Origin: a virus
Strand: one strand, 5' to 3'
DNA length: 60,355 bases
IMG/VR virus record: IMGVR_UViG_3300046791_000086
Span: 1-60,355 of that record
Part shown: in pieces, positions 1 to 60,355 of the stretch
Layout: every line of letters begins with the position of its first letter
How positions within the stretch are numbered: position 1 is the first letter of the stretch
The notes under the pieces: generated by a model
Seen by the model: the letters and a program-made list of their open reading frames with translations, nothing else
Told to the model about the DNA's origin: nothing
The model's database searches: none
Position numbers and translations under genes: made by a program

Positions 1-127
1 GACTGCAGCAGTGATCGGCGCGGGGGCGTTAGACGCCCGCACTGGAGCCTCAAACGTGGCCGCGATCTTGGCCAACGCCACCGCCTGGCGCACAGGAGAG
101 AGCTTGGCAACTTCCATCGCCTTTTCG
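1..127. repeat. Terminal direct repeat, left copy (identical to 60229..60355)
   Basis: The first 127 nt equal the last 127 nt of the window. This is typical of an assembly overlap closing a circular or terminally redundant genome (unique length 60,228 bp). Confidence 0.95.
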
Positions 128-741
128 GGGTCTTTGCTAAGGGCATGAATGATCTTCTCACCCACACCGGTCTCCAGCGCAGCCTCAATAAACTGCGGTG
201 TCATCGTGCCAAGCTGGTTCAGCATAGTGATGCTTTGAGTAAATTCCGGCCCGCCGAACTCCTTCTTACCTTTCTCTGCAACTTCATTGCAGCGGTTATT
301 GAAGGACTCCGTTGCGGCGATCTGCGCGGCCATAAGCTGCGCTTGGCGAGTCACAACGTCGGCTTGGATTTGCTCCGTCGCAGCGGGCGTGGTTGCGGGG
401 GGCTGACCAGCCGCAGGCTGCAGCGAAGCCAGTTGGGTCTGTAGACGCAGGAGTTCTGCCTGAAGCTGGTCCCCACGCTGCTTTTCAGCGTACCTCTGCG
501 CGGTGATTTCATTCACCCGCTTATCAAAGATTTCCGCTGGAACAGTAGCCTTGGACTCTGGTGGCTTTGTCTCAGGTAGCACCGGGGCCGCTGCTTCCGG
601 GGAGGGAGTCGGCGTCGGCCCCGGCGCCTCGGCAATAGGCTGCGCTACAGGTGGGGTCTCGCCGCCGCCGCCGGTCTCTGCTGCCAGCACAAGCCCAGGA
701 AAGAGGGTCTGCGCTGGGCTATATCCTTGGTTCTTGGTCAT
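1..741 (-). CDS. Scaffolding-like protein, N-terminal part (ORF leaves the left edge and continues at 60355..60115; 284 aa after circularisation)
   Basis: Absent from the ORF track because it has no stop inside the window. ATG at 741 with AAGGAG upstream. Own translation MTKNQGYSPAQTLFPGLVLAAETGGGGETPP...EIFDKRVNEITAQRYAEKQRGDQLQAELLRLQ is in frame with MEVAKL of ORF 60115..60345. Ala/Gln/Glu-rich helical protein upstream of the coat gene. Confidence 0.6.
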   Translation of the reverse strand, partial: MTKNQGYSPAQTLFPGLVLAAETGGGGETPPVAQPIAEAPGPTPTPSPEAAAPVLPETKPPESKATVPAEIFDKRVNEITAQRYAEKQRGDQLQAELLRLQTQLASLQPAAGQPPATTPAATEQIQADVVTRQAQLMAAQIAATESFNNRCNEVAEKGKKEFGGPEFTQSITMLNQLGTMTPQFIEAALETGVGEKIIHALSKDPEKAMEVAKLSPVRQAVALAKIAATFEAPVRASNAPAPITAAV

Positions 742-756
742 GGTCTCTTGGGCTCC

Positions 757-1092
757 TTACACGACTCTGCTGACAAACTGGTTATCTAGGCATAATGCCT
801 CATATATTTCATCCTTCAAAACGGGATCGCGAGTCTGCACAAGCAAATCCGTCAAGGTGGCCCGAGCCTGGGGGATGAGGTACGGCAGGGCCTTGCGGAC
901 ATACGCTCGCTGGGAAGGGTGCTGCTTACGAAAGGCATTACTTAGCCCCGCGCAGCGCTCGTAGATGGTATTGGCCATTTCCACAGCCACATTCATCACC
1001 ATCTTGTGGCACTGAGTCCGCTTTTCCATGCCGAAGGTCTTTTGCGGCAGGAAAAGACCCGGCGAGCGAAAGTCTTTCTGTGTGTAGGCCAT
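757..1092 (-). CDS. Hypothetical protein (111 aa)
   Basis: ORF track 757..1095. The ATG at 1092 overlaps the stop of the upstream gene (ATGA). Same strand as the head genes. No motif recognised. Confidence 0.55.
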   Translation of the reverse strand: MAYTQKDFRSPGLFLPQKTFGMEKRTQCHKMVMNVAVEMANTIYERCAGLSNAFRKQHPSQRAYVRKALPYLIPQARATLTDLLVQTRDPVLKDEIYEALCLDNQFVSRVV

Positions 1093-3632
1093 CACTTGGG
1101 CTCCTTCTGCATGAGGGCATTGCCAGACGTGCCACCGACTAAGAGGCCAGTCAGGCCGTACTTCTTAATCAGAGACAAAACGTCCGGGTTGAAGATGACA
1201 AAGTTCCTCGTCCGCTGGTCGAAAGGCTGACGAGTTTCGAGGAGATGAATGGCTTGCTCCAAGTGGTCGCCTGGAACATGATACTTTGGATCAAGGTTCT
1301 TCGTAGACTCAATCCGGTATTTCAGTTCCTTGATAGCTCGGCCTACATCTTCTCCCGCAGCGTCGTAGACTCGCGTAGCTGTGTCAAGAGGCTGATCTCC
1401 CTTGCCAACTTCTACACGTGAGCCCTGGTCAAGATACCTGAGCCCTGGGACTCCGGCATCTGCAAGACGCTGCATGTCAGAGGTCTCCCGTGGGGCGAGC
1501 CAACGGCCTTCGCGTGAGGCGACACTGGTAATATATTCAAGTTGTGATTGTGCCCATTCCCGGCTTGCAGGTGGAGCATTTTTTGCCATATCACGCAGGT
1601 AATCGAGATTACTAAGGCGCGGTGGGAGGTCTAAGCCAGCTTTATTAAGGGCCGGAAGTAAGTGCTCCTGACTACCAAGGGGTGCATCGTAATTAATGAA
1701 GGACTTGGGGTCTGCATGAAGGCCAAATTCATACAACTTGCCTTTGCTCTCTACCTTTGGCGCAGCGGCGTGGAGCTTATCTATAGCCTTGTTGAAGTCA
1801 ATCATCGCATTATTACCGGAGACTGAGTATCTAGCTCTATCTACTGCGGTGTGGAAGTCCTCCTTGTTATCTTGCATATGGCTGAGAATTTTGTTGGCAA
1901 AATGTTTTTCCAAGCTATTATCAAAATCCATCTGATCGAGCAGATCTTCAAAATGACCAGTCTGGGCTCTGCCGTTTATAGTCATGGTTGTGTTCGCAGG
2001 AGATAGGGTTCTTTTATACTCTTCTGCAACCTTTCGCTCCTGAGCAGTGTAGAAGCCCTTTCCAAAGGCCGCACCGCCCTCGCCAGTGCCAATCTTGCCC
2101 AAGTCCACGGCGTCAAAATCATGTGGCGAGCCGTGCCAAAGGCTCCCAAACGGGGCCTCGCCAGTGCTAAGCCGCTGCTCTTGACTCGGCCCTGGCCCTG
2201 CGGGGCCAATGTCTCCGGTGCCAGTGTTGTCAGTAAAGACCTCCTCCGGTGGCCGACGCCCGCGGAAGAGTTCATTATCCACCATCTGAAGCTGCGGCGC
2301 GACCCGTTCTGTGAGCCAGGGGTACTTGAGCAGGGCTTGGATTTTGGCGTATTCAGGATTATCAGGCTCAAGATTCGCGAGCCTGCGTTGCAGCGCCAGC
2401 CGGTCCATGGCATTATTGGCCTCGGCCTCTCCCGCGCTCCGTGTATAGCCAAGCTCACCAACAGCCAAGCGCATTCCTTCAACTACGCTCTTCGGAACGC
2501 CAGTCTGTCGATAACCCGCAGCAAGATTCTCGTGCATTTGCCAAGCGGTAGAAGCACGCTGTTTTTCCAAGTCGCTTAGTTGTCCGAAGGGCTTATGGAA
2601 TTTTTCCTCCGCATAGACCTCATACGGCATGGACTCTGTAACAGCATTCATCTTCTCGGTGAAGAGCTTCTGGGCACTTGGGCGCAAGCTCGTAGGCGCG
2701 GCGCCCCCCGCAAAGCCCTCGACGTTCTGGACAGTGTGGCCGACTTCATGAATGGCTGTTGGCAAGCCACTTGCCGTGCCCAGCGTCATTGGGTTGTATG
2801 TGTTCCAGTTACGGCCAGGGTTAAAAGCACCACCGGGGCCTAGTTTATAAGTCAGAGGTATATCTTTTAGCTCCGGGTAGGCTTTGAAAAGCGCATCGTG
2901 CTCAATATAATCCCCAAGCGTCTTAGGCGCAGAATTGGGCATAAGAACGTCTTTTTTGTCTCCAGAGATCGTAGACTGCACAACAGAGTAGTTCTGCGGA
3001 ATTGGCTTCTTTATCTTCGCCCCTTCGTCAGAAATCTCAAACTGCCATGCGGGCTTCGGCTGCTGGTCCCGTGGCAAGCCGAAGGATTCCAGCTGCCGGT
3101 TCTGGATCACCGGGAAGAGCCCCGTCTGGTCGAAGATGTCCTTTACTGGCGCACCCTTCGCCCACATATCATTCGCTAGGGGCTCCATATGGTGCGGATA
3201 AGTGTCTGCCAGCTTGCCGCCAAACGTCCCCCGCTCGTCCATCATCAGCGCGTTGCCAAGGGTCCGAAGCTCAGGCATGGCCTCAGCAATAGGCTTCGCC
3301 GCCCCCGGAACGGCGGAAAGGAGCGTTTGCAAAGCCGCATCGCGGGCGGCAGGCATGTCTCCTTCGCCAAGGCGGGTTATAACGTCCTTTGCATGGAAGG
3401 GGGCCTGTGCGACCACGGCGGGCGTGTAGGACAACGTATTGACAAGGCGGTCAGCCTTGGCCTGTCCCGCGCGGTCATCCCCATACCAGTTCGCTGAGAG
3501 CCAGTTTTTAGCCTGTTCCAGCGCGTCAGGCGTATAAGGCCGCAAGGAGCCAGGGTCTCTGTACTGCGCCCCCGCGAAGAGCCCATTAGGCGGGCTCGGC
3601 GCTTCCCATGGAAACTGAAGAGTGCTGCCCAC
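1092..3632 (-). CDS. Head-module polyvalent protein: HExxH metallopeptidase-like centre plus ADP-ribosyltransferase-like C-terminal region
   Basis: 846-aa ORF with a GTG start overlapping the upstream stop, two genes after portal. AIHEVGHTVQNVEGFAGG (HEVGH at 2736..2750) then YTRSAGEAEANNA. Later WHGSPHDFD..GKGFYTAQERKVAEEY, GVPGLRYLD and NFVIFNPD resemble modules of phage/plasmid polyvalent proteins (recalled, not searched). Confidence 0.55.
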   Translation of the reverse strand: MGSTLQFPWEAPSPPNGLFAGAQYRDPGSLRPYTPDALEQAKNWLSANWYGDDRAGQAKADRLVNTLSYTPAVVAQAPFHAKDVITRLGEGDMPAARDAALQTLLSAVPGAAKPIAEAMPELRTLGNALMMDERGTFGGKLADTYPHHMEPLANDMWAKGAPVKDIFDQTGLFPVIQNRQLESFGLPRDQQPKPAWQFEISDEGAKIKKPIPQNYSVVQSTISGDKKDVLMPNSAPKTLGDYIEHDALFKAYPELKDIPLTYKLGPGGAFNPGRNWNTYNPMTLGTASGLPTAIHEVGHTVQNVEGFAGGAAPTSLRPSAQKLFTEKMNAVTESMPYEVYAEEKFHKPFGQLSDLEKQRASTAWQMHENLAAGYRQTGVPKSVVEGMRLAVGELGYTRSAGEAEANNAMDRLALQRRLANLEPDNPEYAKIQALLKYPWLTERVAPQLQMVDNELFRGRRPPEEVFTDNTGTGDIGPAGPGPSQEQRLSTGEAPFGSLWHGSPHDFDAVDLGKIGTGEGGAAFGKGFYTAQERKVAEEYKRTLSPANTTMTINGRAQTGHFEDLLDQMDFDNSLEKHFANKILSHMQDNKEDFHTAVDRARYSVSGNNAMIDFNKAIDKLHAAAPKVESKGKLYEFGLHADPKSFINYDAPLGSQEHLLPALNKAGLDLPPRLSNLDYLRDMAKNAPPASREWAQSQLEYITSVASREGRWLAPRETSDMQRLADAGVPGLRYLDQGSRVEVGKGDQPLDTATRVYDAAGEDVGRAIKELKYRIESTKNLDPKYHVPGDHLEQAIHLLETRQPFDQRTRNFVIFNPDVLSLIKKYGLTGLLVGGTSGNALMQKEPK

Positions 3633-4066
3633 TAGAAGAAGCCCCCTGTGAACAGCCCGCCAGCACCGGCCCCTGCACCACCTCCGTGCATCATCTGGAT
3701 CATAGCCATAAGCCGAGCAAAGCCCTCAGAGTTTTGCTGCGGCATTAGAGAATTAGTGCCAGAACTCGGCGTGGGGTTTGCCAAGGTGGAAGGCGGCTGG
3801 GCTTGCGGTGGGGTGAAGCCGGTGAAGCGAGTGGGATCGTTAGGGTCGCTTTGGATGAGTTGGTTGTCTCCACCACCAGCACCTTGGCCCCGCTGGCTTT
3901 GCCATTGCTTCATTATGTTCATCAGCCCAAGGCTCGTCCGCATATCCGGCCCCATATACGCGAAGCCGCCGCCAGGAAACTGGTCGCCGTATTTTGGCAT
4001 ACCATAGCCGAAGTCTCCCATGGTCTGGGGGATAAACATTGAGCCACCGCTGTTCGGCATGTCCAT
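3632..4066 (-). CDS. Hypothetical Gly/Met/Gln/Pro-rich head-module protein (144 aa)
   Basis: ORF track. Begins 13 nt after the portal stop with AAGGA upstream. Low-complexity composition. Confidence 0.55.
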   Translation of the reverse strand: MDMPNSGGSMFIPQTMGDFGYGMPKYGDQFPGGGFAYMGPDMRTSLGLMNIMKQWQSQRGQGAGGGDNQLIQSDPNDPTRFTGFTPPQAQPPSTLANPTPSSGTNSLMPQQNSEGFARLMAMIQMMHGGGAGAGAGGLFTGGFF

Positions 4067-4078
4067 GGGAGTCTGTCC

Positions 4079-6226
4079 TTATCCGTTAAACCGAGTGCCG
4101 ATCATGCCACCGTTAGGCGCGAGCGGGCGCTGCGTAGCCAAGTCCCCGGCCAAGGCCGGGATGCCAGACTGCGCGATAGTGTCCGGAGCAGTAGCCTTGG
4201 CCAACTGCGCGGGCTCTTGCATCATGTCCGCGACCAACTGTATAAACGCCAGCTTGAGTTCTTGCGCACTCTGGCCGGAGTCCAGCAGGACCTTGATCCG
4301 GTCTGTATAAGCGCCGTAGCTGTCTACGCCAGTCTTGCCCTGCTGACGCAGGATTTGAGCCTGGGAGACCACAAGCTGGTCCATGAGAGCCTGGATTGTG
4401 CCCTGCATGTTCTGGACCTGTTGAGTAAGCTGCTTTTCGTTGTCTGTAGGCCCGGTGCCGAGCGCCGCTGGGGGCACCATGCGCTTCATGCGTTCCGCCG
4501 CCTCGTCGGCAAGGGGGAAGTCCGCCGCGCGCAGCAATATATCCCCGACAATGGCTGTCAAGGCTGGGTTCTGCGCCAGCATCACACTAAGCGCGTTGAA
4601 TGCTTCCTGACGCTGCGTTCCGTAGCCTGGGCCAATATCCGCTTGTACCTCGTAATACCCAACATTTGGATTAAGGAAGCGGGCTTGTGGCTGACCATCA
4701 GCCCCAGTTTGTTCAGAATACGCCTCTTTCGCATTGGGATCAACTTGAAGCTCCTGGGTTGTAGCGTCTTGGCCGAGGATCATAATTGTGCGCTTCGTGT
4801 CATAGATCGTTGGGATCATGCCAAGTATGATCTTGCCGGTGTACTTGACGCCTATTGCCAGGCCGTTGATGTAGTGATAAGTCGCGTTGTCGCCTTGGCG
4901 CTGGCGGGCATTGATCGCCGCGCCCGTGCGCTCGTTGCCCTGCTGGCCCATTTGGTTATCATACTGGCCAGAGACCAGCATCATTTCCATTTGCGAGACT
5001 TTCATGCCATCCAAGGCCACCGGGGCAGACATTGGCGGCGTGACCCGTATGGGAGGGTCCAGCTTCTGGCCATTATCATCATAAGCGTTGTAGGGCAAGA
5101 ACGCCAAGTTTTCAGTATTTGCCTTAGCCCAGACATCCTCATAGCCTTCCATCGCGCCCGCCGCCGCGACCCAGGGAGTCTTGGTCTGCAAAGCCCCGTA
5201 CTCGACACTGGCTGAGGACCAGTAATTATACATGCGCTGGGGGTCTTTCAGCGCGCGGGTGTGAGATTTACGGTCTAGCACGCCTTCAATGCGGATTTCC
5301 TCGCCTGTGATCTGCACTACAGGCACGTAGCGGCCTGGGACGACTTTTGTGTCTAAGACGCTGTGGCCGACGATCAAAAACCACTCAACCTTGGGGTTAA
5401 GAGTCGGTCTCGTCATCACATCTGGGTTCTCATCCATCATCTTCTGAGCTTCTTCGCTCAGTTCTGACTTCTTCATCACCGCGCCCTGCGGAGTGCGGTA
5501 GAGCGTGTCCGGCTCCCAGGTGCGGCGGTAGTATTCACAGACCATCACATCGTCCCCAGCGAGAAACGGGCTCTCCGGGTTCAGGCCGAGCGTGGCAGAG
5601 CCATCCGAGTCTTGGTACTGGGGGAATTTGGCCTTTACAGTGTCTTTGGATTTCGTCTCGAAGAGAAAAGCGTAGTTCATGTCGCTTTTATCAGGCTCCC
5701 GCGCATCGGGGTCGATGTAGACCGTGAGCGGGTCAGCGATATGCTTGATGCGGATGTCCTGGTCAAAGGACATTTCATTGCAGTATTCCGTCATCACCCT
5801 CCAATACCCAACCCCGCCGCTGACGCAGAAGTTCATCGCGGAGTCATAAATGTCCTGCGCAGCGGAGTGGTATTCAATATACCGCATGATACCGGCAAAG
5901 CTCTGAGCGCTGGAATACGTGCTGCCGCCGCCCGTGGGGCGCACAGCGATGCCAGGCTTGTTTTGCCGCGCATCGTTGACGATCTGGAGGTTGTGCTGGC
6001 GAGTTTTGTTAATGGTCAGGTACGGCTTGCCGTCGTTCTTGCGCGAAGTAACAAGCTGCTGTTCCCACTGCCAGTGGTTGTCAGAGTCGCCGTTGGCAAA
6101 GCGCAGATCATTCAAAAACCTGACTCTTGCCTGGCTCTCAAACTGATCGCAGCGAGCGAAGCGCTCTTCAGCTTCTTTGAAGAAGTCCGCCTTGGCGTCC
6201 CGCATCTTGGGGTCTACCGCATCCAT
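4079..6226 (-). CDS. Portal protein
   Basis: 715-aa ORF overlapping the 3' end of the large terminase gene, with AGGAG 7 nt upstream. Size, position and N-terminal region (DLRFANGDSDNHWQWE, QNKPGIAVRP, GGVGYWRV) fit P22/T7-type portals. Confidence 0.85.
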   Translation of the reverse strand: MDAVDPKMRDAKADFFKEAEERFARCDQFESQARVRFLNDLRFANGDSDNHWQWEQQLVTSRKNDGKPYLTINKTRQHNLQIVNDARQNKPGIAVRPTGGGSTYSSAQSFAGIMRYIEYHSAAQDIYDSAMNFCVSGGVGYWRVMTEYCNEMSFDQDIRIKHIADPLTVYIDPDAREPDKSDMNYAFLFETKSKDTVKAKFPQYQDSDGSATLGLNPESPFLAGDDVMVCEYYRRTWEPDTLYRTPQGAVMKKSELSEEAQKMMDENPDVMTRPTLNPKVEWFLIVGHSVLDTKVVPGRYVPVVQITGEEIRIEGVLDRKSHTRALKDPQRMYNYWSSASVEYGALQTKTPWVAAAGAMEGYEDVWAKANTENLAFLPYNAYDDNGQKLDPPIRVTPPMSAPVALDGMKVSQMEMMLVSGQYDNQMGQQGNERTGAAINARQRQGDNATYHYINGLAIGVKYTGKIILGMIPTIYDTKRTIMILGQDATTQELQVDPNAKEAYSEQTGADGQPQARFLNPNVGYYEVQADIGPGYGTQRQEAFNALSVMLAQNPALTAIVGDILLRAADFPLADEAAERMKRMVPPAALGTGPTDNEKQLTQQVQNMQGTIQALMDQLVVSQAQILRQQGKTGVDSYGAYTDRIKVLLDSGQSAQELKLAFIQLVADMMQEPAQLAKATAPDTIAQSGIPALAGDLATQRPLAPNGGMIGTRFNG

Positions 6227-7581
6227 CCTGTGTCTCCTAGAGAAGATGCCAAAGCGCGGCCCAGGTTACGTATCTTCCCGCTGGCGGCTTCAACGAGCGA
6301 AGTGTTAAGATTGGGGTTCCGAGGCTCTTTACTAGCCACAGCGCTGTAGCGGAAAGCGTCCGCGCCGTGAGAGTATTGGTCATGCACTGGGTCTTCGGAC
6401 AAGCGCCCAGTGTTGTCATTTTTCTCATACCTGTAGTGCATTAGGCACTGAAGCCCATCGCGGCACGCGGCTTGGTCGAACCAGGAGTTAGGAAAGACCG
6501 TCCGCGCGGCGTTAATGCCATCGTAGACCCGGAGATTAGGCACAATTCGAGTCCTATAGCCTTTGGCCATGATCTGCTCTCTAACAGAGAGCTTAGTTCC
6601 AACAGTCTTGGACTTGGCGTCATGCGGAAGCCAGACCGTCCCGTAGATGTAACCCATATTCTGCATGTAGGCGAGGTAATGGTCGATGTGGAACTGGGAG
6701 GCCTCGTAGTAGTTAATATACCGGAACTGGAAGTTCGCGTACTGCCTAAACCACATGCTTGTACTATCGGCATGGCCAAGGTCAAAAAATACGTCCACAG
6801 GGAGTTTTCTGTCATAGGGAACCCGACAAATGCGCTCCTCCGCATCAGCGTCCCGAAGTTCTTTAGCGTAGACCGCTCCTTCGAGCATCTTGCGGCATTT
6901 GCCTTCCCAAACCCAGAGGTAAGCATCCAAGTCATTGCGCTTAAGCTCCTCCATTTCGGCCCGAAGGACATCTGGAAACCAGGGGTTATCCCGCCAAGTT
7001 ATGTAAACCACATCACTATTATCACGAGGATGCACCACAAAATGCTGGTAAGTGTAATCAATCTCCAGTTCAGGGTTAAAGCTGATCCAGATTTCACTCG
7101 CTGGCTTACGAATGGTAGGAATGAGTATATTCCAGGAAGTCTTGGTGACTTTGTTAGCTTCTTCCACCCAGCAGATGTCAAAGTCCTCATAGCTTTTGAT
7201 TTTGTCCGTGTTATTGCGGATACCCGCGAATTGAAACTCGCCACCAGTGGCTTTGCAGCGGATTTCGGTGTTGAGTATGTCAAAGAGCCCGGAAAGGCCC
7301 ATTTTTTCAATCTGGCTGGACAAAAGCTTGTGCACAGACTCGGAGATTGAGTTCTGCAACTCTCTGGCGCAGAGCACCCGGAGGGGTTTTTGCAGCATTT
7401 GCAAAATCAGCGCCCGCGCATAGCCCCAGCTCTTCGCGCCGCCCCTGCCGCCGTAGGCGACCTTGTATCTCTTCGCGGAGAACAAAAACTGGAGCTTTGG
7501 CGGAAAGTCCGCGTTCACAGTAAGCGCACCGGGGGCAAGGAGGGAATTATTCATGGAAGATGCTGTCCCAAAGCCGGACAA
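6214..7581 (-). CDS. terL: Terminase large subunit (PBSX/Terminase_3-like)
   Basis: 455 aa. Walker A-like YGGRGGAKSWG. Downstream ICWVEEA and WISFNPE are typical of this family. Start uncertain (TTG 7581 or ATG 7554). Confidence 0.9.
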   Translation of the reverse strand: MSGFGTASSMNNSLLAPGALTVNADFPPKLQFLFSAKRYKVAYGGRGGAKSWGYARALILQMLQKPLRVLCARELQNSISESVHKLLSSQIEKMGLSGLFDILNTEIRCKATGGEFQFAGIRNNTDKIKSYEDFDICWVEEANKVTKTSWNILIPTIRKPASEIWISFNPELEIDYTYQHFVVHPRDNSDVVYITWRDNPWFPDVLRAEMEELKRNDLDAYLWVWEGKCRKMLEGAVYAKELRDADAEERICRVPYDRKLPVDVFFDLGHADSTSMWFRQYANFQFRYINYYEASQFHIDHYLAYMQNMGYIYGTVWLPHDAKSKTVGTKLSVREQIMAKGYRTRIVPNLRVYDGINAARTVFPNSWFDQAACRDGLQCLMHYRYEKNDNTGRLSEDPVHDQYSHGADAFRYSAVASKEPRNPNLNTSLVEAASGKIRNLGRALASSLGDTGWMR

Positions 7582-7681
7582 GCTCCAAAGTAGGGCGGGC
7601 AGACCGAGCCCTCAGTCTTACCCGCCCCGGCGAGGGGAAGAAGCCAGACCCCCGCCAAACATGAAGCCAAGACCACAGAAC

Positions 7682-8203
7682 TTAGCTCCAATTCAACGCG
7701 CTAGACAGGTAGAAGAGGGTGGAAGTGACACATAAGATTTCCAGCGTGTCCACAGCCGCCGCTCCGACGGAGAGCGTGGGCGCTACGCCCCCAGCGAACT
7801 TGTACTGGTTGCCGTAGGTCAGCAAATGCGGCTCAGTTGGCCCTTGAGTGACCTTAACAAGGCGCTTGGTGCCCGGCTGGCCGCCAGTGGGGTTGCCAAG
7901 CACATGATCTCCGGTAAGAGTCAGAGAGCGGTTGATACCCGCTGTCCAGTCGAAGGCCACCGTCGCGGCGTCGAGCATGGCGACGAAGGCCGCAGAGCTT
8001 GCAATCAGGTCCGCGGTCAGGAACTTGCCCGCTGTGGCCGCCCAGACATCCGCCGCAGCGCCGGGCGCGGCGTCCCCTGTCGCTGAAGCGTTGGCCGCTA
8101 GGTCTCGGAGGATTTCATAGAGCTTTTCCCCGCTCAAATGGGTCCAAGGGTGCAAAGACTCAATGTCGGCCTTGATATTGGTGGAAGAGCGGGTCATGGG
8201 CAT
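7682..8203 (-). CDS. Hypothetical protein (173 aa)
   Basis: ORF track, immediately upstream of terL. ATG at 8203 or 8197 (AGGAA upstream). No motif recognised. Does not look like a classical small terminase. Confidence 0.55.
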   Translation of the reverse strand: MPMTRSSTNIKADIESLHPWTHLSGEKLYEILRDLAANASATGDAAPGAAADVWAATAGKFLTADLIASSAAFVAMLDAATVAFDWTAGINRSLTLTGDHVLGNPTGGQPGTKRLVKVTQGPTEPHLLTYGNQYKFAGGVAPTLSVGAAAVDTLEILCVTSTLFYLSSALNWS

Positions 8204-8301
8204 GTTCCTGTGGTTAGGCCAAAGGGGCTACTGGGAGCAGAATGCCTCAGAAGCGGAGCTTTGGCAAGGCAAAAGGTGGGAAAATTTGGCCATTATGGCC
8301 C

Positions 8302-8760
8302 TTAAACTGGCCCCCTACCGATCCAGTGGAGTACAGGCCAGGAATTTGGCAAAAAGGCCAGCACAGAGGCCAAATCAGCACAAATTTTGTCCCTCGGCGT
8401 GTCCGGGGAGAGGTACTTTAGCGCCACCGCGCCGCGAACGGGCCGGGAGTACGCCTTAGCCAAAACTGGCGCGTAGAGATGCTGGAGTTGGAGGCAAGCC
8501 TCGGCATAATTGGTCAATTTGGCCTCTATGACCAAGATTTCGTCCTTGCCTTCGAGCACTAAGTCCGGCTGGCAAAACCCTCTGCCGTTTCGGTCGCAGA
8601 ACTCGAACCAGAGCCCGTGCTTGGCTTGGGGCAGGGCCTTGGCGAGTGCTTTTTCATAACTAAGGCCCAAGCCCTTAGCGCCTTTTGGTCTGCGCTTGAG
8701 CTTGGGCCAAGGACTCTGGGCGGGGCGCGCCCAGAGGAGGTCGTGTACGTGCCTGGCCAT
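8302..8760 (-). CDS. PD-(D/E)XK-fold nuclease-like protein
   Basis: 152 aa. CQPDLVLEGKDEILVIEAKLT gives a D..(n)..E-x-K arrangement typical of restriction-endonuclease-fold nucleases. Confidence 0.55.
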   Translation of the reverse strand: MARHVHDLLWARPAQSPWPKLKRRPKGAKGLGLSYEKALAKALPQAKHGLWFEFCDRNGRGFCQPDLVLEGKDEILVIEAKLTNYAEACLQLQHLYAPVLAKAYSRPVRGAVALKYLSPDTPRDKICADLASVLAFLPNSWPVLHWIGRGPV

Positions 8761-8778
8761 GGCTGGGAGCCGGTGGCC

Positions 8779-9156
8779 TTAGGGAGTGGCGGCGGGGGTA
8801 TTGCTGGCAGCCGCGACAATGGCCTCCAGCGCGGCGTTGTTTTCGTCAACCTTGGCCTGTGCGGCGTCGATTGCCTCCTGGTCATTGCCCTGAGCAATTA
8901 GAGCGTCGAGCTGGGCCTGGAGATCAGTCGCTTTCTGCGTAAGCAGAGCCTGAGCGGACTGGACGGACTTGATAAGGTCGGACTCCCGCGCCACAGAGGC
9001 GAGAAGGTTGGTGGTGTCACCCATGATAGACTCCTGTGTAGAGGTTAAGGTAAGAAGCAGCTCGATAATGCGCTGACTACTGCGCTCTAGGCTCACGAGA
9101 CGCCGCTCAATGTCCCGTAATTCTCTTAGTTCCTTCTGCGAGTCGAAGAGAGACAT
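8779..9156 (-). CDS. Hypothetical coiled-coil protein (125 aa)
   Basis: ORF track 8779..9159. The ATG at 9156 overlaps the upstream stop by 1 nt. Heptad-like Leu/Gln/Ala-rich sequence. Confidence 0.55.
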   Translation of the reverse strand: MSLFDSQKELRELRDIERRLVSLERSSQRIIELLLTLTSTQESIMGDTTNLLASVARESDLIKSVQSAQALLTQKATDLQAQLDALIAQGNDQEAIDAAQAKVDENNAALEAIVAAASNTPAATP

Positions 9157-9305
9157 CACTTTTCTCCCTTCGGCTTGCCGGTTACAGGCTTTTGGCCGGG
9201 TTTCCGCTGGGAATTATACGTCGCCGCAGCGATAGATTTGGCCTCAGCCAGGGGTTTCCCCTGTTTGACGAGGGAGTCCCGTATTGCTTCGTACTTTTTG
9301 GGCAC
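9156..9305 (-). CDS. Small Lys-rich protein, start uncertain
   Basis: Only the C-terminal part of ORF 9156..9443 looks protein-like (VPKKYEAIRDSLVKQGKPLAEAKSIAAATYN). GTG at 9305 lies 8 nt after AGGAG. Overlaps the end of 9244..9498. Confidence 0.35.
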   Translation of the reverse strand: MPKKYEAIRDSLVKQGKPLAEAKSIAAATYNSQRKPGQKPVTGKPKGEK

Positions 9306-9498
9306 CGCGTTCACTCCTACTGTCGAGAAAAGTGTGAAGCATGTCAGACAGTTCCACACTAGAAACCCTAACCATCTGTGGAGAGCCGACGGCAAAGTTT
9401 TTCTCCTTCGGCTCAAGGAAAAGGGCTGTGTAGAATACGTCATCGAGAGGGTCGTAGTATGGCTGGACTTGTACCAGCTGTAAGGTGGGCCTGGTCAT
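9244..9498 (-). CDS. Hypothetical protein (84 aa)
   Basis: The ATG at 9498 overlaps the stop of 9495..9713 (ATGA). The last ~20 codons look non-protein-like (see finding on the frame switch). Confidence 0.45.
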   Translation of the reverse strand: MTRPTLQLVQVQPYYDPLDDVFYTALFLEPKEKNFAVGSPQMVRVSSVELSDMLHTFLDSRSERGAQKVRSNTGLPRQTGETPG

Positions 9499-9713
9499 GT
9501 GAAGCACGCCTTCACCGCCCACATCGCGGCTTGCTCGTAGTTGGTAATTGCGAGAGACCGACAGCGGTTGTCAGGAACAGAAGCCCGCAGGTAGGAGAAA
9601 ATCTCCTCTGTGAGGGACTTGATCTTGGCCACGCGCTCGTCGTTGGAGGGATTGAAGTTGGGCAGGGTGGAAGGCTGGGCGAGAGAGGCTTTCGGCTCGG
9701 GTTGGTCGTGCAT
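9495..9713 (-). CDS. Hypothetical protein (72 aa)
   Basis: ORF track. AGGAG 6 nt upstream of the ATG at 9713. Confidence 0.6.
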   Translation of the reverse strand: MHDQPEPKASLAQPSTLPNFNPSNDERVAKIKSLTEEIFSYLRASVPDNRCRSLAITNYEQAAMWAVKACFT

Positions 9714-9752
9714 AGCATTCTCCTATGTAGCCAGAAACCGTCTGGCAGCGGG

Positions 9753-9923
9753 TTAGTGCAAGGGCGCGCCGAAGGTTTGCCAACCTAAGAGCAGGAGCAA
9801 GAAAAAGAGCAGAATAGAGTGGCCCCACACGCCGTAGGCTCCCGGCATTACGCCCCAATTCAAGGCGAAGCCAAAGACCAGCCAAAGCAGCATGAGTATC
9901 CAGAAGGCAAGAGCTAGGGACAT
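9753..9923 (-). CDS. Small hydrophobic membrane protein (56 aa)
   Basis: Below the ORF-track size cut-off. Own translation MSLALAFWILMLLWLVFGFALNWGVMPGAYGVWGHSILLFFLLLLLGWQTFGAPLH. AAGAGGAG upstream of the ATG at 9923. Confidence 0.5.
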   Translation of the reverse strand: MSLALAFWILMLLWLVFGFALNWGVMPGAYGVWGHSILLFFLLLLLGWQTFGAPLH

Positions 9924-9945
9924 AGCAGTCTCCTCTTAGCGGTGC

Positions 9946-10101
9946 TTAGTCTACAAACTGCGCGGCGAAGCGCAGCACGTCGCCCTCAGTGAACCCCGCG
10001 CCGCGCTTGGGGTCAGCGAAGAGCCTCGCAAGGACCGCCGCGGCGGCCTCGGGAGCAAGTTTACGCAAAAGTTTGTCAAACACAGTAGCCTCCTTCTTCA
10101 T
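9946..10101 (-). CDS. Small hypothetical protein (51 aa)
   Basis: Below the ORF-track cut-off. Own translation MKKEATVFDKLLRKLAPEAAAAVLARLFADPKRGAGFTEGDVLRFAAQFVD. GAGAGGAG 9 nt upstream. Confidence 0.45.
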   Translation of the reverse strand: MKKEATVFDKLLRKLAPEAAAAVLARLFADPKRGAGFTEGDVLRFAAQFVD

Positions 10102-10142
10102 AGCACAGCACTCCTCTCTGGAGCCCTGTGCAGTGGTCTGCG

Positions 10143-10769
10143 TTAGGGCTCGATTACTTCACCCTCAATGGTCTGAGGGTCTGGCTTTTGTCTCTCAGTG
10201 TGCCCGGTGGGCACCGCCGCGAAGTTGATATTAACCTGTATCCCGCCCGGCGCAGTGGGTGGCTCAGTTTTCTCATCTAAGACCTTTATCAACTCCCCGA
10301 TCTCGCGTACTTGGAACTTAGTCGGGTTATCTTCCAGCCTGTCAGCGAGTTCGTCGATAAGGCTCACCATTAGGCTTGCCTTGCGGCCATGAACGTCCAA
10401 GTAAAGCGCGTCTTTCTGCGCCCGGTAGCTTGCGACTAGCTCCTGAAAGTCCGGGCTCTGCTTCAAGACGCTGAGCCTAGAACCTGAGTACCCGGTGATG
10501 GACATAATCTCCACACTCGGGCGGCCTTCGGCTATGAGCCGCGCGGCGGAATGATGTCTGTGGCGCATGGTCTGTATGCTAGGCACGGCGGGCAGGCTCA
10601 GGTGCTTGGGCGGGGAGTCTATGAGCGCCCGGTCCGCCTCGCCCAGGTCTCTGACGTAAAATGCCTCAAAGCTCGCCGGGCGGCCTCGGTTACTTGTAAC
10701 GGCAGAGTCTATGAGGTCTGAAAGCGTTTGGTCCATTGGTCCGATCCCTATTTGGGGCGTGTTGGCCAC
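10143..10769 (-). CDS. First late-arm gene: HTH-containing protein (possible small terminase subunit)
   Basis: 208-aa ORF. GTG at 10769 follows AAGGGAG (alternative ATG at 10736). RHHSAARLIAEGRPSVEIMSITGYSGSRLSVLKQ looks like a helix-turn-helix. The TerS role is inferred from position only. Confidence 0.5.
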   Translation of the reverse strand: MANTPQIGIGPMDQTLSDLIDSAVTSNRGRPASFEAFYVRDLGEADRALIDSPPKHLSLPAVPSIQTMRHRHHSAARLIAEGRPSVEIMSITGYSGSRLSVLKQSPDFQELVASYRAQKDALYLDVHGRKASLMVSLIDELADRLEDNPTKFQVREIGELIKVLDEKTEPPTAPGGIQVNINFAAVPTGHTERQKPDPQTIEGEVIEP

Positions 10770-11115
10770 ATATTGCTCCCTTCGCGCCCCGTGTCAAGGG
10801 AAAGTGAGTCTTTATGCTGCCTATTGTGGGCCTTTAGAGTGACGATTGGATGACTGGCCTTTGCCTTTGGGGCAAAGTGGGCCGAGTGTTTTTTAGAAAA
10901 ACTTCTAATGTGTCATCTGCCATCGCCAGACGGCCCCAGCTCCAAGGCCGGCCACCCCCGGCTTGCAAAGCGCGCCAGCCCGCAAGCGGGAGTTGCAAAG
11001 CGGGAGTCATGCAAGGGGAGCATTGCATTGGGAGCATAGCGACAAGGGGACTGCGAGGCAAAGCACCATAGGAAGATAAGGATAAGGACTCTATGCCCAC
11101 GCCGGCCATGGATTA

Positions 11116-11150
11116 TAGGACTCCATGCACAGGTATCACATGGAGTCCTA
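11116..11150. repeat. Perfect 12-bp inverted repeat TAGGACTCCATG-N11-CATGGAGTCCTA
   Basis: Read directly: arms at 11116..11127 and 11139..11150. Further TAGGACTC copies at 11155..11164 and (ATAAGGACTC) 11082..11091. Confidence 0.9.
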
Positions 11151-11279
11151 AAGGTATAGGACTCTAGTGAAAAACCATAGGAATACAACGCAATTCACGA
11201 GTCCCATAGGAAAACACGGCGGACATAGGAACACCGATTGCCGGGCCTTGCATGGGTGCTACACGGCGAGTCTGTTTGG

Positions 11280-11294
11280 CATGGTATTGCCCTA
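11280..11294 (+). promoter_or_regulatory. CATGGTATTGCCCTA box (extended -10-like TGgTATTGC)
   Basis: 15-mer identical to 24005..24019. The TGGTATTG core also occurs at 13795 (+) and 59790 (-). About 520 nt upstream of the first early ORF. Confidence 0.35.
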
Positions 11295-11304
11295 CCGGGT
11301 GCTC

Positions 11305-11538
11305 GCGGCAATGGCACCCACGGGCGCGCTATGGGCGAAAGAGAACAAACAGGGGACTCGCCGCGACGCAACGGAAAGGGGAGTCCGATTGACGCAGGGT
11401 CAAGGCAGTATGTACAAACAAACGACTCCCACATCGCACCATGCCAAACAGATCGGCCACGCCGTGACGCCCCATGGCACCCGGTGCACCCGGCACCCAT
11501 CGCACCCGGCGTTGCGGCAATGGCACCCACGGGCGCGC
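11305..11538 (+). repeat. Exact 25-bp direct repeat pair GCGGCAATGGCACCCACGGGCGCGC, within a GGCACCCA iteron cluster
   Basis: Copies at 11305..11329 and 11514..11538. GGCACCCA also at 11492, 11567 and 11580, all in the same orientation. Confidence 0.9.
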
Positions 11539-11803
11539 GTTGCCACGGCAATGGCCCATTGCGACCGGCACCCATGATCGGCACCCATCGCCTCACAATG
11601 GGCCAAACGCTGCGTTTAAGTTTATTTTTGGGAGCCTCTTGCAATCGCCCACCTATGGGCTTATGTCTTTCGTTGTGGCGCCGTTCTTTTCGCCCGGTAA
11701 TCGCCCGCCCGTCTTTGCGGACTCGCTGTTTCACATCGTAAACCGATTGGACTCCCGCGCGGCAATGCCACGCCGGGTTCAATCAACATGAGAGGACTAG
11801 ACA

Positions 11804-12448
11804 ATGGCTAAGGACATGACAAACGAAAGCGCAATGGAGTTTTTGGGCTTAACCTTGAAGGACATCGCGCTTGTGACGGCCATGCGGGAATATACGTCAA
11901 CGCACCAAGGGTTCACATATGACTATGATGCAATGACTCCCAAAAACATTCCGTGGTTCTTTGATATGGGCCACAAACAAGGACTCGGTGACGTTGCCAC
12001 GACATCGCGGCCACCGATTGTCGGGTTCACAAAGGATGGCGGCATTCCGTCAACTTTGTGGAAAGATGAAAAGCGCACCAAAGAGGCAAAACGACTCGGT
12101 TTTACCGATTGGCGCGATACACCTGACAATCGTGCGACCCTTGCCGACGCTTGGATAAAAGACGCGCTCCAAGGCAAATGGACTCGCATACTTGACGGCG
12201 AATTGACGGTGAACGAGTCCGGCACCCGTGGGGATAAGATCACCACATATATTCGCGACAAGGCCAAGGAGTTAGTGACGGTGCGTATCAAGAAAGAAAA
12301 CGACTCCAAACCGAAAGCGCAACGTGTGGCAATCCCCACGGGCGCGGTAATGAAAGGACTCGTTGACGCTTGGATTGCCGCCAATCCTGCCACGGTGGAA
12401 AAAATCAGGGCACTCGCTGAAATGGACGTTGCACTAAACGCCGACTAG
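11804..12448 (+). CDS. First early protein, unknown function (214 aa)
   Basis: ORF track. GAGAGGA upstream. Followed by a canonical terminator. Confidence 0.75.
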   Translation: MAKDMTNESAMEFLGLTLKDIALVTAMREYTSTHQGFTYDYDAMTPKNIPWFFDMGHKQGLGDVATTSRPPIVGFTKDGGIPSTLWKDEKRTKEAKRLGFTDWRDTPDNRATLADAWIKDALQGKWTRILDGELTVNESGTRGDKITTYIRDKAKELVTVRIKKENDSKPKAQRVAIPTGAVMKGLVDAWIAANPATVEKIRALAEMDVALNAD

Positions 12449-12460
12449 ACAAACACAGAG

Positions 12461-12503
12461 CCCAAAGGGACGTAAAACTCCCTTTGGGCTCTTTTGCGTT
12501 TTT
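12461..12503 (+). terminator. Rho-independent terminator
   Basis: 10-bp stem CCCAAAGGGA / TCCCTTTGGG (12461..12470 / 12479..12488), 8-nt loop, then CTCTTTTGCGTTTTT. Confidence 0.7.
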
Positions 12504-12757
12504 GCCCCGGCCCGAAGGGCTCCGGCGCCTCTGACTAGCGCTGTACGCCTCGGCCCCTTGGAGCCAGCCCAGTAAGCCTCGGCCCCAGAGAATTGAAATC
12601 ATTAGGTTTTAATATTGGCCTAGCATATTGGCCTGCAATGCTGGAGGGTTTTATATGGACACATTATAGAGCCCATACCGCAAACACAATGGGCCGCATG
12701 GATAAGGAATGATGGGCTCAGGACTCCAATTTTTCACTGCCAGAAATCAGAGTCTGG

Positions 12758-12780
12758 TTTTTTTTTTTTTTTTTTTTTTT
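12758..12780 (+). repeat. T23 homopolymer tract
   Basis: Counted directly: 23 consecutive T, followed by AT-rich AATATACATATTAAAAA. Lies in a 502-bp ORF-free gap. Confidence 0.95.
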
Positions 12781-12950
12781 AATATACATATTAAAAACTC
12801 GGCCCACCTCGCTTCGCTTGGGGGTCCAGCACTAAGCCCATCACACCCAGCATCTACGTCATAGGTGTGGGGTTTATAATGTGTTCATATGGCACCCGCC
12901 AACATCATATGCCATTGTATGCCGTCAACATCCACAGGAGCCACCCAGCC

Positions 12951-13430
12951 ATGCCAATGCCACAAGCCCGCTTCATCGAAGTCCTCGACGATTACCAAAA
13001 ACTCCGCGCCGCCTACACTGACCTACGAGCAGAGGTGAAGAAGATTCCACAGGCGGCACATCTGGCCATGATGTACGGAGACATACCATCAGAAGCCGTG
13101 GCCAGGGAGACTGAACACTTTAGACTCACGGCAAGGAGAAACGAACGTGCAGCCGACGCCGCGCGCCGCAAGAGGCAAGGCCAGTTTTCAGGCCACAGCG
13201 GCATGGAGCCCAGACGCCAGTTTGCTTCGCTCGGGGCAAAGCTCACAGCCAAGAACCTCCAGCCGCAATTCAACCCAGATGCGTTTGTGCCAGTAGTCTA
13301 CGAGACATATGCTGAGGCGAAGGCCACGGGCTTCTTTTCGCCGGAAGAACTCTTCGCCCAGTTTCCAGACGAAGCCCCGCCACCGCCCAGCACCGACGTG
13401 CCAGAGAGCCTCTATAAGATTGAGGACTAG
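12951..13430 (+). CDS. Hypothetical protein (159 aa)
   Basis: ORF track 12867..13430. The ATG at 12951 lies 10 nt after AGGAG. Charged helical sequence. Confidence 0.65.
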   Translation: MPMPQARFIEVLDDYQKLRAAYTDLRAEVKKIPQAAHLAMMYGDIPSEAVARETEHFRLTARRNERAADAARRKRQGQFSGHSGMEPRRQFASLGAKLTAKNLQPQFNPDAFVPVVYETYAEAKATGFFSPEELFAQFPDEAPPPPSTDVPESLYKIED

Positions 13431-13447
13431 AGGAAGAAAAGCTTCTT

Positions 13448-13476
13448 TTGGACATTGCGGCGTTATGTGATACAAT
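13448..13476 (+). promoter_or_regulatory. Sigma70-like promoter TTGGAC-17-TACAAT
   Basis: -35 at 13448..13453, 17-nt spacer, -10 at 13471..13476, about 50 nt upstream of the ATG at 13526. Flanked by the inverted repeat ATTGCGGCGT / ACGCCGCAAT. Confidence 0.5.
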
Positions 13477-13525
13477 CGCCCCATGACGCCGCAATGACGC
13501 CGCGTCAATACACGGAGCCACTCCC

Positions 13526-13717
13526 ATGACCATCGCAGACTTTATTACCCAACTCCAAACCCTAGACCAAACCTCTCGAGTCATGGTCTGGAGCCGGGAC
13601 TATTATCCCGGCCTCGGGCCGACGTTAGTAGACATTGAAATCCAACCTAACGAAGGCGAGGATGCGGCGCCCAGTGGATCGTTTCTTGTGCTCAATCCAT
13701 TTGACTCCGGCATGTAA
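13526..13717 (+). CDS. Hypothetical protein (63 aa)
   Basis: ORF track. GGAG 9 nt upstream. Confidence 0.6.
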   Translation: MTIADFITQLQTLDQTSRVMVWSRDYYPGLGPTLVDIEIQPNEGEDAAPSGSFLVLNPFDSGM

Positions 13718-13730
13718 AAACTCCCGTGGC

Positions 13731-13770
13731 ATGGGTGCGGCGTTCTGTCGCACCCATAACGCCGCACCAT
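13731..13770 (+). other. Imperfect 13/14-bp inverted repeat (stem-loop or operator)
   Basis: ATGGGTGCGGCGTT (13731..13744) versus AACGCCGCACCAT (13758..13770), one bulged G. Directly after the stop at 13717. No T-run follows. Confidence 0.5.
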
Positions 13771-13791
13771 ATCCCCCGGCGCGGCACCCGC

Positions 13792-13806
13792 CATGGTATT
13801 GTGCAC
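13792..13806 (+). promoter_or_regulatory. CATGGTATTGTGCAC box (extended -10-like TGgTATTGT)
   Basis: Shares CATGGTATTG with 11280 and 24005. 45 nt upstream of the ATG at 13848. Confidence 0.4.
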
Positions 13807-13847
13807 CCACGGCGATCTCACGCCGCGATTAGACATGGAGCCGACAA

Positions 13848-14051
13848 ATGGTAAACCCACTCCCACCAAGGCAACAAGCCCTCTACGACCAACTCGAAGA
13901 GGCGAGCCTAGACTTCTCAGACGCTCTTGAGACCCTCCGCATCTATGCCCTTGACGGCACGCTCGGCACCGGGCCGTTCTCAACCCAATGGCTCCGCGTT
14001 TGTGCCGCTCTTTGCGAAGCCAAAGCACACTTAGAGGAGATGCCAAAGTGA
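13848..14051 (+). CDS. Hypothetical protein (67 aa)
   Basis: ORF track. GGAG 8 nt upstream. Confidence 0.6.
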   Translation: MVNPLPPRQQALYDQLEEASLDFSDALETLRIYALDGTLGTGPFSTQWLRVCAALCEAKAHLEEMPK

Positions 14052-14293
14052 CAACCCTTCAAGTCTTTACTCCCACATCCAAGCCAAACATCCGAGGCTA
14101 TCAAGCCCTCGTGCTCGCACAGGGCCTCGAGACCTGGCACAAATTCCACCGCCCACTAAACACCTCCTACACGCCGAAGTCGATGATGTATATGGCCACG
14201 GCGATCACCGGCCAACGCTTCGGTGCAAGAGATTACCTCATCGCCGCCGCGGCGCTTCGTGAGTACGCCTCAAGCCAAGGAGCCCAGACATGA
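14048..14293 (+). CDS. Hypothetical protein (81 aa, GTG start)
   Basis: In frame with track ORF 13988..14293. The GTG at 14048 overlaps the upstream stop (GTGA) and lies 8 nt after GAGGAG. Confidence 0.5.
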   Translation: MTTLQVFTPTSKPNIRGYQALVLAQGLETWHKFHRPLNTSYTPKSMMYMATAITGQRFGARDYLIAAAALREYASSQGAQT

Positions 14294-14523
14294 CCAAACT
14301 CTTCATGACGCAAGGCCCGGCGATAGTCTACCGCCCCGCCTACGGAAGCCAAACATACACCAACGAGCATGAGTACACCACAAGCGACGGACTCAAGTGG
14401 GGCTCGAAGAAGATGGCCGAGTATTGGGTCAAACACACTTTGGACGTGGACGAGATGATTGCCATGACCAAAGCCCGCCACGGCGGCAAACTTCCGGTCC
14501 CCTACGGCGGCAATGTAGAGTAG
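14290..14523 (+). CDS. Hypothetical protein (77 aa)
   Basis: ORF track. ATGA overlap with the upstream stop. Confidence 0.6.
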   Translation: MTKLFMTQGPAIVYRPAYGSQTYTNEHEYTTSDGLKWGSKKMAEYWVKHTLDVDEMIAMTKARHGGKLPVPYGGNVE

Positions 14524-14576
14524 AGCCTAAGACACAGGGCAAGCCCTCTGGCCCTGTGACTTCGACCCTACTAACA

Positions 14577-15335
14577 ATGGCAAAGGAGAAAGCCCAAATG
14601 GACCGTCAAGACATTATATCTCGTGTCCGCAAGTTCGCGGCCATGACAACCGCCAATGGCGCAAGCGAGAGTGAGGCCGCCATGGCGGCTAAGTTCCTCG
14701 CCAAGCTCATCGCCGAACACAACATTCAAGAGACCGAGCTTACGCTGAAAGCCGACGCAAAGGGTTGCTTGAAGGACTCCTTCACCGCCCTGCACGGGCT
14801 CGATCATTGGACCGAAGCATGTTGGGCAATCGGGAGACTTTTCCATTGCGAAGTCTACCGTAGCAAAACCGGCATCGCACTCGCGGATGACTTCTCCGTC
14901 CCAACCGTCGAGATGAACTTCTACGGCTACCCGCAGGACGTAGCGGCTTGCATCGCCCTATGCCGGATTATTTACCTGGCCGTCGGGCAAGAGACCAATC
15001 GCTACGGCAAGCCCATGCGGAAGAGCCGGGAAAAGACCCTCAAGCTTAATAGCTTCTCCTTGGGCATGGCGAAGAGACTTAACGAACGAGTCAACGAACT
15101 AATCCCGCCCCCGCAGGAGTCCACCGGGCGCGGCCTCATGGTCCTGAAGGACCAGCTTGTGACAAGCGAGTTTGCGGATTATTGCACCGCCAACAAGCTC
15201 CGCATCCGTCCCGCCGTCAATGTCACCGTCGCAGATTATACATCTTTCCATGCTGGCCGGGCGGCGGCGGCGAATGTCAATCTCACACAGAGCCCGCAGA
15301 TTGTGCGCGGTCACTATCACATCGGGAGCAAATAA
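14577..15335 (+). CDS. DUF2786-like protein (252 aa)
   Basis: Internal ATG of track ORF 14397..15335. N-terminus DIISRVRKFAAMTTANGASESEAAMAAKFLAKLIAEHNI matches the DUF2786 pattern as I recall it. Confidence 0.55.
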   Translation: MAKEKAQMDRQDIISRVRKFAAMTTANGASESEAAMAAKFLAKLIAEHNIQETELTLKADAKGCLKDSFTALHGLDHWTEACWAIGRLFHCEVYRSKTGIALADDFSVPTVEMNFYGYPQDVAACIALCRIIYLAVGQETNRYGKPMRKSREKTLKLNSFSLGMAKRLNERVNELIPPPQESTGRGLMVLKDQLVTSEFADYCTANKLRIRPAVNVTVADYTSFHAGRAAAANVNLTQSPQIVRGHYHIGSK

Positions 15336-15336
15336 C

Positions 15337-15504
15337 ATGCCCAGCCAAGAAGCCCTCGCCTTCGCAATAGAGTCGCTACGCAAAGCCCAGCGAGACTTGC
15401 GCTACCTCTGCGAAGATAACGAAAGCAAAGTGGACCCGGCCTTCATCCTTGGCCGAGTCTCCACCGCCCTCGCTGCCCTGAAAGAACTGGAGAACAACCA
15501 ATGA
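15337..15504 (+). CDS. Hypothetical protein (55 aa)
   Basis: ATG 2 nt after the upstream stop. In frame with track ORF 15172..15504. Confidence 0.5.
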   Translation: MPSQEALAFAIESLRKAQRDLRYLCEDNESKVDPAFILGRVSTALAALKELENNQ

Positions 15505-15695
15505 CACGCGAAGAACTCTCCACCCGAGTCCGCACCTTGAAGGCCCAAGCCTTCGATCAAATAAAGTCCAACATCAAGAGCGTTAACCACGAAGGCTGGA
15601 ACTCTCTTGGAGAGATGGCCGTCGCCATCATCAAATCCCGAGCCGAAACCATCGAGCGCGAGATACAAGTCTGGGAAAAGGCCAACCCTCTTTGA
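15501..15695 (+). CDS. Hypothetical protein (64 aa)
   Basis: ORF track. ATGA overlap with the upstream stop. Confidence 0.6.
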   Translation: MTREELSTRVRTLKAQAFDQIKSNIKSVNHEGWNSLGEMAVAIIKSRAETIEREIQVWEKANPL

Positions 15696-15757
15696 GCCTA
15701 GCATTGGGGGTGGAGTCCACCCCCAAACCTAGACCCACAGAGCAAAAGGAGCCTATC

Positions 15758-15988
15758 ATGCAATTCACCTTCCACGCCGACTCAGACCCCATCATCCAAG
15801 CCCTCGAAGCCTTCCGCCTCTCGCTTTGCGACGAGTTGCTTCGCCGGGCCAAGGCCGCCAACAACTTCCAAATCAACGCCAAGCGCGTCGGCGATCAGAA
15901 GAAATTCGCCACCGAGACCGCCACCTACAGCCAAATAAACAACTGGCTGGAAGGCATCAAGTTCACGAAGGAAGAGCGTAAGTCCTGA
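15758..15988 (+). CDS. Hypothetical protein (76 aa)
   Basis: Internal ATG of track ORF 15692..15988, preceded by AAAGGAG. Confidence 0.55.
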   Translation: MQFTFHADSDPIIQALEAFRLSLCDELLRRAKAANNFQINAKRVGDQKKFATETATYSQINNWLEGIKFTKEERKS

Positions 15989-16043
15989 GCCTAAGACTAG
16001 GGGCGCCAACCCGCCCCCAGACTTAAACCCAGGAGAAAAGCAA

Positions 16044-16484
16044 ATGGCAAGCCCCGCACCTAGCATCCCAGCCAACGCCGTGAGCGTCTGGAAAGAAGGC
16101 GACTCCATCGCCATGGTCATGGACGGCCACAAAGTCACCATCAAGCTCCAGCCATGGGAATGGCAAGCCATGGGGCGTAGTTGCAGCCATAGCGACTCGG
16201 GCCTTGCGACTTGCCCCACGGGCGGGCTGCGGACCCTGGCCTTGGCTCTCAAGCAACGCGAAGTCTTGGCCGAGACGCCAAAGATTGCCATGGCTCCCTC
16301 GCCCACCCAGTGGGACATCGTAAACGGCACGCTAAGTAAGCTGGCCTTGGCGGAAGAGCGCCACGCCCGCGCCATGGTTAAAGATGCCGAGCGCAAAGCC
16401 AAAGCCGCGGTGCAGGAGCGCGAAGCCAACCTAGCCAAAACCGATCCAACTGAGTACCTGCGTAAACTTGGCCTCATAGACTAA
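16044..16484 (+). CDS. Hypothetical protein (146 aa)
   Basis: ORF track. CAGGAG upstream. Confidence 0.65.
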   Translation: MASPAPSIPANAVSVWKEGDSIAMVMDGHKVTIKLQPWEWQAMGRSCSHSDSGLATCPTGGLRTLALALKQREVLAETPKIAMAPSPTQWDIVNGTLSKLALAEERHARAMVKDAERKAKAAVQEREANLAKTDPTEYLRKLGLID

Positions 16485-16496
16485 GGAGCAAAGCCC

Positions 16497-16811
16497 ATGA
16501 CTAAGAAAACTTCCCTCGAACTCTCCATCGAACATTGGGAGCGCCTCGCCACCGGCAAGCGCGGAGCCTACGAAGGCTGCACAGGAGACCAGTGTGCGCT
16601 TTGCGATGAGTTCTACGACACCGAAGGCGATGATGAAGAGTACCACATTTCCTCTTGCTACGAGTGCCCAGTCTATCAAAGCACCGGCTATACAGACTGT
16701 GAAGGCTCCCCTTGGCGCGCAGCCCATGACGCCGTGCGCTTTGGCTATGATAGCCCAGAGTTCCTCGCCGCTGCCCAGCAGGAGCTGGACTTCTTGCGGG
16801 GGCTGAAATGA
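16497..16811 (+). CDS. Cys-rich (putative zinc-binding) protein (104 aa)
   Basis: ORF track. AAGGAG upstream. Cys pattern CTGDQCALC...CYECP...C. Confidence 0.6.
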   Translation: MTKKTSLELSIEHWERLATGKRGAYEGCTGDQCALCDEFYDTEGDDEEYHISSCYECPVYQSTGYTDCEGSPWRAAHDAVRFGYDSPEFLAAAQQELDFLRGLK

Positions 16812-17554
16812 TCCGCCAGCTCTTCCGCCTAAGCGCGGAAATCATCGAGAGCATCTCGATCGAGGAGACCGTAGCGACGTTCAAGGACATGGAAGAACTC
16901 GGCATCGCGGAGCCACCGTATGATGAGTTTTCCATAGAAGTCCCCGTTAGGAGTGTCCTCCGGGTTGAACCACGCGCTGACGGCGAGCTTGATCCAAAGG
17001 ACGACTGGCACCCAAACCAGACGATGATCTTTAACTACAGCAAGAACGCTCCAAAGGTCTCCCTGACATCTTGCCGGACTCAACACTACGTCCCAGACCT
17101 TTGTGAATTTCTCCGCACAAATCTTACCGGCTATTCCGCCGATCTCCACCGGCGCGAGCAGAAACTTGCAGAGGACTTGGAACTACGCGCCGCGTTGCTT
17201 TGGGAGGCGTTGATTGTATTGCTGGCCACCAAGAACATCGTCAAGGAGACCAAGCATAACTCCCTCGCCAAGCACGGAGTCGGCAAGGCCAAGGCCCTGT
17301 ATACAACCAGCCTGTCAATAGGCCGAGTTACAGAGTCGGCCCCAGACACACCGGGTACAGAGCCCGGCGCACCTAAGCGCCCACACATGCGCCGCGGCCA
17401 TATCCGCTCCCAGCACTATGGCCCCGGAGGCGAGTTTGTGAAGAAAGTCTTTATCCAGCCAGTGTTTGTGAACGCAGACAAAGGCTATATCTCCCAGCGC
17501 ACCGCGTACAACGTCCACAAGGAGCACGACCATGGAAAGGAGCCTAGATCATGA
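16808..17554 (+). CDS. Hypothetical protein (248 aa)
   Basis: ORF track. ATGA overlap upstream. Basic C-terminal motif PHMRRGHIRSQHYGPGG. Family not recognised. Confidence 0.65.
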   Translation: MIRQLFRLSAEIIESISIEETVATFKDMEELGIAEPPYDEFSIEVPVRSVLRVEPRADGELDPKDDWHPNQTMIFNYSKNAPKVSLTSCRTQHYVPDLCEFLRTNLTGYSADLHRREQKLAEDLELRAALLWEALIVLLATKNIVKETKHNSLAKHGVGKAKALYTTSLSIGRVTESAPDTPGTEPGAPKRPHMRRGHIRSQHYGPGGEFVKKVFIQPVFVNADKGYISQRTAYNVHKEHDHGKEPRS

Positions 17555-17667
17555 CCGAGTTTCTGCTCGACACAATCTCTCAACTGGCCAGCGGGTTTTC
17601 CAACAACCCCTTGGCATATGCCCTAGTTTGCATTATCTCCTTCTTCCTCGTGAAGGCTGCGATCTAG
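17551..17667 (+). CDS. Small hydrophobic peptide (38 aa)
   Basis: Own translation MTEFLLDTISQLASGFSNNPLAYALVCIISFFLVKAAI. ATGA overlap with the upstream stop. The track ORF in the other frame (17532..17756) looks non-coding. Confidence 0.35.
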   Translation: MTEFLLDTISQLASGFSNNPLAYALVCIISFFLVKAAI

Positions 17668-17752
17668 GCCAAGGCCCGAGCCTTGGTTCTTGTCTCCACC
17701 CATGCTGCAAAGACAATGGCGTCTGTTGCGGCTGCTGTAAAGGAACTCCCCA

Positions 17753-18130
17753 ATGAACGCCTACCTGGACAGACTCAAAACTGATCTCTACGCCGACACC
17801 GACAAGAGCATGGAGCCCAAGCTCCAGCACCTCCACCAAACTCTTAACTCCATGCCTCCCGGCATGGCGATCACCGCGCTGGGCCACGAACTCAGCAAAA
17901 GGCTCGGCAGGTTCATCTTCGAGCCCCACCGCAACAAGCCCAGCGACACTGGGACCGTAAAGCTCGACATCCCGGCGCTCTTCGAATTCATGCTCTTCAT
18001 GGCAGACTCTTCAGTCGGCTTCACGGAGATGGTTCGGATACTGGAAGTCGCCCGAGTCAAGAAGCCCGGCCAAGCCCCTCTCAAAGCCCCGGACCTCTAC
18101 GAACTCTTCAACATCCCCAAGCCGGTCTGA
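17753..18130 (+). CDS. Hypothetical protein (125 aa)
   Basis: ORF track. AAAGGA upstream. Confidence 0.6.
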   Translation: MNAYLDRLKTDLYADTDKSMEPKLQHLHQTLNSMPPGMAITALGHELSKRLGRFIFEPHRNKPSDTGTVKLDIPALFEFMLFMADSSVGFTEMVRILEVARVKKPGQAPLKAPDLYELFNIPKPV

Positions 18131-18189
18131 TGCAACGGACTTCAGGGACCAGCGCCCTGAAGATCGTTACACCAGCAAAGGAGACTAAC

Positions 18190-18588
18190 ATGACTCGCAT
18201 AGACGAAATTGTCGGCGCGCACTTCCGCCCGCCAGCAAAGGCTATCTTGTCCACGCTCTTTGGGGATTGTCCCTTAGAGCTTCGGCCAGAGCCAGACAAC
18301 CCTTACGACCCAAACGCAATCGCAGTCTGGATCAACTCCAAGCACATCAACGCCGATCACTGCGACGTGGAGGCCCTGGCCTCCAACGCCCCGTTCTTCG
18401 GCAAGAGCCTGGAAGAAATCCAGCACGAAGCCGGTTGGCACCTCGGGTACATTCGCAAAGAAGTGGCGGCTACGATAGTTGACCAGTTCCTGGGCGAGAC
18501 TATGCCCGCGATGCTGGCCTTCTTATCCAACGGCAAGCCAGCCGCAAGGTTCACCCTGGACGCACAACAGCTTCCTTTGTTGCCTTGA
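18190..18588 (+). CDS. HIRAN-domain protein (132 aa)
   Basis: Internal ATG of track ORF 18130..18588 after AAAGGAG. IVGAHFRPPAK...LELRPEPDNPYDPNAIAVW matches the HIRAN signature. Confidence 0.6.
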   Translation: MTRIDEIVGAHFRPPAKAILSTLFGDCPLELRPEPDNPYDPNAIAVWINSKHINADHCDVEALASNAPFFGKSLEEIQHEAGWHLGYIRKEVAATIVDQFLGETMPAMLAFLSNGKPAARFTLDAQQLPLLP

Positions 18589-18665
18589 CAGCGACCATGT
18601 GGGCCGCTCTCCTAGTAGCAGCCATTTTGCTGCTGCTAGTAGTTCTCACATAAAGGAGCAAGCCG

Positions 18666-18869
18666 ATGCAAGACAAAACCCTCACCATGCTGGACATAAC
18701 CCAGCCGGAACACGTCGAGGTCCAAATCAAGAGCGACGGCAATGCGATCTGGGTGAATGTGGACGGCCTTTGCAGGCTCCGCATCACCAGAATCGCAACC
18801 CTGCAGCTTGTCGATGACAGACCTCGGGACGACGCCGACTACCACACGGAGGACTACCCTAATGACTAA
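18666..18869 (+). CDS. Hypothetical protein (67 aa)
   Basis: ORF track. AAGGAG upstream. Confidence 0.6.
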   Translation: MQDKTLTMLDITQPEHVEVQIKSDGNAIWVNVDGLCRLRITRIATLQLVDDRPRDDADYHTEDYPND

Positions 18870-19035
18870 GCCTCTGAAACTCAGCCCCAGGGCTCGGTCC
18901 ATAGCCGAGACCCTGGCGGTTATTCTCTCCGACACGGACCAGACATTCGGCTCTCTTGCCGACGAAACCCGTGAGCGGATCGCCAAGGCAGCCAAGGTCA
19001 TCGAAATGCTGTACTTTGCAAAGGAGCCCAAGTGA
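18862..19035 (+). CDS. Hypothetical protein (57 aa)
   Basis: Internal ATG of track ORF 18757..19035, overlapping the upstream gene end by 8 nt. Confidence 0.5.
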   Translation: MTKPLKLSPRARSIAETLAVILSDTDQTFGSLADETRERIAKAAKVIEMLYFAKEPK

Positions 19036-19334
19036 CAAACTTCATCTCCTTTCCACTCTCTTACACCAAGAAAGGCGAGCGGTACGATGTACTTCTCGCC
19101 TCTGGACATACAGTCCATCTCAGCCCAACCGTCTACGACACAAAACTCCTGGCGTCCATTCTCGAACAGACGCCAGTGCCTTCTGTTAATGCCCTCAAGT
19201 TTGAGGAGCTAATAAAGTACCTTGTCTCTCTTCACCTGCCCCTTCAATGCAGACTCTCGGTCCGGGCTATGCCTGGGCCAGGAGACTTTTCTTACTGCTA
19301 CGATGTGGCAATATCTGGGAGCCCAACCTCATGA
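19032..19334 (+). CDS. Hypothetical protein (100 aa, GTG start)
   Basis: ORF track. GTGA overlap with the upstream stop. Confidence 0.55.
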   Translation: MTNFISFPLSYTKKGERYDVLLASGHTVHLSPTVYDTKLLASILEQTPVPSVNALKFEELIKYLVSLHLPLQCRLSVRAMPGPGDFSYCYDVAISGSPTS

Positions 19335-19813
19335 CCATCATAGCCTTTCGGTACGGTGCCCTCGCCGGGGACACCCAGACAAACATCTCTGGCAGCATAT
19401 ACCCATACAAGGTCTCCAAGGTTTTCAAAATCTCCCCCACAAGGCTCATTGGCTTTGTGGGGGAGGCTGGCCTTGGCCACCGCTTCCTGCGTCACTTCCT
19501 CGAGGCTCAAGTCGAGCCACGGTGGCTCTTCGACAAAGCGCCGAAGATGCCAGGCTCCAAGGCCATTATCTTCGACGCCTTCTCAACGGATGAAACCGCT
19601 GTGAGCATCTTCGAAGATGACACTTGGTTCACCACTAAACTCCCCTACGACCTCGGCGTGGCCTACGGCAGCGGCATGGACTTTGCGCTCGGCGCTATGT
19701 TCCAGGGCGCGGACGCCACGGAGGCCGCAACCGCCGCCCGGTACCTCGACGTAGGCTGTGGCGGAGACATCGAGACTTTGTACTTTGGAGAGGACGACTT
19801 TGATGCCACATGA
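19331..19813 (+). CDS. HslV/proteasome-beta-like Ntn-hydrolase peptidase (160 aa)
   Basis: ATG at 19331 (ATGA overlap) gives MTIIAFRYGALAGDTQ...KVSKVFKI...IGFVGEAG...AYGSGMDFALGAM. This parallels HslV TTIV..AGDGQ..K..GFAG..GSG with Thr directly after the initiator Met. Confidence 0.6.
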   Translation: MTIIAFRYGALAGDTQTNISGSIYPYKVSKVFKISPTRLIGFVGEAGLGHRFLRHFLEAQVEPRWLFDKAPKMPGSKAIIFDAFSTDETAVSIFEDDTWFTTKLPYDLGVAYGSGMDFALGAMFQGADATEAATAARYLDVGCGGDIETLYFGEDDFDAT

Positions 19814-21359
19814 TCCAACCCCCGAGCAACAAGCTATCTTCGACGCGGCGCTCAGCCGCCCGGAGAGCCTCTTGGTCAACGCCTATGCTGGAACCGGCAA
19901 AACGACTACAATGGAAATGATGGCCTGGCGCATGGACTCCAGTATCCCCGCCATGGCACTCGCCTTCAACAAGCTCATTGCGACAGAGCTTGAGAAACGC
20001 TTCCCCAAGCACTTTGTTATCAAGACCTTTAACGGCCTTGGCCACGGCGCATGGGGCCGGAGCATCGGCAAGAGACTTATTCTCGACGACAGGAAAGTGG
20101 GCCGCCTTGTCACCCAGCTCTTCAAGGACGAAGGCTTCCAGGGCACCAAAGAGGACTGGGCCTCGGTCAAAGACTTGGTTACGGCAGCCCAGAACGCCGG
20201 GCTCGTCCCCAAGGACTTCTCCTACGCCAAGGGCCTCGTGCCAGACACCCCTGAGCAGTGGGCCTTGCTTGCGCTGGACCAAAGCGTCGAGCCTAAGTTC
20301 ATCCCCTTCGCTCAGCAGGTGCTCTTCGCCGTCATCAAAGAAGCCGTGCAAGGCTTGGTCTCCTTCGATGACCAGATCTACATGTCGGCGCTCTTCGGCG
20401 GCGTGTTCCCAAGATACCCAGCTGTGATTGTGGACGAAAGCCAGGACCTCAGCCCGCTGAACCACATCCAAGTCCAGAAGGTCGCAGCGGGCAGACTCTT
20501 TGTCGTGGGTGACAGAAAGCAAGCCATCTATGCCTTCCGCGGCGCGGACCACCAGTCCATGGACAAGCTCAAGCTACTTCGCAAGGAGTGGATCGAGCTG
20601 CCACTCTTCACCACCTTCCGCTGCCCCAAGACCGTAGTCGCCAGGGCGCAAGCTCACGCCCCCGGCTTCACGGCGTTCCACAAGAACATCGAGGGCCAGA
20701 TCATCCAGCTACCAAAGCGTCCAAGCCCACCTGCCAGCTTTCTGACAATCGAAGAACAAGAAGCTGAAGAGAAGCCCGTTTGGCACTGGCACGAAGTCGC
20801 AGAGCTTGGCGACGAGATCGCAATTCTCTGCCGCAACAACGCGCCCTTGCTGAGCATGGCCTTCAAGCTCCTTCGCCGGGGCGTGGGCTGTAAGATGCTG
20901 GGCCGGGACATTGGCAAGGGGCTAGTGCTCCTGGCCAAGAAAATTCTCCCGAACCCCGACACCAAGCTCGAGGATTGCATCGAACTTATCAACCACTGGC
21001 GCCAGTTGGAACTGGCCAAGGCTTCGGCCCTGGGGCAGGAAAGCAAGCTGGATGGTATTCATGACCGGGCAGAGTCCCTGCTGGCCGTGGCCGAGCACGC
21101 CATGCCACCGACAGCCGACTTCCTGATCCTTGCCTTGCAGCAGCTCTTCGCCCGCGATGCTGGCCAGGTTGTCCTCTCTTCTGGCCACAAGTCCAAAGGC
21201 TTGGAGTGGGACGTAGTCTTGCACTTGGACCCGTGGCGCATCCCCAGCAAATGGGCAACAAGCGAGTCCGAGAAAATCCAAGAAGCTAACCTGCGGTATG
21301 TTATCGAAACCCGGCCCAAGCGGGTGCTTGTGCTGGCCAATGTGGAGGATTTTAGATGA
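19803..21359 (+). CDS. UvrD/Rep-family (SF1) DNA helicase
   Basis: Walker A AYAGTGKTTT, motif II VIVDESQDLS, motif III VGDRKQAIYAFRGAD, motif VI-like GHKSKGLEWDVV. The ATG at 19803 overlaps the upstream gene by 11 nt. Confidence 0.9.
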   Translation: MPHDPTPEQQAIFDAALSRPESLLVNAYAGTGKTTTMEMMAWRMDSSIPAMALAFNKLIATELEKRFPKHFVIKTFNGLGHGAWGRSIGKRLILDDRKVGRLVTQLFKDEGFQGTKEDWASVKDLVTAAQNAGLVPKDFSYAKGLVPDTPEQWALLALDQSVEPKFIPFAQQVLFAVIKEAVQGLVSFDDQIYMSALFGGVFPRYPAVIVDESQDLSPLNHIQVQKVAAGRLFVVGDRKQAIYAFRGADHQSMDKLKLLRKEWIELPLFTTFRCPKTVVARAQAHAPGFTAFHKNIEGQIIQLPKRPSPPASFLTIEEQEAEEKPVWHWHEVAELGDEIAILCRNNAPLLSMAFKLLRRGVGCKMLGRDIGKGLVLLAKKILPNPDTKLEDCIELINHWRQLELAKASALGQESKLDGIHDRAESLLAVAEHAMPPTADFLILALQQLFARDAGQVVLSSGHKSKGLEWDVVLHLDPWRIPSKWATSESEKIQEANLRYVIETRPKRVLVLANVEDFR

Positions 21360-21562
21360 AACCCGTCATGACCACAGAGAACAAAATCTGGGTGCTGCTT
21401 TACAGGGTGGACTGGTTCAAGGGCCAGAAAATCCACCCAGACGTCCACACCTACTGCTTCCACACGGAGGCAGAGGCTATGAAGCACCTCTCGGAAATGG
21501 CCCCCGCCTCCAGAAACAAGTACTGGATCAAGAAAACCTACCTTCAGGAGCCTCAGTCATGA
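21356..21562 (+). CDS. Hypothetical protein (68 aa)
   Basis: ORF track. ATGA overlap. Confidence 0.6.
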   Translation: MKPVMTTENKIWVLLYRVDWFKGQKIHPDVHTYCFHTEAEAMKHLSEMAPASRNKYWIKKTYLQEPQS

Positions 21563-21729
21563 TAGACTGGAGCAACGTCACCGAGTCTGTCCACCCATCT
21601 GCCATCTTCGAGAAAGACGGCAAGTGGTGGTTCTATGACGAAACTTGGTCCGACAGCCACGGACCTTTTGCGACTGAAGCCTTGGCCACCGAAGCCTTAA
21701 ACGACTACGTTCTCTACCTTAACCAATAG
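21559..21729 (+). CDS. Hypothetical protein (56 aa)
   Basis: Internal ATG of track ORF 21298..21729. ATGA overlap with the upstream stop. Confidence 0.5.
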   Translation: MIDWSNVTESVHPSAIFEKDGKWWFYDETWSDSHGPFATEALATEALNDYVLYLNQ

Positions 21730-21739
21730 GAGACTTCCA

Positions 21740-22942
21740 ATGGCAATTCACTTTTCCACCCCAGGCAAGCTAGACCTGCGCTGCCTCACGACCTTTGGCG
21801 TCAACGTCAAGCCCAACGCCGAAGGCTCCCCAATTGGCTACTTCGGCACCGGGCTCAAGTACGCGGTGGCAGTCTTGCTGCGCCACAAGGCAAAGCTAAG
21901 TCTCACCACCGGCGGCCAGACATACGCCTTCCGCACTGACATCGAGGACATCCGAGGCAAGGACTTTGATCTCTGTTCCATGGTCAAGACTTCCGAGCCC
22001 CGCGAGATGGAGCCCAACATCTTCTCCCTGCCTTTCACCCTGGAACTCGGCAAGGACTGGACTCTAGAAAACGCCTACAGGGAACTCTACTCCAACACCA
22101 AAGACGAGCAAGGCCGCGTCACCAGCGGAGAGTGTCCGACTTTGGCGCAATTCCCCACTGTTCTAAGCGTCGAGCTTGAAGCCTTCGACAAAGTTCACGC
22201 CAATAAGGACTCCTTCATTCTCGACCAGACCATGACGCCGATCTACAAGACTGATAAGATCGAAGTCTACCCGTACCCAAGCAAGGCAGTTTTCTACCGG
22301 GGGATTGCGGTCTACGAAGGCTCCAAACCCTACGCCTTCACATATAACCTGCTCAAGCAATTGACGCTGAATGAAAACCGCACCGCGAGCCACTTTTCTG
22401 TTTCTTGGGACTTGGCGGACGCCATCGCCACTTGCCCCGACAAGCACCTGGTTCAGGCCGCGCTCCTGCACGACGGCATGGAGCACGAGCTTTCATACGA
22501 CTACGCCCCGAAAGGCGAGGTCTTTATGGACACCCTAGCTGCCTTGGTCAAGACCCATGGCACGGTGCTCGGGGAAAACGCCGTGCGGGTGTTCTACACC
22601 AGCGCCAAGGCCGCGCCGCAGTGGGAAACCATCGAACCCACGGCAGAGCAGCTCACCGCCTACACCAGCATGGTGAACAAAATCCGCTCCTGCGGCATCG
22701 ACATCACCTACCCGGTCAAGATCTCCCAAGACCTCGGGCTGAACGTCTTGGCCCGTGCTTACCAAGGCGCCATCTGGCTCACGCCCAAAGTCTTCAACGA
22801 CCCGGACCTCCTCATCGCCGCCTTGCTTGAGGAGTACGTCCACCTAAGATACTCAGTCGCGGATGAGACCCGCGCCATGCAGAATGCAATCTTCACCGTG
22901 CTTGCCAACGTCATCCAAGTGAAAGGAGAACCAAATGGCTGA
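21740..22942 (+). CDS. Hypothetical protein (400 aa), largest unassigned early ORF
   Basis: ORF track. AGGAG upstream. No confident motif. Confidence 0.75.
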   Translation: MAIHFSTPGKLDLRCLTTFGVNVKPNAEGSPIGYFGTGLKYAVAVLLRHKAKLSLTTGGQTYAFRTDIEDIRGKDFDLCSMVKTSEPREMEPNIFSLPFTLELGKDWTLENAYRELYSNTKDEQGRVTSGECPTLAQFPTVLSVELEAFDKVHANKDSFILDQTMTPIYKTDKIEVYPYPSKAVFYRGIAVYEGSKPYAFTYNLLKQLTLNENRTASHFSVSWDLADAIATCPDKHLVQAALLHDGMEHELSYDYAPKGEVFMDTLAALVKTHGTVLGENAVRVFYTSAKAAPQWETIEPTAEQLTAYTSMVNKIRSCGIDITYPVKISQDLGLNVLARAYQGAIWLTPKVFNDPDLLIAALLEEYVHLRYSVADETRAMQNAIFTVLANVIQVKGEPNG

Positions 22943-23138
22943 CAGAAAAAAGGTCCGCTGTGTAGTGGAATTGGCAGTCCCTTCATACTACCCAGAACGG
23001 GACTTCGCCTGGCTTATCCGAACGGCTCTTAACGAAGCAGAGCTGCATCGTCGCATGACTTTACATTGGCCCGGCATCTCTACCAGCCGGCTCCATGTGA
23101 AGATGCTGTCCAAAGTCTTGCCATTCTTGCATGGGTAA
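22935..23138 (+). CDS. Hypothetical protein (67 aa)
   Basis: ORF track. AAGGAG upstream. 8-nt overlap with the upstream gene. Confidence 0.6.
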   Translation: MADRKKVRCVVELAVPSYYPERDFAWLIRTALNEAELHRRMTLHWPGISTSRLHVKMLSKVLPFLHG

Positions 23139-23304
23139 AGGCCACCGAGACAACCACGCCGCTCGGCTCAAGCGCGGCCCCCAAGCCTTCGCAAAGAAAG
23201 CCAAGCGGCGTAAACCAGACCCGCGCTGCTTGCTATGTGGCAAGCATGTAAAGAAACTGTCTGCGGGCCTTTGCAAAGCCTGCTTTAAAGGAGTACCATT
23301 CTAA
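23131..23304 (+). CDS. Small basic zinc-ribbon-like protein (57 aa)
   Basis: Below the track cut-off. Own translation MGKGHRDNHAARLKRGPQAFAKKAKRRKPDPRCLLCGKHVKKLSAGLCKACFKGVPF (CxxC...CxxC). Its stop overlaps the next ATG (TAATG). Confidence 0.5.
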   Translation: MGKGHRDNHAARLKRGPQAFAKKAKRRKPDPRCLLCGKHVKKLSAGLCKACFKGVPF

Positions 23305-23651
23305 TGCACTTCCACCACAAAGACAGACCTAAGACCCAAGCCGGTATCCCGGCCTTGCTGTGGGAGGGCCAGCCAGTAGGCCCCCTTCCCAGTATTACTC
23401 TCCTGCAGCTCAACCCTGATGTCATCTGGATCACCGCCCATCCGTTGATCGCCCTAGCCACCGCCAGAACCCTTTACTGGGACATTCCCGAGAAGGAACT
23501 GGACTGGTGGCTGGCGCGATGGTGGGAGGAGCCAGAGGAAGTCCTCCTCGCCGCGGGCTGGAAATACTCCAAGCAGGCCTCGGCCCCTAGTAAGCCACCC
23601 GCCCAGCCCCAGGGCACCGTCACCTTATCTCTTTCAGACTTAGGACTCTAA
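23304..23651 (+). CDS. Hypothetical protein (115 aa)
   Basis: ORF track. AAGGAG upstream. Confidence 0.6.
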   Translation: MHFHHKDRPKTQAGIPALLWEGQPVGPLPSITLLQLNPDVIWITAHPLIALATARTLYWDIPEKELDWWLARWWEEPEEVLLAAGWKYSKQASAPSKPPAQPQGTVTLSLSDLGL

Positions 23652-23652
23652 A

Positions 23653-23997
23653 ATGGCCCATCCCCACATCATCCACAAGCGCGCCGCAGAGCTAATCCTC
23701 CAAGGCAAACCTTACTTGGAAATCGGCAGGCTCCTTTGCAAAGAGTTCCCTGCCCATATCAGCCCGCTGTCAAATCTCTCTTCTGTAGTCTCTGGGCTTG
23801 TTTCTAGAGCCCGGAAGTATGGCTTCTTAACTGCCCCCGCCCGCGGCACTGCACAAACCCGAGCAGCGTCTGCGGCGAGGCTCTCTGGTGGAAGCCGTGT
23901 CCCAGCCCCAATATCCCTGGCTCCAATTCCACCGCCAAGGCCAGTCCTCGAGGAACGGGCTTTGCCCGTGCTGGTGGGCCGTATGCCGGGGGAATAA
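23653..23997 (+). CDS. Putative DNA-binding protein (114 aa)
   Basis: ORF track. The N-terminal half has an HTH-like pattern (ELILQGKPYLEIGRLL...SSVVSGLVSRARKYGF). Family uncertain. Confidence 0.5.
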   Translation: MAHPHIIHKRAAELILQGKPYLEIGRLLCKEFPAHISPLSNLSSVVSGLVSRARKYGFLTAPARGTAQTRAASAARLSGGSRVPAPISLAPIPPPRPVLEERALPVLVGRMPGE

Positions 23998-24004
23998 TGT
24001 GCGT

Positions 24005-24019
24005 CATGGTATTGCCCTA
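24005..24019 (+). promoter_or_regulatory. CATGGTATTGCCCTA box (second exact copy)
   Basis: Identical 15-mer to 11280..11294. Extended -10-like TGgTATTGC. Confidence 0.4.
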
Positions 24020-24059
24020 TGGACCTAAAAATAAATATTCATGGGCCACGCCGCGACCA

Positions 24060-24088
24060 TTGACACGGTATGCCATCGCGCCTAAATT
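24060..24088 (+). promoter_or_regulatory. Sigma70-like promoter TTGACA-17-TAAATT
   Basis: -35 at 24060..24065, 17-nt spacer, -10 at 24083..24088. About 85 nt upstream of the ATG at 24172. Confidence 0.5.
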
Positions 24089-24171
24089 TCCATTGTCCGC
24101 GCCATGAGGCGCACAAAAACCAGCCCTCCCAGCCAAATCCCTGGGCCTCGGGCATCCAAAGGAGCCAAATC

Positions 24172-24732
24172 ATGGCAAAGAAGCAGAAGAAGGAAACTGA
24201 AATGACCGACGAAGCTCAGACCAACGGCAGCGGCGAAGCCACCAACGGCTCTGCCCCGACCCAGACCATCGCCATCGACAACATCGCTTTCAGCGCTCCG
24301 GCGCCCTATGCTGACGGCGACACGATCAACACGGCAGAAGCCGGAGCCCTCAACCAGACCCTCGGTGAGAACCTCCGCAACAACTTCCGCAAGAAAGTCG
24401 CTGACGCCAAAGAAAAGGCCGGTGGGACGCTGGACGAGGCCGGTATCGCGGCCCTGCAAGCTGCCTTCGCTGAGTACGCCAAGGACTACGAGTTCGCCGG
24501 CAAGCGCGGCACTCGGATGCCCGTGGACCCGGTGGAGAAGGAAGCCACGAAGATCGCCAGGGAGAAAATCCGCGAAGCTCTCAAGACCAAGAACGTGGAC
24601 CTCAAGACTCTGGCCGAAGGTGCTTTCGACAAGCTCGTCGCAGACCTCCTGGCCCGCAAGCCCGAGTACCGCGAGATCGCGGCTGCCCGGATCGCCCAGA
24701 TGCAGGCGCTCGCCGCCGACATCTTGGCCTAA
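24172..24732 (+). CDS. Lys/Ala/Glu-rich protein of unknown function (186 aa) in its own transcription unit
   Basis: Internal ATG of track ORF 24070..24732, 7 nt after AAGGAG. Bracketed by promoter-like sites and strong hairpins. Confidence 0.7.
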   Translation: MAKKQKKETEMTDEAQTNGSGEATNGSAPTQTIAIDNIAFSAPAPYADGDTINTAEAGALNQTLGENLRNNFRKKVADAKEKAGGTLDEAGIAALQAAFAEYAKDYEFAGKRGTRMPVDPVEKEATKIAREKIREALKTKNVDLKTLAEGAFDKLVADLLARKPEYREIAAARIAQMQALAADILA

Positions 24733-24784
24733 GGGCCAAGGCCCTACTCGAAGCCGGGGCTTTTGCCATTGGCCCTGACTTCTG

Positions 24785-24816
24785 CCCCCAGCAGCAATTC
24801 CTCCTGCTGCTGGGGG
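24785..24816 (+). terminator. 12-bp perfect stem-loop (terminator-like, no T-run)
   Basis: CCCCCAGCAGCA (24785..24796), loop ATTCCTCC, TGCTGCTGGGGG (24805..24816). Confidence 0.4.
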
Positions 24817-24968
24817 TGCCCCAAGCGATCCAAGGCGCTCTACCCTTGGTGCTAGCTGCGTGGACCGGGCGCAGTGAAAGAACAAACCAAGCCCTCTCTT
24901 TAGAGAGAGAAGTAGCGGAGTTTGTACTGCCGCTGGCTGGTTAGCCGGTCCCAAATTCGGAGCCCATC

Positions 24969-25199
24969 TTGGCCATCAACGACGACCTCTTAAATCTCCT
25001 CTACAAGGCTGTGACGACGGAGCTAGGCATTGTGATTTATGTCTCCTCTGTCCCCCTTGCAAGGAGCAAGATTTCCACTACCCGCAAAGAAGCCATGGAC
25101 CCGACACTAGACTGCCTGGAGTGTCGCCCGAGTCCAGCTTCTCCACATGAGCTTTGGATCATCAAGAAAGGGGCCAAGCCCCAGGAGCCAGATACATGA
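24969..25199 (+). CDS. Hypothetical protein (76 aa, TTG start)
   Basis: ORF track. GGAG 7 nt upstream. Its stop overlaps the next ATG (ATGA). Confidence 0.4.
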   Translation: MAINDDLLNLLYKAVTTELGIVIYVSSVPLARSKISTTRKEAMDPTLDCLECRPSPASPHELWIIKKGAKPQEPDT

Positions 25200-25426
25200 G
25201 TCGCAAGCTTGAAGAAAAAGGCACTCGCATCCATCTCGTTCTCTACGACCGAGACATCGAGCGCATCAACCGCTACTTCTCCGCGCCAATGCGCCCCGGA
25301 GCCAAAGCCTACAAACGCTCCGAAGCCGTGCGCTTGATCGTAGGCAAGTTCCTGGACCAGGTAGAAGCCAAGGCCCAAGAGCGCAACTTCCCGGTCGCAC
25401 CTAAGCTCTTAGCAGACGAAATCTAA
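25196..25426 (+). CDS. Ribbon-helix-helix (CopG-like) protein (76 aa)
   Basis: Internal ATG of track ORF 25154..25426. TRIHLVLYDRDIERINRYF...RSEAVRLIVGKFL fits a beta-strand plus two helices RHH pattern. Confidence 0.5.
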   Translation: MSRKLEEKGTRIHLVLYDRDIERINRYFSAPMRPGAKAYKRSEAVRLIVGKFLDQVEAKAQERNFPVAPKLLADEI

Positions 25427-25437
25427 GGGAGTCCCAA

Positions 25438-25674
25438 ATGGCAGACGAACCCACCAGCAATCCTTTGGCTGAAGCAAAGCCACAGAGCCTAGACGAGATC
25501 TTCTCCAGCGATCCGCTGGGTCTTGGGGAGAGGGAATTTGAAACTGTAATCCGCGCCCTGCGCGAAGAGGCCGCCCGCTGGGCTATCGCGGAGGCCGCTG
25601 GCAAGCGCTCCGCGCCGAAAGTTCCCAAGGAGGCCGCCAAGCCTGGTCTAAGCCTAGACGACTTGGGGCTTTAG
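25438..25674 (+). CDS. Hypothetical protein (78 aa)
   Basis: ORF track. GGGAG upstream. Confidence 0.6.
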   Translation: MADEPTSNPLAEAKPQSLDEIFSSDPLGLGEREFETVIRALREEAARWAIAEAAGKRSAPKVPKEAAKPGLSLDDLGL

Positions 25675-25676
25675 CC

Positions 25677-25913
25677 ATGGCAAACTCCCCCCGCATGGAG
25701 CGCATAGAGCGCATTCTCGCTGAGCTTCGCTACGAAGTCACCCGTGGCATGTTGGAAAGAGAGATTGAAGAGTGTATTCACTACCAATTCACTGTTCCTC
25801 ATAGCAAGTCTATCCCAGACGGCCTGGTGATGTGCGAGTTTAACACTCGTCCATCTAAGATGGGTGACATCTTACCAGACTTTGTAGAACCTCGGCTCCG
25901 GGTGGTGAAATGA
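25677..25913 (+). CDS. Hypothetical protein (78 aa)
   Basis: ORF track. Tightly packed, same strand. Confidence 0.55.
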   Translation: MANSPRMERIERILAELRYEVTRGMLEREIEECIHYQFTVPHSKSIPDGLVMCEFNTRPSKMGDILPDFVEPRLRVVK

Positions 25914-26272
25914 GAGTCCTTGTCTGCGGCGGGAGGTCTTTTCAGAACAAAGCCCTCCTATTCAAAGTCCTAGACGACTTTCACGCCGCGCAGCCGATCA
26001 CCGATCTCATCCACGGCGGCGCCGACGGAGCAGACAACCTTGCAAGCCTCTGGGCAATGGGCAAGCCTCTGCAACTCCGTGTCTTTCCGGCGTACTGGAA
26101 ACTCGACGGGCCGAAGGCCGCCGGGCCACTCCGCAACCAGCGTATGCTGGATGTCGGCAAGCCGGACATGGTAATTGCCTTCCCTGGAGGCACTGGCACT
26201 GCCGACATGATACGTCGGACCAGGGCAGCAAAGATACCACTCTTCCATATATCTTCGGAGCAAATTCCATGA
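25910..26272 (+). CDS. SLOG-fold DUF2493-like protein (120 aa)
   Basis: VLVCGGR...LIHGGADGADNLA...AGPLRNQRML...VIAFPGGTGTADM matches the DUF2493/SLOG pattern. ATGA overlap upstream. Confidence 0.65.
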   Translation: MRVLVCGGRSFQNKALLFKVLDDFHAAQPITDLIHGGADGADNLASLWAMGKPLQLRVFPAYWKLDGPKAAGPLRNQRMLDVGKPDMVIAFPGGTGTADMIRRTRAAKIPLFHISSEQIP

Positions 26273-27222
26273 CCATCATGCCAATGCTCTCAACTAATTC
26301 CAGCTTTTCTATGAAGCACCCCAACCTCCAGCTCGCTTGGGACAGCACAAGTATTGGCCGTCTGAAAACTTGTCCCAGGTACTATTACTTCACCATGATC
26401 CGAGGCTTTAATTCTCTAACTGACAACCCTCACCTTATCTTCGGCCAAATCTACCACAAAGCCCTTGAGATCTACGACCATCGCCGCTTCGAGGGCGCCG
26501 ACCATGAGACCGCTCTCCATGCCGCCGTCCAGCACGGGCTGGTCGCAAGCTGGGACTCTGTACGCAAGCGCCCGTGGACCTCCAACGACCCCAACAAAAA
26601 CCGCCACACGCTGCTGCGCAGCATTGTCTGGTATTTGGACAAGTTCCAGTCCGACCCCATGGCCACGATCCAGCTCGCCAACGGTAAGCCCGCCGTGGAA
26701 CTCTCCTTCCGCTTCGAGGCCGAAGGCATCAAAAACTATCTCACAGACGAGCCGTTTATTCTCTGTGGCCACTTGGACCGCCTCGCGAAGATGGGCGAGC
26801 AGGTTTTCATCTCCGACCGCAAGACCACCAAGTCTACCATAGATGAGAACTTCTTCGCCAACTTCACCCCTGACAACCAGATGAGCCTCTACGCCCTGGC
26901 TGGCAAGATTGTCTACAAGACTTCAATCTCCGCCATTGTGATCGACGCCGCGCAGGTGGCCGTGACTTTCTCTCGCTTTGGCAGAGGGCTGGTACAGCGC
27001 ACCCCAAGCCAGCTCGACGACTGGTACAAAGACCTGTCCCACTGGCTAGGCATGGCCCAGATGTTCGCGGACCAAAACTACTGGCCAGCCAATGACAAAG
27101 CCTGCTTCCGGTGTGCGTTTAGGCCAATTTGCAGCCACGCCCCCGAGGTCCGCGAGGAGTGGCTCAAGTCCTCTTACCCAGTGTCTATCTGGGACCCTTT
27201 GGTCATCCGGGGAGATGTCTGA
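26269..27222 (+). CDS. Cas4/RecB-like PD-(D/E)XK exonuclease with Cys cluster
   Basis: N-terminal Cys (LKTCPRYYYF), GHLDRL...ISDRKTTKS, NQMSLYALAG (QxxxY), C-terminal CFRCAFRPIC. Arrangement typical of Fe-S-containing Cas4-type nucleases. Confidence 0.8.
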   Translation: MTIMPMLSTNSSFSMKHPNLQLAWDSTSIGRLKTCPRYYYFTMIRGFNSLTDNPHLIFGQIYHKALEIYDHRRFEGADHETALHAAVQHGLVASWDSVRKRPWTSNDPNKNRHTLLRSIVWYLDKFQSDPMATIQLANGKPAVELSFRFEAEGIKNYLTDEPFILCGHLDRLAKMGEQVFISDRKTTKSTIDENFFANFTPDNQMSLYALAGKIVYKTSISAIVIDAAQVAVTFSRFGRGLVQRTPSQLDDWYKDLSHWLGMAQMFADQNYWPANDKACFRCAFRPICSHAPEVREEWLKSSYPVSIWDPLVIRGDV

Positions 27223-27427
27223 CGTGTCCTCTCTCCAGACTCTTTTCATGCTCTACGACGTGTCCTTCCAGATTTCCGCTGGAGGCAAGGCCGTAGCCTT
27301 TACCACCGTCCGCGTCAACAAAACTCCAAACCAGAGCCCGGAGTTCCTAGCAGACGTTTCTCCCATGGAGGCCCTTGCCGCCATCGAGATCAACTGCCGC
27401 CAACTCCTCTCATACTTAGGACACTAG
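27215..27427 (+). CDS. Hypothetical protein (70 aa)
   Basis: Internal ATG of track ORF 27092..27427, overlapping the upstream gene end by 8 nt. Confidence 0.5.
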   Translation: MSDVSSLQTLFMLYDVSFQISAGGKAVAFTTVRVNKTPNQSPEFLADVSPMEALAAIEINCRQLLSYLGH

Positions 27428-27428
27428 G

Positions 27429-28352
27429 ATGCCCAGTGCAAATGATTACGATGACTCCAAAGAACCAATCAAAATTATCCTTATGGGAGATACGGGTGCC
27501 GGAAAGACCGGAGCCTTGGCTTCTCTTGCCGCCGCAGGATACAACCTCCGTATCTTGGACCTCGACAATGGGATGCCTATATTGCTGGGTAAGAACGGTT
27601 ATCTACGAAATCCTTTGTCTCCCTATGTCAAGCAAAGCCCCGACTGTGCCTCCAGAGTCCAATACATGACCCTGACGGAAAAGACCAAGAACATCAACGG
27701 CCAGCTATTTCCGGCCAGCGCCACGGCCTGGGCCAAGACTATGGAGCTTCTCAGCCACTGGAAAGAAAAGGACTCCAAAGGCGAGGTCGTAGTAGACCTT
27801 GGCCCCGTAGTCTCTTGGACCGAGAAAGACATCTTGGTGATTGACTCTCTTTCCATGCTCTCCATCGCGGCCATGAACTTTCACCTCGCCATGAACGGTG
27901 CGCTCATGCAAGTCCGCGACGGGTATAACGCCCAACGGGACATGAACCGAGCCCAGGACATGATACGCAAGTTTCTTATCATGCTCTACGACTCTAGTAT
28001 AAAGTGCAACGTGGTGCTCATTGCACATATCAAATTCTCCAACGAGATCACCGTGCGCCGAGCCGAAGAAGGCGATAAGGACGCCAGCCAAGCCAACTAT
28101 GGCACCCCACAAGGCTATCCAAACGCCATCGGCGCGGCATTAGGCCCCCAAATTGGCCGCTGGTTCAACACGGCCCTCATTGCCCGGTCCATAACTGTTG
28201 GCCCGATAACCAAGCACAAAATCTTCACCCAGAGCCAGAACCTCGGCGGCATCGTGGTCAACGCTAAGACCTCTGCGCCGCTTGCTGTGAAAAGCGAGTA
28301 CCCTCTGGAAACTGGCCTTGCAGACTACTTCAAAGCCGTCAAGGGAGGCTAA
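27429..28352 (+). CDS. P-loop ATPase (AAA_24 / Sak4-like recombination ATPase candidate)
   Basis: Walker A ILMGDTGAGKTG, Walker B-like ILVIDSLS. Sits next to a DUF669-like gene, a common pairing. Confidence 0.6.
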   Translation: MPSANDYDDSKEPIKIILMGDTGAGKTGALASLAAAGYNLRILDLDNGMPILLGKNGYLRNPLSPYVKQSPDCASRVQYMTLTEKTKNINGQLFPASATAWAKTMELLSHWKEKDSKGEVVVDLGPVVSWTEKDILVIDSLSMLSIAAMNFHLAMNGALMQVRDGYNAQRDMNRAQDMIRKFLIMLYDSSIKCNVVLIAHIKFSNEITVRRAEEGDKDASQANYGTPQGYPNAIGAALGPQIGRWFNTALIARSITVGPITKHKIFTQSQNLGGIVVNAKTSAPLAVKSEYPLETGLADYFKAVKGG

Positions 28353-28353
28353 G

Positions 28354-28641
28354 ATGAAAGACCTTCATGATTTCTTCCAGAAGGAGTTCCTTGGCCAGAC
28401 TTTTCCTGATGAAAAGTCTCGACAAATCCAAGACGCTCTGCAAAGTCTTAACCTCCTAGAAACCGCGCACCGTATGGACTTAGAACTCGCCAACAGAAAG
28501 ATAGCCCACTTAACCGACACGCTGGCTGATGTTCGACGCTCAGCAGAGCGGGCCATTGTAGAAGTCTCTGTTTGGAAGGAGATCTACTACAAAATTCTCG
28601 ACGCTTTGGTCGCTGTCTCAAGAGATAAACCCAAGAAATAG
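28354..28641 (+). CDS. Hypothetical coiled-coil protein (95 aa)
   Basis: Internal ATG of track ORF 28318..28641, preceded by GGAGG. Confidence 0.55.
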   Translation: MKDLHDFFQKEFLGQTFPDEKSRQIQDALQSLNLLETAHRMDLELANRKIAHLTDTLADVRRSAERAIVEVSVWKEIYYKILDALVAVSRDKPKK

Positions 28642-28732
28642 GCCCTAAAGCCTTAGCCGAGACCTGGCTTCTTAGTGGTCTGCCGCGGCGCTGCCGCTGG
28701 GGCGAGATTAGCCCCCTTCAAGGAACCCACCC

Positions 28733-29182
28733 ATGGCTGTTAACTTCAAATCCATGCTCGACAAACCAACCACCGAAGCGAAGCGCCCGCCAGTACTCCC
28801 CGCGGGCACTTACTATGGCACTCTCGTCAAATGGGAGCCCGGCGAAAGCGCCCAGAAAAAGACCCCTTACATCCGTTTCCACGCCCAGCTCACCGGCGCC
28901 GGGGAAGACATCGACGCCGAGCAGATGGCCGAGATCGACCTCTCGAAGAAGCAGATGAGAATGGACTTCTACATGACCCCTGACGCGGAGTTCCGTATTC
29001 AGGAGTTCATGAAGTCCATCGGCATTGTTGGCGTTGGCGAGGGTCGCCCGTATGGGGAAATGCTGCCGGAGTGCATCGGCAAGGACGTTATCGTCAACGT
29101 CACTCAACAAATGAACCAGCAAGACCCGACGCAGCCGCCTTTCAACAACGTCCAGAACATGAAGGGCAAGTCTGAAGAATAA
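28733..29182 (+). CDS. DUF669-like protein (putative ssDNA-binding)
   Basis: 149 aa. N-terminus LPAGTYYGTLVKWEPGES...PYIRFHAQL resembles DUF669 phage proteins. Context supports the call. Confidence 0.5.
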   Translation: MAVNFKSMLDKPTTEAKRPPVLPAGTYYGTLVKWEPGESAQKKTPYIRFHAQLTGAGEDIDAEQMAEIDLSKKQMRMDFYMTPDAEFRIQEFMKSIGIVGVGEGRPYGEMLPECIGKDVIVNVTQQMNQQDPTQPPFNNVQNMKGKSEE

Positions 29183-29209
29183 GGGCCAGCCAAAGGCCCT
29201 TTGGGGGAG

Positions 29210-29244
29210 CACCGGCAGGACAATGTACTGCGTACCTGCCGGTG
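29210..29244 (+). other. 10-bp perfect stem-loop upstream of the ParB-methyltransferase gene
   Basis: CACCGGCAGG (29210..29219) / CCTGCCGGTG (29235..29244) with a 15-nt loop. No T-run. A smaller GGGCC..GGCCC hairpin plus TTT lies at 29183..29202. Confidence 0.5.
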
Positions 29245-29271
29245 CCTCCAGACCAAGCAAAGGACTCCAAG

Positions 29272-30657
29272 ATGAACGAATTTGTTTCTATTCTCCCGAA
29301 CAAATACAAGCGGCTGCTTTGCACCCAGATCTTCATTCCGCGCCACACTCGGCAGCGGTCGGAGATAGATACGATTGATATTGACGCCAGCATCAAGGCT
29401 CGTGGCGTCCTACAGCCAATCATTGTCCGCCCCAGCACCGGGGACGAAACCGACTTGCCATGGACTATAGTAGCCGGCGAACGCCGGCTATCCTCTTCCT
29501 TGAAGCTCGGTATCCCCGACATCCCAGCAAGGCTTGGCGACGAGCTCTCCAACCTGGAGTGGGAGCTGATTGAACTGGAAGAAAACGTCAAGCGCATGGA
29601 CCTGCCGTGGCAGGATGAAGTAAAGGCCATGCTAAGACTGCACACTTTGCTCGAAGTCAAGTCCCCTGACTGGACCATGACCCAGAGCGCAGAGTACATT
29701 GGCGTGGACCAGTCCACCGTCTCCCGGATGATCCGAGTGGCCCAAGAAATCAACAACCCCCGGATCGCCGGGGCTGAAGGCTATCGCCCGGCGTACAATA
29801 TCCTCATCCGGCTGGACGAGCGCCGCAATACAGACATCATCAACTCTATAGTCGAAGCTGGGGCAACGGCATTTCAGCCAAGCAGCCCCCCGACCGTGGT
29901 TCTTCCAAAGGCTCATCCCGATGACCCAGACCCCGAACCCATTCCAGTCACAGCGCCAGTCCAAAGCATTCTTAATGAGGACTTCCTCGTTTGGGCTCCA
30001 GCCTACGCAGGGCCGAAGTTTAATTTTCTGCACATGGACCCTCCCTACGGCATCGAGGTCTTTGGGGGAAATATGTCTGGCCGGAAAGCTCATGACACCT
30101 ATTCAGACGAAGCAGACGTCTACTGGCGCATCCTTGGCTGTCTTTGCGATAACCTTGACACCTTAATGACTCCTTCCTCGCACTTCATGCTCTGGTTCTC
30201 AATGGAGCACTACAGCAAAACCCTGGAGTTTTTCCGTGAGCGCGCACCGAGTCTTGATTTTTCCCCCTTCCCACTCATCTGGACTAAGAGCGATAACGTC
30301 GGCATACTGCCAGACCCCAAACGAGGCCCGCGAAGGATATACGAGACGGCGCTCATCGCAACGCGCTCTGACCATCTCATCGTCAGGCCAGTCAGCAACA
30401 GCTATGCTGCGCCTACGGATAAGACCTATCACCCCAGCACCAAGCCCGAACCCATGCTCAGGTACTTCTTCCAGATGTTTGTGGACGAAAGTACTCGTCT
30501 GCTTGATCCTACCTGTGGAAGTGGTTCTGCTCTACGCGCTGCTGAAAGTTTGGGTGCGAAGGAGGTATTGGGGCTGGAGCGTGATCCAAAGCATTTTGAA
30601 GCGGCTAACATCGCGCTTCGTTCGTTTAGAAATCTGAGAAGAGCAACAGGAGTATAA
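29272..30657 (+). CDS. ParB-like nuclease domain fused to a beta-class DNA N6/N4 methyltransferase
   Basis: N-terminus GVLQPIIVRP...WTIVAGERRLSS (ParB N-terminal domain). Then LHMDPPYGI (motif IV) followed later by LLDPTCGSGSALRAAE (motif I). ATG at 29272 chosen over GTG at 29242. Confidence 0.85.
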   Translation: MNEFVSILPNKYKRLLCTQIFIPRHTRQRSEIDTIDIDASIKARGVLQPIIVRPSTGDETDLPWTIVAGERRLSSSLKLGIPDIPARLGDELSNLEWELIELEENVKRMDLPWQDEVKAMLRLHTLLEVKSPDWTMTQSAEYIGVDQSTVSRMIRVAQEINNPRIAGAEGYRPAYNILIRLDERRNTDIINSIVEAGATAFQPSSPPTVVLPKAHPDDPDPEPIPVTAPVQSILNEDFLVWAPAYAGPKFNFLHMDPPYGIEVFGGNMSGRKAHDTYSDEADVYWRILGCLCDNLDTLMTPSSHFMLWFSMEHYSKTLEFFRERAPSLDFSPFPLIWTKSDNVGILPDPKRGPRRIYETALIATRSDHLIVRPVSNSYAAPTDKTYHPSTKPEPMLRYFFQMFVDESTRLLDPTCGSGSALRAAESLGAKEVLGLERDPKHFEAANIALRSFRNLRRATGV

Positions 30658-30660
30658 AAC

Positions 30661-31230
30661 ATGGCCGGAAAACTTAGAGCGAAAGACCAAAAGCGAAGCC
30701 CTCGCTGGAAGGCATCTGTTATGCGGGCGGCCTACAACGATCCGTTGATTCTTCGCAAGAACGAAGCTAATCAATGGCGGCAGGTAGAGATAAAGAACGC
30801 TGGAGCCAAGACCGTCACCGCTCCACAAGACTTCACCAACCGGCTCCTCAAAGCCGCCCAGGGTCTGGAAGCCGAACTCATCAAAGCCCGAGGCCCTGCA
30901 CCGAGTTTCTCCACGGAGTCTTGGAATATACTCCTAGACCAAACTGTGGAAAAAATAAAATCCCTCTCCGTGAGCAAAGGCGCTGAGTACGCGCACGGTG
31001 ACGATCGGCTGGACAACTTCCGCCGTAACGGAGCAGACCTTGGGCTTCCGATGGAGACAATCTGGCGCGCCTACACTGGCAAGCATTGGGACTCCATTAC
31101 GACCTATGTGAAAGACCTGACCGCTGGCCGCACACGCCAGCGCAGCGAGCCAATGTCTGGCCGCGCGGATGACATGATCGTCTACCTTATACTCTTCAAG
31201 GCCATGCTGCAAGAACGCGGCGAGCCGTGA
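30661..31230 (+). CDS. MazG-like all-alpha NTP-pyrophosphohydrolase-fold protein (DUF1599 / dATP-dGTP PPHyd-like)
   Basis: AGGAG 8 nt upstream. KGAEYAHGDDRLDNFRR...WRAYTGKHWDSITTY...RADDMIVYLILF resembles these families. Assignment tentative. Confidence 0.45.
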   Translation: MAGKLRAKDQKRSPRWKASVMRAAYNDPLILRKNEANQWRQVEIKNAGAKTVTAPQDFTNRLLKAAQGLEAELIKARGPAPSFSTESWNILLDQTVEKIKSLSVSKGAEYAHGDDRLDNFRRNGADLGLPMETIWRAYTGKHWDSITTYVKDLTAGRTRQRSEPMSGRADDMIVYLILFKAMLQERGEP

Positions 31231-31550
31231 GAGACAAGAACCGTACCGGGGACTCGCGCTACAAACCGCCGCGAGTCCCAGACACCACCACCCAGGCAGT
31301 CATAGCAATGACCTTAGACTACTATGCTCCAAAGGAAATCGCCCAGCAGCTGGGCATCTCCTATGGCATGGTCAGAGTCATTCTCACCCGCGCTCGCGCC
31401 GACGGCAAGCTTCGGCGCTATATATCTGGGGGAATACGCATCTCTGGCGACGCCTTCGCGGTGCTCCGCAAGAAGGCCCAAGAGCTGACGCTCCCGGTGG
31501 AAATCTACATCTTGGAGTACCTAAAGCATGTCAAACATACTAAGCTCTAA
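31227..31550 (+). CDS. Small HTH protein (sigma70 region-4 / LuxR-like)
   Basis: GTG start overlapping the upstream stop. PKEIAQQLGISYGMVRVILTRARADGKL is a clear HTH. Confidence 0.5.
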   Translation: MRDKNRTGDSRYKPPRVPDTTTQAVIAMTLDYYAPKEIAQQLGISYGMVRVILTRARADGKLRRYISGGIRISGDAFAVLRKKAQELTLPVEIYILEYLKHVKHTKL

Positions 31551-32674
31551 TGCCTGAACCCTTTGCACATACCTCTGGCTCTCGGACCCCCAAGCTTATG
31601 CTCATTGGCGAGGCTTGGGGTGAGGACGAGGACAAAGAGAAGAAGCCCTTTGTAGGGTATTCTGGCAAGGAACTCTTTCGCCTCCTGGGCGAAGCCACTG
31701 GCCATGACCCCAAGTCCCACGCCTGGGTCTGCCAATGTATGAACTCTACCTTGTGGGTAAAAGAGCGTGAGGACTGGCTAGAGTCCGCAGGGATTCTCCT
31801 TACCAATGTCTTTTGCTCCCGCCCACCCAACAACAAGATCGAAGCATACCTCGGCCCCGAGGCTGAGGCTTTGCCAGCTCGCCCGGCGTTCCAGCGGGGC
31901 AAGTTTTTCCGCAGGGAGTTTGCTTCCGAACTCGAACGGCTTAACATTGAGATCGGACTCGCCCGGCCAAATCTTATCGTTTGCCTTGGCAATACGGCCC
32001 TGTGGGCGGTCCTTGGGAATAGCGGTATCTCGGCCCTACGGGGGGCGGTGGCGGCATCCATCACGCCCCCCGGCCTCAAGGTGCTGCCCGCATTCCACCC
32101 GGCCTACATCATGCGCCAATGGGCGCACCGACCGATCCTACTGGCCGACCTGATAAAAGCCTGGCGTGAGAAAGACTTCCCTGAACTCGTCCGGCCTAGA
32201 CGCGAGATACTTGTCAAGCCCAGCCTCTTCGAGGCAACCATCTGGGCCAACAAGAACCTTGGCCACAGGCTCATGTCTGTAGACATCGAGACCAAGAACA
32301 AGCAGATAACCGACATCGGCTTTGCTACCAGCCGAAGCTATGCCATGGTCATGACTTTCCGCGACACCTCCAAGCCGGGGAATTTATTCTACCAAGACGA
32401 AGCCGAGGAAATCCTGGCTTGGAAACTCGTGCGCCGTATCTTGGAAGGCCCCAATCCCAAGCTCTTCCAGAACGGCTTGTATGACTTGCAGTACCTCGCC
32501 CGCATGGGCCTGAGACCCAAGAACTGCATGGAAGATACCATGCTCCTGCATCATAGTCTCTTCCCGGAGATGCAAAAGAGCCTGGGCTTTATGGGCAGCA
32601 TCTATACCAATGAAGTCGCGTGGAAAATCATGCGCCACAGGGCGCGAGACGAAGTGGAGAAGGCAGATGAATAA
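31550..32674 (+). CDS. DNA polymerase A, part 1: family-4 UDG-like domain plus 3'-5' exonuclease motifs Exo I and Exo II
   Basis: LIGEAWGEDEDKEKKPFVGYSGKEL (GEAWG at 31607..31621) and FHPAYIMR (UDG-like). SVDIETKN (Exo I). FQNGLYDLQYL...EDTML (Exo II region). Confidence 0.8.
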   Translation: MPEPFAHTSGSRTPKLMLIGEAWGEDEDKEKKPFVGYSGKELFRLLGEATGHDPKSHAWVCQCMNSTLWVKEREDWLESAGILLTNVFCSRPPNNKIEAYLGPEAEALPARPAFQRGKFFRREFASELERLNIEIGLARPNLIVCLGNTALWAVLGNSGISALRGAVAASITPPGLKVLPAFHPAYIMRQWAHRPILLADLIKAWREKDFPELVRPRREILVKPSLFEATIWANKNLGHRLMSVDIETKNKQITDIGFATSRSYAMVMTFRDTSKPGNLFYQDEAEEILAWKLVRRILEGPNPKLFQNGLYDLQYLARMGLRPKNCMEDTMLLHHSLFPEMQKSLGFMGSIYTNEVAWKIMRHRARDEVEKADE

Positions 32675-33056
32675 GCTCCAATACGCCTACGTGGCTTCGC
32701 CCTACAGCCATAAGTCCAAGTCCGTCATGAATATACGCTACCACCGGGTGCTCCGATACACAGCGCACCTTCTTAACACTGGTATCTTCGTATACTCTCC
32801 TATAGTCCACTGCCACGACATGGCCAAGAAGCACGCCATGCCAACAGACTTTGCTTTCTGGAAGCATTACAATGAATGTATGCTGAGTCACTCCAACGGA
32901 ATGCTGGTGCTTGGACTGAAGGGGGTAAAGGACTCCATCGGCGTCAAAGGCGAGCTAGAGATCGCAGCCCAATACTCCATTCCAGTCAAGTTCGTAGACC
33001 CAATCTCGTACAATGAATCAACTGAATGGTTCATAAAGGAGCCAGACTGTGCATGA
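32667..33056 (+). CDS. DUF1937-like (nucleoside 2-deoxyribosyltransferase-like fold) protein, 129 aa
   Basis: Internal ATG of track ORF 32610..33056, overlapping the upstream gene by 8 nt. YVASPYSH...GIFVYSPIVH...MLVLGLKGVKDSIGVKGELEIAAQYSIPV matches the DUF1937 pattern. Confidence 0.6.
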   Translation: MNKLQYAYVASPYSHKSKSVMNIRYHRVLRYTAHLLNTGIFVYSPIVHCHDMAKKHAMPTDFAFWKHYNECMLSHSNGMLVLGLKGVKDSIGVKGELEIAAQYSIPVKFVDPISYNESTEWFIKEPDCA

Positions 33057-33202
33057 TAAAGTTATGGAAGCCAAGCTAGACTACAACCTAGAGTGGGACA
33101 GATTTGAACTCACAGTCAAACTCTTTGACGGGCGACGATTGAGATTTAACGTCCAAGACCTAATCTCCGCAACTCAAGAAGTCAAACTTATGAGCAAACC
33201 AG

Positions 33203-34669
33203 TTGCCACTGATTCAAACGGCTGACCTTCGCCCCGGCGAACCGACACCCCACCAGCACCAAGTCTACAACGGGCTGGATTGCTGTCTTACCTTGGAAAT
33301 CTTTGAAGAGATCTCCAAGACCCATAACTATATCCCCGAGGTCTACACCTTCGCCCGCGCCATGCAAGGCCCAGCCTTGGAAATGATGTTGCGAGGGTTT
33401 CTTATTGACCAAGAGGCTAGAGAGAAAGCCATCCTGCGGCTCAAGGACTTGATCGCCAAGTACGATGTCGCCTTGCAGCGTCTGGCCGCGGTGGTCTGGG
33501 GCAAGTCCCTGAACCCGCGCAGCACCAAGCAGCTTCTTGAGTTCTTCTACTCTAGAATGCGGCTGCCAGAGCAATGGATAAGTCAAAAAGGCGTAAAGAA
33601 GCTCTCCATGAACCGCGAAGTCCTGGAGAAGTTGGAAGTCTATATGTACCCCCGACCAATTATCAGCTGCATCTTGTCCATAAGAGACCTGGCCAAAGAA
33701 CTCCAGACCCTGGAGTCTGAAGTCGATCCAGACGGCAGGATGCGGACCTCGTACAACATCGTCGGCACGGAGACAGGGCGTTGGAGCAGTAGCCAATCCT
33801 CTGAAGGCACTGGCCTCAACGCCCAGAACATCAAGCGCAAGCTGCGCAGCATCTTCATTGCGGACCCCGGCTGGAAGCTCTGCGGCATTGACCTAGAACA
33901 AGCCGAAAGCCGCGAAGTTGGCTGGCTATGCGGCACACTCTTTGGTGATTGGAGCTATCTTGATGCGTGTTTATCTGGTGATCTGCACACTCTCACTTGT
34001 CGCCTCATATGGGATAAATTACCATGGACTGGCGAGCTTAAACAAGACAGGAAAATTGCCGAGCAAATTTTCTACCGTGAGTTTACCTATCGTGATATGT
34101 CTAAACGCGGTGGGCACGGCAGCAATTATTACGGAACTCCTTTCACAATGGCTCGGCACCTGAAAGTCCCACAGAAGCTAATGATAGACTTTCAAGCCAA
34201 ATACTTCACCGCCTTCCCAGGTATACAAAAGTGGCACCGCTGGGTTGCCCAAGAGATCCAAACCACTCGCACTCTAACCACGGTCTTTGGCCGCGAGCGC
34301 ACGTTCTTTGGCCGCGCAAACGACGACACCACGCTCCGCGAAGCCATCGCCTACGCGCCGCAGTCCTCCACTGGCGACCGCCTTAACCTCGCCCTCTGGC
34401 GCATATGGCACAACATGAAAAACGTCCGCCTCTGCGCCCAGGTTCATGACGCGGTTTACTTCCAGTACCCGGAGTCTGCCGATGAGGCCCAGATCATTAG
34501 CCAAGCCCTTGGTTACATCTCCACCCCTCTTCACGACCCCAAGTCTGGGCGAAGCTATAACGTCCCCGGCGAGGCCAAGGTCGGCTGGAACTGGGGAGAC
34601 TTTGACAAAACTTCTAATCCGCTTGGGCTCTCTAAGTGGCGTGGCACAGATGACAGAAAAAGGCTTTAG
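33203..34669 (+). CDS. DNA polymerase A, part 2: Exo III motif plus polymerase domain
   Basis: VYNGLDCCLTLEI (Exo III YxxxD). CGIDLEQAESRE (motif A). MSKRGGHGSNYYG (motif B). AQVHDAV (motif C). The only upstream in-frame start is TTG at 33203, with no SD. Confidence 0.85.
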   Translation: MPLIQTADLRPGEPTPHQHQVYNGLDCCLTLEIFEEISKTHNYIPEVYTFARAMQGPALEMMLRGFLIDQEAREKAILRLKDLIAKYDVALQRLAAVVWGKSLNPRSTKQLLEFFYSRMRLPEQWISQKGVKKLSMNREVLEKLEVYMYPRPIISCILSIRDLAKELQTLESEVDPDGRMRTSYNIVGTETGRWSSSQSSEGTGLNAQNIKRKLRSIFIADPGWKLCGIDLEQAESREVGWLCGTLFGDWSYLDACLSGDLHTLTCRLIWDKLPWTGELKQDRKIAEQIFYREFTYRDMSKRGGHGSNYYGTPFTMARHLKVPQKLMIDFQAKYFTAFPGIQKWHRWVAQEIQTTRTLTTVFGRERTFFGRANDDTTLREAIAYAPQSSTGDRLNLALWRIWHNMKNVRLCAQVHDAVYFQYPESADEAQIISQALGYISTPLHDPKSGRSYNVPGEAKVGWNWGDFDKTSNPLGLSKWRGTDDRKRL

Positions 34670-34698
34670 CCCTTCGTCGGGCTTGGGGGCAAACGGCA

Positions 34699-35895
34699 GT
34701 GGATTTTATTTCCTCCTTCATGGAGTACACCAAGGGTTCACCAACAGCGGACATCTTCCGCCTATGGTCTGCAATCTCCTGCGTAGCAACATGCTTAGAA
34801 CGACGTACCTGGACGGTGATCTTGCATGAGCCCATATACCCAAATATGTTTATCCTGCTGGTCGGAGGACCAGGCGCTGGCAAGACACCTGCCATTAATC
34901 CCGTTCGGAAGCTTATTCGCTCCAACCCCAAACTTAATGTCTCCGCCGACAGTCTTACAAAAGCTGGTTTCTTCGATGCAATGGAGTCTGCTGCTAAAAA
35001 GATACCCCTTGGAGGACAGTTCATCGAGTTCGCCTCCTTGGCTGTTATCGCGGATGAACTGGGAATGTTTATGAGCGCCTATGACAAGGACTTCGTATCG
35101 TCTATAACTGGAGCGTATGACGGGCGAGATGTCATGGGCGAGCAGAGGCGCGCCTCGCTTGGCGCTCGCAAGCGCGTGGACATCATCAACCCCCTACTAA
35201 ACATCTTGGCTGGCTCCCAGCCCGGCTTCATGACCGATCTCCTTCCAGATGAAGTCTGGAACATGGGCTTCACAGCGCGCATCGTCATGGTCTACTCTGC
35301 TGAGCGCCAGTACCCGGACCTCACCTTCGGAGCCCTTAACGGCGACGACCGCCCCGGCCAGTGGCGAGTTCTTATGGCCGAGATACTTCGCATGTCTAAG
35401 CTCTTCGGAGCGTTTACTTGGGAACCCGACGCGGCCAAGGAACTTGCCCAGTGGGTAAAGGCAGGTTGTTACCCGGAGCCTGAACACCATAAGCTCATCT
35501 GGTACAACCCCAAGCGCGGGGTGCATGTCTCTAAGCTGGCTATGCTTAGCTGCGCCTCGCGGGGCGATACCATGGTCATTACGCTGCGCGACTTAGAGCG
35601 TGCTAGGAACTGGCTCCTACATGTCGAGACCCTGATGCCAAGTATCTTCCGAGACATGAAAGGCAAGTCTGACAGCCAGGTTCTCAATGAATGCTTCCAG
35701 CATCTTTGGCGGCTCTATGCCGCGGACAGAAAAGCAATTCACGAGGCCGCCGTGTTGGCGTTCTTGATGGACCGCACCCCCAGCCAGAATGTCCCTCGGC
35801 TCCTGGAGCTTTTGGAAAAGACCGGCATGGTTTCTAGAGACTTCGGCACCAAGCTCTACACACCGCGTCCCAAGCATTTGCATGGAATGGAGTAA
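34699..35895 (+). CDS. DUF3987-like P-loop NTPase (candidate replicative helicase)
   Basis: 398 aa. LLVGGPGAGKTPAI Walker A, ADELGMF Walker B-like. N-terminal pattern resembles DUF3987. Start GTG 34699 or ATG 34720. Confidence 0.5.
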   Translation: MDFISSFMEYTKGSPTADIFRLWSAISCVATCLERRTWTVILHEPIYPNMFILLVGGPGAGKTPAINPVRKLIRSNPKLNVSADSLTKAGFFDAMESAAKKIPLGGQFIEFASLAVIADELGMFMSAYDKDFVSSITGAYDGRDVMGEQRRASLGARKRVDIINPLLNILAGSQPGFMTDLLPDEVWNMGFTARIVMVYSAERQYPDLTFGALNGDDRPGQWRVLMAEILRMSKLFGAFTWEPDAAKELAQWVKAGCYPEPEHHKLIWYNPKRGVHVSKLAMLSCASRGDTMVITLRDLERARNWLLHVETLMPSIFRDMKGKSDSQVLNECFQHLWRLYAADRKAIHEAAVLAFLMDRTPSQNVPRLLELLEKTGMVSRDFGTKLYTPRPKHLHGME

Positions 35896-35899
35896 GAAG

Positions 35900-36262
35900 A
35901 TGGCCAGAAGAGACTACAGCCGGGCGTATCCTGAGGGCTTCCCGCCCGGCAAGTACAACCAGAGCCCTGACGACGCACGTAGCAACGACCCAAACACACC
36001 CTTAGAGGAGCCCACCACCATGCCCTTTGTTAAGAGACTTTTCTGCAAAGACTGCAAGCACTATTACCACCGGGAATTTTCTCCCAGCGCACAGTACACC
36101 GGCGCGGCGCTGATAGAGCACCAGTGCAACGTAGTTATCTCCATGGTCACTGGCGAGCCAGATATTCGTGACGCCGAGGCTATGCGTCGGGGAACGTATG
36201 TAGATGCAAGCTGTGGTTCCGAAGCACTCTACTTTGAGAAGAAAAAGGAGACAGGCACATGA
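35900..36262 (+). CDS. Hypothetical protein (120 aa)
   Basis: Internal ATG of track ORF 35789..36262, 5 nt after the upstream stop. Confidence 0.55.
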   Translation: MARRDYSRAYPEGFPPGKYNQSPDDARSNDPNTPLEEPTTMPFVKRLFCKDCKHYYHREFSPSAQYTGAALIEHQCNVVISMVTGEPDIRDAEAMRRGTYVDASCGSEALYFEKKKETGT

Positions 36263-36495
36263 AAAACCAGTCCATCGACAAAGAAGCCCTGCGGCTTAAC
36301 GCTGATCTCTTGCGCCGGGGCGCGGAGGAAATCAAGCGCCTTCGCCACCGGCTACAGATCGCCGAAGCTCAGATCGACGTTCTAAACCTCTTCGCCACGG
36401 TCTTGCACACGCAGCCCTGCGTCCAGCCACCCCGAGTCGAGACCCAGGACATTGCGTACTCGATGCTGCGCCGCGCGGAGGTCTTGGAGTCATGA
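36259..36495 (+). CDS. Hypothetical protein (78 aa)
   Basis: ORF track. ATGA overlap. Confidence 0.6.
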   Translation: MKNQSIDKEALRLNADLLRRGAEEIKRLRHRLQIAEAQIDVLNLFATVLHTQPCVQPPRVETQDIAYSMLRRAEVLES

Positions 36496-36806
36496 TCCAG
36501 CAAGAGACCGCCAAGGCTGGACTGGGATTAGTATTCGGCGCGCACGGTGTTGCTGAGCGTGTCGGCAAGCTTCCCCGTGACGGCAAGATAGGCCATTGCA
36601 CTGTTGCACTTGAGCTAGGCGATTGGGATATAGTCCTTGCCGCCCTTCGCCTCCTCGAACCCGTCGCAGCGGGAACGCATGTGATTGTGCCGAGGGAGCC
36701 GACAGCGAAGATGCTTGTCCACGGTAGAAATGAGTCAGGTAATTATTCTGACGCTGCCATTGTCTACCGCGCCATGATCGCCGCAGCACAGGAGGAAACG
36801 CCATGA
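36492..36806 (+). CDS. Hypothetical protein (104 aa)
   Basis: ORF track. ATGA overlap. Confidence 0.6.
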   Translation: MIQQETAKAGLGLVFGAHGVAERVGKLPRDGKIGHCTVALELGDWDIVLAALRLLEPVAAGTHVIVPREPTAKMLVHGRNESGNYSDAAIVYRAMIAAAQEETP

Positions 36807-37270
36807 GCGACATTGAACTACTTGAATACTGTGGTGCCGACGCATATCGCTGGGCGGAAAAGTTCTGCGAGACAGCTAAGACACTAGGTCACGATAACAT
36901 TGACCATGGCTGGATGATCGGCTGGTTTGCCAATGCAATTGAACGGGCTGACCAGATACGCGGTAAGACCCGCAACGACGAGATCGAGCGCCTCACCCGC
37001 GAGCTTGCCTTAGCAAAGGCCCTTGACGATAGGCGCGTAATGGCCATCAATGCGATGATTAAGGAAAAAGATGAACTCACTCGCGAGCTGGCAGAAGCAA
37101 GAACCGTAACATGGTCAGAAGGTCCAGCTCTTACATTTCAGGGAGCCGTGGACGAAATTGAACGCTTGAAGCGCGAGCTTGCGGTGGCAAAAGAAAACGC
37201 TGATCGCGGCTATCTTGAAGGCTATGGGAAAGGCAAAGCTGCAGCCATCCGCGCACTGGAGAAGCCATGA
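36803..37270 (+). CDS. Hypothetical coiled-coil protein (155 aa)
   Basis: ORF track. ATGA overlap. Internal repeats EIERLTRELALAK / EIERLKRELAVAK. Confidence 0.6.
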   Translation: MSDIELLEYCGADAYRWAEKFCETAKTLGHDNIDHGWMIGWFANAIERADQIRGKTRNDEIERLTRELALAKALDDRRVMAINAMIKEKDELTRELAEARTVTWSEGPALTFQGAVDEIERLKRELAVAKENADRGYLEGYGKGKAAAIRALEKP

Positions 37271-37401
37271 TTGAAAAAATCCTTCGCTTCTTTGGTATCT
37301 GTCTGCACGATTGGCGACCGATCGAAACAGAGTTATCGGAAAGCATTTGGACTATCGGTATCAAATGCAGGAAGTGCGGAGAAATGCGGGTGTTCAAATG
37401 A
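37267..37401 (+). CDS. Small Cys/His protein (44 aa)
   Basis: Own translation MIEKILRFFGICLHDWRPIETELSESIWTIGIKCRKCGEMRVFK. ATGA overlap with the upstream stop. Confidence 0.4.
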   Translation: MIEKILRFFGICLHDWRPIETELSESIWTIGIKCRKCGEMRVFK

Positions 37402-37578
37402 CCATCACCCTCCCCGATGAAGCCGTGGAAGCGGGAGCAAAGACGATACTCAAGACTGGCAGAATATCCCCGTCCTCATCATCCGCCTCGATCCAAGAAA
37501 GGAGCCCCAAAACACAGAGCCCTGAGCCCACTATTCCCCATCCATCCAGCCCATCAGTCCTCAACCAAGGAGCCTTCC

Positions 37579-37821
37579 ATGCCAGACCTTCCCAACACCA
37601 TTACTCTCCACGGCCTCAACACCGGCCTTATCAAGCTCTTCGAACGTGTCCAGGAGGTAAGAACCAGCCTCGTCAATGACCAGACCGCGGCAATGAAACA
37701 TCTGCAAGACATGATGGATCAGGTGCATGAGCGGTACACAAACGCTATCTTGCTCCTGGACGACCTGACCGGAGACCTTGCGCCCCCGACGCCTACCGCA
37801 GCCACCGAGCCTACGCTCTAG
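37579..37821 (+). CDS. Hypothetical protein (80 aa), last plus-strand gene
   Basis: Internal ATG of track ORF 37417..37821, preceded by AAGGAG. Confidence 0.6.
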   Translation: MPDLPNTITLHGLNTGLIKLFERVQEVRTSLVNDQTAAMKHLQDMMDQVHERYTNAILLLDDLTGDLAPPTPTAATEPTL

Positions 37822-37831
37822 ACCAATAAAA

Positions 37832-37852
37832 ATGGGGGCAAGTTGCCCCCAT
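37832..37852. terminator. Bidirectional terminator between the convergent arms
   Basis: 8-bp stem ATGGGGGC / GCCCCCAT with a 5-nt loop. TTT follows on the plus strand and TTTTATT follows on the minus strand. Lies between the stops at 37821 (+) and 37858 (-). Confidence 0.65.
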
Positions 37853-37857
37853 TTCCT

Positions 37858-38235
37858 CTATTTCTTTGAAGCCCCTTTCAGCTCCACTTTCGCCTGATGC
37901 TTTGTTTCATCAGGCTTCGCGTCCGCCTCCTTTGACACTGGCACAGGCGCTGGTTCCACGTAGTTCATGCACAGCGTCGGACGCATGGTCTTATTAACTG
38001 CATTGATAAGAGCCACCGCCGCCGAGATGCCAGGGCCGTAGCCCCTGATGTGCCGGATAGCTGGAGCAATCTCCTCCAGAAAATTATCCAGCAGCGCCTG
38101 ATCCGCACAGTAGTCGCTCTTCGTGCCGTCAAGGCCATGAGCACCAATATGCGAAGCCGCGGTGTTGTGCTGGCTCACCGCAACACTTCTCTCCGCGGTG
38201 TACGCAGTCATAAACTTATCATACTCGTTTTCCAT
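37858..38235 (-). CDS. Hypothetical protein (125 aa), last late-arm gene
   Basis: ORF track. AAGGAG upstream. Confidence 0.6.
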   Translation of the reverse strand: MENEYDKFMTAYTAERSVAVSQHNTAASHIGAHGLDGTKSDYCADQALLDNFLEEIAPAIRHIRGYGPGISAAVALINAVNKTMRPTLCMNYVEPAPVPVSKEADAKPDETKHQAKVELKGASKK

Positions 38236-38279
38236 GATAGTCTCCTTTCAGAAAGCCGGGGAACCGCCCGGCGCGGAAG

Positions 38280-38498
38280 CTAGCCCCCGCACAGTTTCTT
38301 ATACTTTGTCCTAAGAGCCAAGATCGCTTCCTTCCGCTGGCGAGTTAGCGCGGCAATCTCTGGATCGGTGAGCCCCCGCAAGGCGATGATATTTGGCCCA
38401 GCCGCCTGGCAGAAGTCACTAACCACAGGTGGCGGGGGCGGAGTCTGGCAAACAAACACCACCAGCAAGCCAACACAGACTTGAGAATAGAGTTTCAT
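38280..38498 (-). CDS. Putative o-spanin-like lipoprotein (72 aa)
   Basis: MKLYSQVCVGLLVVFVCQTPPPPP: signal-like segment, Cys, Pro-rich stretch. ATGA overlap with the upstream gene. The lipobox is non-canonical. Confidence 0.45.
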   Translation of the reverse strand: MKLYSQVCVGLLVVFVCQTPPPPPVVSDFCQAAGPNIIALRGLTDPEIAALTRQRKEAILALRTKYKKLCGG

Positions 38499-38713
38499 TG
38501 GTCGCCTCTAAGTGCGGCGTTCAGGTCCGCATCGGTAAGGGCCTTGACCTCGGCATCCACTTGAGCCACCAAGCCAAGCCTCTGCTGCAGCTGGGCTAGT
38601 GACCGCGCAGTTTCCTGCGCGGCCCCTGCATCCAGAAGCTGCTTGTCCTTTACATACCCGGCGATAGCATTCGCCAGGCTCAGGACTACTTTCAACAGCC
38701 CTAGCCATCCCAT
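38495..38713 (-). CDS. Putative i-spanin-like membrane protein (72 aa)
   Basis: Internal ATG of track ORF 38495..38956, 1 nt after the upstream stop. N-terminal TM segment (GWLGLLKVVLSLANAIAGYV) then a helical Gln/Ala/Leu-rich region. Confidence 0.4.
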   Translation of the reverse strand: MGWLGLLKVVLSLANAIAGYVKDKQLLDAGAAQETARSLAQLQQRLGLVAQVDAEVKALTDADLNAALRGDQ

Positions 38714-38714
38714 G

Positions 38715-39029
38715 TTACGGCCTCGCGACTTCGGCTGGAGTCGTTGTGCCGACGCCTGAGTGCGGATCGTTTTCTGGCAGCACCACAGCCTTCTGGCCGA
38801 AGAGATTAGCCAGCGGGCCGCCCGCGCCAATGAGCTTTGCCACAAAGGCAAACGCGCCGAAGGCGATGCTGGCAAAGCCCATGATCGCCGGAGAGAAGAG
38901 CGTAGAGCTGCAAGTCGCAGCCATGTCCGCCGCTCCGGCGTGGCACCCCAGCACACTGGTCATCACCCCCAGCACCACGGAAAGTATCGCAGCGATGGTA
39001 GAGGCCGCAGTTGTCCAACTAAAAGTCAT
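38715..39029 (-). CDS. Holin-like multi-TM protein (104 aa)
   Basis: ORF track. AAGGAAGAGG upstream. Two to three hydrophobic segments. Sits beside the endolysin gene. Confidence 0.55.
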   Translation of the reverse strand: MTFSWTTAASTIAAILSVVLGVMTSVLGCHAGAADMAATCSSTLFSPAIMGFASIAFGAFAFVAKLIGAGGPLANLFGQKAVVLPENDPHSGVGTTTPAEVARP

Positions 39030-39116
39030 TGTGTTACCTCTTCCTTACTCACCGGGGGAACCGCCCCGGCACGGCCTTACAAGGGCCACAGGAGGCCCTA
39101 TCGCGCGGCCATGGGG

Positions 39117-39665
39117 TTATCCATGGTCTTTGTCAATCAAGGCCCCCTTGGCCTTTATCAAATACGCCCTGCGGTCGGCCAAACCATTCAGCCCGCCGTT
39201 GATTTTTCTCGTGATCGCCAGCACATCATCATGGTCCGCCAAGGCACTAAGCCCCCGGCTCTGCCAGTACAGCCCCGCGATCCTTGTCGCCACGTCTGGG
39301 TTCGCCGCCAAGTCCGGGTCGCCCTCAAGATTGAGTTCTAGCTTCTGCCCGATGACATGGTAATTCGCCCGGCCAGTTAGCTGAAATATCCCCCGGCCTC
39401 GATACTTGAACCCATCCCCAGGCTTTATATTTCCCAAGTCCTTTCGTCCCTCGTAGCCCTTCTGCGCCGCTGTCGGCCCCCAATACTCATGCAGGGTTCT
39501 AAAGCCAGCACTCTCATGCGCCGCTTGGGCCAGGAAGTGCGCCTCGCGCAGATGATTGTCAATGCCGTATTCTATAAGATGCTTGGCAAACGCCTTGGCC
39601 AGTTCATCCATAATCTCCGCGTTGCCCTTCGGAGCAACGATCTTCATAGCCTCTCTGCTTATCAT
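39117..39665 (-). CDS. Endolysin, glycoside hydrolase family 19 (chitinase-like)
   Basis: Internal ATG of track ORF 39117..39845 after AGGAG. AHFLAQAAHESAGF...YEGRKDLGN...YRGRGIFQLTGRANY is the GH19 signature. Confidence 0.85.
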   Translation of the reverse strand: MISREAMKIVAPKGNAEIMDELAKAFAKHLIEYGIDNHLREAHFLAQAAHESAGFRTLHEYWGPTAAQKGYEGRKDLGNIKPGDGFKYRGRGIFQLTGRANYHVIGQKLELNLEGDPDLAANPDVATRIAGLYWQSRGLSALADHDDVLAITRKINGGLNGLADRRAYLIKAKGALIDKDHG

Positions 39666-39760
39666 ATCCAAGCTCCTACAATTAACGCCATCATCACAAG
39701 CGACAGCAACGCCCCCGCCACCACCATCAGCCACGCTGTCCAAAGCATCTGCTTTGTCAT
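39662..39760 (-). CDS. 32-aa single-TM micro-ORF in the lysis cassette
   Basis: Own translation MTKQMLWTAWLMVVAGALLSLVMMALIVGAWI. ATGA overlaps at both ends (with 39757..40212 and with the endolysin ATG). Confidence 0.45.
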   Translation of the reverse strand: MTKQMLWTAWLMVVAGALLSLVMMALIVGAWI

Positions 39761-40212
39761 GGGGCTTTCCTAAGTGTAAAATCCAGCACCGGCAATTCCA
39801 CGATCTGTGGAAAGAGCCTCTGGACAAAATTACACTGCCACTCAACCACTACGTGGTATTCCGCTGGGCCGGGGTCTGCATAGTCTGGTATCGGTATGGC
39901 CCTCAGCACATGCACTGGCGGCACGTCAGTATACGGAACCCCAGGCTTGTACTCAGACTCGCTGTAAACCCTCGTGCCCTCGCCATCGTAGACTGTTCTG
40001 TAAATCAGCGCATTGCACGTAGTCGGTGTTGTAAGGCCGTTGGTAATAACCAGCCTCTCTCCCGGTGCAACAACTGGCGTCTGCACACGACGGTTATTCG
40101 TGGGCTCTGGATGAGAGGCATCCAGCAGAGCAATAAACATCAGCAGCAACCCAAACGCCGCCAAGATAAACGCAGCAGCCATTAGCCTCCCTAGTGTAAT
40201 CATCTCTGCCAT
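39757..40212 (-). CDS. N-terminally membrane-anchored protein (151 aa)
   Basis: ORF track. TM segment LMAAAFILAAFGLLLMFIALL. Function unknown. Confidence 0.6.
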   Translation of the reverse strand: MAEMITLGRLMAAAFILAAFGLLLMFIALLDASHPEPTNNRRVQTPVVAPGERLVITNGLTTPTTCNALIYRTVYDGEGTRVYSESEYKPGVPYTDVPPVHVLRAIPIPDYADPGPAEYHVVVEWQCNFVQRLFPQIVELPVLDFTLRKAP

Positions 40213-40478
40213 CCTATCAGATACATGAGCATTCCTACGAAGCCAATAAGAATAAGCCCCGCCATGCCATAAACAATAGTCTTGACTGGCGTGAACTCTT
40301 CTCGCGAGACATAGTTCCTGGTAATGTCGTCGTCTATTCGGTCGAGCCTCATCCCAGTCTCCGTCCGAAATTGCTCCATCTTCGAGCCAGTCTCTGAACG
40401 GAACTGGTCCACCTGGCGGCCAAGGTTATCCAAACGCTCCATCAGAACGTCTGGACTTGGTGGTCTGACTGCGTTCAT
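40200..40478 (-). CDS. C-terminally membrane-anchored coiled-coil protein (92 aa)
   Basis: Internal ATG of track ORF 40200..40526 after AAAGGAA. C-terminal TM segment IVYGMAGLILIGFVGMLMYLIGW. Confidence 0.5.
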   Translation of the reverse strand: MNAVRPPSPDVLMERLDNLGRQVDQFRSETGSKMEQFRTETGMRLDRIDDDITRNYVSREEFTPVKTIVYGMAGLILIGFVGMLMYLIGWQR

Positions 40479-40506
40479 TTTCAAGTTATTCCTTTCGCCG
40501 CTCGGA

Positions 40507-41853
40507 TCATAACCAACTCGCCGCACAGATGTTCTTTATTACACTTGCAGCAGTTGAAAACCCTGGATCATTAGTTGTTGCGTTTTCCGTTGTCAGTGCA
40601 GACCATGTTGAAACTCTATAAACAGCACCGCTATTGGTGTAATCTTCATTAAGAACAGCCGTATCAGTTCCGTTATAAACAGTCGATTGTGCTCCTGTGC
40701 CTCCATTCCTAGAAACACAAACGATAAATCCTCCATTCTTTACTTCGATGTCTGTAACTGTTTTGGAAGTTCCGACAGTATTGGAGGTGCCAGAATCAAC
40801 GGCTGTTGAACTAGCTGGCTTAGAGAAAAACGTAGAACACTGTGTAGTAGAAACAGTTCCACTAAACGTAGCTACCACATCACCAAACGTCCCAGTAACA
40901 CCAGTTGCAGTTATAATTGCACTTCCACCACCGTTAGTTGGTGCATTATGTGCTTGTTGGACGATAGTTGCTGCAACACCACCAATCGTAGCAGACGAGA
41001 GTGATCTGTCTGAACCAGCCCCCCACGTTATTACAGCAATTACCATTCTACCAGAAATGTCTGGTCCAAATGGCATAGCACTAAACGTAGCTGGAGAAGT
41101 ACCGCTACCGTCCACTGCCAGATAGTAGTCTAATCCGGACTGGGGTAGGCTACTCGAAGCGGCCCAGCATTGACCAATCATACGCTTAAAGACGCTGTTT
41201 GTGGTGGTAGCTGTCCAGTCATTTGTTAAGACGGATTCTGTCGCAACAATACTAGCAGAGTTAAAACGCTGAGGTCCGTCGTTTGCTGACTCGTTATCCT
41301 CAACTGGAGAGTCTACACCAGTGTACGTGGTTGCGATGTCATCTGTTGCGTGGTTATTCAGTGTTGCTACTATATTAAAACCACCAATAACCGTGCGAAG
41401 ATCAAGAATCTGAACAGTCGTCGCAGTGGCCGTTGCGGCCTTATGCTGGACAGGCACAGGAGCAACTAGAGTGCTACGATACACATGAACGATCAGGTTC
41501 GCGGTAGTGCCAGTACCTGTCAGAGTGACAACAATATCACCAGTTGCCCCTGCTGGAACTGCAGCCATAAAGGCGCAAACTCCGTCAGTCCCGACAGAAC
41601 TTTGGTGGATGATAGTTGCTGCTATTCCTCCAATAGTAGCTGCTGAAACTGATTTTGTGGCACTAGTCCATCCTGCTACACAATGGATGGTTCGGTTAGT
41701 ATTTGCTGGACCAAGGGCAACTGCAGTGAATGTATAAGTATTTAGGTTCGTGTTATCCAACACTGTTGTCTGATAACCGAGCCTAACAACAGGTGCAGGT
41801 GAGACTGCATTGAAGCCGTGGAGTTGATTTACCTTAAACATCGGTGTCAGCAT
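40507..41853 (-). CDS. Fibre/receptor-binding-like protein with an internal domain duplication (448 aa)
   Basis: ORF track. Two ~220-aa halves share ATIGG(I/V)AATI, GGF(N)IV and C(W)AAS(S/W) landmarks. Ser/Thr/Gly/Asn-rich. Confidence 0.6.
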   Translation of the reverse strand: MLTPMFKVNQLHGFNAVSPAPVVRLGYQTTVLDNTNLNTYTFTAVALGPANTNRTIHCVAGWTSATKSVSAATIGGIAATIIHQSSVGTDGVCAFMAAVPAGATGDIVVTLTGTGTTANLIVHVYRSTLVAPVPVQHKAATATATTVQILDLRTVIGGFNIVATLNNHATDDIATTYTGVDSPVEDNESANDGPQRFNSASIVATESVLTNDWTATTTNSVFKRMIGQCWAASSSLPQSGLDYYLAVDGSGTSPATFSAMPFGPDISGRMVIAVITWGAGSDRSLSSATIGGVAATIVQQAHNAPTNGGGSAIITATGVTGTFGDVVATFSGTVSTTQCSTFFSKPASSTAVDSGTSNTVGTSKTVTDIEVKNGGFIVCVSRNGGTGAQSTVYNGTDTAVLNEDYTNSGAVYRVSTWSALTTENATTNDPGFSTAASVIKNICAASWL

Positions 41854-44800
41854 TCGTCGTGAAGTAAAGCGTTACGCCATGCAGACGAGCATCTATAGCC
41901 ATTGTATCTGAACCATTGGCTGGAGTGCGGTAGACACGGAATGAAACTAAGTCCTCTGCCGCAGGAGTACCCGCGATGGTAATAGCAGCAGACGCAGGGC
42001 CTACATAGATGGTATTAGTCGTGCCGCCGGTATCGGTAGAAGTTTGACCAGAGCCAAAGCTAGCATCTCCAGCATCACCATCAGAACACGCGACAGCATC
42101 CATCGTCCAGACGACACCGAAGTTAGTAGTCGTAGCTGCGTGAGACCATGTAGGAACGAAGGTTACTGTTGAGAGGTTCCAGCTCTTCAGCATCCGAACC
42201 TGGAACTGGACGTACTCCTGCGTGGAGGTGTCAAAGTCAAAAGTCGGGAAAATAACTCCATGGCTTGTTGGCTGGATTGCGCCAGCCGCAGGACCATTGG
42301 TTATATCCGCGACCATCGCAGTCGCAGGTATCCAGAGAGTATGAATACCCTGCGTGCTGCCGACAGTAGATGTGACTGTGATTGTATCTGTGCCAGCGTT
42401 GGTAGTAATCGCAATACCAGTACCAGCAACTAAGGTCAAGGTGTCTGCCGAGGCGTCTGCAACGACATCGCTTTGGCCAGAAACCGAGATGGTAGAGAAC
42501 GTGTTCTGAGTGGAAGACCCAGTAATAGTGATTGTATCAGTGCTGGCGTTGGTAGTGATAGTGATACCTGTGCCAGCCACAAGGGTCAAAGTATCCGAGG
42601 TAGAGTCAGCCACCACGTCGCTCTGCCCAGAAACCGCAATGGTAGCGAAGGTGTTCTGGCTGGCTGAGCCGGAGATTGTGATGGTATCAGTACCGGCGTT
42701 GGTAGTGAGAGTAATTCCACTACCAGCCACAAGAGTCAAGGTGTCTGAGGTAGAGTCCGCGACTACATCACTTTGGCCGGAGATGGTGATAGTGCCGAAG
42801 GTATTCTGTGTAGCACCTCCGGTAAAGGTGATTGTATCGGTGCTTGCATCAGTGGTAATAGTGATACCAGTGCCACCAACAAACGTCAAGGTGTCAGAAG
42901 TAGCATCTGCAACAACATTGCTCTGACCAGAGACAGCCAGGGTAGAGAAGAGATTCTGGTCGCCGGTATTGGTGCCAGTAATGGCGTCGAGCTTGGCCTT
43001 GTCTACCGCTGACATCAGGCCCTTGAGCACGGTCGTAGCGACGTTCAAGAGCGCCGTCTGGGCCGCGGCATCTGCGGCTGTGAGCATCGCCCGGCCCGCA
43101 GCGGTAGCGTCAGTGATCGCGGTAGAGGCAATGGCTATGGCCACATTCGCAGCCGCAGTAATCAACCCCTTCGCGTTAACAGTGAACTGCGCCACGCTCG
43201 CAGCCAGGCCCCAGGAGCCAACATTGGCATTCACTGTGGCAAGGGTCGTAACATTGCTCCCTGCCGGGGCAGAGATGTCACCTGTCAGCGCCGCGCGGCT
43301 AAGGAGCGGGGTGCCGTCCACGTACACAAACGTGGAGTCTATCATCGCCCCGATAGCGTCCTGTGCCTGCTCATCCGAGTAGGTGCCAGCCGGAGTGCTA
43401 ATAGTAATGGTTCGATTTATGGCGTCGGTGCCAATGCTGATATTCGGCCCAGCTACAATAGTCAAAACATCCGCCGCAGCCGTGGCCACAACATCTGTCT
43501 GCGTAGCCACCCGCACGGTCTTGAAAGTAAGCTGGTCGCCGGTATTAGAGCCAGCCAAGTCCAGCATGGTCTTAACAGTGGCCTTGGACAAGACCTCCGG
43601 CGCGCCGGTCCCAGCAGTGTTTCGGCCCAGGAAGCTGCCCGTGGCCATGTCGGCCATCTTGGCCAGCGTCACAACGCCGGGGTCTATCGTCCAGACAGTC
43701 CCAGAACCAGAGACGGTGATGTCGCCCCAGTCTCCATCTGAAACCCCAGTGCTGGACCCCACCACCATCTTAACAATGGTCCACTCATTCGTGGCGATCT
43801 TCTTGATCCAGAGCGCGTCAAACCGTCCAGTGAGAACCACCGAGCCAGCCACCACGCCGTTGACCGTAACCGTTGCTGCGCCGATGACAGTCTTATTCCC
43901 AGTCCCATACATCTGCACAACCATCTCTGTGCCGATTGGGTGGGGCTGGTTAGAGTTCTTTGGCAGGGTAAAGACCTGTGTGCCATTTCGCTTGGCAACT
44001 ATCCAGTTCTTTGCATACGCAGTTCCGAGTGTTAGAGTCGCTGCAGTGGTGTTTCTGGTGGTAAAGTTGGAGATAAACGTCGTGGCTCCAATGAACCACG
44101 TGAGCCCGGTGGTGCCCAAGGTAATCGGGTCAGCGGTAAGAAGCTGGGCCTGGAGGCCCGCGCTGTCGCCCTCTTCAATCGGAACGACTTTGGCGCTGGT
44201 GATTGTGTCTCCAACGTCCCAGCCCGGCGCAATATCCCACGCGCCGCTTCGCGCCAGCCAGACCCTGTTATCCTTCGCTAGGGTCTGTGCATTGAGCAAG
44301 ACCCTTTGGCCGTCTGTCAGCGTGACTGGGTTGCCAGGGTTTAGAGTCTGAAGCCCCGAGAGCACAAGGTTGCCGTCAGTCAAATTCGACGCCACCACTA
44401 CGGACTCTTCGTAGTCTGTAACCGCCGTGCCGCCGCCGATGACGGAGAGCTTAACCTGGCCGGGCGTGGAGTAGTCGGCTACGATAGAAGTGCTATCGGT
44501 AAAAATCCTGGCATTAGGGACTAAGACATTAGCCTCTTCTACCCAGACCTTAGCCGCTGCAGGGACAAAGAGCCCGTCTCCTTCGGTCTCAGTCAAGTAT
44601 TGTGGGTGGGGGTCAAGGTCTGCGAGGTGCGCGGCCATGATACTGGCCGCTTGGCCCAGCAAGTCATACCTCGCGTCCCCACGGGCCTCATTCAAATACT
44701 GGGGATGGTCGTCGTCTCCGAGCCCTGACAGCGCGCCGTGGTCTGTGATCCCCACCGGGGCCACAATCCAGTCCGCGCCATCAAAAATATACTCCGTATT

Positions 44801-45151
44801 ATCCGCTTGGTTATAGGCTTCGGTGCCTTCTACAGGCACCACAAATAACCACTCTCCACCGTCCCAAGTGGCAATCTGGTCGTTCTTACCCAGCCAAACC
44901 CCAGTCCCCAGAAAAACTACATACGAGTCTCTTTCCGTCGGGGCCAACGGTGGGTCAGAGATCGCCATGCTGATGACAATAAATCTCGCCGCGCCGGCAG
45001 TAGCCTTGGTGCCACGGTGGATAGTATCCGCTACCAAGTCTACAATATCCGTCAGAGTCTCGTGCGCGTCTACAGCGTCGATGTCCCCAGTTTCATTCTC
45101 GACATAAACTATGTCGATCTGTGTCTGGATTTCTGCAGGAGTCTTAACCAT
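41834..45151 (-). CDS. Long tail fibre protein (1105 aa)
   Basis: N-terminus ATWDGGEWLFV..AYNQADNTEYIFDGADW (DUF2793-like), DDHPQYL / DPHPQYL motifs, and four to five tandem ~50-aa repeats. Confidence 0.8.
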   Translation of the reverse strand: MVKTPAEIQTQIDIVYVENETGDIDAVDAHETLTDIVDLVADTIHRGTKATAGAARFIVISMAISDPPLAPTERDSYVVFLGTGVWLGKNDQIATWDGGEWLFVVPVEGTEAYNQADNTEYIFDGADWIVAPVGITDHGALSGLGDDDHPQYLNEARGDARYDLLGQAASIMAAHLADLDPHPQYLTETEGDGLFVPAAAKVWVEEANVLVPNARIFTDSTSIVADYSTPGQVKLSVIGGGTAVTDYEESVVVASNLTDGNLVLSGLQTLNPGNPVTLTDGQRVLLNAQTLAKDNRVWLARSGAWDIAPGWDVGDTITSAKVVPIEEGDSAGLQAQLLTADPITLGTTGLTWFIGATTFISNFTTRNTTAATLTLGTAYAKNWIVAKRNGTQVFTLPKNSNQPHPIGTEMVVQMYGTGNKTVIGAATVTVNGVVAGSVVLTGRFDALWIKKIATNEWTIVKMVVGSSTGVSDGDWGDITVSGSGTVWTIDPGVVTLAKMADMATGSFLGRNTAGTGAPEVLSKATVKTMLDLAGSNTGDQLTFKTVRVATQTDVVATAAADVLTIVAGPNISIGTDAINRTITISTPAGTYSDEQAQDAIGAMIDSTFVYVDGTPLLSRAALTGDISAPAGSNVTTLATVNANVGSWGLAASVAQFTVNAKGLITAAANVAIAIASTAITDATAAGRAMLTAADAAAQTALLNVATTVLKGLMSAVDKAKLDAITGTNTGDQNLFSTLAVSGQSNVVADATSDTLTFVGGTGITITTDASTDTITFTGGATQNTFGTITISGQSDVVADSTSDTLTLVAGSGITLTTNAGTDTITISGSASQNTFATIAVSGQSDVVADSTSDTLTLVAGTGITITTNASTDTITITGSSTQNTFSTISVSGQSDVVADASADTLTLVAGTGIAITTNAGTDTITVTSTVGSTQGIHTLWIPATAMVADITNGPAAGAIQPTSHGVIFPTFDFDTSTQEYVQFQVRMLKSWNLSTVTFVPTWSHAATTTNFGVVWTMDAVACSDGDAGDASFGSGQTSTDTGGTTNTIYVGPASAAITIAGTPAAEDLVSFRVYRTPANGSDTMAIDARLHGVTLYFTTNADTDV
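42371..42970 (-). repeat. Four tandem 150-nt coding repeats inside the tail fibre gene
   Basis: Exact 150-nt period (landmark ATTGTATC / ATGGTATC at 42381, 42531, 42681, 42831). They encode TF.TI.VSGQSDVVAD.TSDTLTLVAGTGITITTNA.TDTITI. A diverged fifth unit lies at about 43395..43545. Confidence 0.9.
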
Positions 45152-45753
45152 TACGCAATCGCAATTCCATTAGAGTCTGCATCAACAACTGCTTGTGGGT
45201 TAGTGGCTGTTACAGTGCAACTGAGAGTTGTTCCTGAGTCTGCAAGGACAACTAGATACGTGTTGCTGGTAGCAAGGAGCACAATCGCTGCGCCAGCACG
45301 TTTCCACTGGTAAGTAAACGTGGGCGTTGGAACGCCGGTCCAGGTTCCAGTCGTCACCGATAGCAAGCTACCCACCGTGGCCGTGCCGGAGGCTACCGGG
45401 GCGACGGTGTTAACTGGCGGGGTCTGGATGATTACATCATTAGAAGCCGCACTCGCGCTGCCACTTGCATTCGTAGCCGTGACCACACAGCTTACAGTCT
45501 TAGTCGCGTCCCCGAGGACAGACGTGTAAGAGTTTGTTGTCTCCAGCGCAATATCAACGCCATCGAGCTTCCACTGGTAAGTGAAAGTCGGCTGAGGCAC
45601 TGCGGCCCAGTAGCCGTCGGAGACTGTAAGCACCCCGCCGACCGCGAGGCTTCCAGTGATTGCTGGCGAGGTGCCAATGACCGGGGCCGAGGCCAGAGTG
45701 TTCCAATGGCTTGACTGTCGCTTAGGCGACAGCCCCAAGACAATCCCGAGCAT
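45151..45753 (-). CDS. Protein with two tandem Ig-like domains (200 aa)
   Basis: Internal ATG of track ORF 45151..45849, 1 nt after the upstream stop. Two repeats, each containing TFTYQWK and (S)CxVTATN. Confidence 0.65.
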   Translation of the reverse strand: MLGIVLGLSPKRQSSHWNTLASAPVIGTSPAITGSLAVGGVLTVSDGYWAAVPQPTFTYQWKLDGVDIALETTNSYTSVLGDATKTVSCVVTATNASGSASAASNDVIIQTPPVNTVAPVASGTATVGSLLSVTTGTWTGVPTPTFTYQWKRAGAAIVLLATSNTYLVVLADSGTTLSCTVTATNPQAVVDADSNGIAIA

Positions 45754-45754
45754 C

Positions 45755-46018
45755 TTAGTAGAGCCCGACCATGTTTGTGGCCGAGGTGCCGGTGCTATGC
45801 ACTCGGCGTGCGAGGATCGGCAGTAGCACCCCCGCAGGGACTGCCACAAACGTACAGCGGGTATTATCTTCCATCACCGCGACGACATCTCCTGCGCCGC
45901 CAACGTATATTCCCCGGACTACGAAGCCGAAGTCTACCGTGTCTGATTTGGTGATTGCGAAGTATCCAGCCGAAGGCGCCTGAGAGATAAGGGCACTGGA
46001 AAAAGAGCGGTCAACCAT
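45755..46018 (-). CDS. Hypothetical tail-module protein (87 aa)
   Basis: ORF track. TAGGAG upstream. Confidence 0.6.
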   Translation of the reverse strand: MVDRSFSSALISQAPSAGYFAITKSDTVDFGFVVRGIYVGGAGDVVAVMEDNTRCTFVAVPAGVLLPILARRVHSTGTSATNMVGLY

Positions 46019-46051
46019 TGAAGTCTCCTATGAGTTGGTCGTCGTGGGCAA

Positions 46052-46079
46052 AGCATATGCTCTTTGCAGAGCAAGTCAA
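46052..46079 (-). promoter_or_regulatory. Sigma70-like promoter TTGACT-16-TATGCT (minus strand)
   Basis: -35 at 46079..46074, -10 at 46057..46052. About 30 nt upstream of the ATG at 46018. The -10 lies inside a near-palindrome centred on CATATG. Confidence 0.45.
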
Positions 46080-46150
46080 GAGCCAAGAGACTAAAAGGGA
46101 GCTAGGATGGGTGTAGCCCTCGGCCCACTATGCCTTCGGCATACAGCCCA

Positions 46151-47362
46151 TCACAGGGCTTCCATGAGCTGTGCTTGTTCCCATGTCACTGGGTAGCAGT
46201 CATTCACACGGCCAATGACCAAGCACTCAAACGTGCGGTCTGGGTCCGGGGCGTTGGTAAGGATATAGCTCCACCCCGTGAACCCGTCTGTCCAGCCATT
46301 GGGTGTGATCGTAAGCCCAGAACCACCAGTCACTGCACTTGGGAAGTCTATACTTCCCGCAGACATGCTAGTCTTTTCATACGGCCCATCATCAAAGCTC
46401 GCACTTCCCCGGCCAAACACTGCGCCAGCATGATCGCCGGTGAAGGCGAAGAGGCCGACGTTAGCGTTGTCTCCGCCGTCAGTCGCTGCAACCGGGAACG
46501 CAAACACAGCCTCCAGGTTTTCAATATGCGTCGAGCCGTGAACCTGTGTATAGGTGCCATCTTCCTTGTTGCTCAAGTCCCAGAGCGTTCTTGTCAGCCT
46601 CGCGCGGCCCTTGAAGTTCAGCGCCAAATACCCAAGGTCTTTCACCGCAGCCAGGCTGTTCAGCGCCGTGACGGTGAAGCCGTTGCCGGTAATGAGCGAA
46701 ATATCATAAGATGCACGAAGCGGGCTGGACGGCGCGCCGTCTAAGACATCAGCCAGCACAATCTTCTCAGTGTCTTTGGTCAGATGCTTGCGGTTTATCG
46801 CTCCAGCATCGCTATTAACACTGGTCGAGTCCCCGTCCACTCCCGCATAGCCGACCATTGCCCGCTTGGCGGTGTCGTCCCCAGTGAAATAGAACCCAGT
46901 TGAAATGCCAAAGCGATTTTCTGAGTGGGCAAACTGCAAGAAAGTACTGGCCGCTAGGATCAGTTCACTTCTAAAGCCTATATCCTCTAGCTTTCTTCCT
47001 GTTTGCTCTGGGCTCTCAACCACCCCGGCCTTCGCTTGCATCGTCGGCCCAGAGAAAAATACCACAAAGCCCTTATGCCCAGAGCCTGAGACCAGGTCCC
47101 AGTGGATACGAATACCATCCTCGATGAAGTCTACAAAGTGTGCTTGCGCGGTTATGTCCGCGCCGTCAGTGATAATAATACACCCATCCTTGACTGCGAA
47201 GCGTTGGAGCACCATTGTGCTGCCACCATCATTAGCGAAGGTGGCGAAAGCCCACTGGCTCTCTCCATCCGTCGCCCCCAGGCCAACATTTATATCACTC
47301 GTCGCAGCGTCCTCTGACGCCGCGCCACCAAGGTAAAACAAAGCTGCAACAGGCTTTACCAT
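46151..47362 (-). CDS. Hypothetical tail-module protein (403 aa)
   Basis: ORF track. Start abuts the upstream stop (TAAGATG). Confidence 0.65.
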   Translation of the reverse strand: MVKPVAALFYLGGAASEDAATSDINVGLGATDGESQWAFATFANDGGSTMVLQRFAVKDGCIIITDGADITAQAHFVDFIEDGIRIHWDLVSGSGHKGFVVFFSGPTMQAKAGVVESPEQTGRKLEDIGFRSELILAASTFLQFAHSENRFGISTGFYFTGDDTAKRAMVGYAGVDGDSTSVNSDAGAINRKHLTKDTEKIVLADVLDGAPSSPLRASYDISLITGNGFTVTALNSLAAVKDLGYLALNFKGRARLTRTLWDLSNKEDGTYTQVHGSTHIENLEAVFAFPVAATDGGDNANVGLFAFTGDHAGAVFGRGSASFDDGPYEKTSMSAGSIDFPSAVTGGSGLTITPNGWTDGFTGWSYILTNAPDPDRTFECLVIGRVNDCYPVTWEQAQLMEAL

Positions 47363-47363
47363 C

Positions 47364-48128
47364 TTACACCCAAACTATGTCCTGGTCTATGGCAGTACCC
47401 GGTTCCGTGAACTCTACCACATGAACCTCAAAACACCCCAAGGCGTCAATTCCGCCACCGCCGGGAGGTGGCTCCGGGAGCAAAACTCCCCAGCTCGCTC
47501 CGGCAATAGCCATGTTACCGCCACCAGTATCCCACGCCGCGCCAATGGCCCTGCCAGCAGCTTCATTTGAAATCACGCTTCCTTGAATTGCCCTGCAGCC
47601 ACCTTCCCCTGACAGCACGCTATCAGTATCCGTCGTGAGAGCATCAATGCCAGCGTATGTCAAATGTGCTGTGCCGGGGTCTGCTCCGGTAAAGACAACG
47701 ACGCCAAAGCCCCCGACAACCATCGTCAAGCCGCCAGCCACGCCAATGCTAGGACCACCGTTGATGTTCCCGTTGCCGCTTATCGCCACCGGGCTCACCG
47801 GGCCAACTGCATAAACCGTGACCTTCACCGATGTCACACCTGCGCTGGTCCAGTGCAAATGTATATCTACATGCTCGCCAGTGTCAATACTGTACCTACA
47901 AACAGACGCACCAGTAGAACCAGTCCTGCCAGTACACTCATGCACACTGGCATGACCATCTACACTCAGAGAGCTAAGGCTGCTGAAACTATGGTGCGTC
48001 CAGCTAACGGCAAAGATCAAGACCCTGCCAACATACGCCGGGCCGATATAGACTGTATTGAAAGTAATGTCCTGCGCGGCAGTAGCCGTATCATTGACGA
48101 CAGTGATCTTGGTAAGCGCGACAGTCAT
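47364..48128 (-). CDS. Fibre/receptor-binding-like protein, paralogous to the domains of 40507..41853 (254 aa)
   Basis: ORF track. Shares the landmarks (LSSLSVDG, GGFGVVVF, AGASWG) with both halves of the 448-aa protein. Confidence 0.6.
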   Translation of the reverse strand: MTVALTKITVVNDTATAAQDITFNTVYIGPAYVGRVLIFAVSWTHHSFSSLSSLSVDGHASVHECTGRTGSTGASVCRYSIDTGEHVDIHLHWTSAGVTSVKVTVYAVGPVSPVAISGNGNINGGPSIGVAGGLTMVVGGFGVVVFTGADPGTAHLTYAGIDALTTDTDSVLSGEGGCRAIQGSVISNEAAGRAIGAAWDTGGGNMAIAGASWGVLLPEPPPGGGGIDALGCFEVHVVEFTEPGTAIDQDIVWV

Positions 48129-48132
48129 AGCC

Positions 48133-49074
48133 CTACCCGTTCAGATCGCGGGAGAGCTTGAAGGAGATGCCTATAGAGCCAAGGGTCTCGTCCAAGTCGG
48201 TAGGGAAGTCCAAGACCAGTCGGTCTGTTGCCGCGAAGGAGACCTCAGTGTCCATGACTATCGTGCCGACGTTCGAGGCGTCGGTGAAGGTCACAGTGCC
48301 GATTTCTGTATCGTTCTTGCGAATGGAGATCTCCACGTCAGCAGACGGCAAGACCTCTGCATAGGCGTAAGACCCTGGGGCGTCGGCCAGCAAGGTATAC
48401 GTCCTTAGCAGAACCAAGACACAGTTCATGTCTGGTAGCGGCTGGTCGATGGAGAAGCACGCGGGCACAAACACCGTGCCAACAGGCACAGCATTCAAGA
48501 CAAACCAGTCCCCCGAGGCATCATCGTAGGTCATCTGGACGAGATTACCAACCACAATCTCGCCGCCCTCTAGCGGCGCGGGGCCAAGATACGTGTCCTT
48601 AACCAGCTCCTTTGGCCCGTTAGTCTCTGGGCCGGGCCAAGTGACTGTGACCTGCGCTGGGCCATCGTTTGTAGCCCCAGCAACGAAGCAAACCACTTGC
48701 CCAGCAACTGGGTTGCCAGACTCTATCGCCAGGTCTCCATTCACCAAGTCCACGGAAAGATTATTGGCTGTGCCGGTGGCCGTGCCGCCCCAGAGCACAG
48801 GCGAGGTCTCAAACACGGAGACCTCCAAGTCCCAAATCCCTACCAGGTTCACATCCTGCACGACTTGGCGGTAGACCCCGTTGCCATAGATAAGAGCCCG
48901 GCCAGCGGAGTCCAGGTCTATGGGCGTGGAGTTCAGCGTAGTCTCCCCAGCCTCCTGCCAAGTGTCCTTCGGGGTTGTGCTGCTGGGCACGTACATATAC
49001 ACATGGCCGCCCGCCAGCGGTACGCCATCGGCATCAAAAAACTGCTGCAGTCCGTTTGGAATTATCTTGGCCAT
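48133..49074 (-). CDS. Tail fibre/tailspike-type protein (313 aa)
   Basis: N-terminus NGLQQFFDADGVPLAGGHVYMYVPSSTTPKDTWQ...LDSAGRALIYGNGVYRQVVQD resembles the conserved N-terminal adaptor of podophage fibres and spikes. Confidence 0.6.
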   Translation of the reverse strand: MAKIIPNGLQQFFDADGVPLAGGHVYMYVPSSTTPKDTWQEAGETTLNSTPIDLDSAGRALIYGNGVYRQVVQDVNLVGIWDLEVSVFETSPVLWGGTATGTANNLSVDLVNGDLAIESGNPVAGQVVCFVAGATNDGPAQVTVTWPGPETNGPKELVKDTYLGPAPLEGGEIVVGNLVQMTYDDASGDWFVLNAVPVGTVFVPACFSIDQPLPDMNCVLVLLRTYTLLADAPGSYAYAEVLPSADVEISIRKNDTEIGTVTFTDASNVGTIVMDTEVSFAATDRLVLDFPTDLDETLGSIGISFKLSRDLNG

Positions 49075-49076
49075 GG

Positions 49077-52000
49077 CTATCTGTACCCGTATTCTGGAGC
49101 TTGTTTGTTACCGGACTGGAGAAGAGTATTCGGCACTACGTGGAACACGCGCCCAGCGCCTTCTGGCATAGTCAGCGCGCTCGGCATCTTGAGCGAGTCT
49201 ATCGCCGTCGCCCCGCCAGATACTAACGCATCGCGGTAGGCGGGGTCTAAAAGCAAGTTCTTCATGCCAGCTTTCTTTATCTTATCCATTGCCATTGCCA
49301 AGCCGATAGCACCGACGCCCGCCACGCCACCAAGGCCCCAACCGAATTGGCTGCCAACAAGGCCCCCCGTTGCCGCTGCTGACGGGCCGTAGTGAGTCAA
49401 GAAAGAAGTGGCCTGGGCCATGCCACTGGTCATAGCACCGCCCGAAGGCCGCATAGCGCCCGCCGAGACCGCGCCCAGCGACGGCGCAGCAGACTCTCTG
49501 GCTAGATACTGCGAGCCACTTGCAGTAAGTGATGGCAAGAAGTGAGCAATGCCCCTGAGCACAGTCATCTTATTCTGGGGGTTCGGTGGAACGCTTGGAT
49601 CGTATACCGAGTCAAACGCCCGCGAGAAATTATACGGGTCCACCACGCCAGTCGGGCTGTTCCCAACAGCGTCCTTTAGCACCATCGCGTTCTTATACTT
49701 CAGGTTTAGAGTATCCAACTCATCTGCAAGCGCGGGACGCTTCGCATTTAGCGCGGCATTCGAGACGGACTTTCTTAGCGAGTCGAGCAGTTGCCCCGCG
49801 TATTTTTTCGTGACGCCTGTGGAGCTTTGCATGAACTGGCCAAGCTCGGAGTCATTCGAGATGACTGCTTGCAAAGTATCCCCGTTAAGAGGAGAAGAAG
49901 TAATATCGTTCCGAACATTTTCGAGTATCCTCTGAAGTTCTGGGAGGTCTGACGTTAGCACTTTGTTATGAATAGTGTTCCAGGTATTATTCATGGCACT
50001 AATCATAGAGCCTTGCAGATTAAAGTTCGGCAAGGAGGCCAGCTTTCCATAGACATTGTTGTAGTCTGGCTTCACCGAAGTCCGCAGGTACTCATCAATA
50101 TTAGCTGCCGTGGGCGGCTTGTCTGGAGTCAGCCCAAGCGTACTGCCCGCCTCCCGGCTAAAGGCCGCTGACTGTGGCACATTCGCTTCAGCAGTAAGTG
50201 GCTGAGCTATATTGAAGAGCTTGGGTGAGTCTATCAACTGTTCTGGACGGGGAAGAGCATCATCCGGTATAACATTCCGAGCCATCTTCATGAAGTCTTG
50301 AGTGCCTTTAGGCATAGTTGCTGTAAGCGCTGGCCCTGCTCCAGTCATAAGTGGAGAAACCAACACCATACCCGGCGCACCGACAGCAGCCCCAAGAGCC
50401 ATATTTGTGCCAAGGTCTCCGCCTTCGTGCGGAGTCATAAAAGCCGCTTGCTCTGCACCCTCTGCCGCACCGCGCGCCGCCATAGTAGTCACAAAACTTG
50501 GCATAGACTTCTCTTCAAGAAGCCGTGGGTTTAGAGTGAAGAGTTTATTCACAAGCTCCGCTGGCCTTGCGAGCGCCGGAACAGCTGTTCCAAGTGTCTT
50601 TAACCCCCTGGCTGCGGTGGCGGCAGCCGCCTCGCTACCAAGCATAAGCCCAGGAATTGGCCCAGCTGTATCAGCCAGCAACGCTGCGCCAGGATGCAAG
50701 GCTTGGTACGCCCGCGACCGCGCGTCGTAGTCGGCAAGGTTCGCGTCCCGGTCCCCGCCAACCAGCATATTCTTCGCCCCGGCCAACTGCCTACCACCAC
50801 CCCATATAAGCTCATTCCCCGCATAGTCCGCGGCGGACAGAGGCTCGGCGTTGTTGACAAGGGGCTGGCCCTCATCCGAGGACATGGAAAAACCCTGCCG
50901 CGCAGAGCGAACAGTGTCTAGCTGCCGACGGGCCTCATCCGCCCTAGCCCGCACCGCGGCTTCAGAATACTCCCCCTCTCCCCGCAGAGCCTGCTCGCGC
51001 ATGTAGTCTTTTTCAAAGTCTGAATACAGCTCGCCATTCGGCGCAGCGTCAGGGATTTGCGGCACATAGGTAGACGCTGGCTGAGAGGTATCTTTCTCCC
51101 AGCCGTATTTCTTAGCCAGCGCACTTTCAAAGTCTCCAGAGTCCTGTGCCGGGGCTTGTTGCCCAGGTGGAACAAACGTATCCCCTTCCCAATGTCCAGC
51201 TTTTTCCGGTGCATCCTTTGCGTAGATAGACTGATCCGAAAACGTCGGATGATTGGGCTTCTTATAGGTATCTGGCCAGTGGCCAGTCTTTGCATCCGGC
51301 GTCAGCCCAGCCTTGAATGCTCCACGCAAGTCATAATCATCGCCACTATCCGAAGGAGCGTACTTCTGCTTCCAAGCCTGGAAGGCTTGCTCTTCGCTAG
51401 GAGACAACGGCGTGGTGAATGGGTCCGCAGGAGCCGGTTCGTCAATTTTCACCCCTTCAATGGTGGCTTTTTCTTCCGGGCTAAGAGGCTGATTTCCAGA
51501 CCTTTCTTGAGGCGGGCGAGCCATTTCCGCCGTAGCCGCTGGCACGTCAGACACCGTTTGCGTGGTTGTATCACCTGTTGGGACAATGTTTACATCTCCA
51601 GTTGGCGTGGCCCCCGGATCGGTGGAGAAGGGATTAAGCTCCCATGGCAAAGTCACCGGCTGGGGCGTAGGCTTCGCCGCTGCGTTCATAGCATCTGGCG
51701 ATGTCCCCGTAAGCAAGCCCGACAAGCCCGAAGGTTTCCAGTAGGGATTGGAGAGTATGCCCTGCAAACCCGTCAGGCCGTTAGGAAAGAGCTTCTTTAT
51801 ACCCATCAAGCCGCCAAGGAACCCGCCCTGCCTTGCAGGAGGCGCACCGGGTGCTGGGGCTTGGTTATAGGGTGCCATGGAGTCGTCAATAATAAAGGTC
51901 CGTTCGCCAAGGTTCGAAGCTGGTTCAACAACCCTAGCGTTCTTGCTTCGCATATAATCATTCACCGTATCCATCGGCCTGAGCGAAGAGCCCTGGATCA

Positions 52001-52481
52001 GTTCATTTCCCTGGGGCTCTTGAGAAGGAGCCTCGCTACTATCCCCCGCAGGGATGATGTTTGCAAACTGCTGAGAATTTGCCAAACGCACTGGCTGCGT
52101 ATTATCACCGTAGCGAATATACCGATGCAGCAAGGCGTTTGCTTGGCCCAAGTTGTCCGCCCCGCGAAACCGCCTTCCAGCAGAGGCTTCTTCATGCGCC
52201 ATCTCGTAGGGGATAAAGTCTAGCTGGATGCTGGGATTAGTCCAATCATTTCCAAACTTTGCATACTTAGGCTGCTTGGCGAAGTTCTGCAACGCAGCAA
52301 GCCTGTCCTCACGCCACTGAAGCAGCCCGCCCGCACCCTCGCCACTGTTCCACGAGGCCGGGTTAAAGCTAGACTCCTGCTGCATATTGCCCATAAGGGC
52401 CAAAGCCTGGGGCCGTGCAAAGCCCCTAGCCAAGAGCCCCTGGAAGATTTGCTGCGGAAGGAGGCTATTGAGCAGTGGCAT
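49077..52481 (-). CDS. Large ejection/internal virion protein with an N-terminal lysozyme-like domain (1134 aa)
   Basis: ATG at 52481 lies 5 nt after GGAGG (track start 52505). ALALMGNMQQESSFNP...GGLLQWREDRLAALQNFA matches the phage tail lysozyme pattern. Long Pro/Ala-rich remainder. Confidence 0.7.
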   Translation of the reverse strand: MPLLNSLLPQQIFQGLLARGFARPQALALMGNMQQESSFNPASWNSGEGAGGLLQWREDRLAALQNFAKQPKYAKFGNDWTNPSIQLDFIPYEMAHEEASAGRRFRGADNLGQANALLHRYIRYGDNTQPVRLANSQQFANIIPAGDSSEAPSQEPQGNELIQGSSLRPMDTVNDYMRSKNARVVEPASNLGERTFIIDDSMAPYNQAPAPGAPPARQGGFLGGLMGIKKLFPNGLTGLQGILSNPYWKPSGLSGLLTGTSPDAMNAAAKPTPQPVTLPWELNPFSTDPGATPTGDVNIVPTGDTTTQTVSDVPAATAEMARPPQERSGNQPLSPEEKATIEGVKIDEPAPADPFTTPLSPSEEQAFQAWKQKYAPSDSGDDYDLRGAFKAGLTPDAKTGHWPDTYKKPNHPTFSDQSIYAKDAPEKAGHWEGDTFVPPGQQAPAQDSGDFESALAKKYGWEKDTSQPASTYVPQIPDAAPNGELYSDFEKDYMREQALRGEGEYSEAAVRARADEARRQLDTVRSARQGFSMSSDEGQPLVNNAEPLSAADYAGNELIWGGGRQLAGAKNMLVGGDRDANLADYDARSRAYQALHPGAALLADTAGPIPGLMLGSEAAAATAARGLKTLGTAVPALARPAELVNKLFTLNPRLLEEKSMPSFVTTMAARGAAEGAEQAAFMTPHEGGDLGTNMALGAAVGAPGMVLVSPLMTGAGPALTATMPKGTQDFMKMARNVIPDDALPRPEQLIDSPKLFNIAQPLTAEANVPQSAAFSREAGSTLGLTPDKPPTAANIDEYLRTSVKPDYNNVYGKLASLPNFNLQGSMISAMNNTWNTIHNKVLTSDLPELQRILENVRNDITSSPLNGDTLQAVISNDSELGQFMQSSTGVTKKYAGQLLDSLRKSVSNAALNAKRPALADELDTLNLKYKNAMVLKDAVGNSPTGVVDPYNFSRAFDSVYDPSVPPNPQNKMTVLRGIAHFLPSLTASGSQYLARESAAPSLGAVSAGAMRPSGGAMTSGMAQATSFLTHYGPSAAATGGLVGSQFGWGLGGVAGVGAIGLAMAMDKIKKAGMKNLLLDPAYRDALVSGGATAIDSLKMPSALTMPEGAGRVFHVVPNTLLQSGNKQAPEYGYR

Positions 52482-54129
52482 TGTCGCCTCCAGGCGGTGG
52501 TGCATTCTTCACCAGAGCATCTTTCTGTTCTGCTGTGAGCTCTTTCCAGCCCTGCTTCCGCGCCCAAGAGTTCCACGCCGCGTCCACATTGCCATACGTC
52601 ATATCGCCCTGCAATGTCCCAGCCGGGTCTTTCGCCATAAGCTGTGTAACGTGCTGAGCGTAGGACTTGTAATAGTCCTGCTTGGCTTGGATATACTTTG
52701 CTTGCTCCAGCATGAACTTTATCAGCGCAGTAGTGGCGGTGCGGTTGTAGTTAGGTGTGAAGTTAGCCATCGCGGCGGTCTGGATTTCATTCGCGCTCAG
52801 GTCTCTGTTAGCGATGCCATTGCGCTTGTAGAAGCCCAACGCCAAGTTAGCAACAGTGAAATTAAACTGCTGCAATGCGCCCAGATCGCCGCCGACGACT
52901 TTCTTTGCAAGCTCGTCTCGCCCCATCATAGTGAAGAACGCCGCCAGCGGCTCTTTTATCGAAGTCGTACCGGGGCCAACGTCAACGCGCTTGATGAGTT
53001 CTTTTGCGTTTTCGAGATACGGGACTGTCTGCGAGATGACAGACGCTTGCTCGTCTAGAGCCGTGCGCTGGGCTTCGTACTTTGTGTAGTCTTTATCATA
53101 CGCCGTCTGCAGTACCGGCGGAAGGCTCTTGGGAACGGAATACTCTGGTGCTCCCGGAACCGGAGCTGGTACACCGCCCGGCATCTGGTCAGGCCGGATA
53201 CCAACTCCTGCCGCCCGCGCTGCATCGCTGCCAGCCGGGACAGTTATAAGATTGCCATGAGCATCTTGCACCTGCACCCCAGCCTGCTGCTCAGCCACCG
53301 TAGCCGTGTCAGGAGTCTGCCCGGTCTGCACCCGCGCCATGCCTTGAGGAGTCATAACGTCCGTGGTCTGCACTGTGCTGCCGCCAGCCTTGAAGCTATT
53401 AAGAGTGCCAAAGTTCCTCGCCAGCATTTCCTTGTCTGTCATGTTTGACATGGCAAAGTTGCGGATTTGCTGATCCAGGGCCGTGCCCTGCGCCGACATC
53501 TGCGAGGCAAACTGACTGGCTTCGCGCGAGGTGATAAGCCCCGACGCTGCGGCCTTGGCAAGCGTATTCGCCACGTCCTGCGCGGTTACATGCTGGCCGA
53601 CGTTGATCTGCGCCAGCAAGGGCTGCAAGTACCCTGCCACGGCGTTGTTGCGGGCGATACCATTTTGCAGCTCCTTGCCCACCGCGTCCGCGTCGAAGCC
53701 CTTGGTCTGGTACAAATTCTGCATGGCTTCTGGCGCGATGCTGGCCAAGGTCTTGCTCTTCGCAATACCCAGTGCAACGCCGGTGTAGTTCGGCTGGCCG
53801 GTGGCAGGATCAATGTTGTCTTTCCAGATGTTCCCAAGTTCCTGCTTCTGCCTCAAAGCATACATCTGCAACAGCATGTTTTGCTGCTGGCTCTGAATCT
53901 GTGTCTGGGCTTCCTGCATTTGCAGCGGAAACATCTGGGCACTTTGGTCCATCTGCTGCGCTTGCGCCGCCATGTTTTGGCGCGAAGCTGCAATGCCTTG
54001 GCCCCTTGCGATAGCCCCAGCAATGTCTACCGAGCCTGGCGGGGGCAAAGTCATTGGCTGCACAGGTACGCCCCCGCCGCCACCGCCGCCGCTACCAAAG
54101 GCATTATTCCAAGGGAGAATGTCTGGCAT
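52465..54129 (-). CDS. Ejection/internal virion protein candidate (554 aa)
   Basis: ORF track 52465..54132. ATG at 54129 overlaps the upstream stop. Gly run then a Gln/Ala-rich sequence. Role inferred from position. Confidence 0.55.
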   Translation of the reverse strand: MPDILPWNNAFGSGGGGGGGVPVQPMTLPPPGSVDIAGAIARGQGIAASRQNMAAQAQQMDQSAQMFPLQMQEAQTQIQSQQQNMLLQMYALRQKQELGNIWKDNIDPATGQPNYTGVALGIAKSKTLASIAPEAMQNLYQTKGFDADAVGKELQNGIARNNAVAGYLQPLLAQINVGQHVTAQDVANTLAKAAASGLITSREASQFASQMSAQGTALDQQIRNFAMSNMTDKEMLARNFGTLNSFKAGGSTVQTTDVMTPQGMARVQTGQTPDTATVAEQQAGVQVQDAHGNLITVPAGSDAARAAGVGIRPDQMPGGVPAPVPGAPEYSVPKSLPPVLQTAYDKDYTKYEAQRTALDEQASVISQTVPYLENAKELIKRVDVGPGTTSIKEPLAAFFTMMGRDELAKKVVGGDLGALQQFNFTVANLALGFYKRNGIANRDLSANEIQTAAMANFTPNYNRTATTALIKFMLEQAKYIQAKQDYYKSYAQHVTQLMAKDPAGTLQGDMTYGNVDAAWNSWARKQGWKELTAEQKDALVKNAPPPGGDNATAQ

Positions 54130-54734
54130 CACAGGAATCCTAACACACCACCGACGACAGTACCAAGGAGCTGGTTCTGCTGAGCCGCGTTATTCATAGC
54201 AATCGACGCAAGCTGGTTGCCTTCGTTTGAGTAGGTGTTACCAATGTTAGTGCCCAGCGTCATGGCATTATTGCCCTGCATGGCCGCTGCGTTCGCACCC
54301 ATCTGCACCGGCTGCATGAGCATGTTGTAGCCCGTGGTCCGGTTGGTCAGGTCATTGTTAAAAGCCTGCTGGTAGGTGGTGCTGGCAAGGCCCTGTGCAA
54401 ATTGCTCCGCGCCCTGCACCGCCGCGCCGCTATTACCAAGCCCCATGGAAGTTAGCTTGTTCTGGCCCGCTGTCAAGCCTTGGCCGAGGGCAAACTTATA
54501 GCCTGGGGTGCCTTCCAGCTGCTGCATGGTAGGGTTGAAGGTCTTGAGCAAGTCCGGCAACGCCGATTTGAATTTGTCCAGGCTCTCCAAACCAAAGCCC
54601 ACATACGGGGCTAAGATTTGTTTCATCTCCTGAAACATCTTCTCCTGTTCAGCGACACTCATCGCTGTGGCTTGTTTAATTGCGCCGGATGCGTCGTCTG
54701 CGCCACTACTCGCCATGAGCAGGTTCCTTTTCAA
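54129..54734 (-). CDS. Ejection/internal virion protein candidate (201 aa)
   Basis: ORF track. Gly/Asn/Gln/Ala-rich with a hydrophobic C-terminus. Overlaps the GNAT gene end. Confidence 0.5.
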   Translation of the reverse strand: MKRNLLMASSGADDASGAIKQATAMSVAEQEKMFQEMKQILAPYVGFGLESLDKFKSALPDLLKTFNPTMQQLEGTPGYKFALGQGLTAGQNKLTSMGLGNSGAAVQGAEQFAQGLASTTYQQAFNNDLTNRTTGYNMLMQPVQMGANAAAMQGNNAMTLGTNIGNTYSNEGNQLASIAMNNAAQQNQLLGTVVGGVLGFL

Positions 54735-55206
54735 ATTTCATCGAGTAGACTTCCGCGGTTTTCTTCATGCCAATGCGCTGCAAGAGCGCCCTTATAGGCT
54801 TGCCCTCCTGGCTCTGGATGAAGAGCATATCCACACCCGCCGCCTTGGCGACTTCCACGCCCATTTGAAGCAGCTTTAGCCCGAGCATCCCACCGCGGAC
54901 TTCGGGCTTTAGGTATATGGCTTCTTCCTGAGCGATGAGTGTGTGCTTGGACCTCATGTGGGGAGCAATCTTGAGGATGAAGTAGCCCACTAAAGCACCA
55001 TCGAGTCTTACAGTCAAGAAGAGTAATTGTCCGTCAGCATACAATCTGGCATATCGGCCCATGTCAAGATTCAGAGGCACATCCACACAATGCTGAAGTT
55101 CAGCCATATGCTCGAGAAAAAGTGGCTCGGCCTCGGGGATAAAGCGCTGCCAGGGCTCAATGCTAAACATCGGGCCAAGAGACTGGGGCTGGGCTAGAGC
55201 GCTCAT
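54706..55206 (-). CDS. GNAT-family N-acetyltransferase (166 aa)
   Basis: ATG at 55206 overlaps the stop of the fibre gene (ATGA). IYLKPEVRGGMLGLKLLQMGVEVAKAAGVDMLFIQS fits the GNAT acetyl-CoA-binding beta4-alpha3 region. Confidence 0.6.
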   Translation of the reverse strand: MSALAQPQSLGPMFSIEPWQRFIPEAEPLFLEHMAELQHCVDVPLNLDMGRYARLYADGQLLFLTVRLDGALVGYFILKIAPHMRSKHTLIAQEEAIYLKPEVRGGMLGLKLLQMGVEVAKAAGVDMLFIQSQEGKPIRALLQRIGMKKTAEVYSMKFEKEPAHGE

Positions 55207-55928
55207 ATCTTTATCATCCACTGGATAACCAAGTACGGAGGCAAGATATTGATGTCATCGCCAGAGCCTGTATCCCCCAAGGTGATCCCGGTAAAGGCTG
55301 GGTCTATAGTCGTCGCGGCGATAGCCGGGTCTAGAGTAATGCCTGTGGTCGCTGAGCCTGTCGCCCCTGCCGCTGCGCCCGCGCCAATTACCGTCGTTGC
55401 GGCTGTGTTTGTGGCCGTGAGCCCGACAGCCTCGTCCGTATGCACATGGCCGGGGTCAATTACGGTGTGAGTGTGCGGGCCAGTAGTTGTGCCATGAGTG
55501 TGTCCAGGGTCTGTAACATCGTGAGAATGCACAGGAAGCTGGCCCACAGAAAGGGTAAGTTCTTCGCTGCCACCACTGGAACCGAGAGCAAATCCTGACC
55601 CAGCACCAAAGAGACTCCGACCAGAAGCATCAGGCAGGTTAAAAGTATTAACTCCATCACCAGCACCCCAGAGAGTAGAAATCTTCGCAAAAAGCCCAGG
55701 GAAGGCCGCTCTGGAGACCGCGGAACCGTCGCAAAGTAAGTAGCCCTCAGGCAAAACACTGCCAGCAAAGGGTAGCATTACGCCGGTGGCCACCTGCACA
55801 GAGCCCAGCGCAGAGCCAGTCCGTGCCCAGATGGTGGAGAAAAATTGCCGCCACTCCTGCGTGAGCAAGCCCCCGGAGTCTACCACCGGAGCGCCAAGGT
55901 TGGGGAACTGGGTTACGGTGCTAGGCAT
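55203..55928 (-). CDS. Tail fibre protein with a phage tail-collar domain (241 aa)
   Basis: GVMLPFAGSVLPEGYLLCDGSAVSRAAFPGLF...GDGVNTFNLPDASGRSLFGAG...LTLSVGQLPVHSH is the tail-collar signature. Confidence 0.75.
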   Translation of the reverse strand: MPSTVTQFPNLGAPVVDSGGLLTQEWRQFFSTIWARTGSALGSVQVATGVMLPFAGSVLPEGYLLCDGSAVSRAAFPGLFAKISTLWGAGDGVNTFNLPDASGRSLFGAGSGFALGSSGGSEELTLSVGQLPVHSHDVTDPGHTHGTTTGPHTHTVIDPGHVHTDEAVGLTATNTAATTVIGAGAAAGATGSATTGITLDPAIAATTIDPAFTGITLGDTGSGDDINILPPYLVIQWMIKI

Positions 55929-57339
55929 CAGCTGGGTCCGGGGCGATAGAGACGCCGTTCAGAGCACTAACTCCCTCGCCACTCCAAGAGAGTTCAAACA
56001 CCCGGTTGCGGGCGGAGCCAAGCTGGGTGAATTGAATCTGGGTGTCGTATGCCCCTCTGGCGCCCATGTTTTGGAGGATTTTGCTGCCCCAAGACTTGCC
56101 AAAGTTATCGCTCTGGCGCAGAGTTATGAAGTTTTCTTGCCCGGCCAAGTCCCCAACGTCCATGTCCACCAGCAAAACTGGCTCGCTGATGCGCTGGGCT
56201 TCGTTGGAAATCACAGGCAGGGCACGGAGCCGTTTAATTGGCCCACCAATGGCGGCAGCATTGGCCGAATCCAAGAAATAGAGCTTGCCGTTTTCCCTAT
56301 CTCCGGCCACGAGTCTGCCGTAGGCAAAAGCAATTGCAGAGAAGCGGAAGCGGGCCTCTGTGCCATTGAGGTCTCCCCAGGTTTCTTCATGCCAAGACTC
56401 CTCGATGAGGTCATAGACCCAAGTTTGGTTCGCAGATGGGAAAGTCAAGGCATAGAAAAGATGCCCTTTGAACTGGTAGCAGATGCCTACCGCGTCATCA
56501 AGCTTCTTGAACTTGGAGAACACATCTTCCATGGCTCGTGTAGACACTCGGCTTATCGCATAGCCCTTGGAGAGGGCCACGAGGGCTTGGCCGTTAGGGT
56601 CTTTGGATAGGAACAAAATCGAGTTGCCGTGGTTGGCAATGCTGTACGGCGCGCAACAGCCAGTCTCCAAAAACGCCCCTGGCACAAGTTGGAACGGGAA
56701 CGAGTCCCCGGAGTTAAACCAAACTTCTGTAGAGGACTCACCGATAAGCCAGATTTCCCTATGGACAATGATAAGCCCCACAAGCTTGTCCGTCCGTCCA
56801 GACTTCTGCGCGAATTTCAGCGGCGAGAAAACCAAGGTATTGGAGTCAGAGACTCGGAAGGTCCGGGAGTTGGGCTCCGCGACGACCGTGAAGGTGTCCA
56901 TGAAGTCCACATGAGTCCCACCATAGAAGTACTGCGCGTCGTCAATAGTGGCGAAGTCGTGAGTCTTAAGGTTGACAGTGTACCCGAAGGGGCTCCCGTC
57001 TACGACCAGCAGGTCTTGGCCGTTGTCCTTCATCTTCACCGGGCGCTGGCCAGCCGTCCGCAAGACACCGAGTTCTGTGATTTCCCAGCGGTCGTTTATA
57101 TGAACCAGCCGAGAAGAACACACTCCGAAGAGTTCGCCGTTCTGGGCCAGAAAAAAGCCTCTCCAATGACCAGCAGGGAAGAACCCAGCCAATTCGTCGA
57201 ACCCTGGGGTAGGATAATGCGTGGTGGGGGCTTTGGCATCTTCCTGGTTCTTCTCTGAATACAAATTCACACACCGCTGCGCCCCCGCAATCACGCTGCG
57301 AGCCTCATACGCGCCGGAAAGCAGGTTAACTTTGGTCAA
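55921..57339 (-). CDS. Tail hub / packaged-DNA stabilisation protein candidate (P22 gp10-like position; 472 aa)
   Basis: TTG start 6 nt after GGGAG. Position two genes after coat, size, and beta-rich sequence ending LRQSDNFGKSWGS. Weak family recall. Confidence 0.45.
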   Translation of the reverse strand: MTKVNLLSGAYEARSVIAGAQRCVNLYSEKNQEDAKAPTTHYPTPGFDELAGFFPAGHWRGFFLAQNGELFGVCSSRLVHINDRWEITELGVLRTAGQRPVKMKDNGQDLLVVDGSPFGYTVNLKTHDFATIDDAQYFYGGTHVDFMDTFTVVAEPNSRTFRVSDSNTLVFSPLKFAQKSGRTDKLVGLIIVHREIWLIGESSTEVWFNSGDSFPFQLVPGAFLETGCCAPYSIANHGNSILFLSKDPNGQALVALSKGYAISRVSTRAMEDVFSKFKKLDDAVGICYQFKGHLFYALTFPSANQTWVYDLIEESWHEETWGDLNGTEARFRFSAIAFAYGRLVAGDRENGKLYFLDSANAAAIGGPIKRLRALPVISNEAQRISEPVLLVDMDVGDLAGQENFITLRQSDNFGKSWGSKILQNMGARGAYDTQIQFTQLGSARNRVFELSWSGEGVSALNGVSIAPDPADA

Positions 57340-57342
57340 GGA

Positions 57343-58095
57343 CTACTCCCAGTCCACAGATCTAGAAACGTAGTCCAATTCCCTGGGCATCTGCAAGGTA
57401 GGGACTTGAATATTCGCCGTGCGGAGGACATTCAGCGCGTCCGTGGCCAAGGCCACAACGGTAGGATGCTGCTGTTTGCGGTACGCCGCGCCAAGGCGGA
57501 TGGCCAAGTTGTAATGCAGCGCAGCATAGTATTCCGAAGGCAGGTTTATGGTCTGGCCTAAGCTGGTTAAGGCTGGGAGCTGGGTCTTAAAACAGACCAC
57601 AACCCGGCAGCCGTTGGCAAGGGGCACTGGCCACAGCAAAAATCTCCCAAGCGGAAAGGTCGGCTCATAGTAAAGCCACCCCGCGTTGCCGATTTGCTGC
57701 TTGGACCGGATACGATTGTAGTCCTCTTTCGAAGAGATTATGTTAAGGGGGTAGTCGATGCCGCCCTGAGTAGAGGCGATGTCGAAGTCATCATCGAAGG
57801 CGTCAGAGAAGCTGCCACCATTCACCAGCTGGAAGAAAGCGCTGTGGCACTTGTCCGGACGCTCGGGAAGTTCCAAATCTCCGCCAACGCCGACTGTGTA
57901 TGAGACTTTGCCGGTGGAGAGAATTGGATAGTTCTCCAGGCTGTAAATCAGCCAGCGCTTCTTATTCCACTGCGCAAGCATCCAGTTGAGTCTCTTGAAG
58001 CCATTCTGAGCATCTTCGGCCTTGAGTGTTACCCCAAGGCCCAAAATGCCCGCTTCGCGGAAAGACTCAGTAATTATTTCCCTTACAGTGGTCAC
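57343..58095 (-). CDS. Head-to-tail adaptor candidate (250 aa)
   Basis: GTG start 8 nt after AGGAG. Role inferred only from position between the coat and hub genes. Confidence 0.4.
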   Translation of the reverse strand: MTTVREIITESFREAGILGLGVTLKAEDAQNGFKRLNWMLAQWNKKRWLIYSLENYPILSTGKVSYTVGVGGDLELPERPDKCHSAFFQLVNGGSFSDAFDDDFDIASTQGGIDYPLNIISSKEDYNRIRSKQQIGNAGWLYYEPTFPLGRFLLWPVPLANGCRVVVCFKTQLPALTSLGQTINLPSEYYAALHYNLAIRLGAAYRKQQHPTVVALATDALNVLRTANIQVPTLQMPRELDYVSRSVDWE

Positions 58096-58106
58096 AAGAG
58101 TGACTC

Positions 58107-58439
58107 CTACGGTTTCACCAAGTCGTCAATACTAAGCGTGGCGGCAGGGGCCTTGGGCTTGGTCTTAGACTCAAGCTTCGCCGCGGCCTCGTGCAGAGGC
58201 GTAGCCTTTAGAGCCAAAAGCTCTCTTTCCAGTTCCCCCATGCGCAGAAGCAGCGCATCGCGTTCGCGCTGCAAGGGATTGTCCTCGGAGACCTCCGTGC
58301 CATCCTTGGCAACGATCTCCAAATGCTCCCGCTGTGTAGCGGCTAGCTGCTGGCTCCCATCTTTCAGAGTCACCCACTTTGGGTAAGGCTGGTACTCGTA
58401 CTCCGGGAACTTCATTTTCTCGTAAACACCTGCTGGCAT
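58107..58439 (-). CDS. Hypothetical head-module protein (110 aa)
   Basis: Internal ATG of track ORF 58107..58529, downstream of the post-coat hairpin. Confidence 0.5.
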   Translation of the reverse strand: MPAGVYEKMKFPEYEYQPYPKWVTLKDGSQQLAATQREHLEIVAKDGTEVSEDNPLQRERDALLLRMGELERELLALKATPLHEAAAKLESKTKPKAPAATLSIDDLVKP

Positions 58440-58465
58440 CTTCTTCGGGCTCCATCTAGAAACAA

Positions 58466-58489
58466 GCGGGGGCGTGATTGCCCCCGCTC
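58466..58489 (-). terminator. Stem-loop immediately after the coat gene (attenuator/terminator candidate)
   Basis: 9-bp stem AGCGGGGGC / GCCCCCGCT with a 6-nt loop. On the minus strand it is followed by TGTTTCT. Confidence 0.45.
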
Positions 58490-58498
58490 TTAGAAGTC

Positions 58499-59713
58499 TT
58501 AGAGCTTGTCTGCGACGATGCAGACCCACTCAGGGCGTATCCACAGATAGCCGAACACAACATCCAGCCTGGACAGGAACAAGTCCGTGCTCGCTGAATA
58601 CTGGCTCAGGAACCGCATGGAGACTCCATCGAACTGCTCGCGGGCAGCTTCATGGACGCCGCCGGGCAGCTCAAGGTCTGCCGTGGCGATGGTAACTGCG
58701 TCCTTCTGCATGACGAAGTTCTTGCGGTAGATTTCTGCCGAGGCCGAGACCACCGTAATGGTTGCGGTGTCCGCCGGGCTGGCGTCCACAGTCTGGTACT
58801 GGACCTTGACTGGGCCGGCAGTCGGAGGGACAATGGCGGGGTAGATCGCCACCGAAGTACCGCCAGAACCCATGGTTGCAGTCACAACGAACTGCCGCAG
58901 GGAACCAGTGGACTCCTTGGTGATCGGGTTGACAGCATTGACACCTGCGAAGGTGATGATGTCGCCCTTCTTGAAGCCGCCAGTCACGGCGTTAACCGTG
59001 ACAGTCAGGCCCGTCTGCGAAGCGCCATTGACGGTCTTGGACCCGGAGTAGGTCGCGGTGGTATGCTTGATGGTGGTCTGATCCATCATCCAGTCGAAAC
59101 CCAGCGCATTCATCATTTCGCCAGAAGCGAACTGCTCAGAAATGCGCGTGGCCGGGTTGAAGAGGCCAGAGAGCGACGCAACGGTGCGGGCCTGGGTCAG
59201 GGGGTCAATAATGGCGACCCGCCCGTCACCCCTTGGCGCGGCGTTTTCGTCCAGCTTCGCACCCGCTAACAGCCACTCAGTCGCGGTCGGAGAGATGATC
59301 GCGCCGGTAGAGGTCAGAGAGATGAAGTTGCTTGCACCAGCCTCAACGCCAGACATGACCTGGAGGGCAACTTCGCCCGTCAGGTTGTTCAGCATCGGCT
59401 TCAGACAGCGATTGGAGAAATCGTCCATCTGCATCGTCCGCTCCAGAGAACTGAAGCTGACGTCGATGCCCTTCTGGCTGGCGACGGTGAGAGTGGTGTT
59501 GGTTTCAGTCGTGGTGTTCGCTGATGCCGGGGCACCGTCACGGACCACGTAGTCATTCGGGAGCCGAATGCGCAACGCAGTGCCGATCTTGGCGCCCGTC
59601 TTGGCGAACTGGTCATCGTACTGGTGGTCGATGACTTTGATGAAGCTGTTGGTGTTTTTCCACAGCCTGATTGCCTCGCGCGTAATCTCGGAGGCGGTGA
59701 GAATGGTGTTCAT
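58499..59713 (-). CDS. Major capsid protein, P22-coat-like family (404 aa)
   Basis: ATG at 59713 lies 6 nt after GGAG (track TTG start 59725). GAKIGTALRIRLPNDY, GDIITFAGVNAV and a C-terminal LDVVFGYLWIRPEW pattern resemble the P22 coat family. Confidence 0.85.
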   Translation of the reverse strand: MNTILTASEITREAIRLWKNTNSFIKVIDHQYDDQFAKTGAKIGTALRIRLPNDYVVRDGAPASANTTTETNTTLTVASQKGIDVSFSSLERTMQMDDFSNRCLKPMLNNLTGEVALQVMSGVEAGASNFISLTSTGAIISPTATEWLLAGAKLDENAAPRGDGRVAIIDPLTQARTVASLSGLFNPATRISEQFASGEMMNALGFDWMMDQTTIKHTTATYSGSKTVNGASQTGLTVTVNAVTGGFKKGDIITFAGVNAVNPITKESTGSLRQFVVTATMGSGGTSVAIYPAIVPPTAGPVKVQYQTVDASPADTATITVVSASAEIYRKNFVMQKDAVTIATADLELPGGVHEAAREQFDGVSMRFLSQYSASTDLFLSRLDVVFGYLWIRPEWVCIVADKL

Positions 59714-59789
59714 TGGAGTCTCCAAAGGGCCGTAGCCCGGTTTTTGGCGTGATTGCCACTTTTCTCATCGCCAGAGGCAAGACTTTTTA

Positions 59790-59797
59790 CAATACCA
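59790..59797 (-). promoter_or_regulatory. TGGTATTG box (extended -10-like GTGGTATTGT) upstream of the coat gene
   Basis: Reverse complement of CAATACCA at 59790..59797, about 80 nt upstream of the coat ATG. Confidence 0.3.
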
Positions 59798-59869
59798 CTG
59801 GTTTTGCCCCGCGCGACCAAGGCAGTTTTCGCAAACATCAGCAAGCAAGCAAGGGCTGAAGTCCTTGTC

Positions 59870-60118
59870 TTAGGCAGCACCGTGGGCCTCATTCCTCGGG
59901 AATGGTGGGCTTTGGACTGCAAATTCATCGCCTGGCTCAGACATAAATATCGGAACCAGTTCTACCAGCAGATTTTCACTCCCAGTGAAATCTGCCACAT
60001 GCGTAAGCCGAGGCTTTGCCCCACCCACTTCCCAACGGCGCAGCCGCTTAGACCCAAAGTCTACCGAGCACAGCGCACTGTAGACGGTCTGGAAGGGAGA
60101 GGGGCAAAGAGCATTCAT
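59870..60118 (-). CDS. Doubtful small ORF (82 aa) between the scaffold and coat genes
   Basis: ORF track. The ATG overlaps the scaffold stop (ATGA), but the composition is not clearly protein-like. Confidence 0.3.
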   Translation of the reverse strand: MNALCPSPFQTVYSALCSVDFGSKRLRRWEVGGAKPRLTHVADFTGSENLLVELVPIFMSEPGDEFAVQSPPFPRNEAHGAA

Positions 60119-60355
60119 CTTCCGCGGGCCTTGTGCTTAGCGGCCAGCTCTGCGTTCCGTGCCGCCATCCAGTCTTTGATGCTGGAGTTCGGGTTGCGCA
60201 GGGCACTTGGCGCTGCACCGTCCCCAGAGACTGCAGCAGTGATCGGCGCGGGGGCGTTAGACGCCCGCACTGGAGCCTCAAACGTGGCCGCGATCTTGGC
60301 CAACGCCACCGCCTGGCGCACAGGAGAGAGCTTGGCAACTTCCATCGCCTTTTCG
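60115..60355 (-). CDS. Scaffolding-like protein, C-terminal part (continuation of 1..741)
   Basis: Track ORF 60115..60345. Its upstream part lies in the terminal repeat and is in frame with the ORF starting at 741. Confidence 0.6.
   Translation of the reverse strand, partial: EKAMEVAKLSPVRQAVALAKIAATFEAPVRASNAPAPITAAVSGDGAAPSALRNPNSSIKDWMAARNAELAAKHKARGR
60229..60355. repeat. Terminal direct repeat, right copy (identical to 1..127)
   Basis: Direct comparison with bases 1..127. Confidence 0.95.

What the first reader, a model, noticed from the sequence alone, without database searches (positions are those of the whole stretch)
1092..3632. Portal-adjacent 846-aa polyvalent protein combining an HExxH peptidase-like module with an ART-like module
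The gene sits in the head-morphogenesis slot downstream of the portal, where head-packaged, host-injected proteins are often found. It contains AIHEVGHTVQNVEGFAGG followed by YTRSAGEAEANNA. After a Gly/Pro linker it contains WHGSPHDFDAVD..IGTGEGGAAFGKGFYTAQERKVAEEY, LYEFGLHADP, GVPGLRYLDQGSR and NFVIFNPDVLSL. From memory these strings resemble the metallopeptidase and ADP-ribosyltransferase-type modules described in the large polyvalent proteins of phages and conjugative elements. If packaged and ejected, this would be an effector delivered with the DNA, either anti-defence or host takeover.
Basis: partly seen in the sequence, partly recalled or inferred. Interest (0 to 1): 0.65.

Follow-up and report, generated by a model that had tools for sequence, protein, structure and literature searches.

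The report
Phage head-module peptidase–ADP-ribosyltransferase fusion protein
This phage gene, sitting between the portal and scaffold genes, fuses a zinc-peptidase-like module to an ADP-ribosyltransferase-like module; it belongs to a predicted, never biochemically tested class of effectors thought to be packed into the phage head and delivered with the DNA, so it is a good example rather than a new kind.

Summary
ORF 1092-3632(-) encodes an 846-aa protein (817-846 aa, depending on the start codon) and every quoted motif is present. It lies in the head module of a complete ~60.2-kb podovirus-like genome, in the order TerL, P22-type portal, 144-aa ORF, this gene, 112-aa ORF, scaffold, coat.

The protein has four parts:
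- a lineage-specific N-terminus (residues 1-135);
- an LPD23 + HExxH zincin-like unit (~136-441);
- a disordered Gly/Pro linker (462-497);
- an ART-PolyVal-like domain (498-836).

The window protein scores below Pfam's cut-offs for every one of these families, but homology through relatives is strong:
- 26 of 29 close C-terminal homologues hit ART-PolyVal, and 61 of 61 N-terminal homologues hit LPD23.
- A profile of the ART beta1-beta2 core finds almost only PARP10/12/14/15, tankyrases and cholix toxin in the PDB.
- The N-terminal profile aligns to the HExxH region of IrrE.
- All family-invariant residues are kept (H295/E296/H299/E402; H500/Y528/D735).

Foldseek against the PDB found nothing significant for either model.

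A clear homologue of the ART module, Sulfitobacter phage PhiGT1 gp5, sits in the same slot and was detected in purified virions by mass spectrometry. The same two-module architecture recurs in about 18 metagenomic clusters.

Verdict: a new member of a known, predicted kind (polyvalent, virion-borne effectors). Interest is moderate.

The parts
1092..3632 (-). Whole gene: 846-aa (817-846) LPD23-zincin-ART fusion protein
   Evidence: ORF. Identical protein in the public collection, from a 60,355-bp contig. Start context TAGTG with AGGGGG upstream.
3228..3632 (-). Residues 1-135: lineage-specific, mostly helical N-terminal region; candidate capsid-incorporation segment (inferred)
   Evidence: Conserved only in the syntenic relatives P0002, P0040, P0041 and P0188. 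Low pLDDT. No Pfam or PHROG hit.
3027..3227 (-). Residues 136-202: LPD23 domain, split by a 16-aa insertion relative to canonical copies
   Evidence: Pfam LPD23 E=1.2e-5, 25.4 bits vs cut-off 27. 61/61 homologues hit LPD23. Invariant T170, G171, E199, I200 and D202 are kept. pLDDT >90.
2310..2939 (-). Residues 232-441: zincin-like metallopeptidase core (three-stranded sheet 259-285, HExxH helix 290-305, Glu helix 400-420)
   Evidence: AF2 topology with pLDDT >90. Invariant H295, E296, H299, G310, G401, E402 and R411. PHROG 13543 E=1.9e-6. Profile aligns to IrrE 'TLAHEISHA'. Homologues hit DUF6782, M78 and PhageMetallopep.
2736..2750 (-). HEVGH (H295-E296-x-x-H299), proposed zinc-binding/catalytic motif
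   Evidence: Invariant in 61/61 aligned homologues.
2418..2435 (-). AGEAEA (residues 400-405; E402 invariant, E404 nearly invariant): proposed third zinc ligand on the second helix
   Evidence: Alignment A3. Lies in helix 400-420 of the model. HExxH..EGF is followed by [AST]GE.[ED]A in 97/127 copies.
2142..2249 (-). Residues 462-497: disordered Gly/Pro-rich linker; candidate processing site (inferred)
   Evidence: pLDDT <50 for 464-490. Composition. It marks the boundary where N-terminal-only relatives end.
1125..2141 (-). Residues 498-836: ART-PolyVal-like ADP-ribosyltransferase domain with large helical inserts
   Evidence: Homologues down to E=2e-23, 27/34 with precomputed PF18760. 26/29 hit ART-PolyVal. 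All invariant columns kept. 21 BFVD fold matches to phage ART-PolyVal/polyvalent proteins. Core profile hits PARPs and cholix toxin.
2133..2135 (-). H500, candidate NAD-site His (strand 1, 'WHGSP')
   Evidence: Invariant. Aligns to the His of 'YHGT' in PARP10.
2049..2051 (-). Y528, candidate NAD-site Tyr (strand 2, 'GFYTA')
   Evidence: Invariant. Aligns to the Tyr of 'GVYFA' in PARP10.
1428..1430 (-). D735 ('RYLDQGSR'), most likely the acidic residue of the H-Y-D triad (inferred); E635 ('LYEF', 1728-1730) is the alternative
   Evidence: D735 is invariant and E635 nearly invariant. Motif alignment with compact ART-PolyVal copies, 'IVRGLDG' vs 'IRYLDQ'. H-Y-D is the family's configuration per PMC5512222.
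1215..1415 (-). Residues 740-806: helical insert between 'RYLDQGSR' and strand 'NFVIF'; a variable loop in the family
   Evidence: The motif start-to-start spacing is 17 aa in 66/140 copies and 55-90 aa in the others; in the window it is 80 by the same measure, G730 to N810. Helices in the AF2 model.
757..1095 (-). 112-aa conserved downstream partner gene
   Evidence: 57-61% identical to the genes directly downstream of P0002 and P0040. Absent where the module is absent.
3632..4066 (-). 144-aa Gly/Met/Gln-rich ORF between the portal and the gene, translationally coupled to it
   Evidence: ORF. No family hit. Overlapping stop/start.
4079..6226 (-). P22-type portal protein (context)
   Evidence: Pfam P22_portal E=4.6e-149.
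1..741 (-). Scaffold-like protein (284 aa), continuing across the circular junction at 60115-60228 (context)
   Evidence: Reconstructed across the 127-bp terminal repeat. Homologous to the scaffold-position genes of L001, PAE2 and phiAX1.

Best explanation
The gene encodes an accessory, late-expressed head-module protein of a P22-portal-type podovirus. A few copies are incorporated into the capsid and delivered to the host with the DNA.

It carries two enzymes. The first is an LPD23 + HExxH zincin-like metallopeptidase (H295/E296/H299 plus E402/E404). The second, after a disordered Gly/Pro linker, is an H-Y-D-type ADP-ribosyltransferase of the ART-PolyVal kind (H500, Y528, probably D735).

The proposed mechanism has three steps:
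1. The N-terminal part brings the protein into the procapsid.
2. After ejection, the ART domain uses NAD+ to mono-ADP-ribosylate a host macromolecule, most likely a protein, to aid take-over or to blunt defence. This parallels T4 Alt.
3. The peptidase either frees the ART by cutting at the linker or acts on host proteins itself.

Shown here: the ORF, the domain homologies, retention of all invariant residues, the gene position, and the accessory nature of the cassette. Shown by others for a homologue: presence in the virion. Inferred: packaging of this particular protein, ejection, NAD+-dependent activity, target, and self-processing.
For: Domain identity:
- The C-terminal family has E down to 2e-23, and 27/34 hits carry PF18760.
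- 26/29 members hit ART-PolyVal.
- There are 21 BFVD fold matches to phage ART-PolyVal/polyvalent proteins.
- With the beta1-beta2 core profile, 45/48 PDB hits are PARP10/12/14/15, tankyrases or cholix toxin, and the family's H and Y fall on their NAD-site H and Y.
- For the N-terminal unit, 61/61 homologues hit LPD23, 15 hit DUF6782 and 3 hit M78.
- The N-terminal profile aligns to the IrrE HExxH region.
- The AF2 model shows three strands, then the HExxH helix, then a Glu helix, at pLDDT >90. This is the zincin layout described in PMC5512222.

Catalytic residues: all invariant residues are kept.

Packaging:
- The gene lies between portal and scaffold on the same strand and is translationally coupled.
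- PhiGT1 gp5 is a family member (hhalign prob 100%, E=1.2e-49) in the same slot. It was detected in virions with 12 spectra and SC/MW 0.29, against 0.67 for the portal and a contamination level of <0.2.
- In Pseudomonas phage AF, the LPD23 module lies in a 2,213-aa protein just after the annotated internal virion proteins.
- A stand-alone ART in L004 sits among tail-fibre, large unknown and SLT genes.

Accessory nature:
- The portal-to-scaffold slot is empty in PAE2 and phiAX1.
- It holds the peptidase module without the ART in L001 and L002.

Literature model: packaged ARTs, polyvalent proteins and processing by metallopeptidases (PMC5512222; PMC9503650).
Against: - The window protein is below Pfam's gathering scores for LPD23 (25.4/27), ART-PolyVal (20.1/31.2) and DUF3990 (23.3/32.2).
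- Foldseek against the PDB found no significant match for either AF2 model: best E=0.29 for the C-terminal model and 2.0 for the N-terminal model. The ART fold and the zincin fold are therefore not confirmed structurally against solved proteins.
- The acidic catalytic residue is not pinned down. hhalign to the compact RPP1 domain is confident only over the first ~50 residues.
- Relatives carrying only the peptidase module in the same slot show that the peptidase's main job cannot be release of the ART.
- I found no biochemical study of any ART-PolyVal or LPD23 protein.
- Virion presence of PhiGT1 gp5 does not prove ejection, and gp5 lacks the peptidase module.
Confidence: 0.55

Rival explanations
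1. The two enzymes are independent effectors and there is no self-processing. The LPD23-zincin unit is the primary, ancestral effector: an IrrE/ImmA-like protease that cleaves a host regulator or defence protein after delivery. The ART is a later add-on that stays tethered to it.
For: - The peptidase-only genes P0002, P0040, P0041 and P0188 occupy the same slot with the same 112-aa partner.
- The best solved-structure matches are IrrE site-specific proteases.
- LPD23 is coupled to HExxH in 149/155 copies, so it behaves as one autonomous unit.
Against: - The IrrE match is weak (E=0.038) and limited to 45 residues.
- In giant polyvalent proteins the unit alternates with many ARTs. That pattern is what the processing model of PMC5512222 was built on.
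- No substrate is known.
Confidence: 0.25
2. The ART-fold domain does not modify proteins. It ADP-ribosylates nucleic acid (as DarT does), or it acts as an NADase or phosphotransferase, for example to destroy NAD+-derived defence signals.
For: - The ART superfamily includes DNA- and RNA-modifying and NAD-cleaving members (PMC9503650; PMC7955679).
- The third catalytic residue is unresolved.
- The large family-specific helical inserts could bind a non-protein substrate.
Against: - The core profile hits protein-modifying H-Y ARTs (PARP10/12/14/15, cholix toxin), not DarT or KptA.
- Iyer et al. place ART-PolyVal in Tox-ART-HYD2, near protein-modifying clades.
Confidence: 0.2
3. The protein is a morphogenetic or purely structural head component, for example an assembly or maturation protease or a portal-associated plug. 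It acts inside the producer cell or capsid and is not an injected effector.
For: - It is located between portal and scaffold, where prohead proteases lie in many phages.
- It has a conserved small partner gene.
- PhiGT1 gp5 is a virion component of unknown role.
Against: - The closest cultured phages by portal similarity (PAE2, phiAX1) go directly from portal to scaffold and coat without it, so it is not needed for this head type.
- The content of the slot varies between relatives.
- Both modules are typical of polyvalent effector proteins, including those of conjugative elements, which build no capsids.
Confidence: 0.1
4. One or both domains are catalytically dead remnants that serve only as scaffolds.
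For: The scores are below Pfam's cut-offs. There are large inserts, and G298 replaces the usual Gln inside HExxH.
Against: Every invariant column of both family alignments is retained. The inserts are shared by many family members.
Confidence: 0.05

Closest known systems
ART-PolyVal (Pfam PF18760; Tox-ART-HYD2 clade) domains of phage and conjugative-element polyvalent proteins. The prototype is Roseovarius Plymouth podovirus 1 vRNAP-like protein CBX87992.1 (Iyer et al. 2017).
   Same: - Shares the beta1 'YHG[ST]' and beta2 'G.[YF]F[AT]' core.
- Has a later conserved Asp and a terminal 'N.VVF' strand.
- Is phage-encoded.
- Is adjacent to a zincin peptidase in the same polypeptide. RPP1 has ART at 1023-1096 and M90/SprT-like at 1252-1387.
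   Different: - The window's domain is about 340 aa rather than about 130 aa, because of helical inserts between the core strands.
- The Pfam model aligns only positions 9-53 of 140, below its cut-off.
- There is no vRNAP.
- The protein has 3 domains, not more than 10.
Sulfitobacter phage PhiGT1 gp5 (QLB38217.1), an MS-detected 'head module' virion protein of unknown function (PMC10386132)
   Same: - Belongs to the same ART family (hhalign prob 100%, E=1.2e-49, 28% identity over 246 columns).
- Occupies the same slot between a P22-type portal and the scaffold.
   Different: - It is stand-alone (387 aa) with its own ~125-aa N-terminal leader and no LPD23-zincin module.
- It has the short 17-aa spacing between 'YRDAGSR' and 'NFVVF'.
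- It was not recognised as an ART by its authors.
T4 Alt (head-packaged, injected ADP-ribosyltransferase)
   Same: It is the functional model: an ART made late, packaged in the head and injected with the DNA to modify host RNAP and other proteins.
   Different: Alt is an R-S-E (Alt/VIP2 clade) ART, not H-Y-D. It comes from a myovirus and has a different incorporation mechanism. No homology was detected here.
MuF/SPP1 gp7 head-protein-toxin fusions
   Same: A portal-proximal head gene with a C-terminal enzymatic effector. N4-ART family domains are among the known cargoes.
   Different: No MuF domain was detected in the 846-aa protein (Pfam, PHROGs and NCBIfam). The N-terminal 135 residues are lineage-specific.
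Zincin-like MPTases of polyvalent proteins; IrrE/ImmA (Peptidase_M78) and DUF6782 families
   Same: A three-stranded sheet, an HExxH helix and a downstream Glu helix. The profile aligns to IrrE 'GAYDP...ILIN...TLAHEISHA'. Relatives hit DUF6782 and M78.
   Different: The window itself hits no peptidase model. It has a family-specific HExxHxxQxxEGF and an AGExEA signature, and an obligatory N-terminal LPD23 lobe. There is no HTH or GAF partner domains as in IrrE.
Pseudomonas phage AF AF_016 (2,213 aa; LPD22 + LPD23)
   Same: It contains the LPD23 + HExxH unit (27.5% identity over residues 196-414; LPD23 82.8 bits). It is encoded with the annotated internal virion proteins.
   Different: It is a giant T7-gp16-position protein with no ART module detected, in a different head lineage.

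Membership tests
ART-PolyVal (PF18760) / Tox-ART-HYD2 | Match to the Pfam model at or above its gathering score | tested here: not met
   Window: 17.9-20.1 bits vs 31.2, aligned only to model positions 9-53/140. However, 26/29 close homologues match at E<=0.01 (best 1.6e-14), and 27/34 carry the precomputed domain. I therefore file it as ART-PolyVal-like, a divergent insert-bearing subfamily, through homology to relatives.
ART-PolyVal (PF18760) / Tox-ART-HYD2 | His in strand 1 and Tyr in strand 2 (NAD site) | tested here: met
   H500 and Y528 are invariant. They lie in predicted strands 6-12 and 37-40 of the model. They align to the PARP10 'YHGT' His and 'GVYFA' Tyr.
ART-PolyVal (PF18760) / Tox-ART-HYD2 | Asp in strand 5 (H-Y-D triad, PMC5512222) | tested here: inconclusive
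   D735 is invariant and, by motif, corresponds to the Asp after strand 4 in compact copies. However, hhalign is not confident beyond the first ~50 residues, and no coordinates were available for superposition. E635 is an alternative.
ADP-ribosyltransferase superfamily (fold level) | Split beta-sheet ART fold superposable on a solved ART | tested here: inconclusive
   Foldseek vs the PDB gave no significant hit (best E=0.29, spurious 14-3-3). The model has six core strands separated by long helical inserts. BFVD gives 21 hits at E<=1e-3 to phage proteins named ART-PolyVal-like or polyvalent, including compact ones with TMt ~0.5.
ADP-ribosyltransferase superfamily (fold level) | NAD+-dependent ADP-ribose transfer | not testable with these tools
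   Needs biochemistry. I found no published assay for any ART-PolyVal member.
LPD23 (PF18838) | Match to the Pfam model at or above its gathering score, and the conserved TGW...W.FEI.D signature | tested here: inconclusive
   Window: 23.9-25.4 bits vs 27. Only model positions 2-39 align, because a 16-aa insertion splits the domain. The invariant T170, G171, E199, I200 and D202 are kept. 61/61 homologues hit LPD23.
Zincin-like metallopeptidase (MPTase of polyvalent proteins; M78/DUF6782-like) | HExxH on the first helix after a three-stranded sheet | tested here: met
   H295, E296 and H299 are invariant in 61 sequences. The AF2 model has strands 259-263, 268-270 and 282-285, then helix 290-305, at pLDDT >90. 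The profile aligns to the IrrE HEISH motif.
Zincin-like metallopeptidase (MPTase of polyvalent proteins; M78/DUF6782-like) | Glu on a second, downstream helix as third metal ligand | tested here: inconclusive
   E402 (invariant) and E404 lie in helix 400-420. E305 (EGF) is another conserved Glu. Which one binds metal cannot be decided without coordinates.
Zincin-like metallopeptidase (MPTase of polyvalent proteins; M78/DUF6782-like) | Significant match to a curated peptidase model or a solved zincin structure | tested here: not met
   The window hits no peptidase Pfam model. Foldseek vs the PDB gave nothing (best E=2.0). The IrrE profile hit is only E=0.038. Support comes through relatives: DUF6782 in 15, M78 in 3 and PhageMetallopep in 1 of 61.
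Polyvalent protein (Iyer et al. 2017) | Two to 15 effector-type domains in one polypeptide, encoded by a phage with a portal-terminase system or by a conjugative element | tested here: met
   LPD23, zincin and ART in one ORF, next to Terminase_3 and P22_portal genes. The same modules alternate in 2,000-7,000-aa proteins.
Virion-packaged, ejected effector | Detected in purified virions; delivered to the host | not testable with these tools
   Only indirect evidence: homologue PhiGT1 gp5 was found in virions by MS. Ejection has not been shown for any member.
MuF/gp7-toxin fusions | N-terminal MuF (SPP1 gp7) head domain | tested here: not met
   No MuF or related hit in Pfam, PHROGs or NCBIfam.

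The most novel reading that the evidence does not exclude
The insert-bearing ART family found here (the window's C-terminal domain, PhiGT1 gp5, and thousands of metagenomic relatives) could be a distinct, virion-borne branch of H-Y-D ARTs in P22-portal-type podoviruses. Its long, variable loop before the last strands would set target specificity. The LPD23 + HExxH unit could be a single, previously unrecognised zincin peptidase family that acts as an ejected site-specific protease (IrrE/ImmA-like) against host regulators or defence proteins, kept in check by the conserved 112-aa partner, rather than as a mere self-processing device. On this reading the portal-to-scaffold slot is a swappable cargo bay for injected enzymes.
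Probability: 0.3. Interest if true: 0.6.

Novelty: new member of a known kind. Interest (0 to 1): 0.4.

Why it matters
Packaged ARTs other than T4 Alt, and the peptidases of polyvalent proteins, are known only from computational prediction.

This locus is a compact, three-domain example in a small podovirus genome. It has natural comparison cases:
- relatives with the peptidase only;
- a cultured phage (PhiGT1) with the ART only, which is already detected in virions;
- close head lineages with an empty slot.

That combination makes the predictions directly testable: packaging, self-cleavage, NAD+-dependent modification, and the target.

Two annotation points follow:
- PhiGT1 gp5 can be annotated as ART-PolyVal-like.
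- Pfam LPD23 looks like the N-terminal lobe of a zincin peptidase.

Tried and rejected
- **Foldseek vs the PDB, C-terminal model.** No significant hits. The top hits (14-3-3, Dps) are driven by the helical inserts.
- **Foldseek vs the PDB, N-terminal model.** No significant hits.
- **HMM of the whole C-terminal alignment vs PDB sequences.** It returned only spurious coiled-coil hits (gp41, TRIM5). Trimming to the beta1-beta2 core (A4) was needed to see the ARTs.
- **hhalign of the family against the single compact RPP1 ART.** It is confident only over the H/Y region, so it could not place the acidic residue. A motif alignment with compact copies from giant proteins gave the D735 proposal.
- **Protein comparison with alignment ids.** It failed twice, so hhalign was run locally instead.
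- **Is the 474-aa gene next to P0040 in L002 a detached ART?** No: there is no similarity and no Pfam hit.
- **Is PhiGT1 gp4 the counterpart of the N-terminal module?** No: hhalign probability 0.1%.
- **Is PAE2 gene 3 the counterpart of the 112-aa partner?** No.
- **NCBIfam.** No hits for the gene or its two small neighbours.
- **tblastn against cultured phages.** Only 3 records matched the full protein, and 2 weak ones matched the ART half.
- **Other copies in the window.** No other ORF carries either module.
- **Immunity or reversal genes.** No macro/ARH-type gene turned up among the larger genes scanned, but small ORFs were not scanned exhaustively.

Full report
**1. The observation**

The window is a complete, circularly assembled phage genome. 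Its ends share a 127-bp direct repeat, leaving 60,228 bp of unique sequence. GC content is ~56% and there are no tRNA genes.

ORF 1092-3632 on the minus strand encodes 846 aa from a GTG. The GTG overlaps the TAG stop of the preceding 144-aa ORF (TAGTG), and AGGGGG lies about 10 nt upstream. A public gene call of the identical protein begins at TTG codon 30, giving 817 aa. Homologues have 13-21 residues before the first conserved block, so the long form is plausible, but the exact start is open.

On the minus strand the gene order is:
- large terminase 6214-7581 (Terminase_3);
- portal 4079-6226 (P22_portal, E=4.6e-149);
- a 144-aa ORF;
- the 846-aa gene;
- a 112-aa ORF at 757-1095;
- a 284-aa scaffold-like gene that crosses the junction;
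- major capsid protein 58499-59725;
- adaptor, head closure and tail genes.

So the gene is in the head module and near the portal, though not adjacent to it.

**2. Anatomy**

Direct profile scans of the window protein give only sub-threshold hits, but they point the same way:

| Model | Residues | E-value / score |
|---|---|---|
| LPD23 | 136-173 | 25.4 bits vs cut-off 27 |
| PHROG 13543 | 232-311 | E=1.9e-6 |
| DUF3990 | 498-544 | below cut-off |
| ART-PolyVal | 498-548 | 20.1 bits vs cut-off 31.2 |
| PARP | 515-593 | E=0.09 |

The protein is modular. P0002 (531 aa), P0040, P0041 and P0188 align only to residues ~25-461, at 37-49% identity. A separate set of proteins aligns only to 491-846.

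AF2 models were built with family alignments of 29 and 61 sequences. Both have mean pLDDT ~75-76.
- Residues 140-460 are confident, mostly above 90.
- Residues 1-135 are poorly predicted helices.
- Residues 464-490 are disordered.
- The C-terminal half has six core strands (C-terminal-domain numbering 6-12, 37-40, 142-148, 240-244, 319-323, 329-335) separated by long helical inserts.

**3. The C-terminal module**

A search with residues 491-846 returned 34 proteins with E down to 2e-23 in a 5.8-billion-sequence database. Of these, 27 carry a precomputed Pfam ART-PolyVal domain. When each member was scanned on its own, 26/29 hit ART-PolyVal (best 1.6e-14) and 8 hit DUF3990.

The alignment has 17 invariant columns, and the window protein keeps all of them: H500, S502, P503, F506, G517, G519, G526, Y528, A530, Y539, Y634, G727, G730, Y733, D735, S738 and R739. 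E635, N810, V812 and F814 are nearly invariant.

Iyer et al. define the ART of polyvalent proteins by His (strand 1), Tyr (strand 2) and Asp (strand 5), within the Tox-ART-HYD2 clade (PMC5512222).

A profile of only the beta1-beta2 core (alignment A4) was searched against PDB sequences.
- It returned 48 matches at E<=10.
- 45 of them are catalytic domains of PARP10/12/14/15, tankyrases or cholix toxin.
- The best is PARP10 at E=0.035.
- The family's His aligns to 'YHGT' and its Tyr to 'GVYFA'.

Each hit is marginal on its own, but the list is almost purely H-Y ARTs.

For the acidic residue I fetched the prototype the authors name, the RPP1 vRNAP-like protein CBX87992.1. I also took compact copies from giant proteins. 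These show 'GYDG.IVR' followed by a short Asp-containing loop and then '[END]..VV[FA]'. This lines up by motif with 'GVPGIRYLDQGSR...NYVVF', which makes D735 the likely third residue. This step is an inference, because profile alignment beyond the first ~50 residues is not confident.

The start-to-start spacing between the 'G[IL]RY.D' and 'NYVVF' motifs is 17 residues in 66/140 copies and 55-90 in the rest. In the window it is 80 by the same measure, G730 to N810. So this loop is a recurrent variable element.

Fold-level checks were mixed. Foldseek of the model against the PDB found nothing significant. Against BFVD it found 21 phage proteins at E<=1e-3, several named ART-PolyVal-like or polyvalent.

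**4. The N-terminal module**

A profile search returned 206 proteins at E<=1e-5, nearly all with Pfam LPD23. In a 61-sequence alignment the invariant columns are T170, G171, E199, I200, D202, H245, Y252, H295, E296, H299, G310, G401, E402 and R411. The signature reads HExxHxxQxxEGF...Y.R.AGExEA.

All 61 members hit LPD23. In addition, 15 hit DUF6782 (a putative metallopeptidase), 3 hit Peptidase_M78 and 1 hit PhageMetallopep.

The profile's only PDB matches below E=1 are two IrrE zinc peptidases (E=0.038 and 0.16). They align over 'G.Y.P...I.(I/L)...TL.HEI.HA'.

The AF2 model shows three strands (259-285), then the HExxH helix (290-305), then a later helix (400-420) carrying E402 and E404. This is the zincin layout described by Iyer et al.. 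Foldseek against the PDB again gave nothing significant.

The LPD23 motif W.FEI.D is followed by HExxH(3-8)E within 220 residues in 149/155 copies, at a median distance of 92 residues. LPD23 therefore looks like the N-terminal lobe of one ~300-aa peptidase unit. The sample was retrieved with profiles that cover both parts, so it is biased towards that result.

**5. How common it is**

The exhaustive search found 10,393 representative proteins at E<=1e-3. Of the 148 best, 32 contain both modules. About 18 of those are 640-880-aa proteins with the same order, peptidase then ART. Examples are P0044, P0083, P0088, P0092, P0104, P0147, P0171, P0178, P0180, P0181 and P0185. In 2,000-7,000-aa proteins the two modules alternate many times.

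The architecture is therefore recurrent. Among cultured phages, however, matches are few and weak.

**6. Context and packaging**

In related metagenomic phages the peptidase-only gene occupies the same place.
- L001: portal, P0002, a 102-aa gene, scaffold-like, coat.
- L002: portal, four small or unknown genes, P0040, a 117-aa gene, coat.

The small downstream gene is 57-61% identical across the three phages.

The closest cultured phages by portal similarity, PAE2 and phiAX1, go straight from portal to scaffold and coat and lack both genes. So the cassette is accessory and is not needed for building this kind of head.

Sulfitobacter phage PhiGT1 has the order portal, gp4, gp5, gp6, scaffold, major head protein.
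- gp5 is a clear member of the ART family: hhalign probability 100%, E=1.2e-49, and Pfam ART-PolyVal 30.0 bits vs 31.2.
- The PhiGT1 structural study detected gp5 in purified virions with 12 spectra and SC/MW 0.29.
- For comparison, the portal scored 0.67, and the authors regard values below 0.2 as possible contamination.
- The authors list gp5 only as 'head module' (PMC10386132 Table S3).

In Pseudomonas phage AF, the LPD23 + HExxH unit lies inside a 2,213-aa protein (LPD22 + LPD23). That protein is encoded right after the annotated internal virion proteins A and B and the structural lysozyme. A stand-alone ART in L004 lies between a tail fibre and two ~600-aa proteins plus an SLT transglycosylase.

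Iyer et al. (2017, 2022) had predicted that ARTs of this type near portal and terminase genes are head-packaged and injected, with T4 Alt as the model.

**7. Mechanism**

The best-supported reading is a late-made protein, incorporated into the capsid in low copy, that carries two enzymes into the host.

The ART (H500/Y528/D735) would mono-ADP-ribosylate a host macromolecule.

The zincin unit would either cut the flexible 462-497 linker to free the ART or act on host proteins. The first option is the processing role proposed for polyvalent proteins, with P1 DdrB as precedent. Because peptidase-only relatives keep the same slot and the same partner gene, release of the ART cannot be the peptidase's only role. 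I give self-processing about 0.3.

Packaging of this particular protein, ejection, activity and target are all inferred.

**8. Comparison and novelty**

The protein meets the definition of a polyvalent protein. It is ART-PolyVal-like and LPD23/zincin-like by homology through relatives and by retention of the defining residues. It fails the Pfam cut-offs on its own, and it lacks fold confirmation against solved structures.

It is not a MuF fusion, since no MuF domain is present. It is not an Alt-type (R-S-E) ART.

I rate it a new member of a known, computationally predicted kind. The additions made here are:
- the link to an MS-verified virion protein, PhiGT1 gp5;
- the accessory 'cargo slot' between portal and scaffold;
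- the conserved 112-aa partner;
- the LPD23-HExxH coupling.

Interest is 0.4.

Noticed in passing
window 1-127 and 60229-60355: An exact 127-bp direct repeat at the two ends shows the window is a complete circularly assembled genome (60,228 bp unique). The scaffold-like gene runs across the junction (741..1, then 60228..60115, minus strand).
   Followed up: yes
window 757-1095 (-): The 112-aa gene directly downstream is 57-61% identical in the two related phages, which is more conserved than the big gene itself. It is present only where the LPD23-zincin gene is present (3 of 3 phages with it, 0 of 3 without). It has no family hit. It could be a partner: a chaperone, inhibitor or adaptor.
   Followed up: partly
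window 3632-4066 (-): A 144-aa Gly/Met/Gln-rich, low-complexity ORF lies between the portal and the 846-aa gene. Its TAG stop overlaps the GTG start. It has no homologue in L001 at that place and no family hit.
   Followed up: partly
window 54706-55221 (-); L001 15726-16187: A GNAT acetyltransferase gene sits inside the tail module (Acetyltransf_1 E=3.3e-7), and L001 has a syntenic one. In other family members, GNAT domains are fused to the ART (P0026, P0047) or to LPD23 modules (P0262, P0290), so it may be a further virion-associated enzyme.
   Followed up: partly
window 49077-52505 (-): A 1,142-aa protein with an N-terminal Phage_lysozyme2 domain (E=2.7e-22) is a likely internal virion/ejection protein. 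The neighbouring large genes (555, 403, 1,105 and 448 aa) mostly have no family hit; the 1,105-aa one hits only DUF2793.
   Followed up: no
L009 4918-6081 (Sulfitobacter phage PhiGT1 gp5): A virion protein found by mass spectrometry and published only as 'head module' is an ART-PolyVal-like protein. This is, as far as I found, the only experimental virion evidence for this family.
   Followed up: yes
family-wide (proteins P0002-P0305): The Pfam LPD23 motif is followed by HExxH(3-8)E within 220 residues in 149 of 155 copies. LPD23 looks like the N-terminal lobe of one zincin peptidase unit rather than a free-standing domain. The sample is biased by how it was retrieved.
   Followed up: partly
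L002 5188-7995: In the related phage L002, the portal-to-peptidase interval holds four extra genes. Three of them (172, 162 and 116 aa) are paralogous to one another, and a 474-aa gene has no family hit. The slot behaves as a variable cargo region.
   Followed up: partly
window 29242-30657, 31550-32674, 33203-34669 (+): The replication module has a ParB_N + N6/N4 DNA methylase fusion. It also has a uracil-DNA-glycosylase-family domain fused to a 3'-5' exonuclease, encoded upstream of a separate family A polymerase gene.
   Followed up: no
L008 6865-13506 (Pseudomonas phage AF AF_016): This 2,213-aa 'hypothetical protein', at the position of the largest internal virion protein, carries LPD22 and LPD23 (+HExxH) domains. 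It is a polyvalent protein in a cultured podovirus.
   Followed up: partly

Follow-up and report, generated by a model that had tools for sequence, protein, structure and literature searches.

A putative control region between the divergent arms of an uncultured phage genome carries a predicted boxA element of the rrn-leader type

The window analysed in this study, a stretch of 60,355 nucleotides recorded as IMGVR_UViG_3300046791_000086, represents the circular genome of an uncultured phage (about 60.2 kb; circular assembly with a 127-bp overlap as detected by self-BLAST), and raises the question of what occupies the long gap between its divergent late and early arms. A sequence-only reading had placed the limits of this gap at 10770 and 11803, noted several families of short repeats, and suggested that a long structured leader or a non-coding RNA might cover them. 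The gap, herein referred to as the hub, is flanked as follows.

10143-10736, minus strand: p208, TerS-like gene, left flank
10737-11803, no strand: the hub, whole non-coding region between the TerS-like gene and p214
11804-12448, plus strand: p214, first early gene, right flank

We estimate at roughly 55% the probability that the hub is a control region without genes, in a phage whose portal is of P22 type, acting at the level of DNA and, at the right edge, also by way of a short leader RNA. The left gene p208 was given 197 aa by the gene callers and the conserved leftward -10 sequence overlaps position 10769; for these reasons its start is, from the sequence, most likely ATG at 10736 and not GTG at 10769, and the hub therefore extends from 10737 to 11803, the right edge of the gap proposed earlier being retained and its left edge shifted. 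It could be argued that the hub contains one or several overlooked protein genes, small or of an unusual kind, for instance the 167-aa ORF at 11238-11741, which was predicted by a public gene caller on a Logan contig, and the hubs of two relatives described below (L004 and L249) do carry inserted small genes. But the codon log-odds were negative for all 10 hub ORFs (-0.05 to -0.47), as against +0.08 to +0.43 for the flanking and other real genes; the hub ORFs overlap each other in several frames; and the 167-aa ORF has no ribosome-binding site before it in the sequence, while a search of 1.84 billion representative proteins gave no homolog for it. A conserved ORF in related genomes, the sign of a gene to be looked for, was not found by tblastn of the hub ORFs against the relatives, while the flanking proteins do match. 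Such hidden genes are therefore very improbable, and the ORF-free nature of the gap was confirmed.

Relatives were not detected among GenBank phages, either by DNA similarity to the genome or by tblastn with both flanking proteins, nor by single-protein scans of IMG/VR, and were recovered from IMG/VR by a scan with a family alignment. The layout of TerS-like gene, hub and first early gene was common to eight related uncultured phages (L002, L003, L004, L006/L007, L249, L251 and L064), of which the hub ranges from 491 to 1412 bp in length. The host is probably an alphaproteobacterium, at which the nearest cultured PolA, that of Caulobacter phage Kuura (41% identity), and the DUF2793 carried by the tail protein hint. 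Alignments of the relatives indicated that conservation is confined to the edges of the hub, the centre differing by lineage, and the comparison of repeats versus codons suggested by the earlier reading gave a clear answer, in that close relatives keep DNA elements and not codons in the hub.

The most conserved stretch of the hub lies at its right edge, within the predicted leader of p214, where the following features were recognized.

11612-11667, plus strand: early promoter P_E1, with an A/T-rich UP-element-like stretch TTTAAGTTTATTTTT, -35 TTGCAA at 11639-11644, a 17-nt spacer and -10 TATGTC at 11662-11667
11724-11743, plus strand: rrn-leader-type boxA block CGCTGTTTCACATCGTAAAC in the p214 leader, in invariant columns of alignments A2 and A4
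11757-11773, plus strand: GCGCGGCAATGCCACGC, a small hairpin or inverted repeat whose loop is GGCAAT(AAC), 30-45 nt before the start codon, the GGCAAT being conserved in A2/A4
12457-12492: strong intrinsic terminator with a 14-bp stem, directly following p214

The sequence ATTATTTT..GAGCCTCTTGmAA followed by a TATGTy-type hexamer is conserved in seven of the eight relatives (alignments A2 and A4), and the conserved promoter, TTGmAA-N17-TATGTy, lies 45-57 nt upstream of boxA in 7/8 phages; the leader, from -10 to ATG, is 110-114 nt long in the relatives and 136 nt in the window. The promoter, its leftward counterpart P_L described below, the start sites and the leader are predictions, with transcription start sites inferred. 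When the block of 20 nt was compared with the alphaproteobacterial element CGCTCTTTGACATCGTGAAC, agreement was found at 17/20 positions for the window and at 15-18/20 for the relatives. The same element was located, on the same strand, 130-220 nt upstream of the 5' end of 16S rRNA in seven bacterial loci (L192, L171, L208, L236, L140, L224 and L144), and four further loci (L207, L248, L163 and L150) have it ahead of clusters of tRNA genes, the rRNA and tRNA being placed by Rfam and the element by the positions of the sequence matches. Exact-pattern scans give mostly chance matches for the leader block (L064 alone has the marker protein as well), and the bacterial matches are informative because Rfam placed them upstream of rRNA or tRNA genes.

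By its sequence, the leader block is a boxA-type antiterminator of the rrn-leader kind. Processive antitermination through boxA is textbook knowledge for lambda and the rRNA operons, where the rrn leader (boxB hairpin-boxA-boxC) and the lambda nut sites are served by host NusB/NusE/NusA/NusG; to our knowledge, work on it has been nearly confined to enterobacteria and the lambdoid phages that infect them. In E. coli position 4 of boxA is C, and this C is functionally important. Position 4 is G, T or A in the phages of this study, and G is also found in verified rrn leaders of Hyphomicrobiales. The window boxA, with a mismatching G at position 4, agrees at 9/11 positions with the consensus GYTCTTTAANA, which is gamma-proteobacterial (PMC5725501). 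Of the published sequences, rrn boxA UGCUCUUUA and lambda nutR cgcucuuacacauucca (PMC2724277), the core GCU.UUU.ACA is shared by the window boxA with E. coli rrn boxA UGCUCUUUAACAA and lambda nutR (PMC2724277), but it differs from both in the lack of C at position 4 and in the host group, and its activity is predicted from sequence alone.

The order of promoter, boxA leader, first early gene and terminator is that of lambda pL-nutL-N-tL1, and a terminator follows the p214 homolog in every close relative. Unlike the lambda nut site, which is ordered boxA-spacer-boxB, the order here is hairpin and then boxA as in the rrn leader: a hairpin immediately precedes the block in several of the bacterial loci and in most phage relatives, but is weak in the window (z +0.67). 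An N-like arginine-rich protein, as in lambda, is not evident: p214, an all-alpha orphan, gave no Pfam or PHROG hit and no significant PDB fold match, and carries neither a recognisable RNA-binding motif nor an arginine-rich N-terminus. A nut site of the lambda N-dependent type, in which the boxB hairpin downstream of boxA is bound by such a protein, was not recognized: the window has downstream of boxA a small hairpin at 11757-11773 and a first gene that is not N-like. Support for this hairpin by RNAalifold on seven sequences is weak, with two or three two-sided pair-keeping changes at pairs 95-112, 96-111 and 97-110. Of the structured leader suggested earlier, a leader is indeed predicted, of about 130 nt (11675-11803), but its core is of boxA type and no large structure was detected (RNAalifold -4.0 kcal/mol).

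We propose that P_E1, by prediction a strong promoter, would transcribe this leader, with its copy of the host rrn-leader boxA, then p214 and then the intrinsic terminator, and that host NusB/NusE and other Nus factors would load on the boxA RNA so as to make early transcription resistant to termination; the binding of Nus factors is inferred from the boxA sequence. The boxA of rrn leaders is thought to keep transcription from stopping early, and rrn-type complexes are known mainly for countering Rho-dependent termination; an extra factor may be needed for read-through of the strong p214 terminator. An unrelated lineage of uncultured phages carries a near-exact alphaproteobacterial rrn-leader element in its first predicted early transcript, which would be a simple case of a phage borrowing host rRNA transcription signals. 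The block provides a host clue from sequence only for a phage group without a cultured member, and predicts Nus factors as host-dependency factors for these phages.

The left edge of the hub is also conserved, and includes the predicted promoter of the opposite arm.

10769-10797, minus strand: leftward promoter P_L of the packaging/late arm, with -35 TTGACA at 10797-10792, a 17-nt spacer and -10 AATATG at 10774-10769
10820-10900, no strand: conserved left block with two rTGGGCy boxes (CTATTGTGGGCC at 10822 and AAGTGGGCCGAG at 10875), GCCTTT/AAAGGC repeats and a T-run
10946-10963, no strand: GC-rich hairpin or inverted repeat GGCCGGCCACCCCCGGCT, with which the purine-rich array zone begins
10723-10738 and 11596-11611, no strand: 16-nt inverted repeat bracketing the hub, AGCGTTTGGTCCATTG / CAATGGGCCAAACGCT, 15/16 complementary, its left arm containing the p208 start codon

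At the position of P_L, seven relatives carry a TTGACA, TTGCAA, TTGACT or TTGCCA hexamer and, 16-17 nt further, a T-A-rich hexamer (alignment A3); this promoter, of sigma-70 type, would drive the TerS-like HTH gene and the packaging/late arm. TGGGC with its flanks forms invariant columns in A3, and a homologous block, GAGyATyrTGGGCyTrA...TTTTT, was found in L002, L003, L004, L006, L249 and L251, with an inverted copy in L002 lying 310 nt away across the array. The hairpin likewise contributes invariant columns, GGCC.G.C.CC, to A3, and the change from GCCGG...CCGGC in the window to GCCAG...CTGGC in L006 is two-sided, keeping the pairing. From these sequences, the boxes at the left edge (rTGGGCy, AAGGC repeats and GC hairpin) are likeliest to be sites for a conserved protein.

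It could be proposed that packaging is recognized in the hub, or in the left half of it (pac), by an oligomeric small terminase from the adjacent gene, which would bind repeats lying upstream of its promoter and overlapping it. The precedent is SPP1, whose pac has repeated sites for the small terminase and shares sequence with the PL1/PL2 promoters, with the ribosome-binding site and with the start of gene 1 at its 5' end (PMC6316719); the conserved boxes in the window likewise adjoin P_L and the TerS-like gene. The product of p208 carries an HTH, nearly invariant among the relatives, followed by a 42-residue helix, and its gene is the first of an arm that also holds TerL (Terminase_3) and a P22-type portal. 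Weak matches were obtained with BFVD proteins named small terminase and, for three of the 11 members of the family, with phrog_16503 'terminase' at a best E of 0.0034, but the PDB fold search gave no significant match, the window protein gave no hit in Pfam and PHROG, and three to nine small genes lie between p208 and TerL, leaving the identity of p208 as a small terminase weakly supported. In addition, the SPP1 region is far shorter than the hub, the variable central arrays are ill-matched to a conserved HTH, and pac might explain the left block but not the arrays and the right edge. We therefore regard a pac as an unlikely account of the hub.

Between the two edges lie arrays of short repeats, together with a segment bracketed by an inverted repeat.

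10963-11045, plus strand: array A, 5-6 units of TGCAArG-GGGAGC(AT) with a period of 14-17 nt (TRF period 14 at 11010-11037)
11064-11235, plus strand: array B, 8 co-oriented ATA(A)GGA units, several of which run directly into GACTC
11271-11452, no strand: segment bracketed by a perfect 15-nt inverted repeat with arms at 11271 and 11438, TCTGTTTGGCATGGT / ACCATGCCAAACAGA
11476-11592, plus strand: array C, 5 GGCACCC units, GGCAATG units and the second copy of a 25-mer

The exact 25-mer GCGGCAATGGCACCCACGGGCGCGC occurs twice, at 11305-11329 in the bracketed segment and at 11514-11538 in array C. The repeats described in the earlier reading were found at the positions given: TTGCAAAGCG at 10963 and 10993, flanking the CCCGCAAGCGGG palindrome (10979-10990), and GGGAGCAT at 11016 and 11030. 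In array B AGGACTC is repeated, and a perfect 12-bp palindrome at 11116-11127/11139-11150 is among its copies; CATAGGAA occurs four times in the hub, and GGCACCC six times (five in array C and one at 11313), always on the plus strand. These families of repeats are real and in excess of chance. Direct 7-mer pairs in the hub numbered 184, compared with 68.7 +/- 25.5 in equally long segments elsewhere in the genome and 52.7 +/- 12.1 in Markov-1 simulations, and inverted 7-mer pairs numbered 115, the genome maximum, compared with 51.7 +/- 11.0; the hub is the most repeat-rich stretch of the genome. All central arrays (GGGAGCAT, ATAGGA/GGACTC and GGCACCC) point in one orientation, toward the early genes.

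In the relatives the arrays are unalignable yet have the common cores ATAGG, CCATG and GGGCA. ATAGG is the most enriched 5-mer in their hubs (29 observed versus 3.5 expected; strand bias 29:14; 6 of 7 hubs), L251 has a GGGAGCA array at the position matching array A, and L003 has the GCACCCATGAT unit of array C in the corresponding place ahead of the early promoter. The central arrays are absent from L006/L007 (hub of 491 bp). We take the central arrays to be accessory arrays of predicted protein-binding sites (iterons), which may tune both promoters or cooperate with the T-tract dyad at 12629-12914; we lean towards a link with the dyad or origin rather than promoter tuning.

Might the arrays instead act as RNA? 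They could be transcribed in a long leader or a separate plus-strand non-coding RNA, serving as an AGGA/GGA sponge for a CsrA/RsmA-like regulator or for ribosomes, or as a purine-rich R-loop primer like c2 PE1-T. CsrA is uncommon in Alphaproteobacteria. All units share the strand of the early genes, the sequence after the GC hairpin is rich in purines (60-76%) in the window, L002, L251 and L004, and the units of array B resemble the phage's own ribosome-binding site (AGGACTC...ATG); furthermore, the origin of c2-type phages is found in a comparable intergenic region, between early and late clusters, with a short non-coding PE1 transcript implicated in the start of replication (PMC7150918). But the strand bias is equally expected from direct iterons in DNA, and neither a conserved rightward promoter upstream of the arrays (promoter-pair scan and inspection of alignment A3) nor a conserved terminator downstream was found. 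The -10-like box at 11280, from which a leader of about 520 nt had been suggested, is not conserved and has no -35 partner, and the sole rightward promoter conserved in the relatives, at 11639-11667, is downstream of all arrays. Searches with the Rfam 15 covariance models, including the CsrB/RsmY/RsmZ sponges, gave no hit at gathering thresholds and, for the hub alone, none at E<=5. Compared with shuffled sequences, folding is more stable for each of the two strands (z -3.7 and -4.4), and this excess does not point to RNA because inverted repeats in DNA give it on both strands. Sponges of this kind have many GGA motifs in hairpin loops, between a promoter and a terminator; in the hub the enrichment of GGA and SD-like sequences is modest and not kept in the relatives (SD-like 4-mers 16.9 per kb versus 11.9 genome-wide; unenriched in L003, 3.0 per kb, and in L249). 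The non-coding RNA over the repeats and the long leader thus find no support in these results, transcribed arrays being in our judgement rather improbable.

The arrays could also be functionless, a fast-evolving spacer shaped by slippage, duplication and gain or loss of morons between promoters that need separation, in which case the hub would be an ordinary, well-annotated intergenic control region. The variation of hub length between 491 and 1412 bp, the missing arrays of L006/L007, the small ORFs inserted in L004 and L249 and a fragment like the p208 start region, duplicated in inverted form at 11596-11611, are all in agreement with a spacer. Against it stand the strong size pressure on phage genomes, the strict co-orientation of the units, the presence of hub-motif copies also inside the dyad, and the recurrence of ATAGG (29 versus 3.5 expected), GGGCA and CATGG, all biased to the same strand, in six of the seven hubs, which diverged independently. 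A spacer of this kind thus appears to us unlikely, and predicted binding sites are the reading retained for the arrays.

Several other candidates for the repeats were set aside. GANTC, the site of CcrM, occurs 13 times in the hub (12.2 per kb versus 3.0 per kb genome-wide), but was dropped as a general explanation since the hubs of the relatives are not enriched and the sites are part of the AGGACTC unit; comparison of the phage ParB-methylase with a solved CcrM structure gave no match. A promoter cluster was considered from the nine relaxed -35/-10 pairs in the hub (about 3 per kb genome-wide) and rejected, the ATAGG units being without -35 partners, and promoters for a phage RNA polymerase, suggested by a resemblance to TATAGGGAGA, were discarded as no gene for such a polymerase was found. 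By-eye checks of the hub for the DnaA, CtrA, LexA, IHF and parS consensus sequences gave no convincing match.

The hub was also compared with known origins. Classical iteron origins consist of at least three direct repeats of about 17-22 bp with regular spacing, with an adjoining AT-rich unwinding element and usually an initiator gene. The hub contains co-oriented direct repeats, of which the units measure 7-16 nt and follow each other at irregular intervals, and a recognisable initiator gene was not found next to it. Its GC content is 57%, with a single 15-nt A/T stretch, and one has to go to the T23 tract at 12758-12780 for the closest strong A/T element. The maximum of cumulative GC skew at 10-11 kb was rejected as a sign of an origin, as it coincides with the switch of gene strand. 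The T23 tract belongs to the following element.

12629-12914: T-tract dyad of 286 bp, with the T23 tract (12758-12780) at its centre, about 1 kb downstream of the hub and beyond p214

The T23 tract is flanked by inverted arms of 51 nt and 12 nt. In the wider phage family, 38 of 60 scanned rows (which include a few duplicate loci) contain a T-run of 10 nt or longer, placed with few exceptions on the strand of the early genes, and about 15 loci carry exact inverted repeats of 11-32 nt roughly equidistant from the T-run. Literature on T-tract origins in phages gave nothing relevant. The dyad is our best candidate for a core origin on its sequence design, and its possible link with the hub is drawn from plus-strand single copies of four hub motifs inside it (4 observed versus 0.73 expected, P=0.007). 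Like the origin of lactococcal Ceduovirus (c2-type), the hub is ORF-free, lies between divergent early and late clusters, is bounded by early promoters and is the most variable part of genomes that are conserved elsewhere. Unlike c2, for which origin function is known from plasmid replication, an origin is here predicted from the DNA, sequence similarity is lacking, and the best origin-like element is separated from the hub by 0.85 kb and by the first early gene.

We tentatively put forward, as a possibility to which we give limited credence, that this large, uncultured alphaproteobacterial phage family imitates, for its early programme, the control region of an rRNA operon (upstream binding-site array, A/T-rich promoter stretch, strong promoter and hairpin-boxA leader) and would recruit the rRNA antitermination machinery of the host without an N-type protein, and that the T-tract dyad, conserved in the family, is an origin of a new type coupled to the arrays through shared motifs. 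The arrays and the family-wide dyad offer concrete targets for mapping the origin and the early/late switch.

In the control region of polyomaviruses, early and late promoters diverge from a region that also contains short binding motifs in several copies and a dyad with an A/T tract inside it. With this NCCR (for an overview see PMC7762344) and with dyad-symmetric origins such as HSV oriS, the phage locus shares a compact divergent-promoter region and a family-wide design of inverted repeat, T-tract and inverted repeat; the eukaryotic hosts and the unrelated proteins of those viruses make this an analogy of layout only.

The window originates from a phage, and its terminal overlap of 127 bp indicates a circular assembly of approximately 60.2 kb. 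The minus strand encodes a portal of the P22 type and a large terminase (Terminase_3), and the plus-strand arm carries the genes for UvrD, a PD-(D/E)XK nuclease, a ParB-methylase, a UDG-exonuclease, PolA and a DUF3987 protein; tRNA genes, known RNA families and a phage RNA polymerase gene were not found in the window. The lineage has no cultured members; GenBank phages gave no DNA-level match to the window, and the closest cultured counterpart of PolA, that of Caulobacter phage Kuura, is 41% identical. The two arms diverge from a non-coding hub. Since the start codon of p208, the leftward gene at its edge, is most likely ATG 10736, giving the 197 aa reported by gene callers, the hub extends over 10737-11803.

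This stretch had been noted, in a sequence-only reading, as a gene-free region of about 1 kb rich in short repeats, and all the sequence details listed there were found in place. The codon log-odds were negative for all 10 hub ORFs and positive for real genes, including short flanking ones left out of training. Tblastn of the hub ORFs against the relatives gave no match, while the flanking proteins do match there, and for a 167-aa hub ORF predicted by a public gene caller, 1.84 billion representative proteins yielded no homolog. These results agree in showing that the hub lacks genes. Its repetitiveness is far above chance: direct 7-mer pairs total 184 (68.7 +/- 25.5 in equally long windows elsewhere, 52.7 +/- 12.1 in Markov simulations), and inverted pairs reach the genome maximum of 115 (against 51.7 +/- 11.0). 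Both the non-coding status and the repeat excess are thus upheld. In addition, a 16-nt inverted repeat brackets the hub (arms 10723-10738 and 11596-11611, 15/16 complementary); one arm holds the start codon of the TerS-like p208 and the other resembles a duplicated start (MGQTL versus MDQTL).

Related contigs were traced via homologs of the left-flanking protein (L002, L003, L004/5, L006/7, L249 and L251) or, for L064, through a DNA pattern. All share the divergent layout of the window, with hubs of 491-1412 bp, and an alignment-based scan of IMG/VR added 47 more distant relatives. Only the two hub ends are alignable among the relatives (alignments A2, A3 and A4). The features of the hub and its right-hand neighborhood are as follows.

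10797-10792 and 10774-10769, minus strand: predicted leftward promoter, TTGACA, 17-nt spacer and AATATG, with equivalents in all close relatives
10820-10900: rTGGGCy boxes and AAGGC/GCCTTT repeats of the conserved left end
10946-10963: GC hairpin GGCCGGCCACCCCCGGCT, with one compensatory variant, in L006
Center, early-gene strand: array A, TGCAArG-GGGAGCAT
Center, early-gene strand: array B, ATA(A)GGA with GACTC
Center, early-gene strand: array C, GGCACCC and GGCAATG
Right end: A/T-rich, UP-element-like stretch
11639-11667, rightward: predicted early promoter P_E1, TTGCAA-N17-TATGTC, conserved in 7 of 8 phages
12457-12492, directly 3' of p214: strong intrinsic terminator with a 14-bp stem and a subsequent T-run
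12758-12780: T23 tract at the exact center of a 286-bp imperfect palindrome (12629-12914)

The most invariant stretch of the hub is the sequence CGCTnnTTnACATyGTnAAC, located at 11724-11743 in the leader downstream of P_E1. An exact-pattern scan of bacterial genomes returned many Alphaproteobacteria, with the consensus CGCTCTTTGACATCGTGAAC. After Rfam placement, the bacterial copies were located 130-220 nt upstream of the 16S rRNA 5' end on the same strand at seven loci, including both rrn operons sampled on the complete Caenispirillum salinarum chromosome, and upstream of tRNA clusters at four further loci. Of the 20 positions of the alphaproteobacterial element, 17 are identical in the window block and 15-18 in the blocks of the relatives. 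Judged by its sequence, the core GCTCTTTGACA corresponds to the boxA of rrn leaders; the published boxA sequences are UGCUCUUUA(ACAA) for E. coli and cgcucuuacacauucca for lambda nutR (PMC2724277), and the gamma-proteobacterial consensus is GYTCTTTAANA (PMC5725501). A hairpin immediately 5' of the block is present at several bacterial loci and in most phages, being weak in the window itself, and this order of hairpin and block is that of boxB and boxA in rrn leaders. The main new result is a leader block that we predict to be a mimic or copy of the host rrn boxA antiterminator.

The same block, as CGCTGTTTGACATyGTnAAC, was detected in three other IMG/VR viral contigs, for which no marker protein was found; it lies directly 3' of a clear hairpin in L083 and 3' of a TTGACA-N17-TATACT promoter in L070, the third contig being L077. 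It may be common for alphaproteobacterial phages to borrow leaders of the rrn type. The large terminase gene, too, contains a 12-mer, GCTCTTTGACAT (7277-7288, minus), that matches the alphaproteobacterial boxA core exactly and has the sense orientation of the late operon; about 0.007 such matches are expected by chance in the genome. This 12-mer may act as an internal antitermination signal or be coincidental. Putative host-type rrn promoters of Hyphomicrobiales (L192, L171, L236) consist of an A/T-rich upstream stretch, CTTGACA, a 17-nt spacer and CTATAA, and GATGGGCC in their spacer is reminiscent of the phage rTGGGCy boxes and of CCTATGGGC in the P_E1 spacer.

The leader is of constant length in the relatives (110-114 nt) and 136 nt long in the window. 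Downstream of the boxA-type block follow a small GGCAAT-loop hairpin showing limited covariation, a ribosome-binding site, p214 and the intrinsic terminator. Since an equivalent terminator is found 3' of the p214 homolog in all close relatives, p214 stands as a unit of one gene with a non-coding region on either side; its homologs are the first early gene also in the relatives examined (L031, L054, L064). The p214 family comprises more than 300 metagenomic proteins, mostly of about 150 aa and all-alpha, for which no structural or known-fold match was obtained, and Pfam and PHROG annotation is absent from the copies at hand. The arrangement of promoter, boxA leader, first early gene and terminator is the same as in lambda pL-nutL-N-tL1. 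Early transcripts would recruit host Nus factors via boxA RNA, and the Nus-loaded transcription would become resistant to termination.

The long structured leader or non-coding RNA suggested in the sequence-only reading to cover the repeats is not supported, since no conserved promoter or terminator, Rfam match or strand-specific folding signal was found for such an RNA and SD/GGA enrichment is weak and inconsistent among relatives; the -10-like box at 11280 lacks a -35 partner and conservation among relatives. What stands of that proposal is a predicted functional leader, shorter than envisaged. We instead read the arrays as putative oriented protein-binding sites. Arrays A, B and C are strictly co-oriented on the early-gene strand and, although unalignable between relatives, have cores in common: among 5-mers, ATAGG ranks first across hubs (29 observed versus 3.5 expected; strand bias 29:14; 6 of 7 hubs). 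Relatives carry arrays of their own, such as three 17-mers at 36-bp spacing in L004, and share a purine-rich block 3' of the GC hairpin as a compositional feature. The arrays are accessory, since they are absent altogether from L006/L007. Four hub motifs recur as single plus-strand copies inside the downstream dyad (4 observed versus 0.73 expected, P=0.007).

This dyad occupies the second non-coding stretch, following p214 and its terminator, with arms around T23 of 51 nt at 75% and 12 nt at 92% complementarity. Of 60 rows scanned within the family (a few duplicate loci among them), 38 have a T-run of at least 10 nt, the longest being 27 nt, at 0.4-3.5 kb upstream from the marker gene, on the early-gene strand with one exception. 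At about 15 loci exact inverted repeats of 11-32 nt, lengths almost never reached in shuffled controls, lie at roughly equal distances from the T-run, and several contigs break at the T-run in assembly. In some distant relatives (L031, L054, L020) the element falls within the hub, flanked by the TerS-like gene and the first early gene. We regard the T-tract dyad as the best core-origin candidate, in which inverted initiator sites would flank an unwinding element, and its layout appears similar to that of dyad origins used with SF3-type helicases.

Taken as a whole, the hub represents a familiar type of non-coding control region in phages and can be compared with the nut region of lambda, the origin region of the c2 type (PMC7150918) and, in layout only, the polyomavirus control region. 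At its left edge, p208 contains an HTH and a long helix, with weak small-terminase signals and no significant match in a PDB search. Should p208 prove to be TerS, the conserved boxes at the left end could have a second role as a pac or autoregulatory site, for which SPP1 offers a precedent (PMC6316719).

The hub also seems to be a gene-insertion hotspot: in relatives (L004:1955-2400, L249:2566-2724) it contains one or two small inserted ORFs in late orientation, both L004 ORFs sharing an identical 16-nt ribosome-binding/start sequence and the L249 ORF being followed by a perfect 16-bp hairpin. Over the whole window, GAWTC sites (18) are about five-fold depleted and GASTC sites (166) are common, suggesting avoidance of a host restriction system specific for GAWTC. 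An 846-aa protein adjoining the portal (1092-3632, minus) matched polyvalent-protein domains (LPD23, an ADP-ribosyltransferase) weakly and below threshold; it may act as an effector, either ejected or virion-associated. A 72-aa protein encoded close to the beginning of the late arm (9495-9713, minus) matches the Acb2/Tad1 hairpin domain above the Pfam cut-off (E 3.5e-12) and is probably an anti-CBASS/anti-Thoeris signal sponge.
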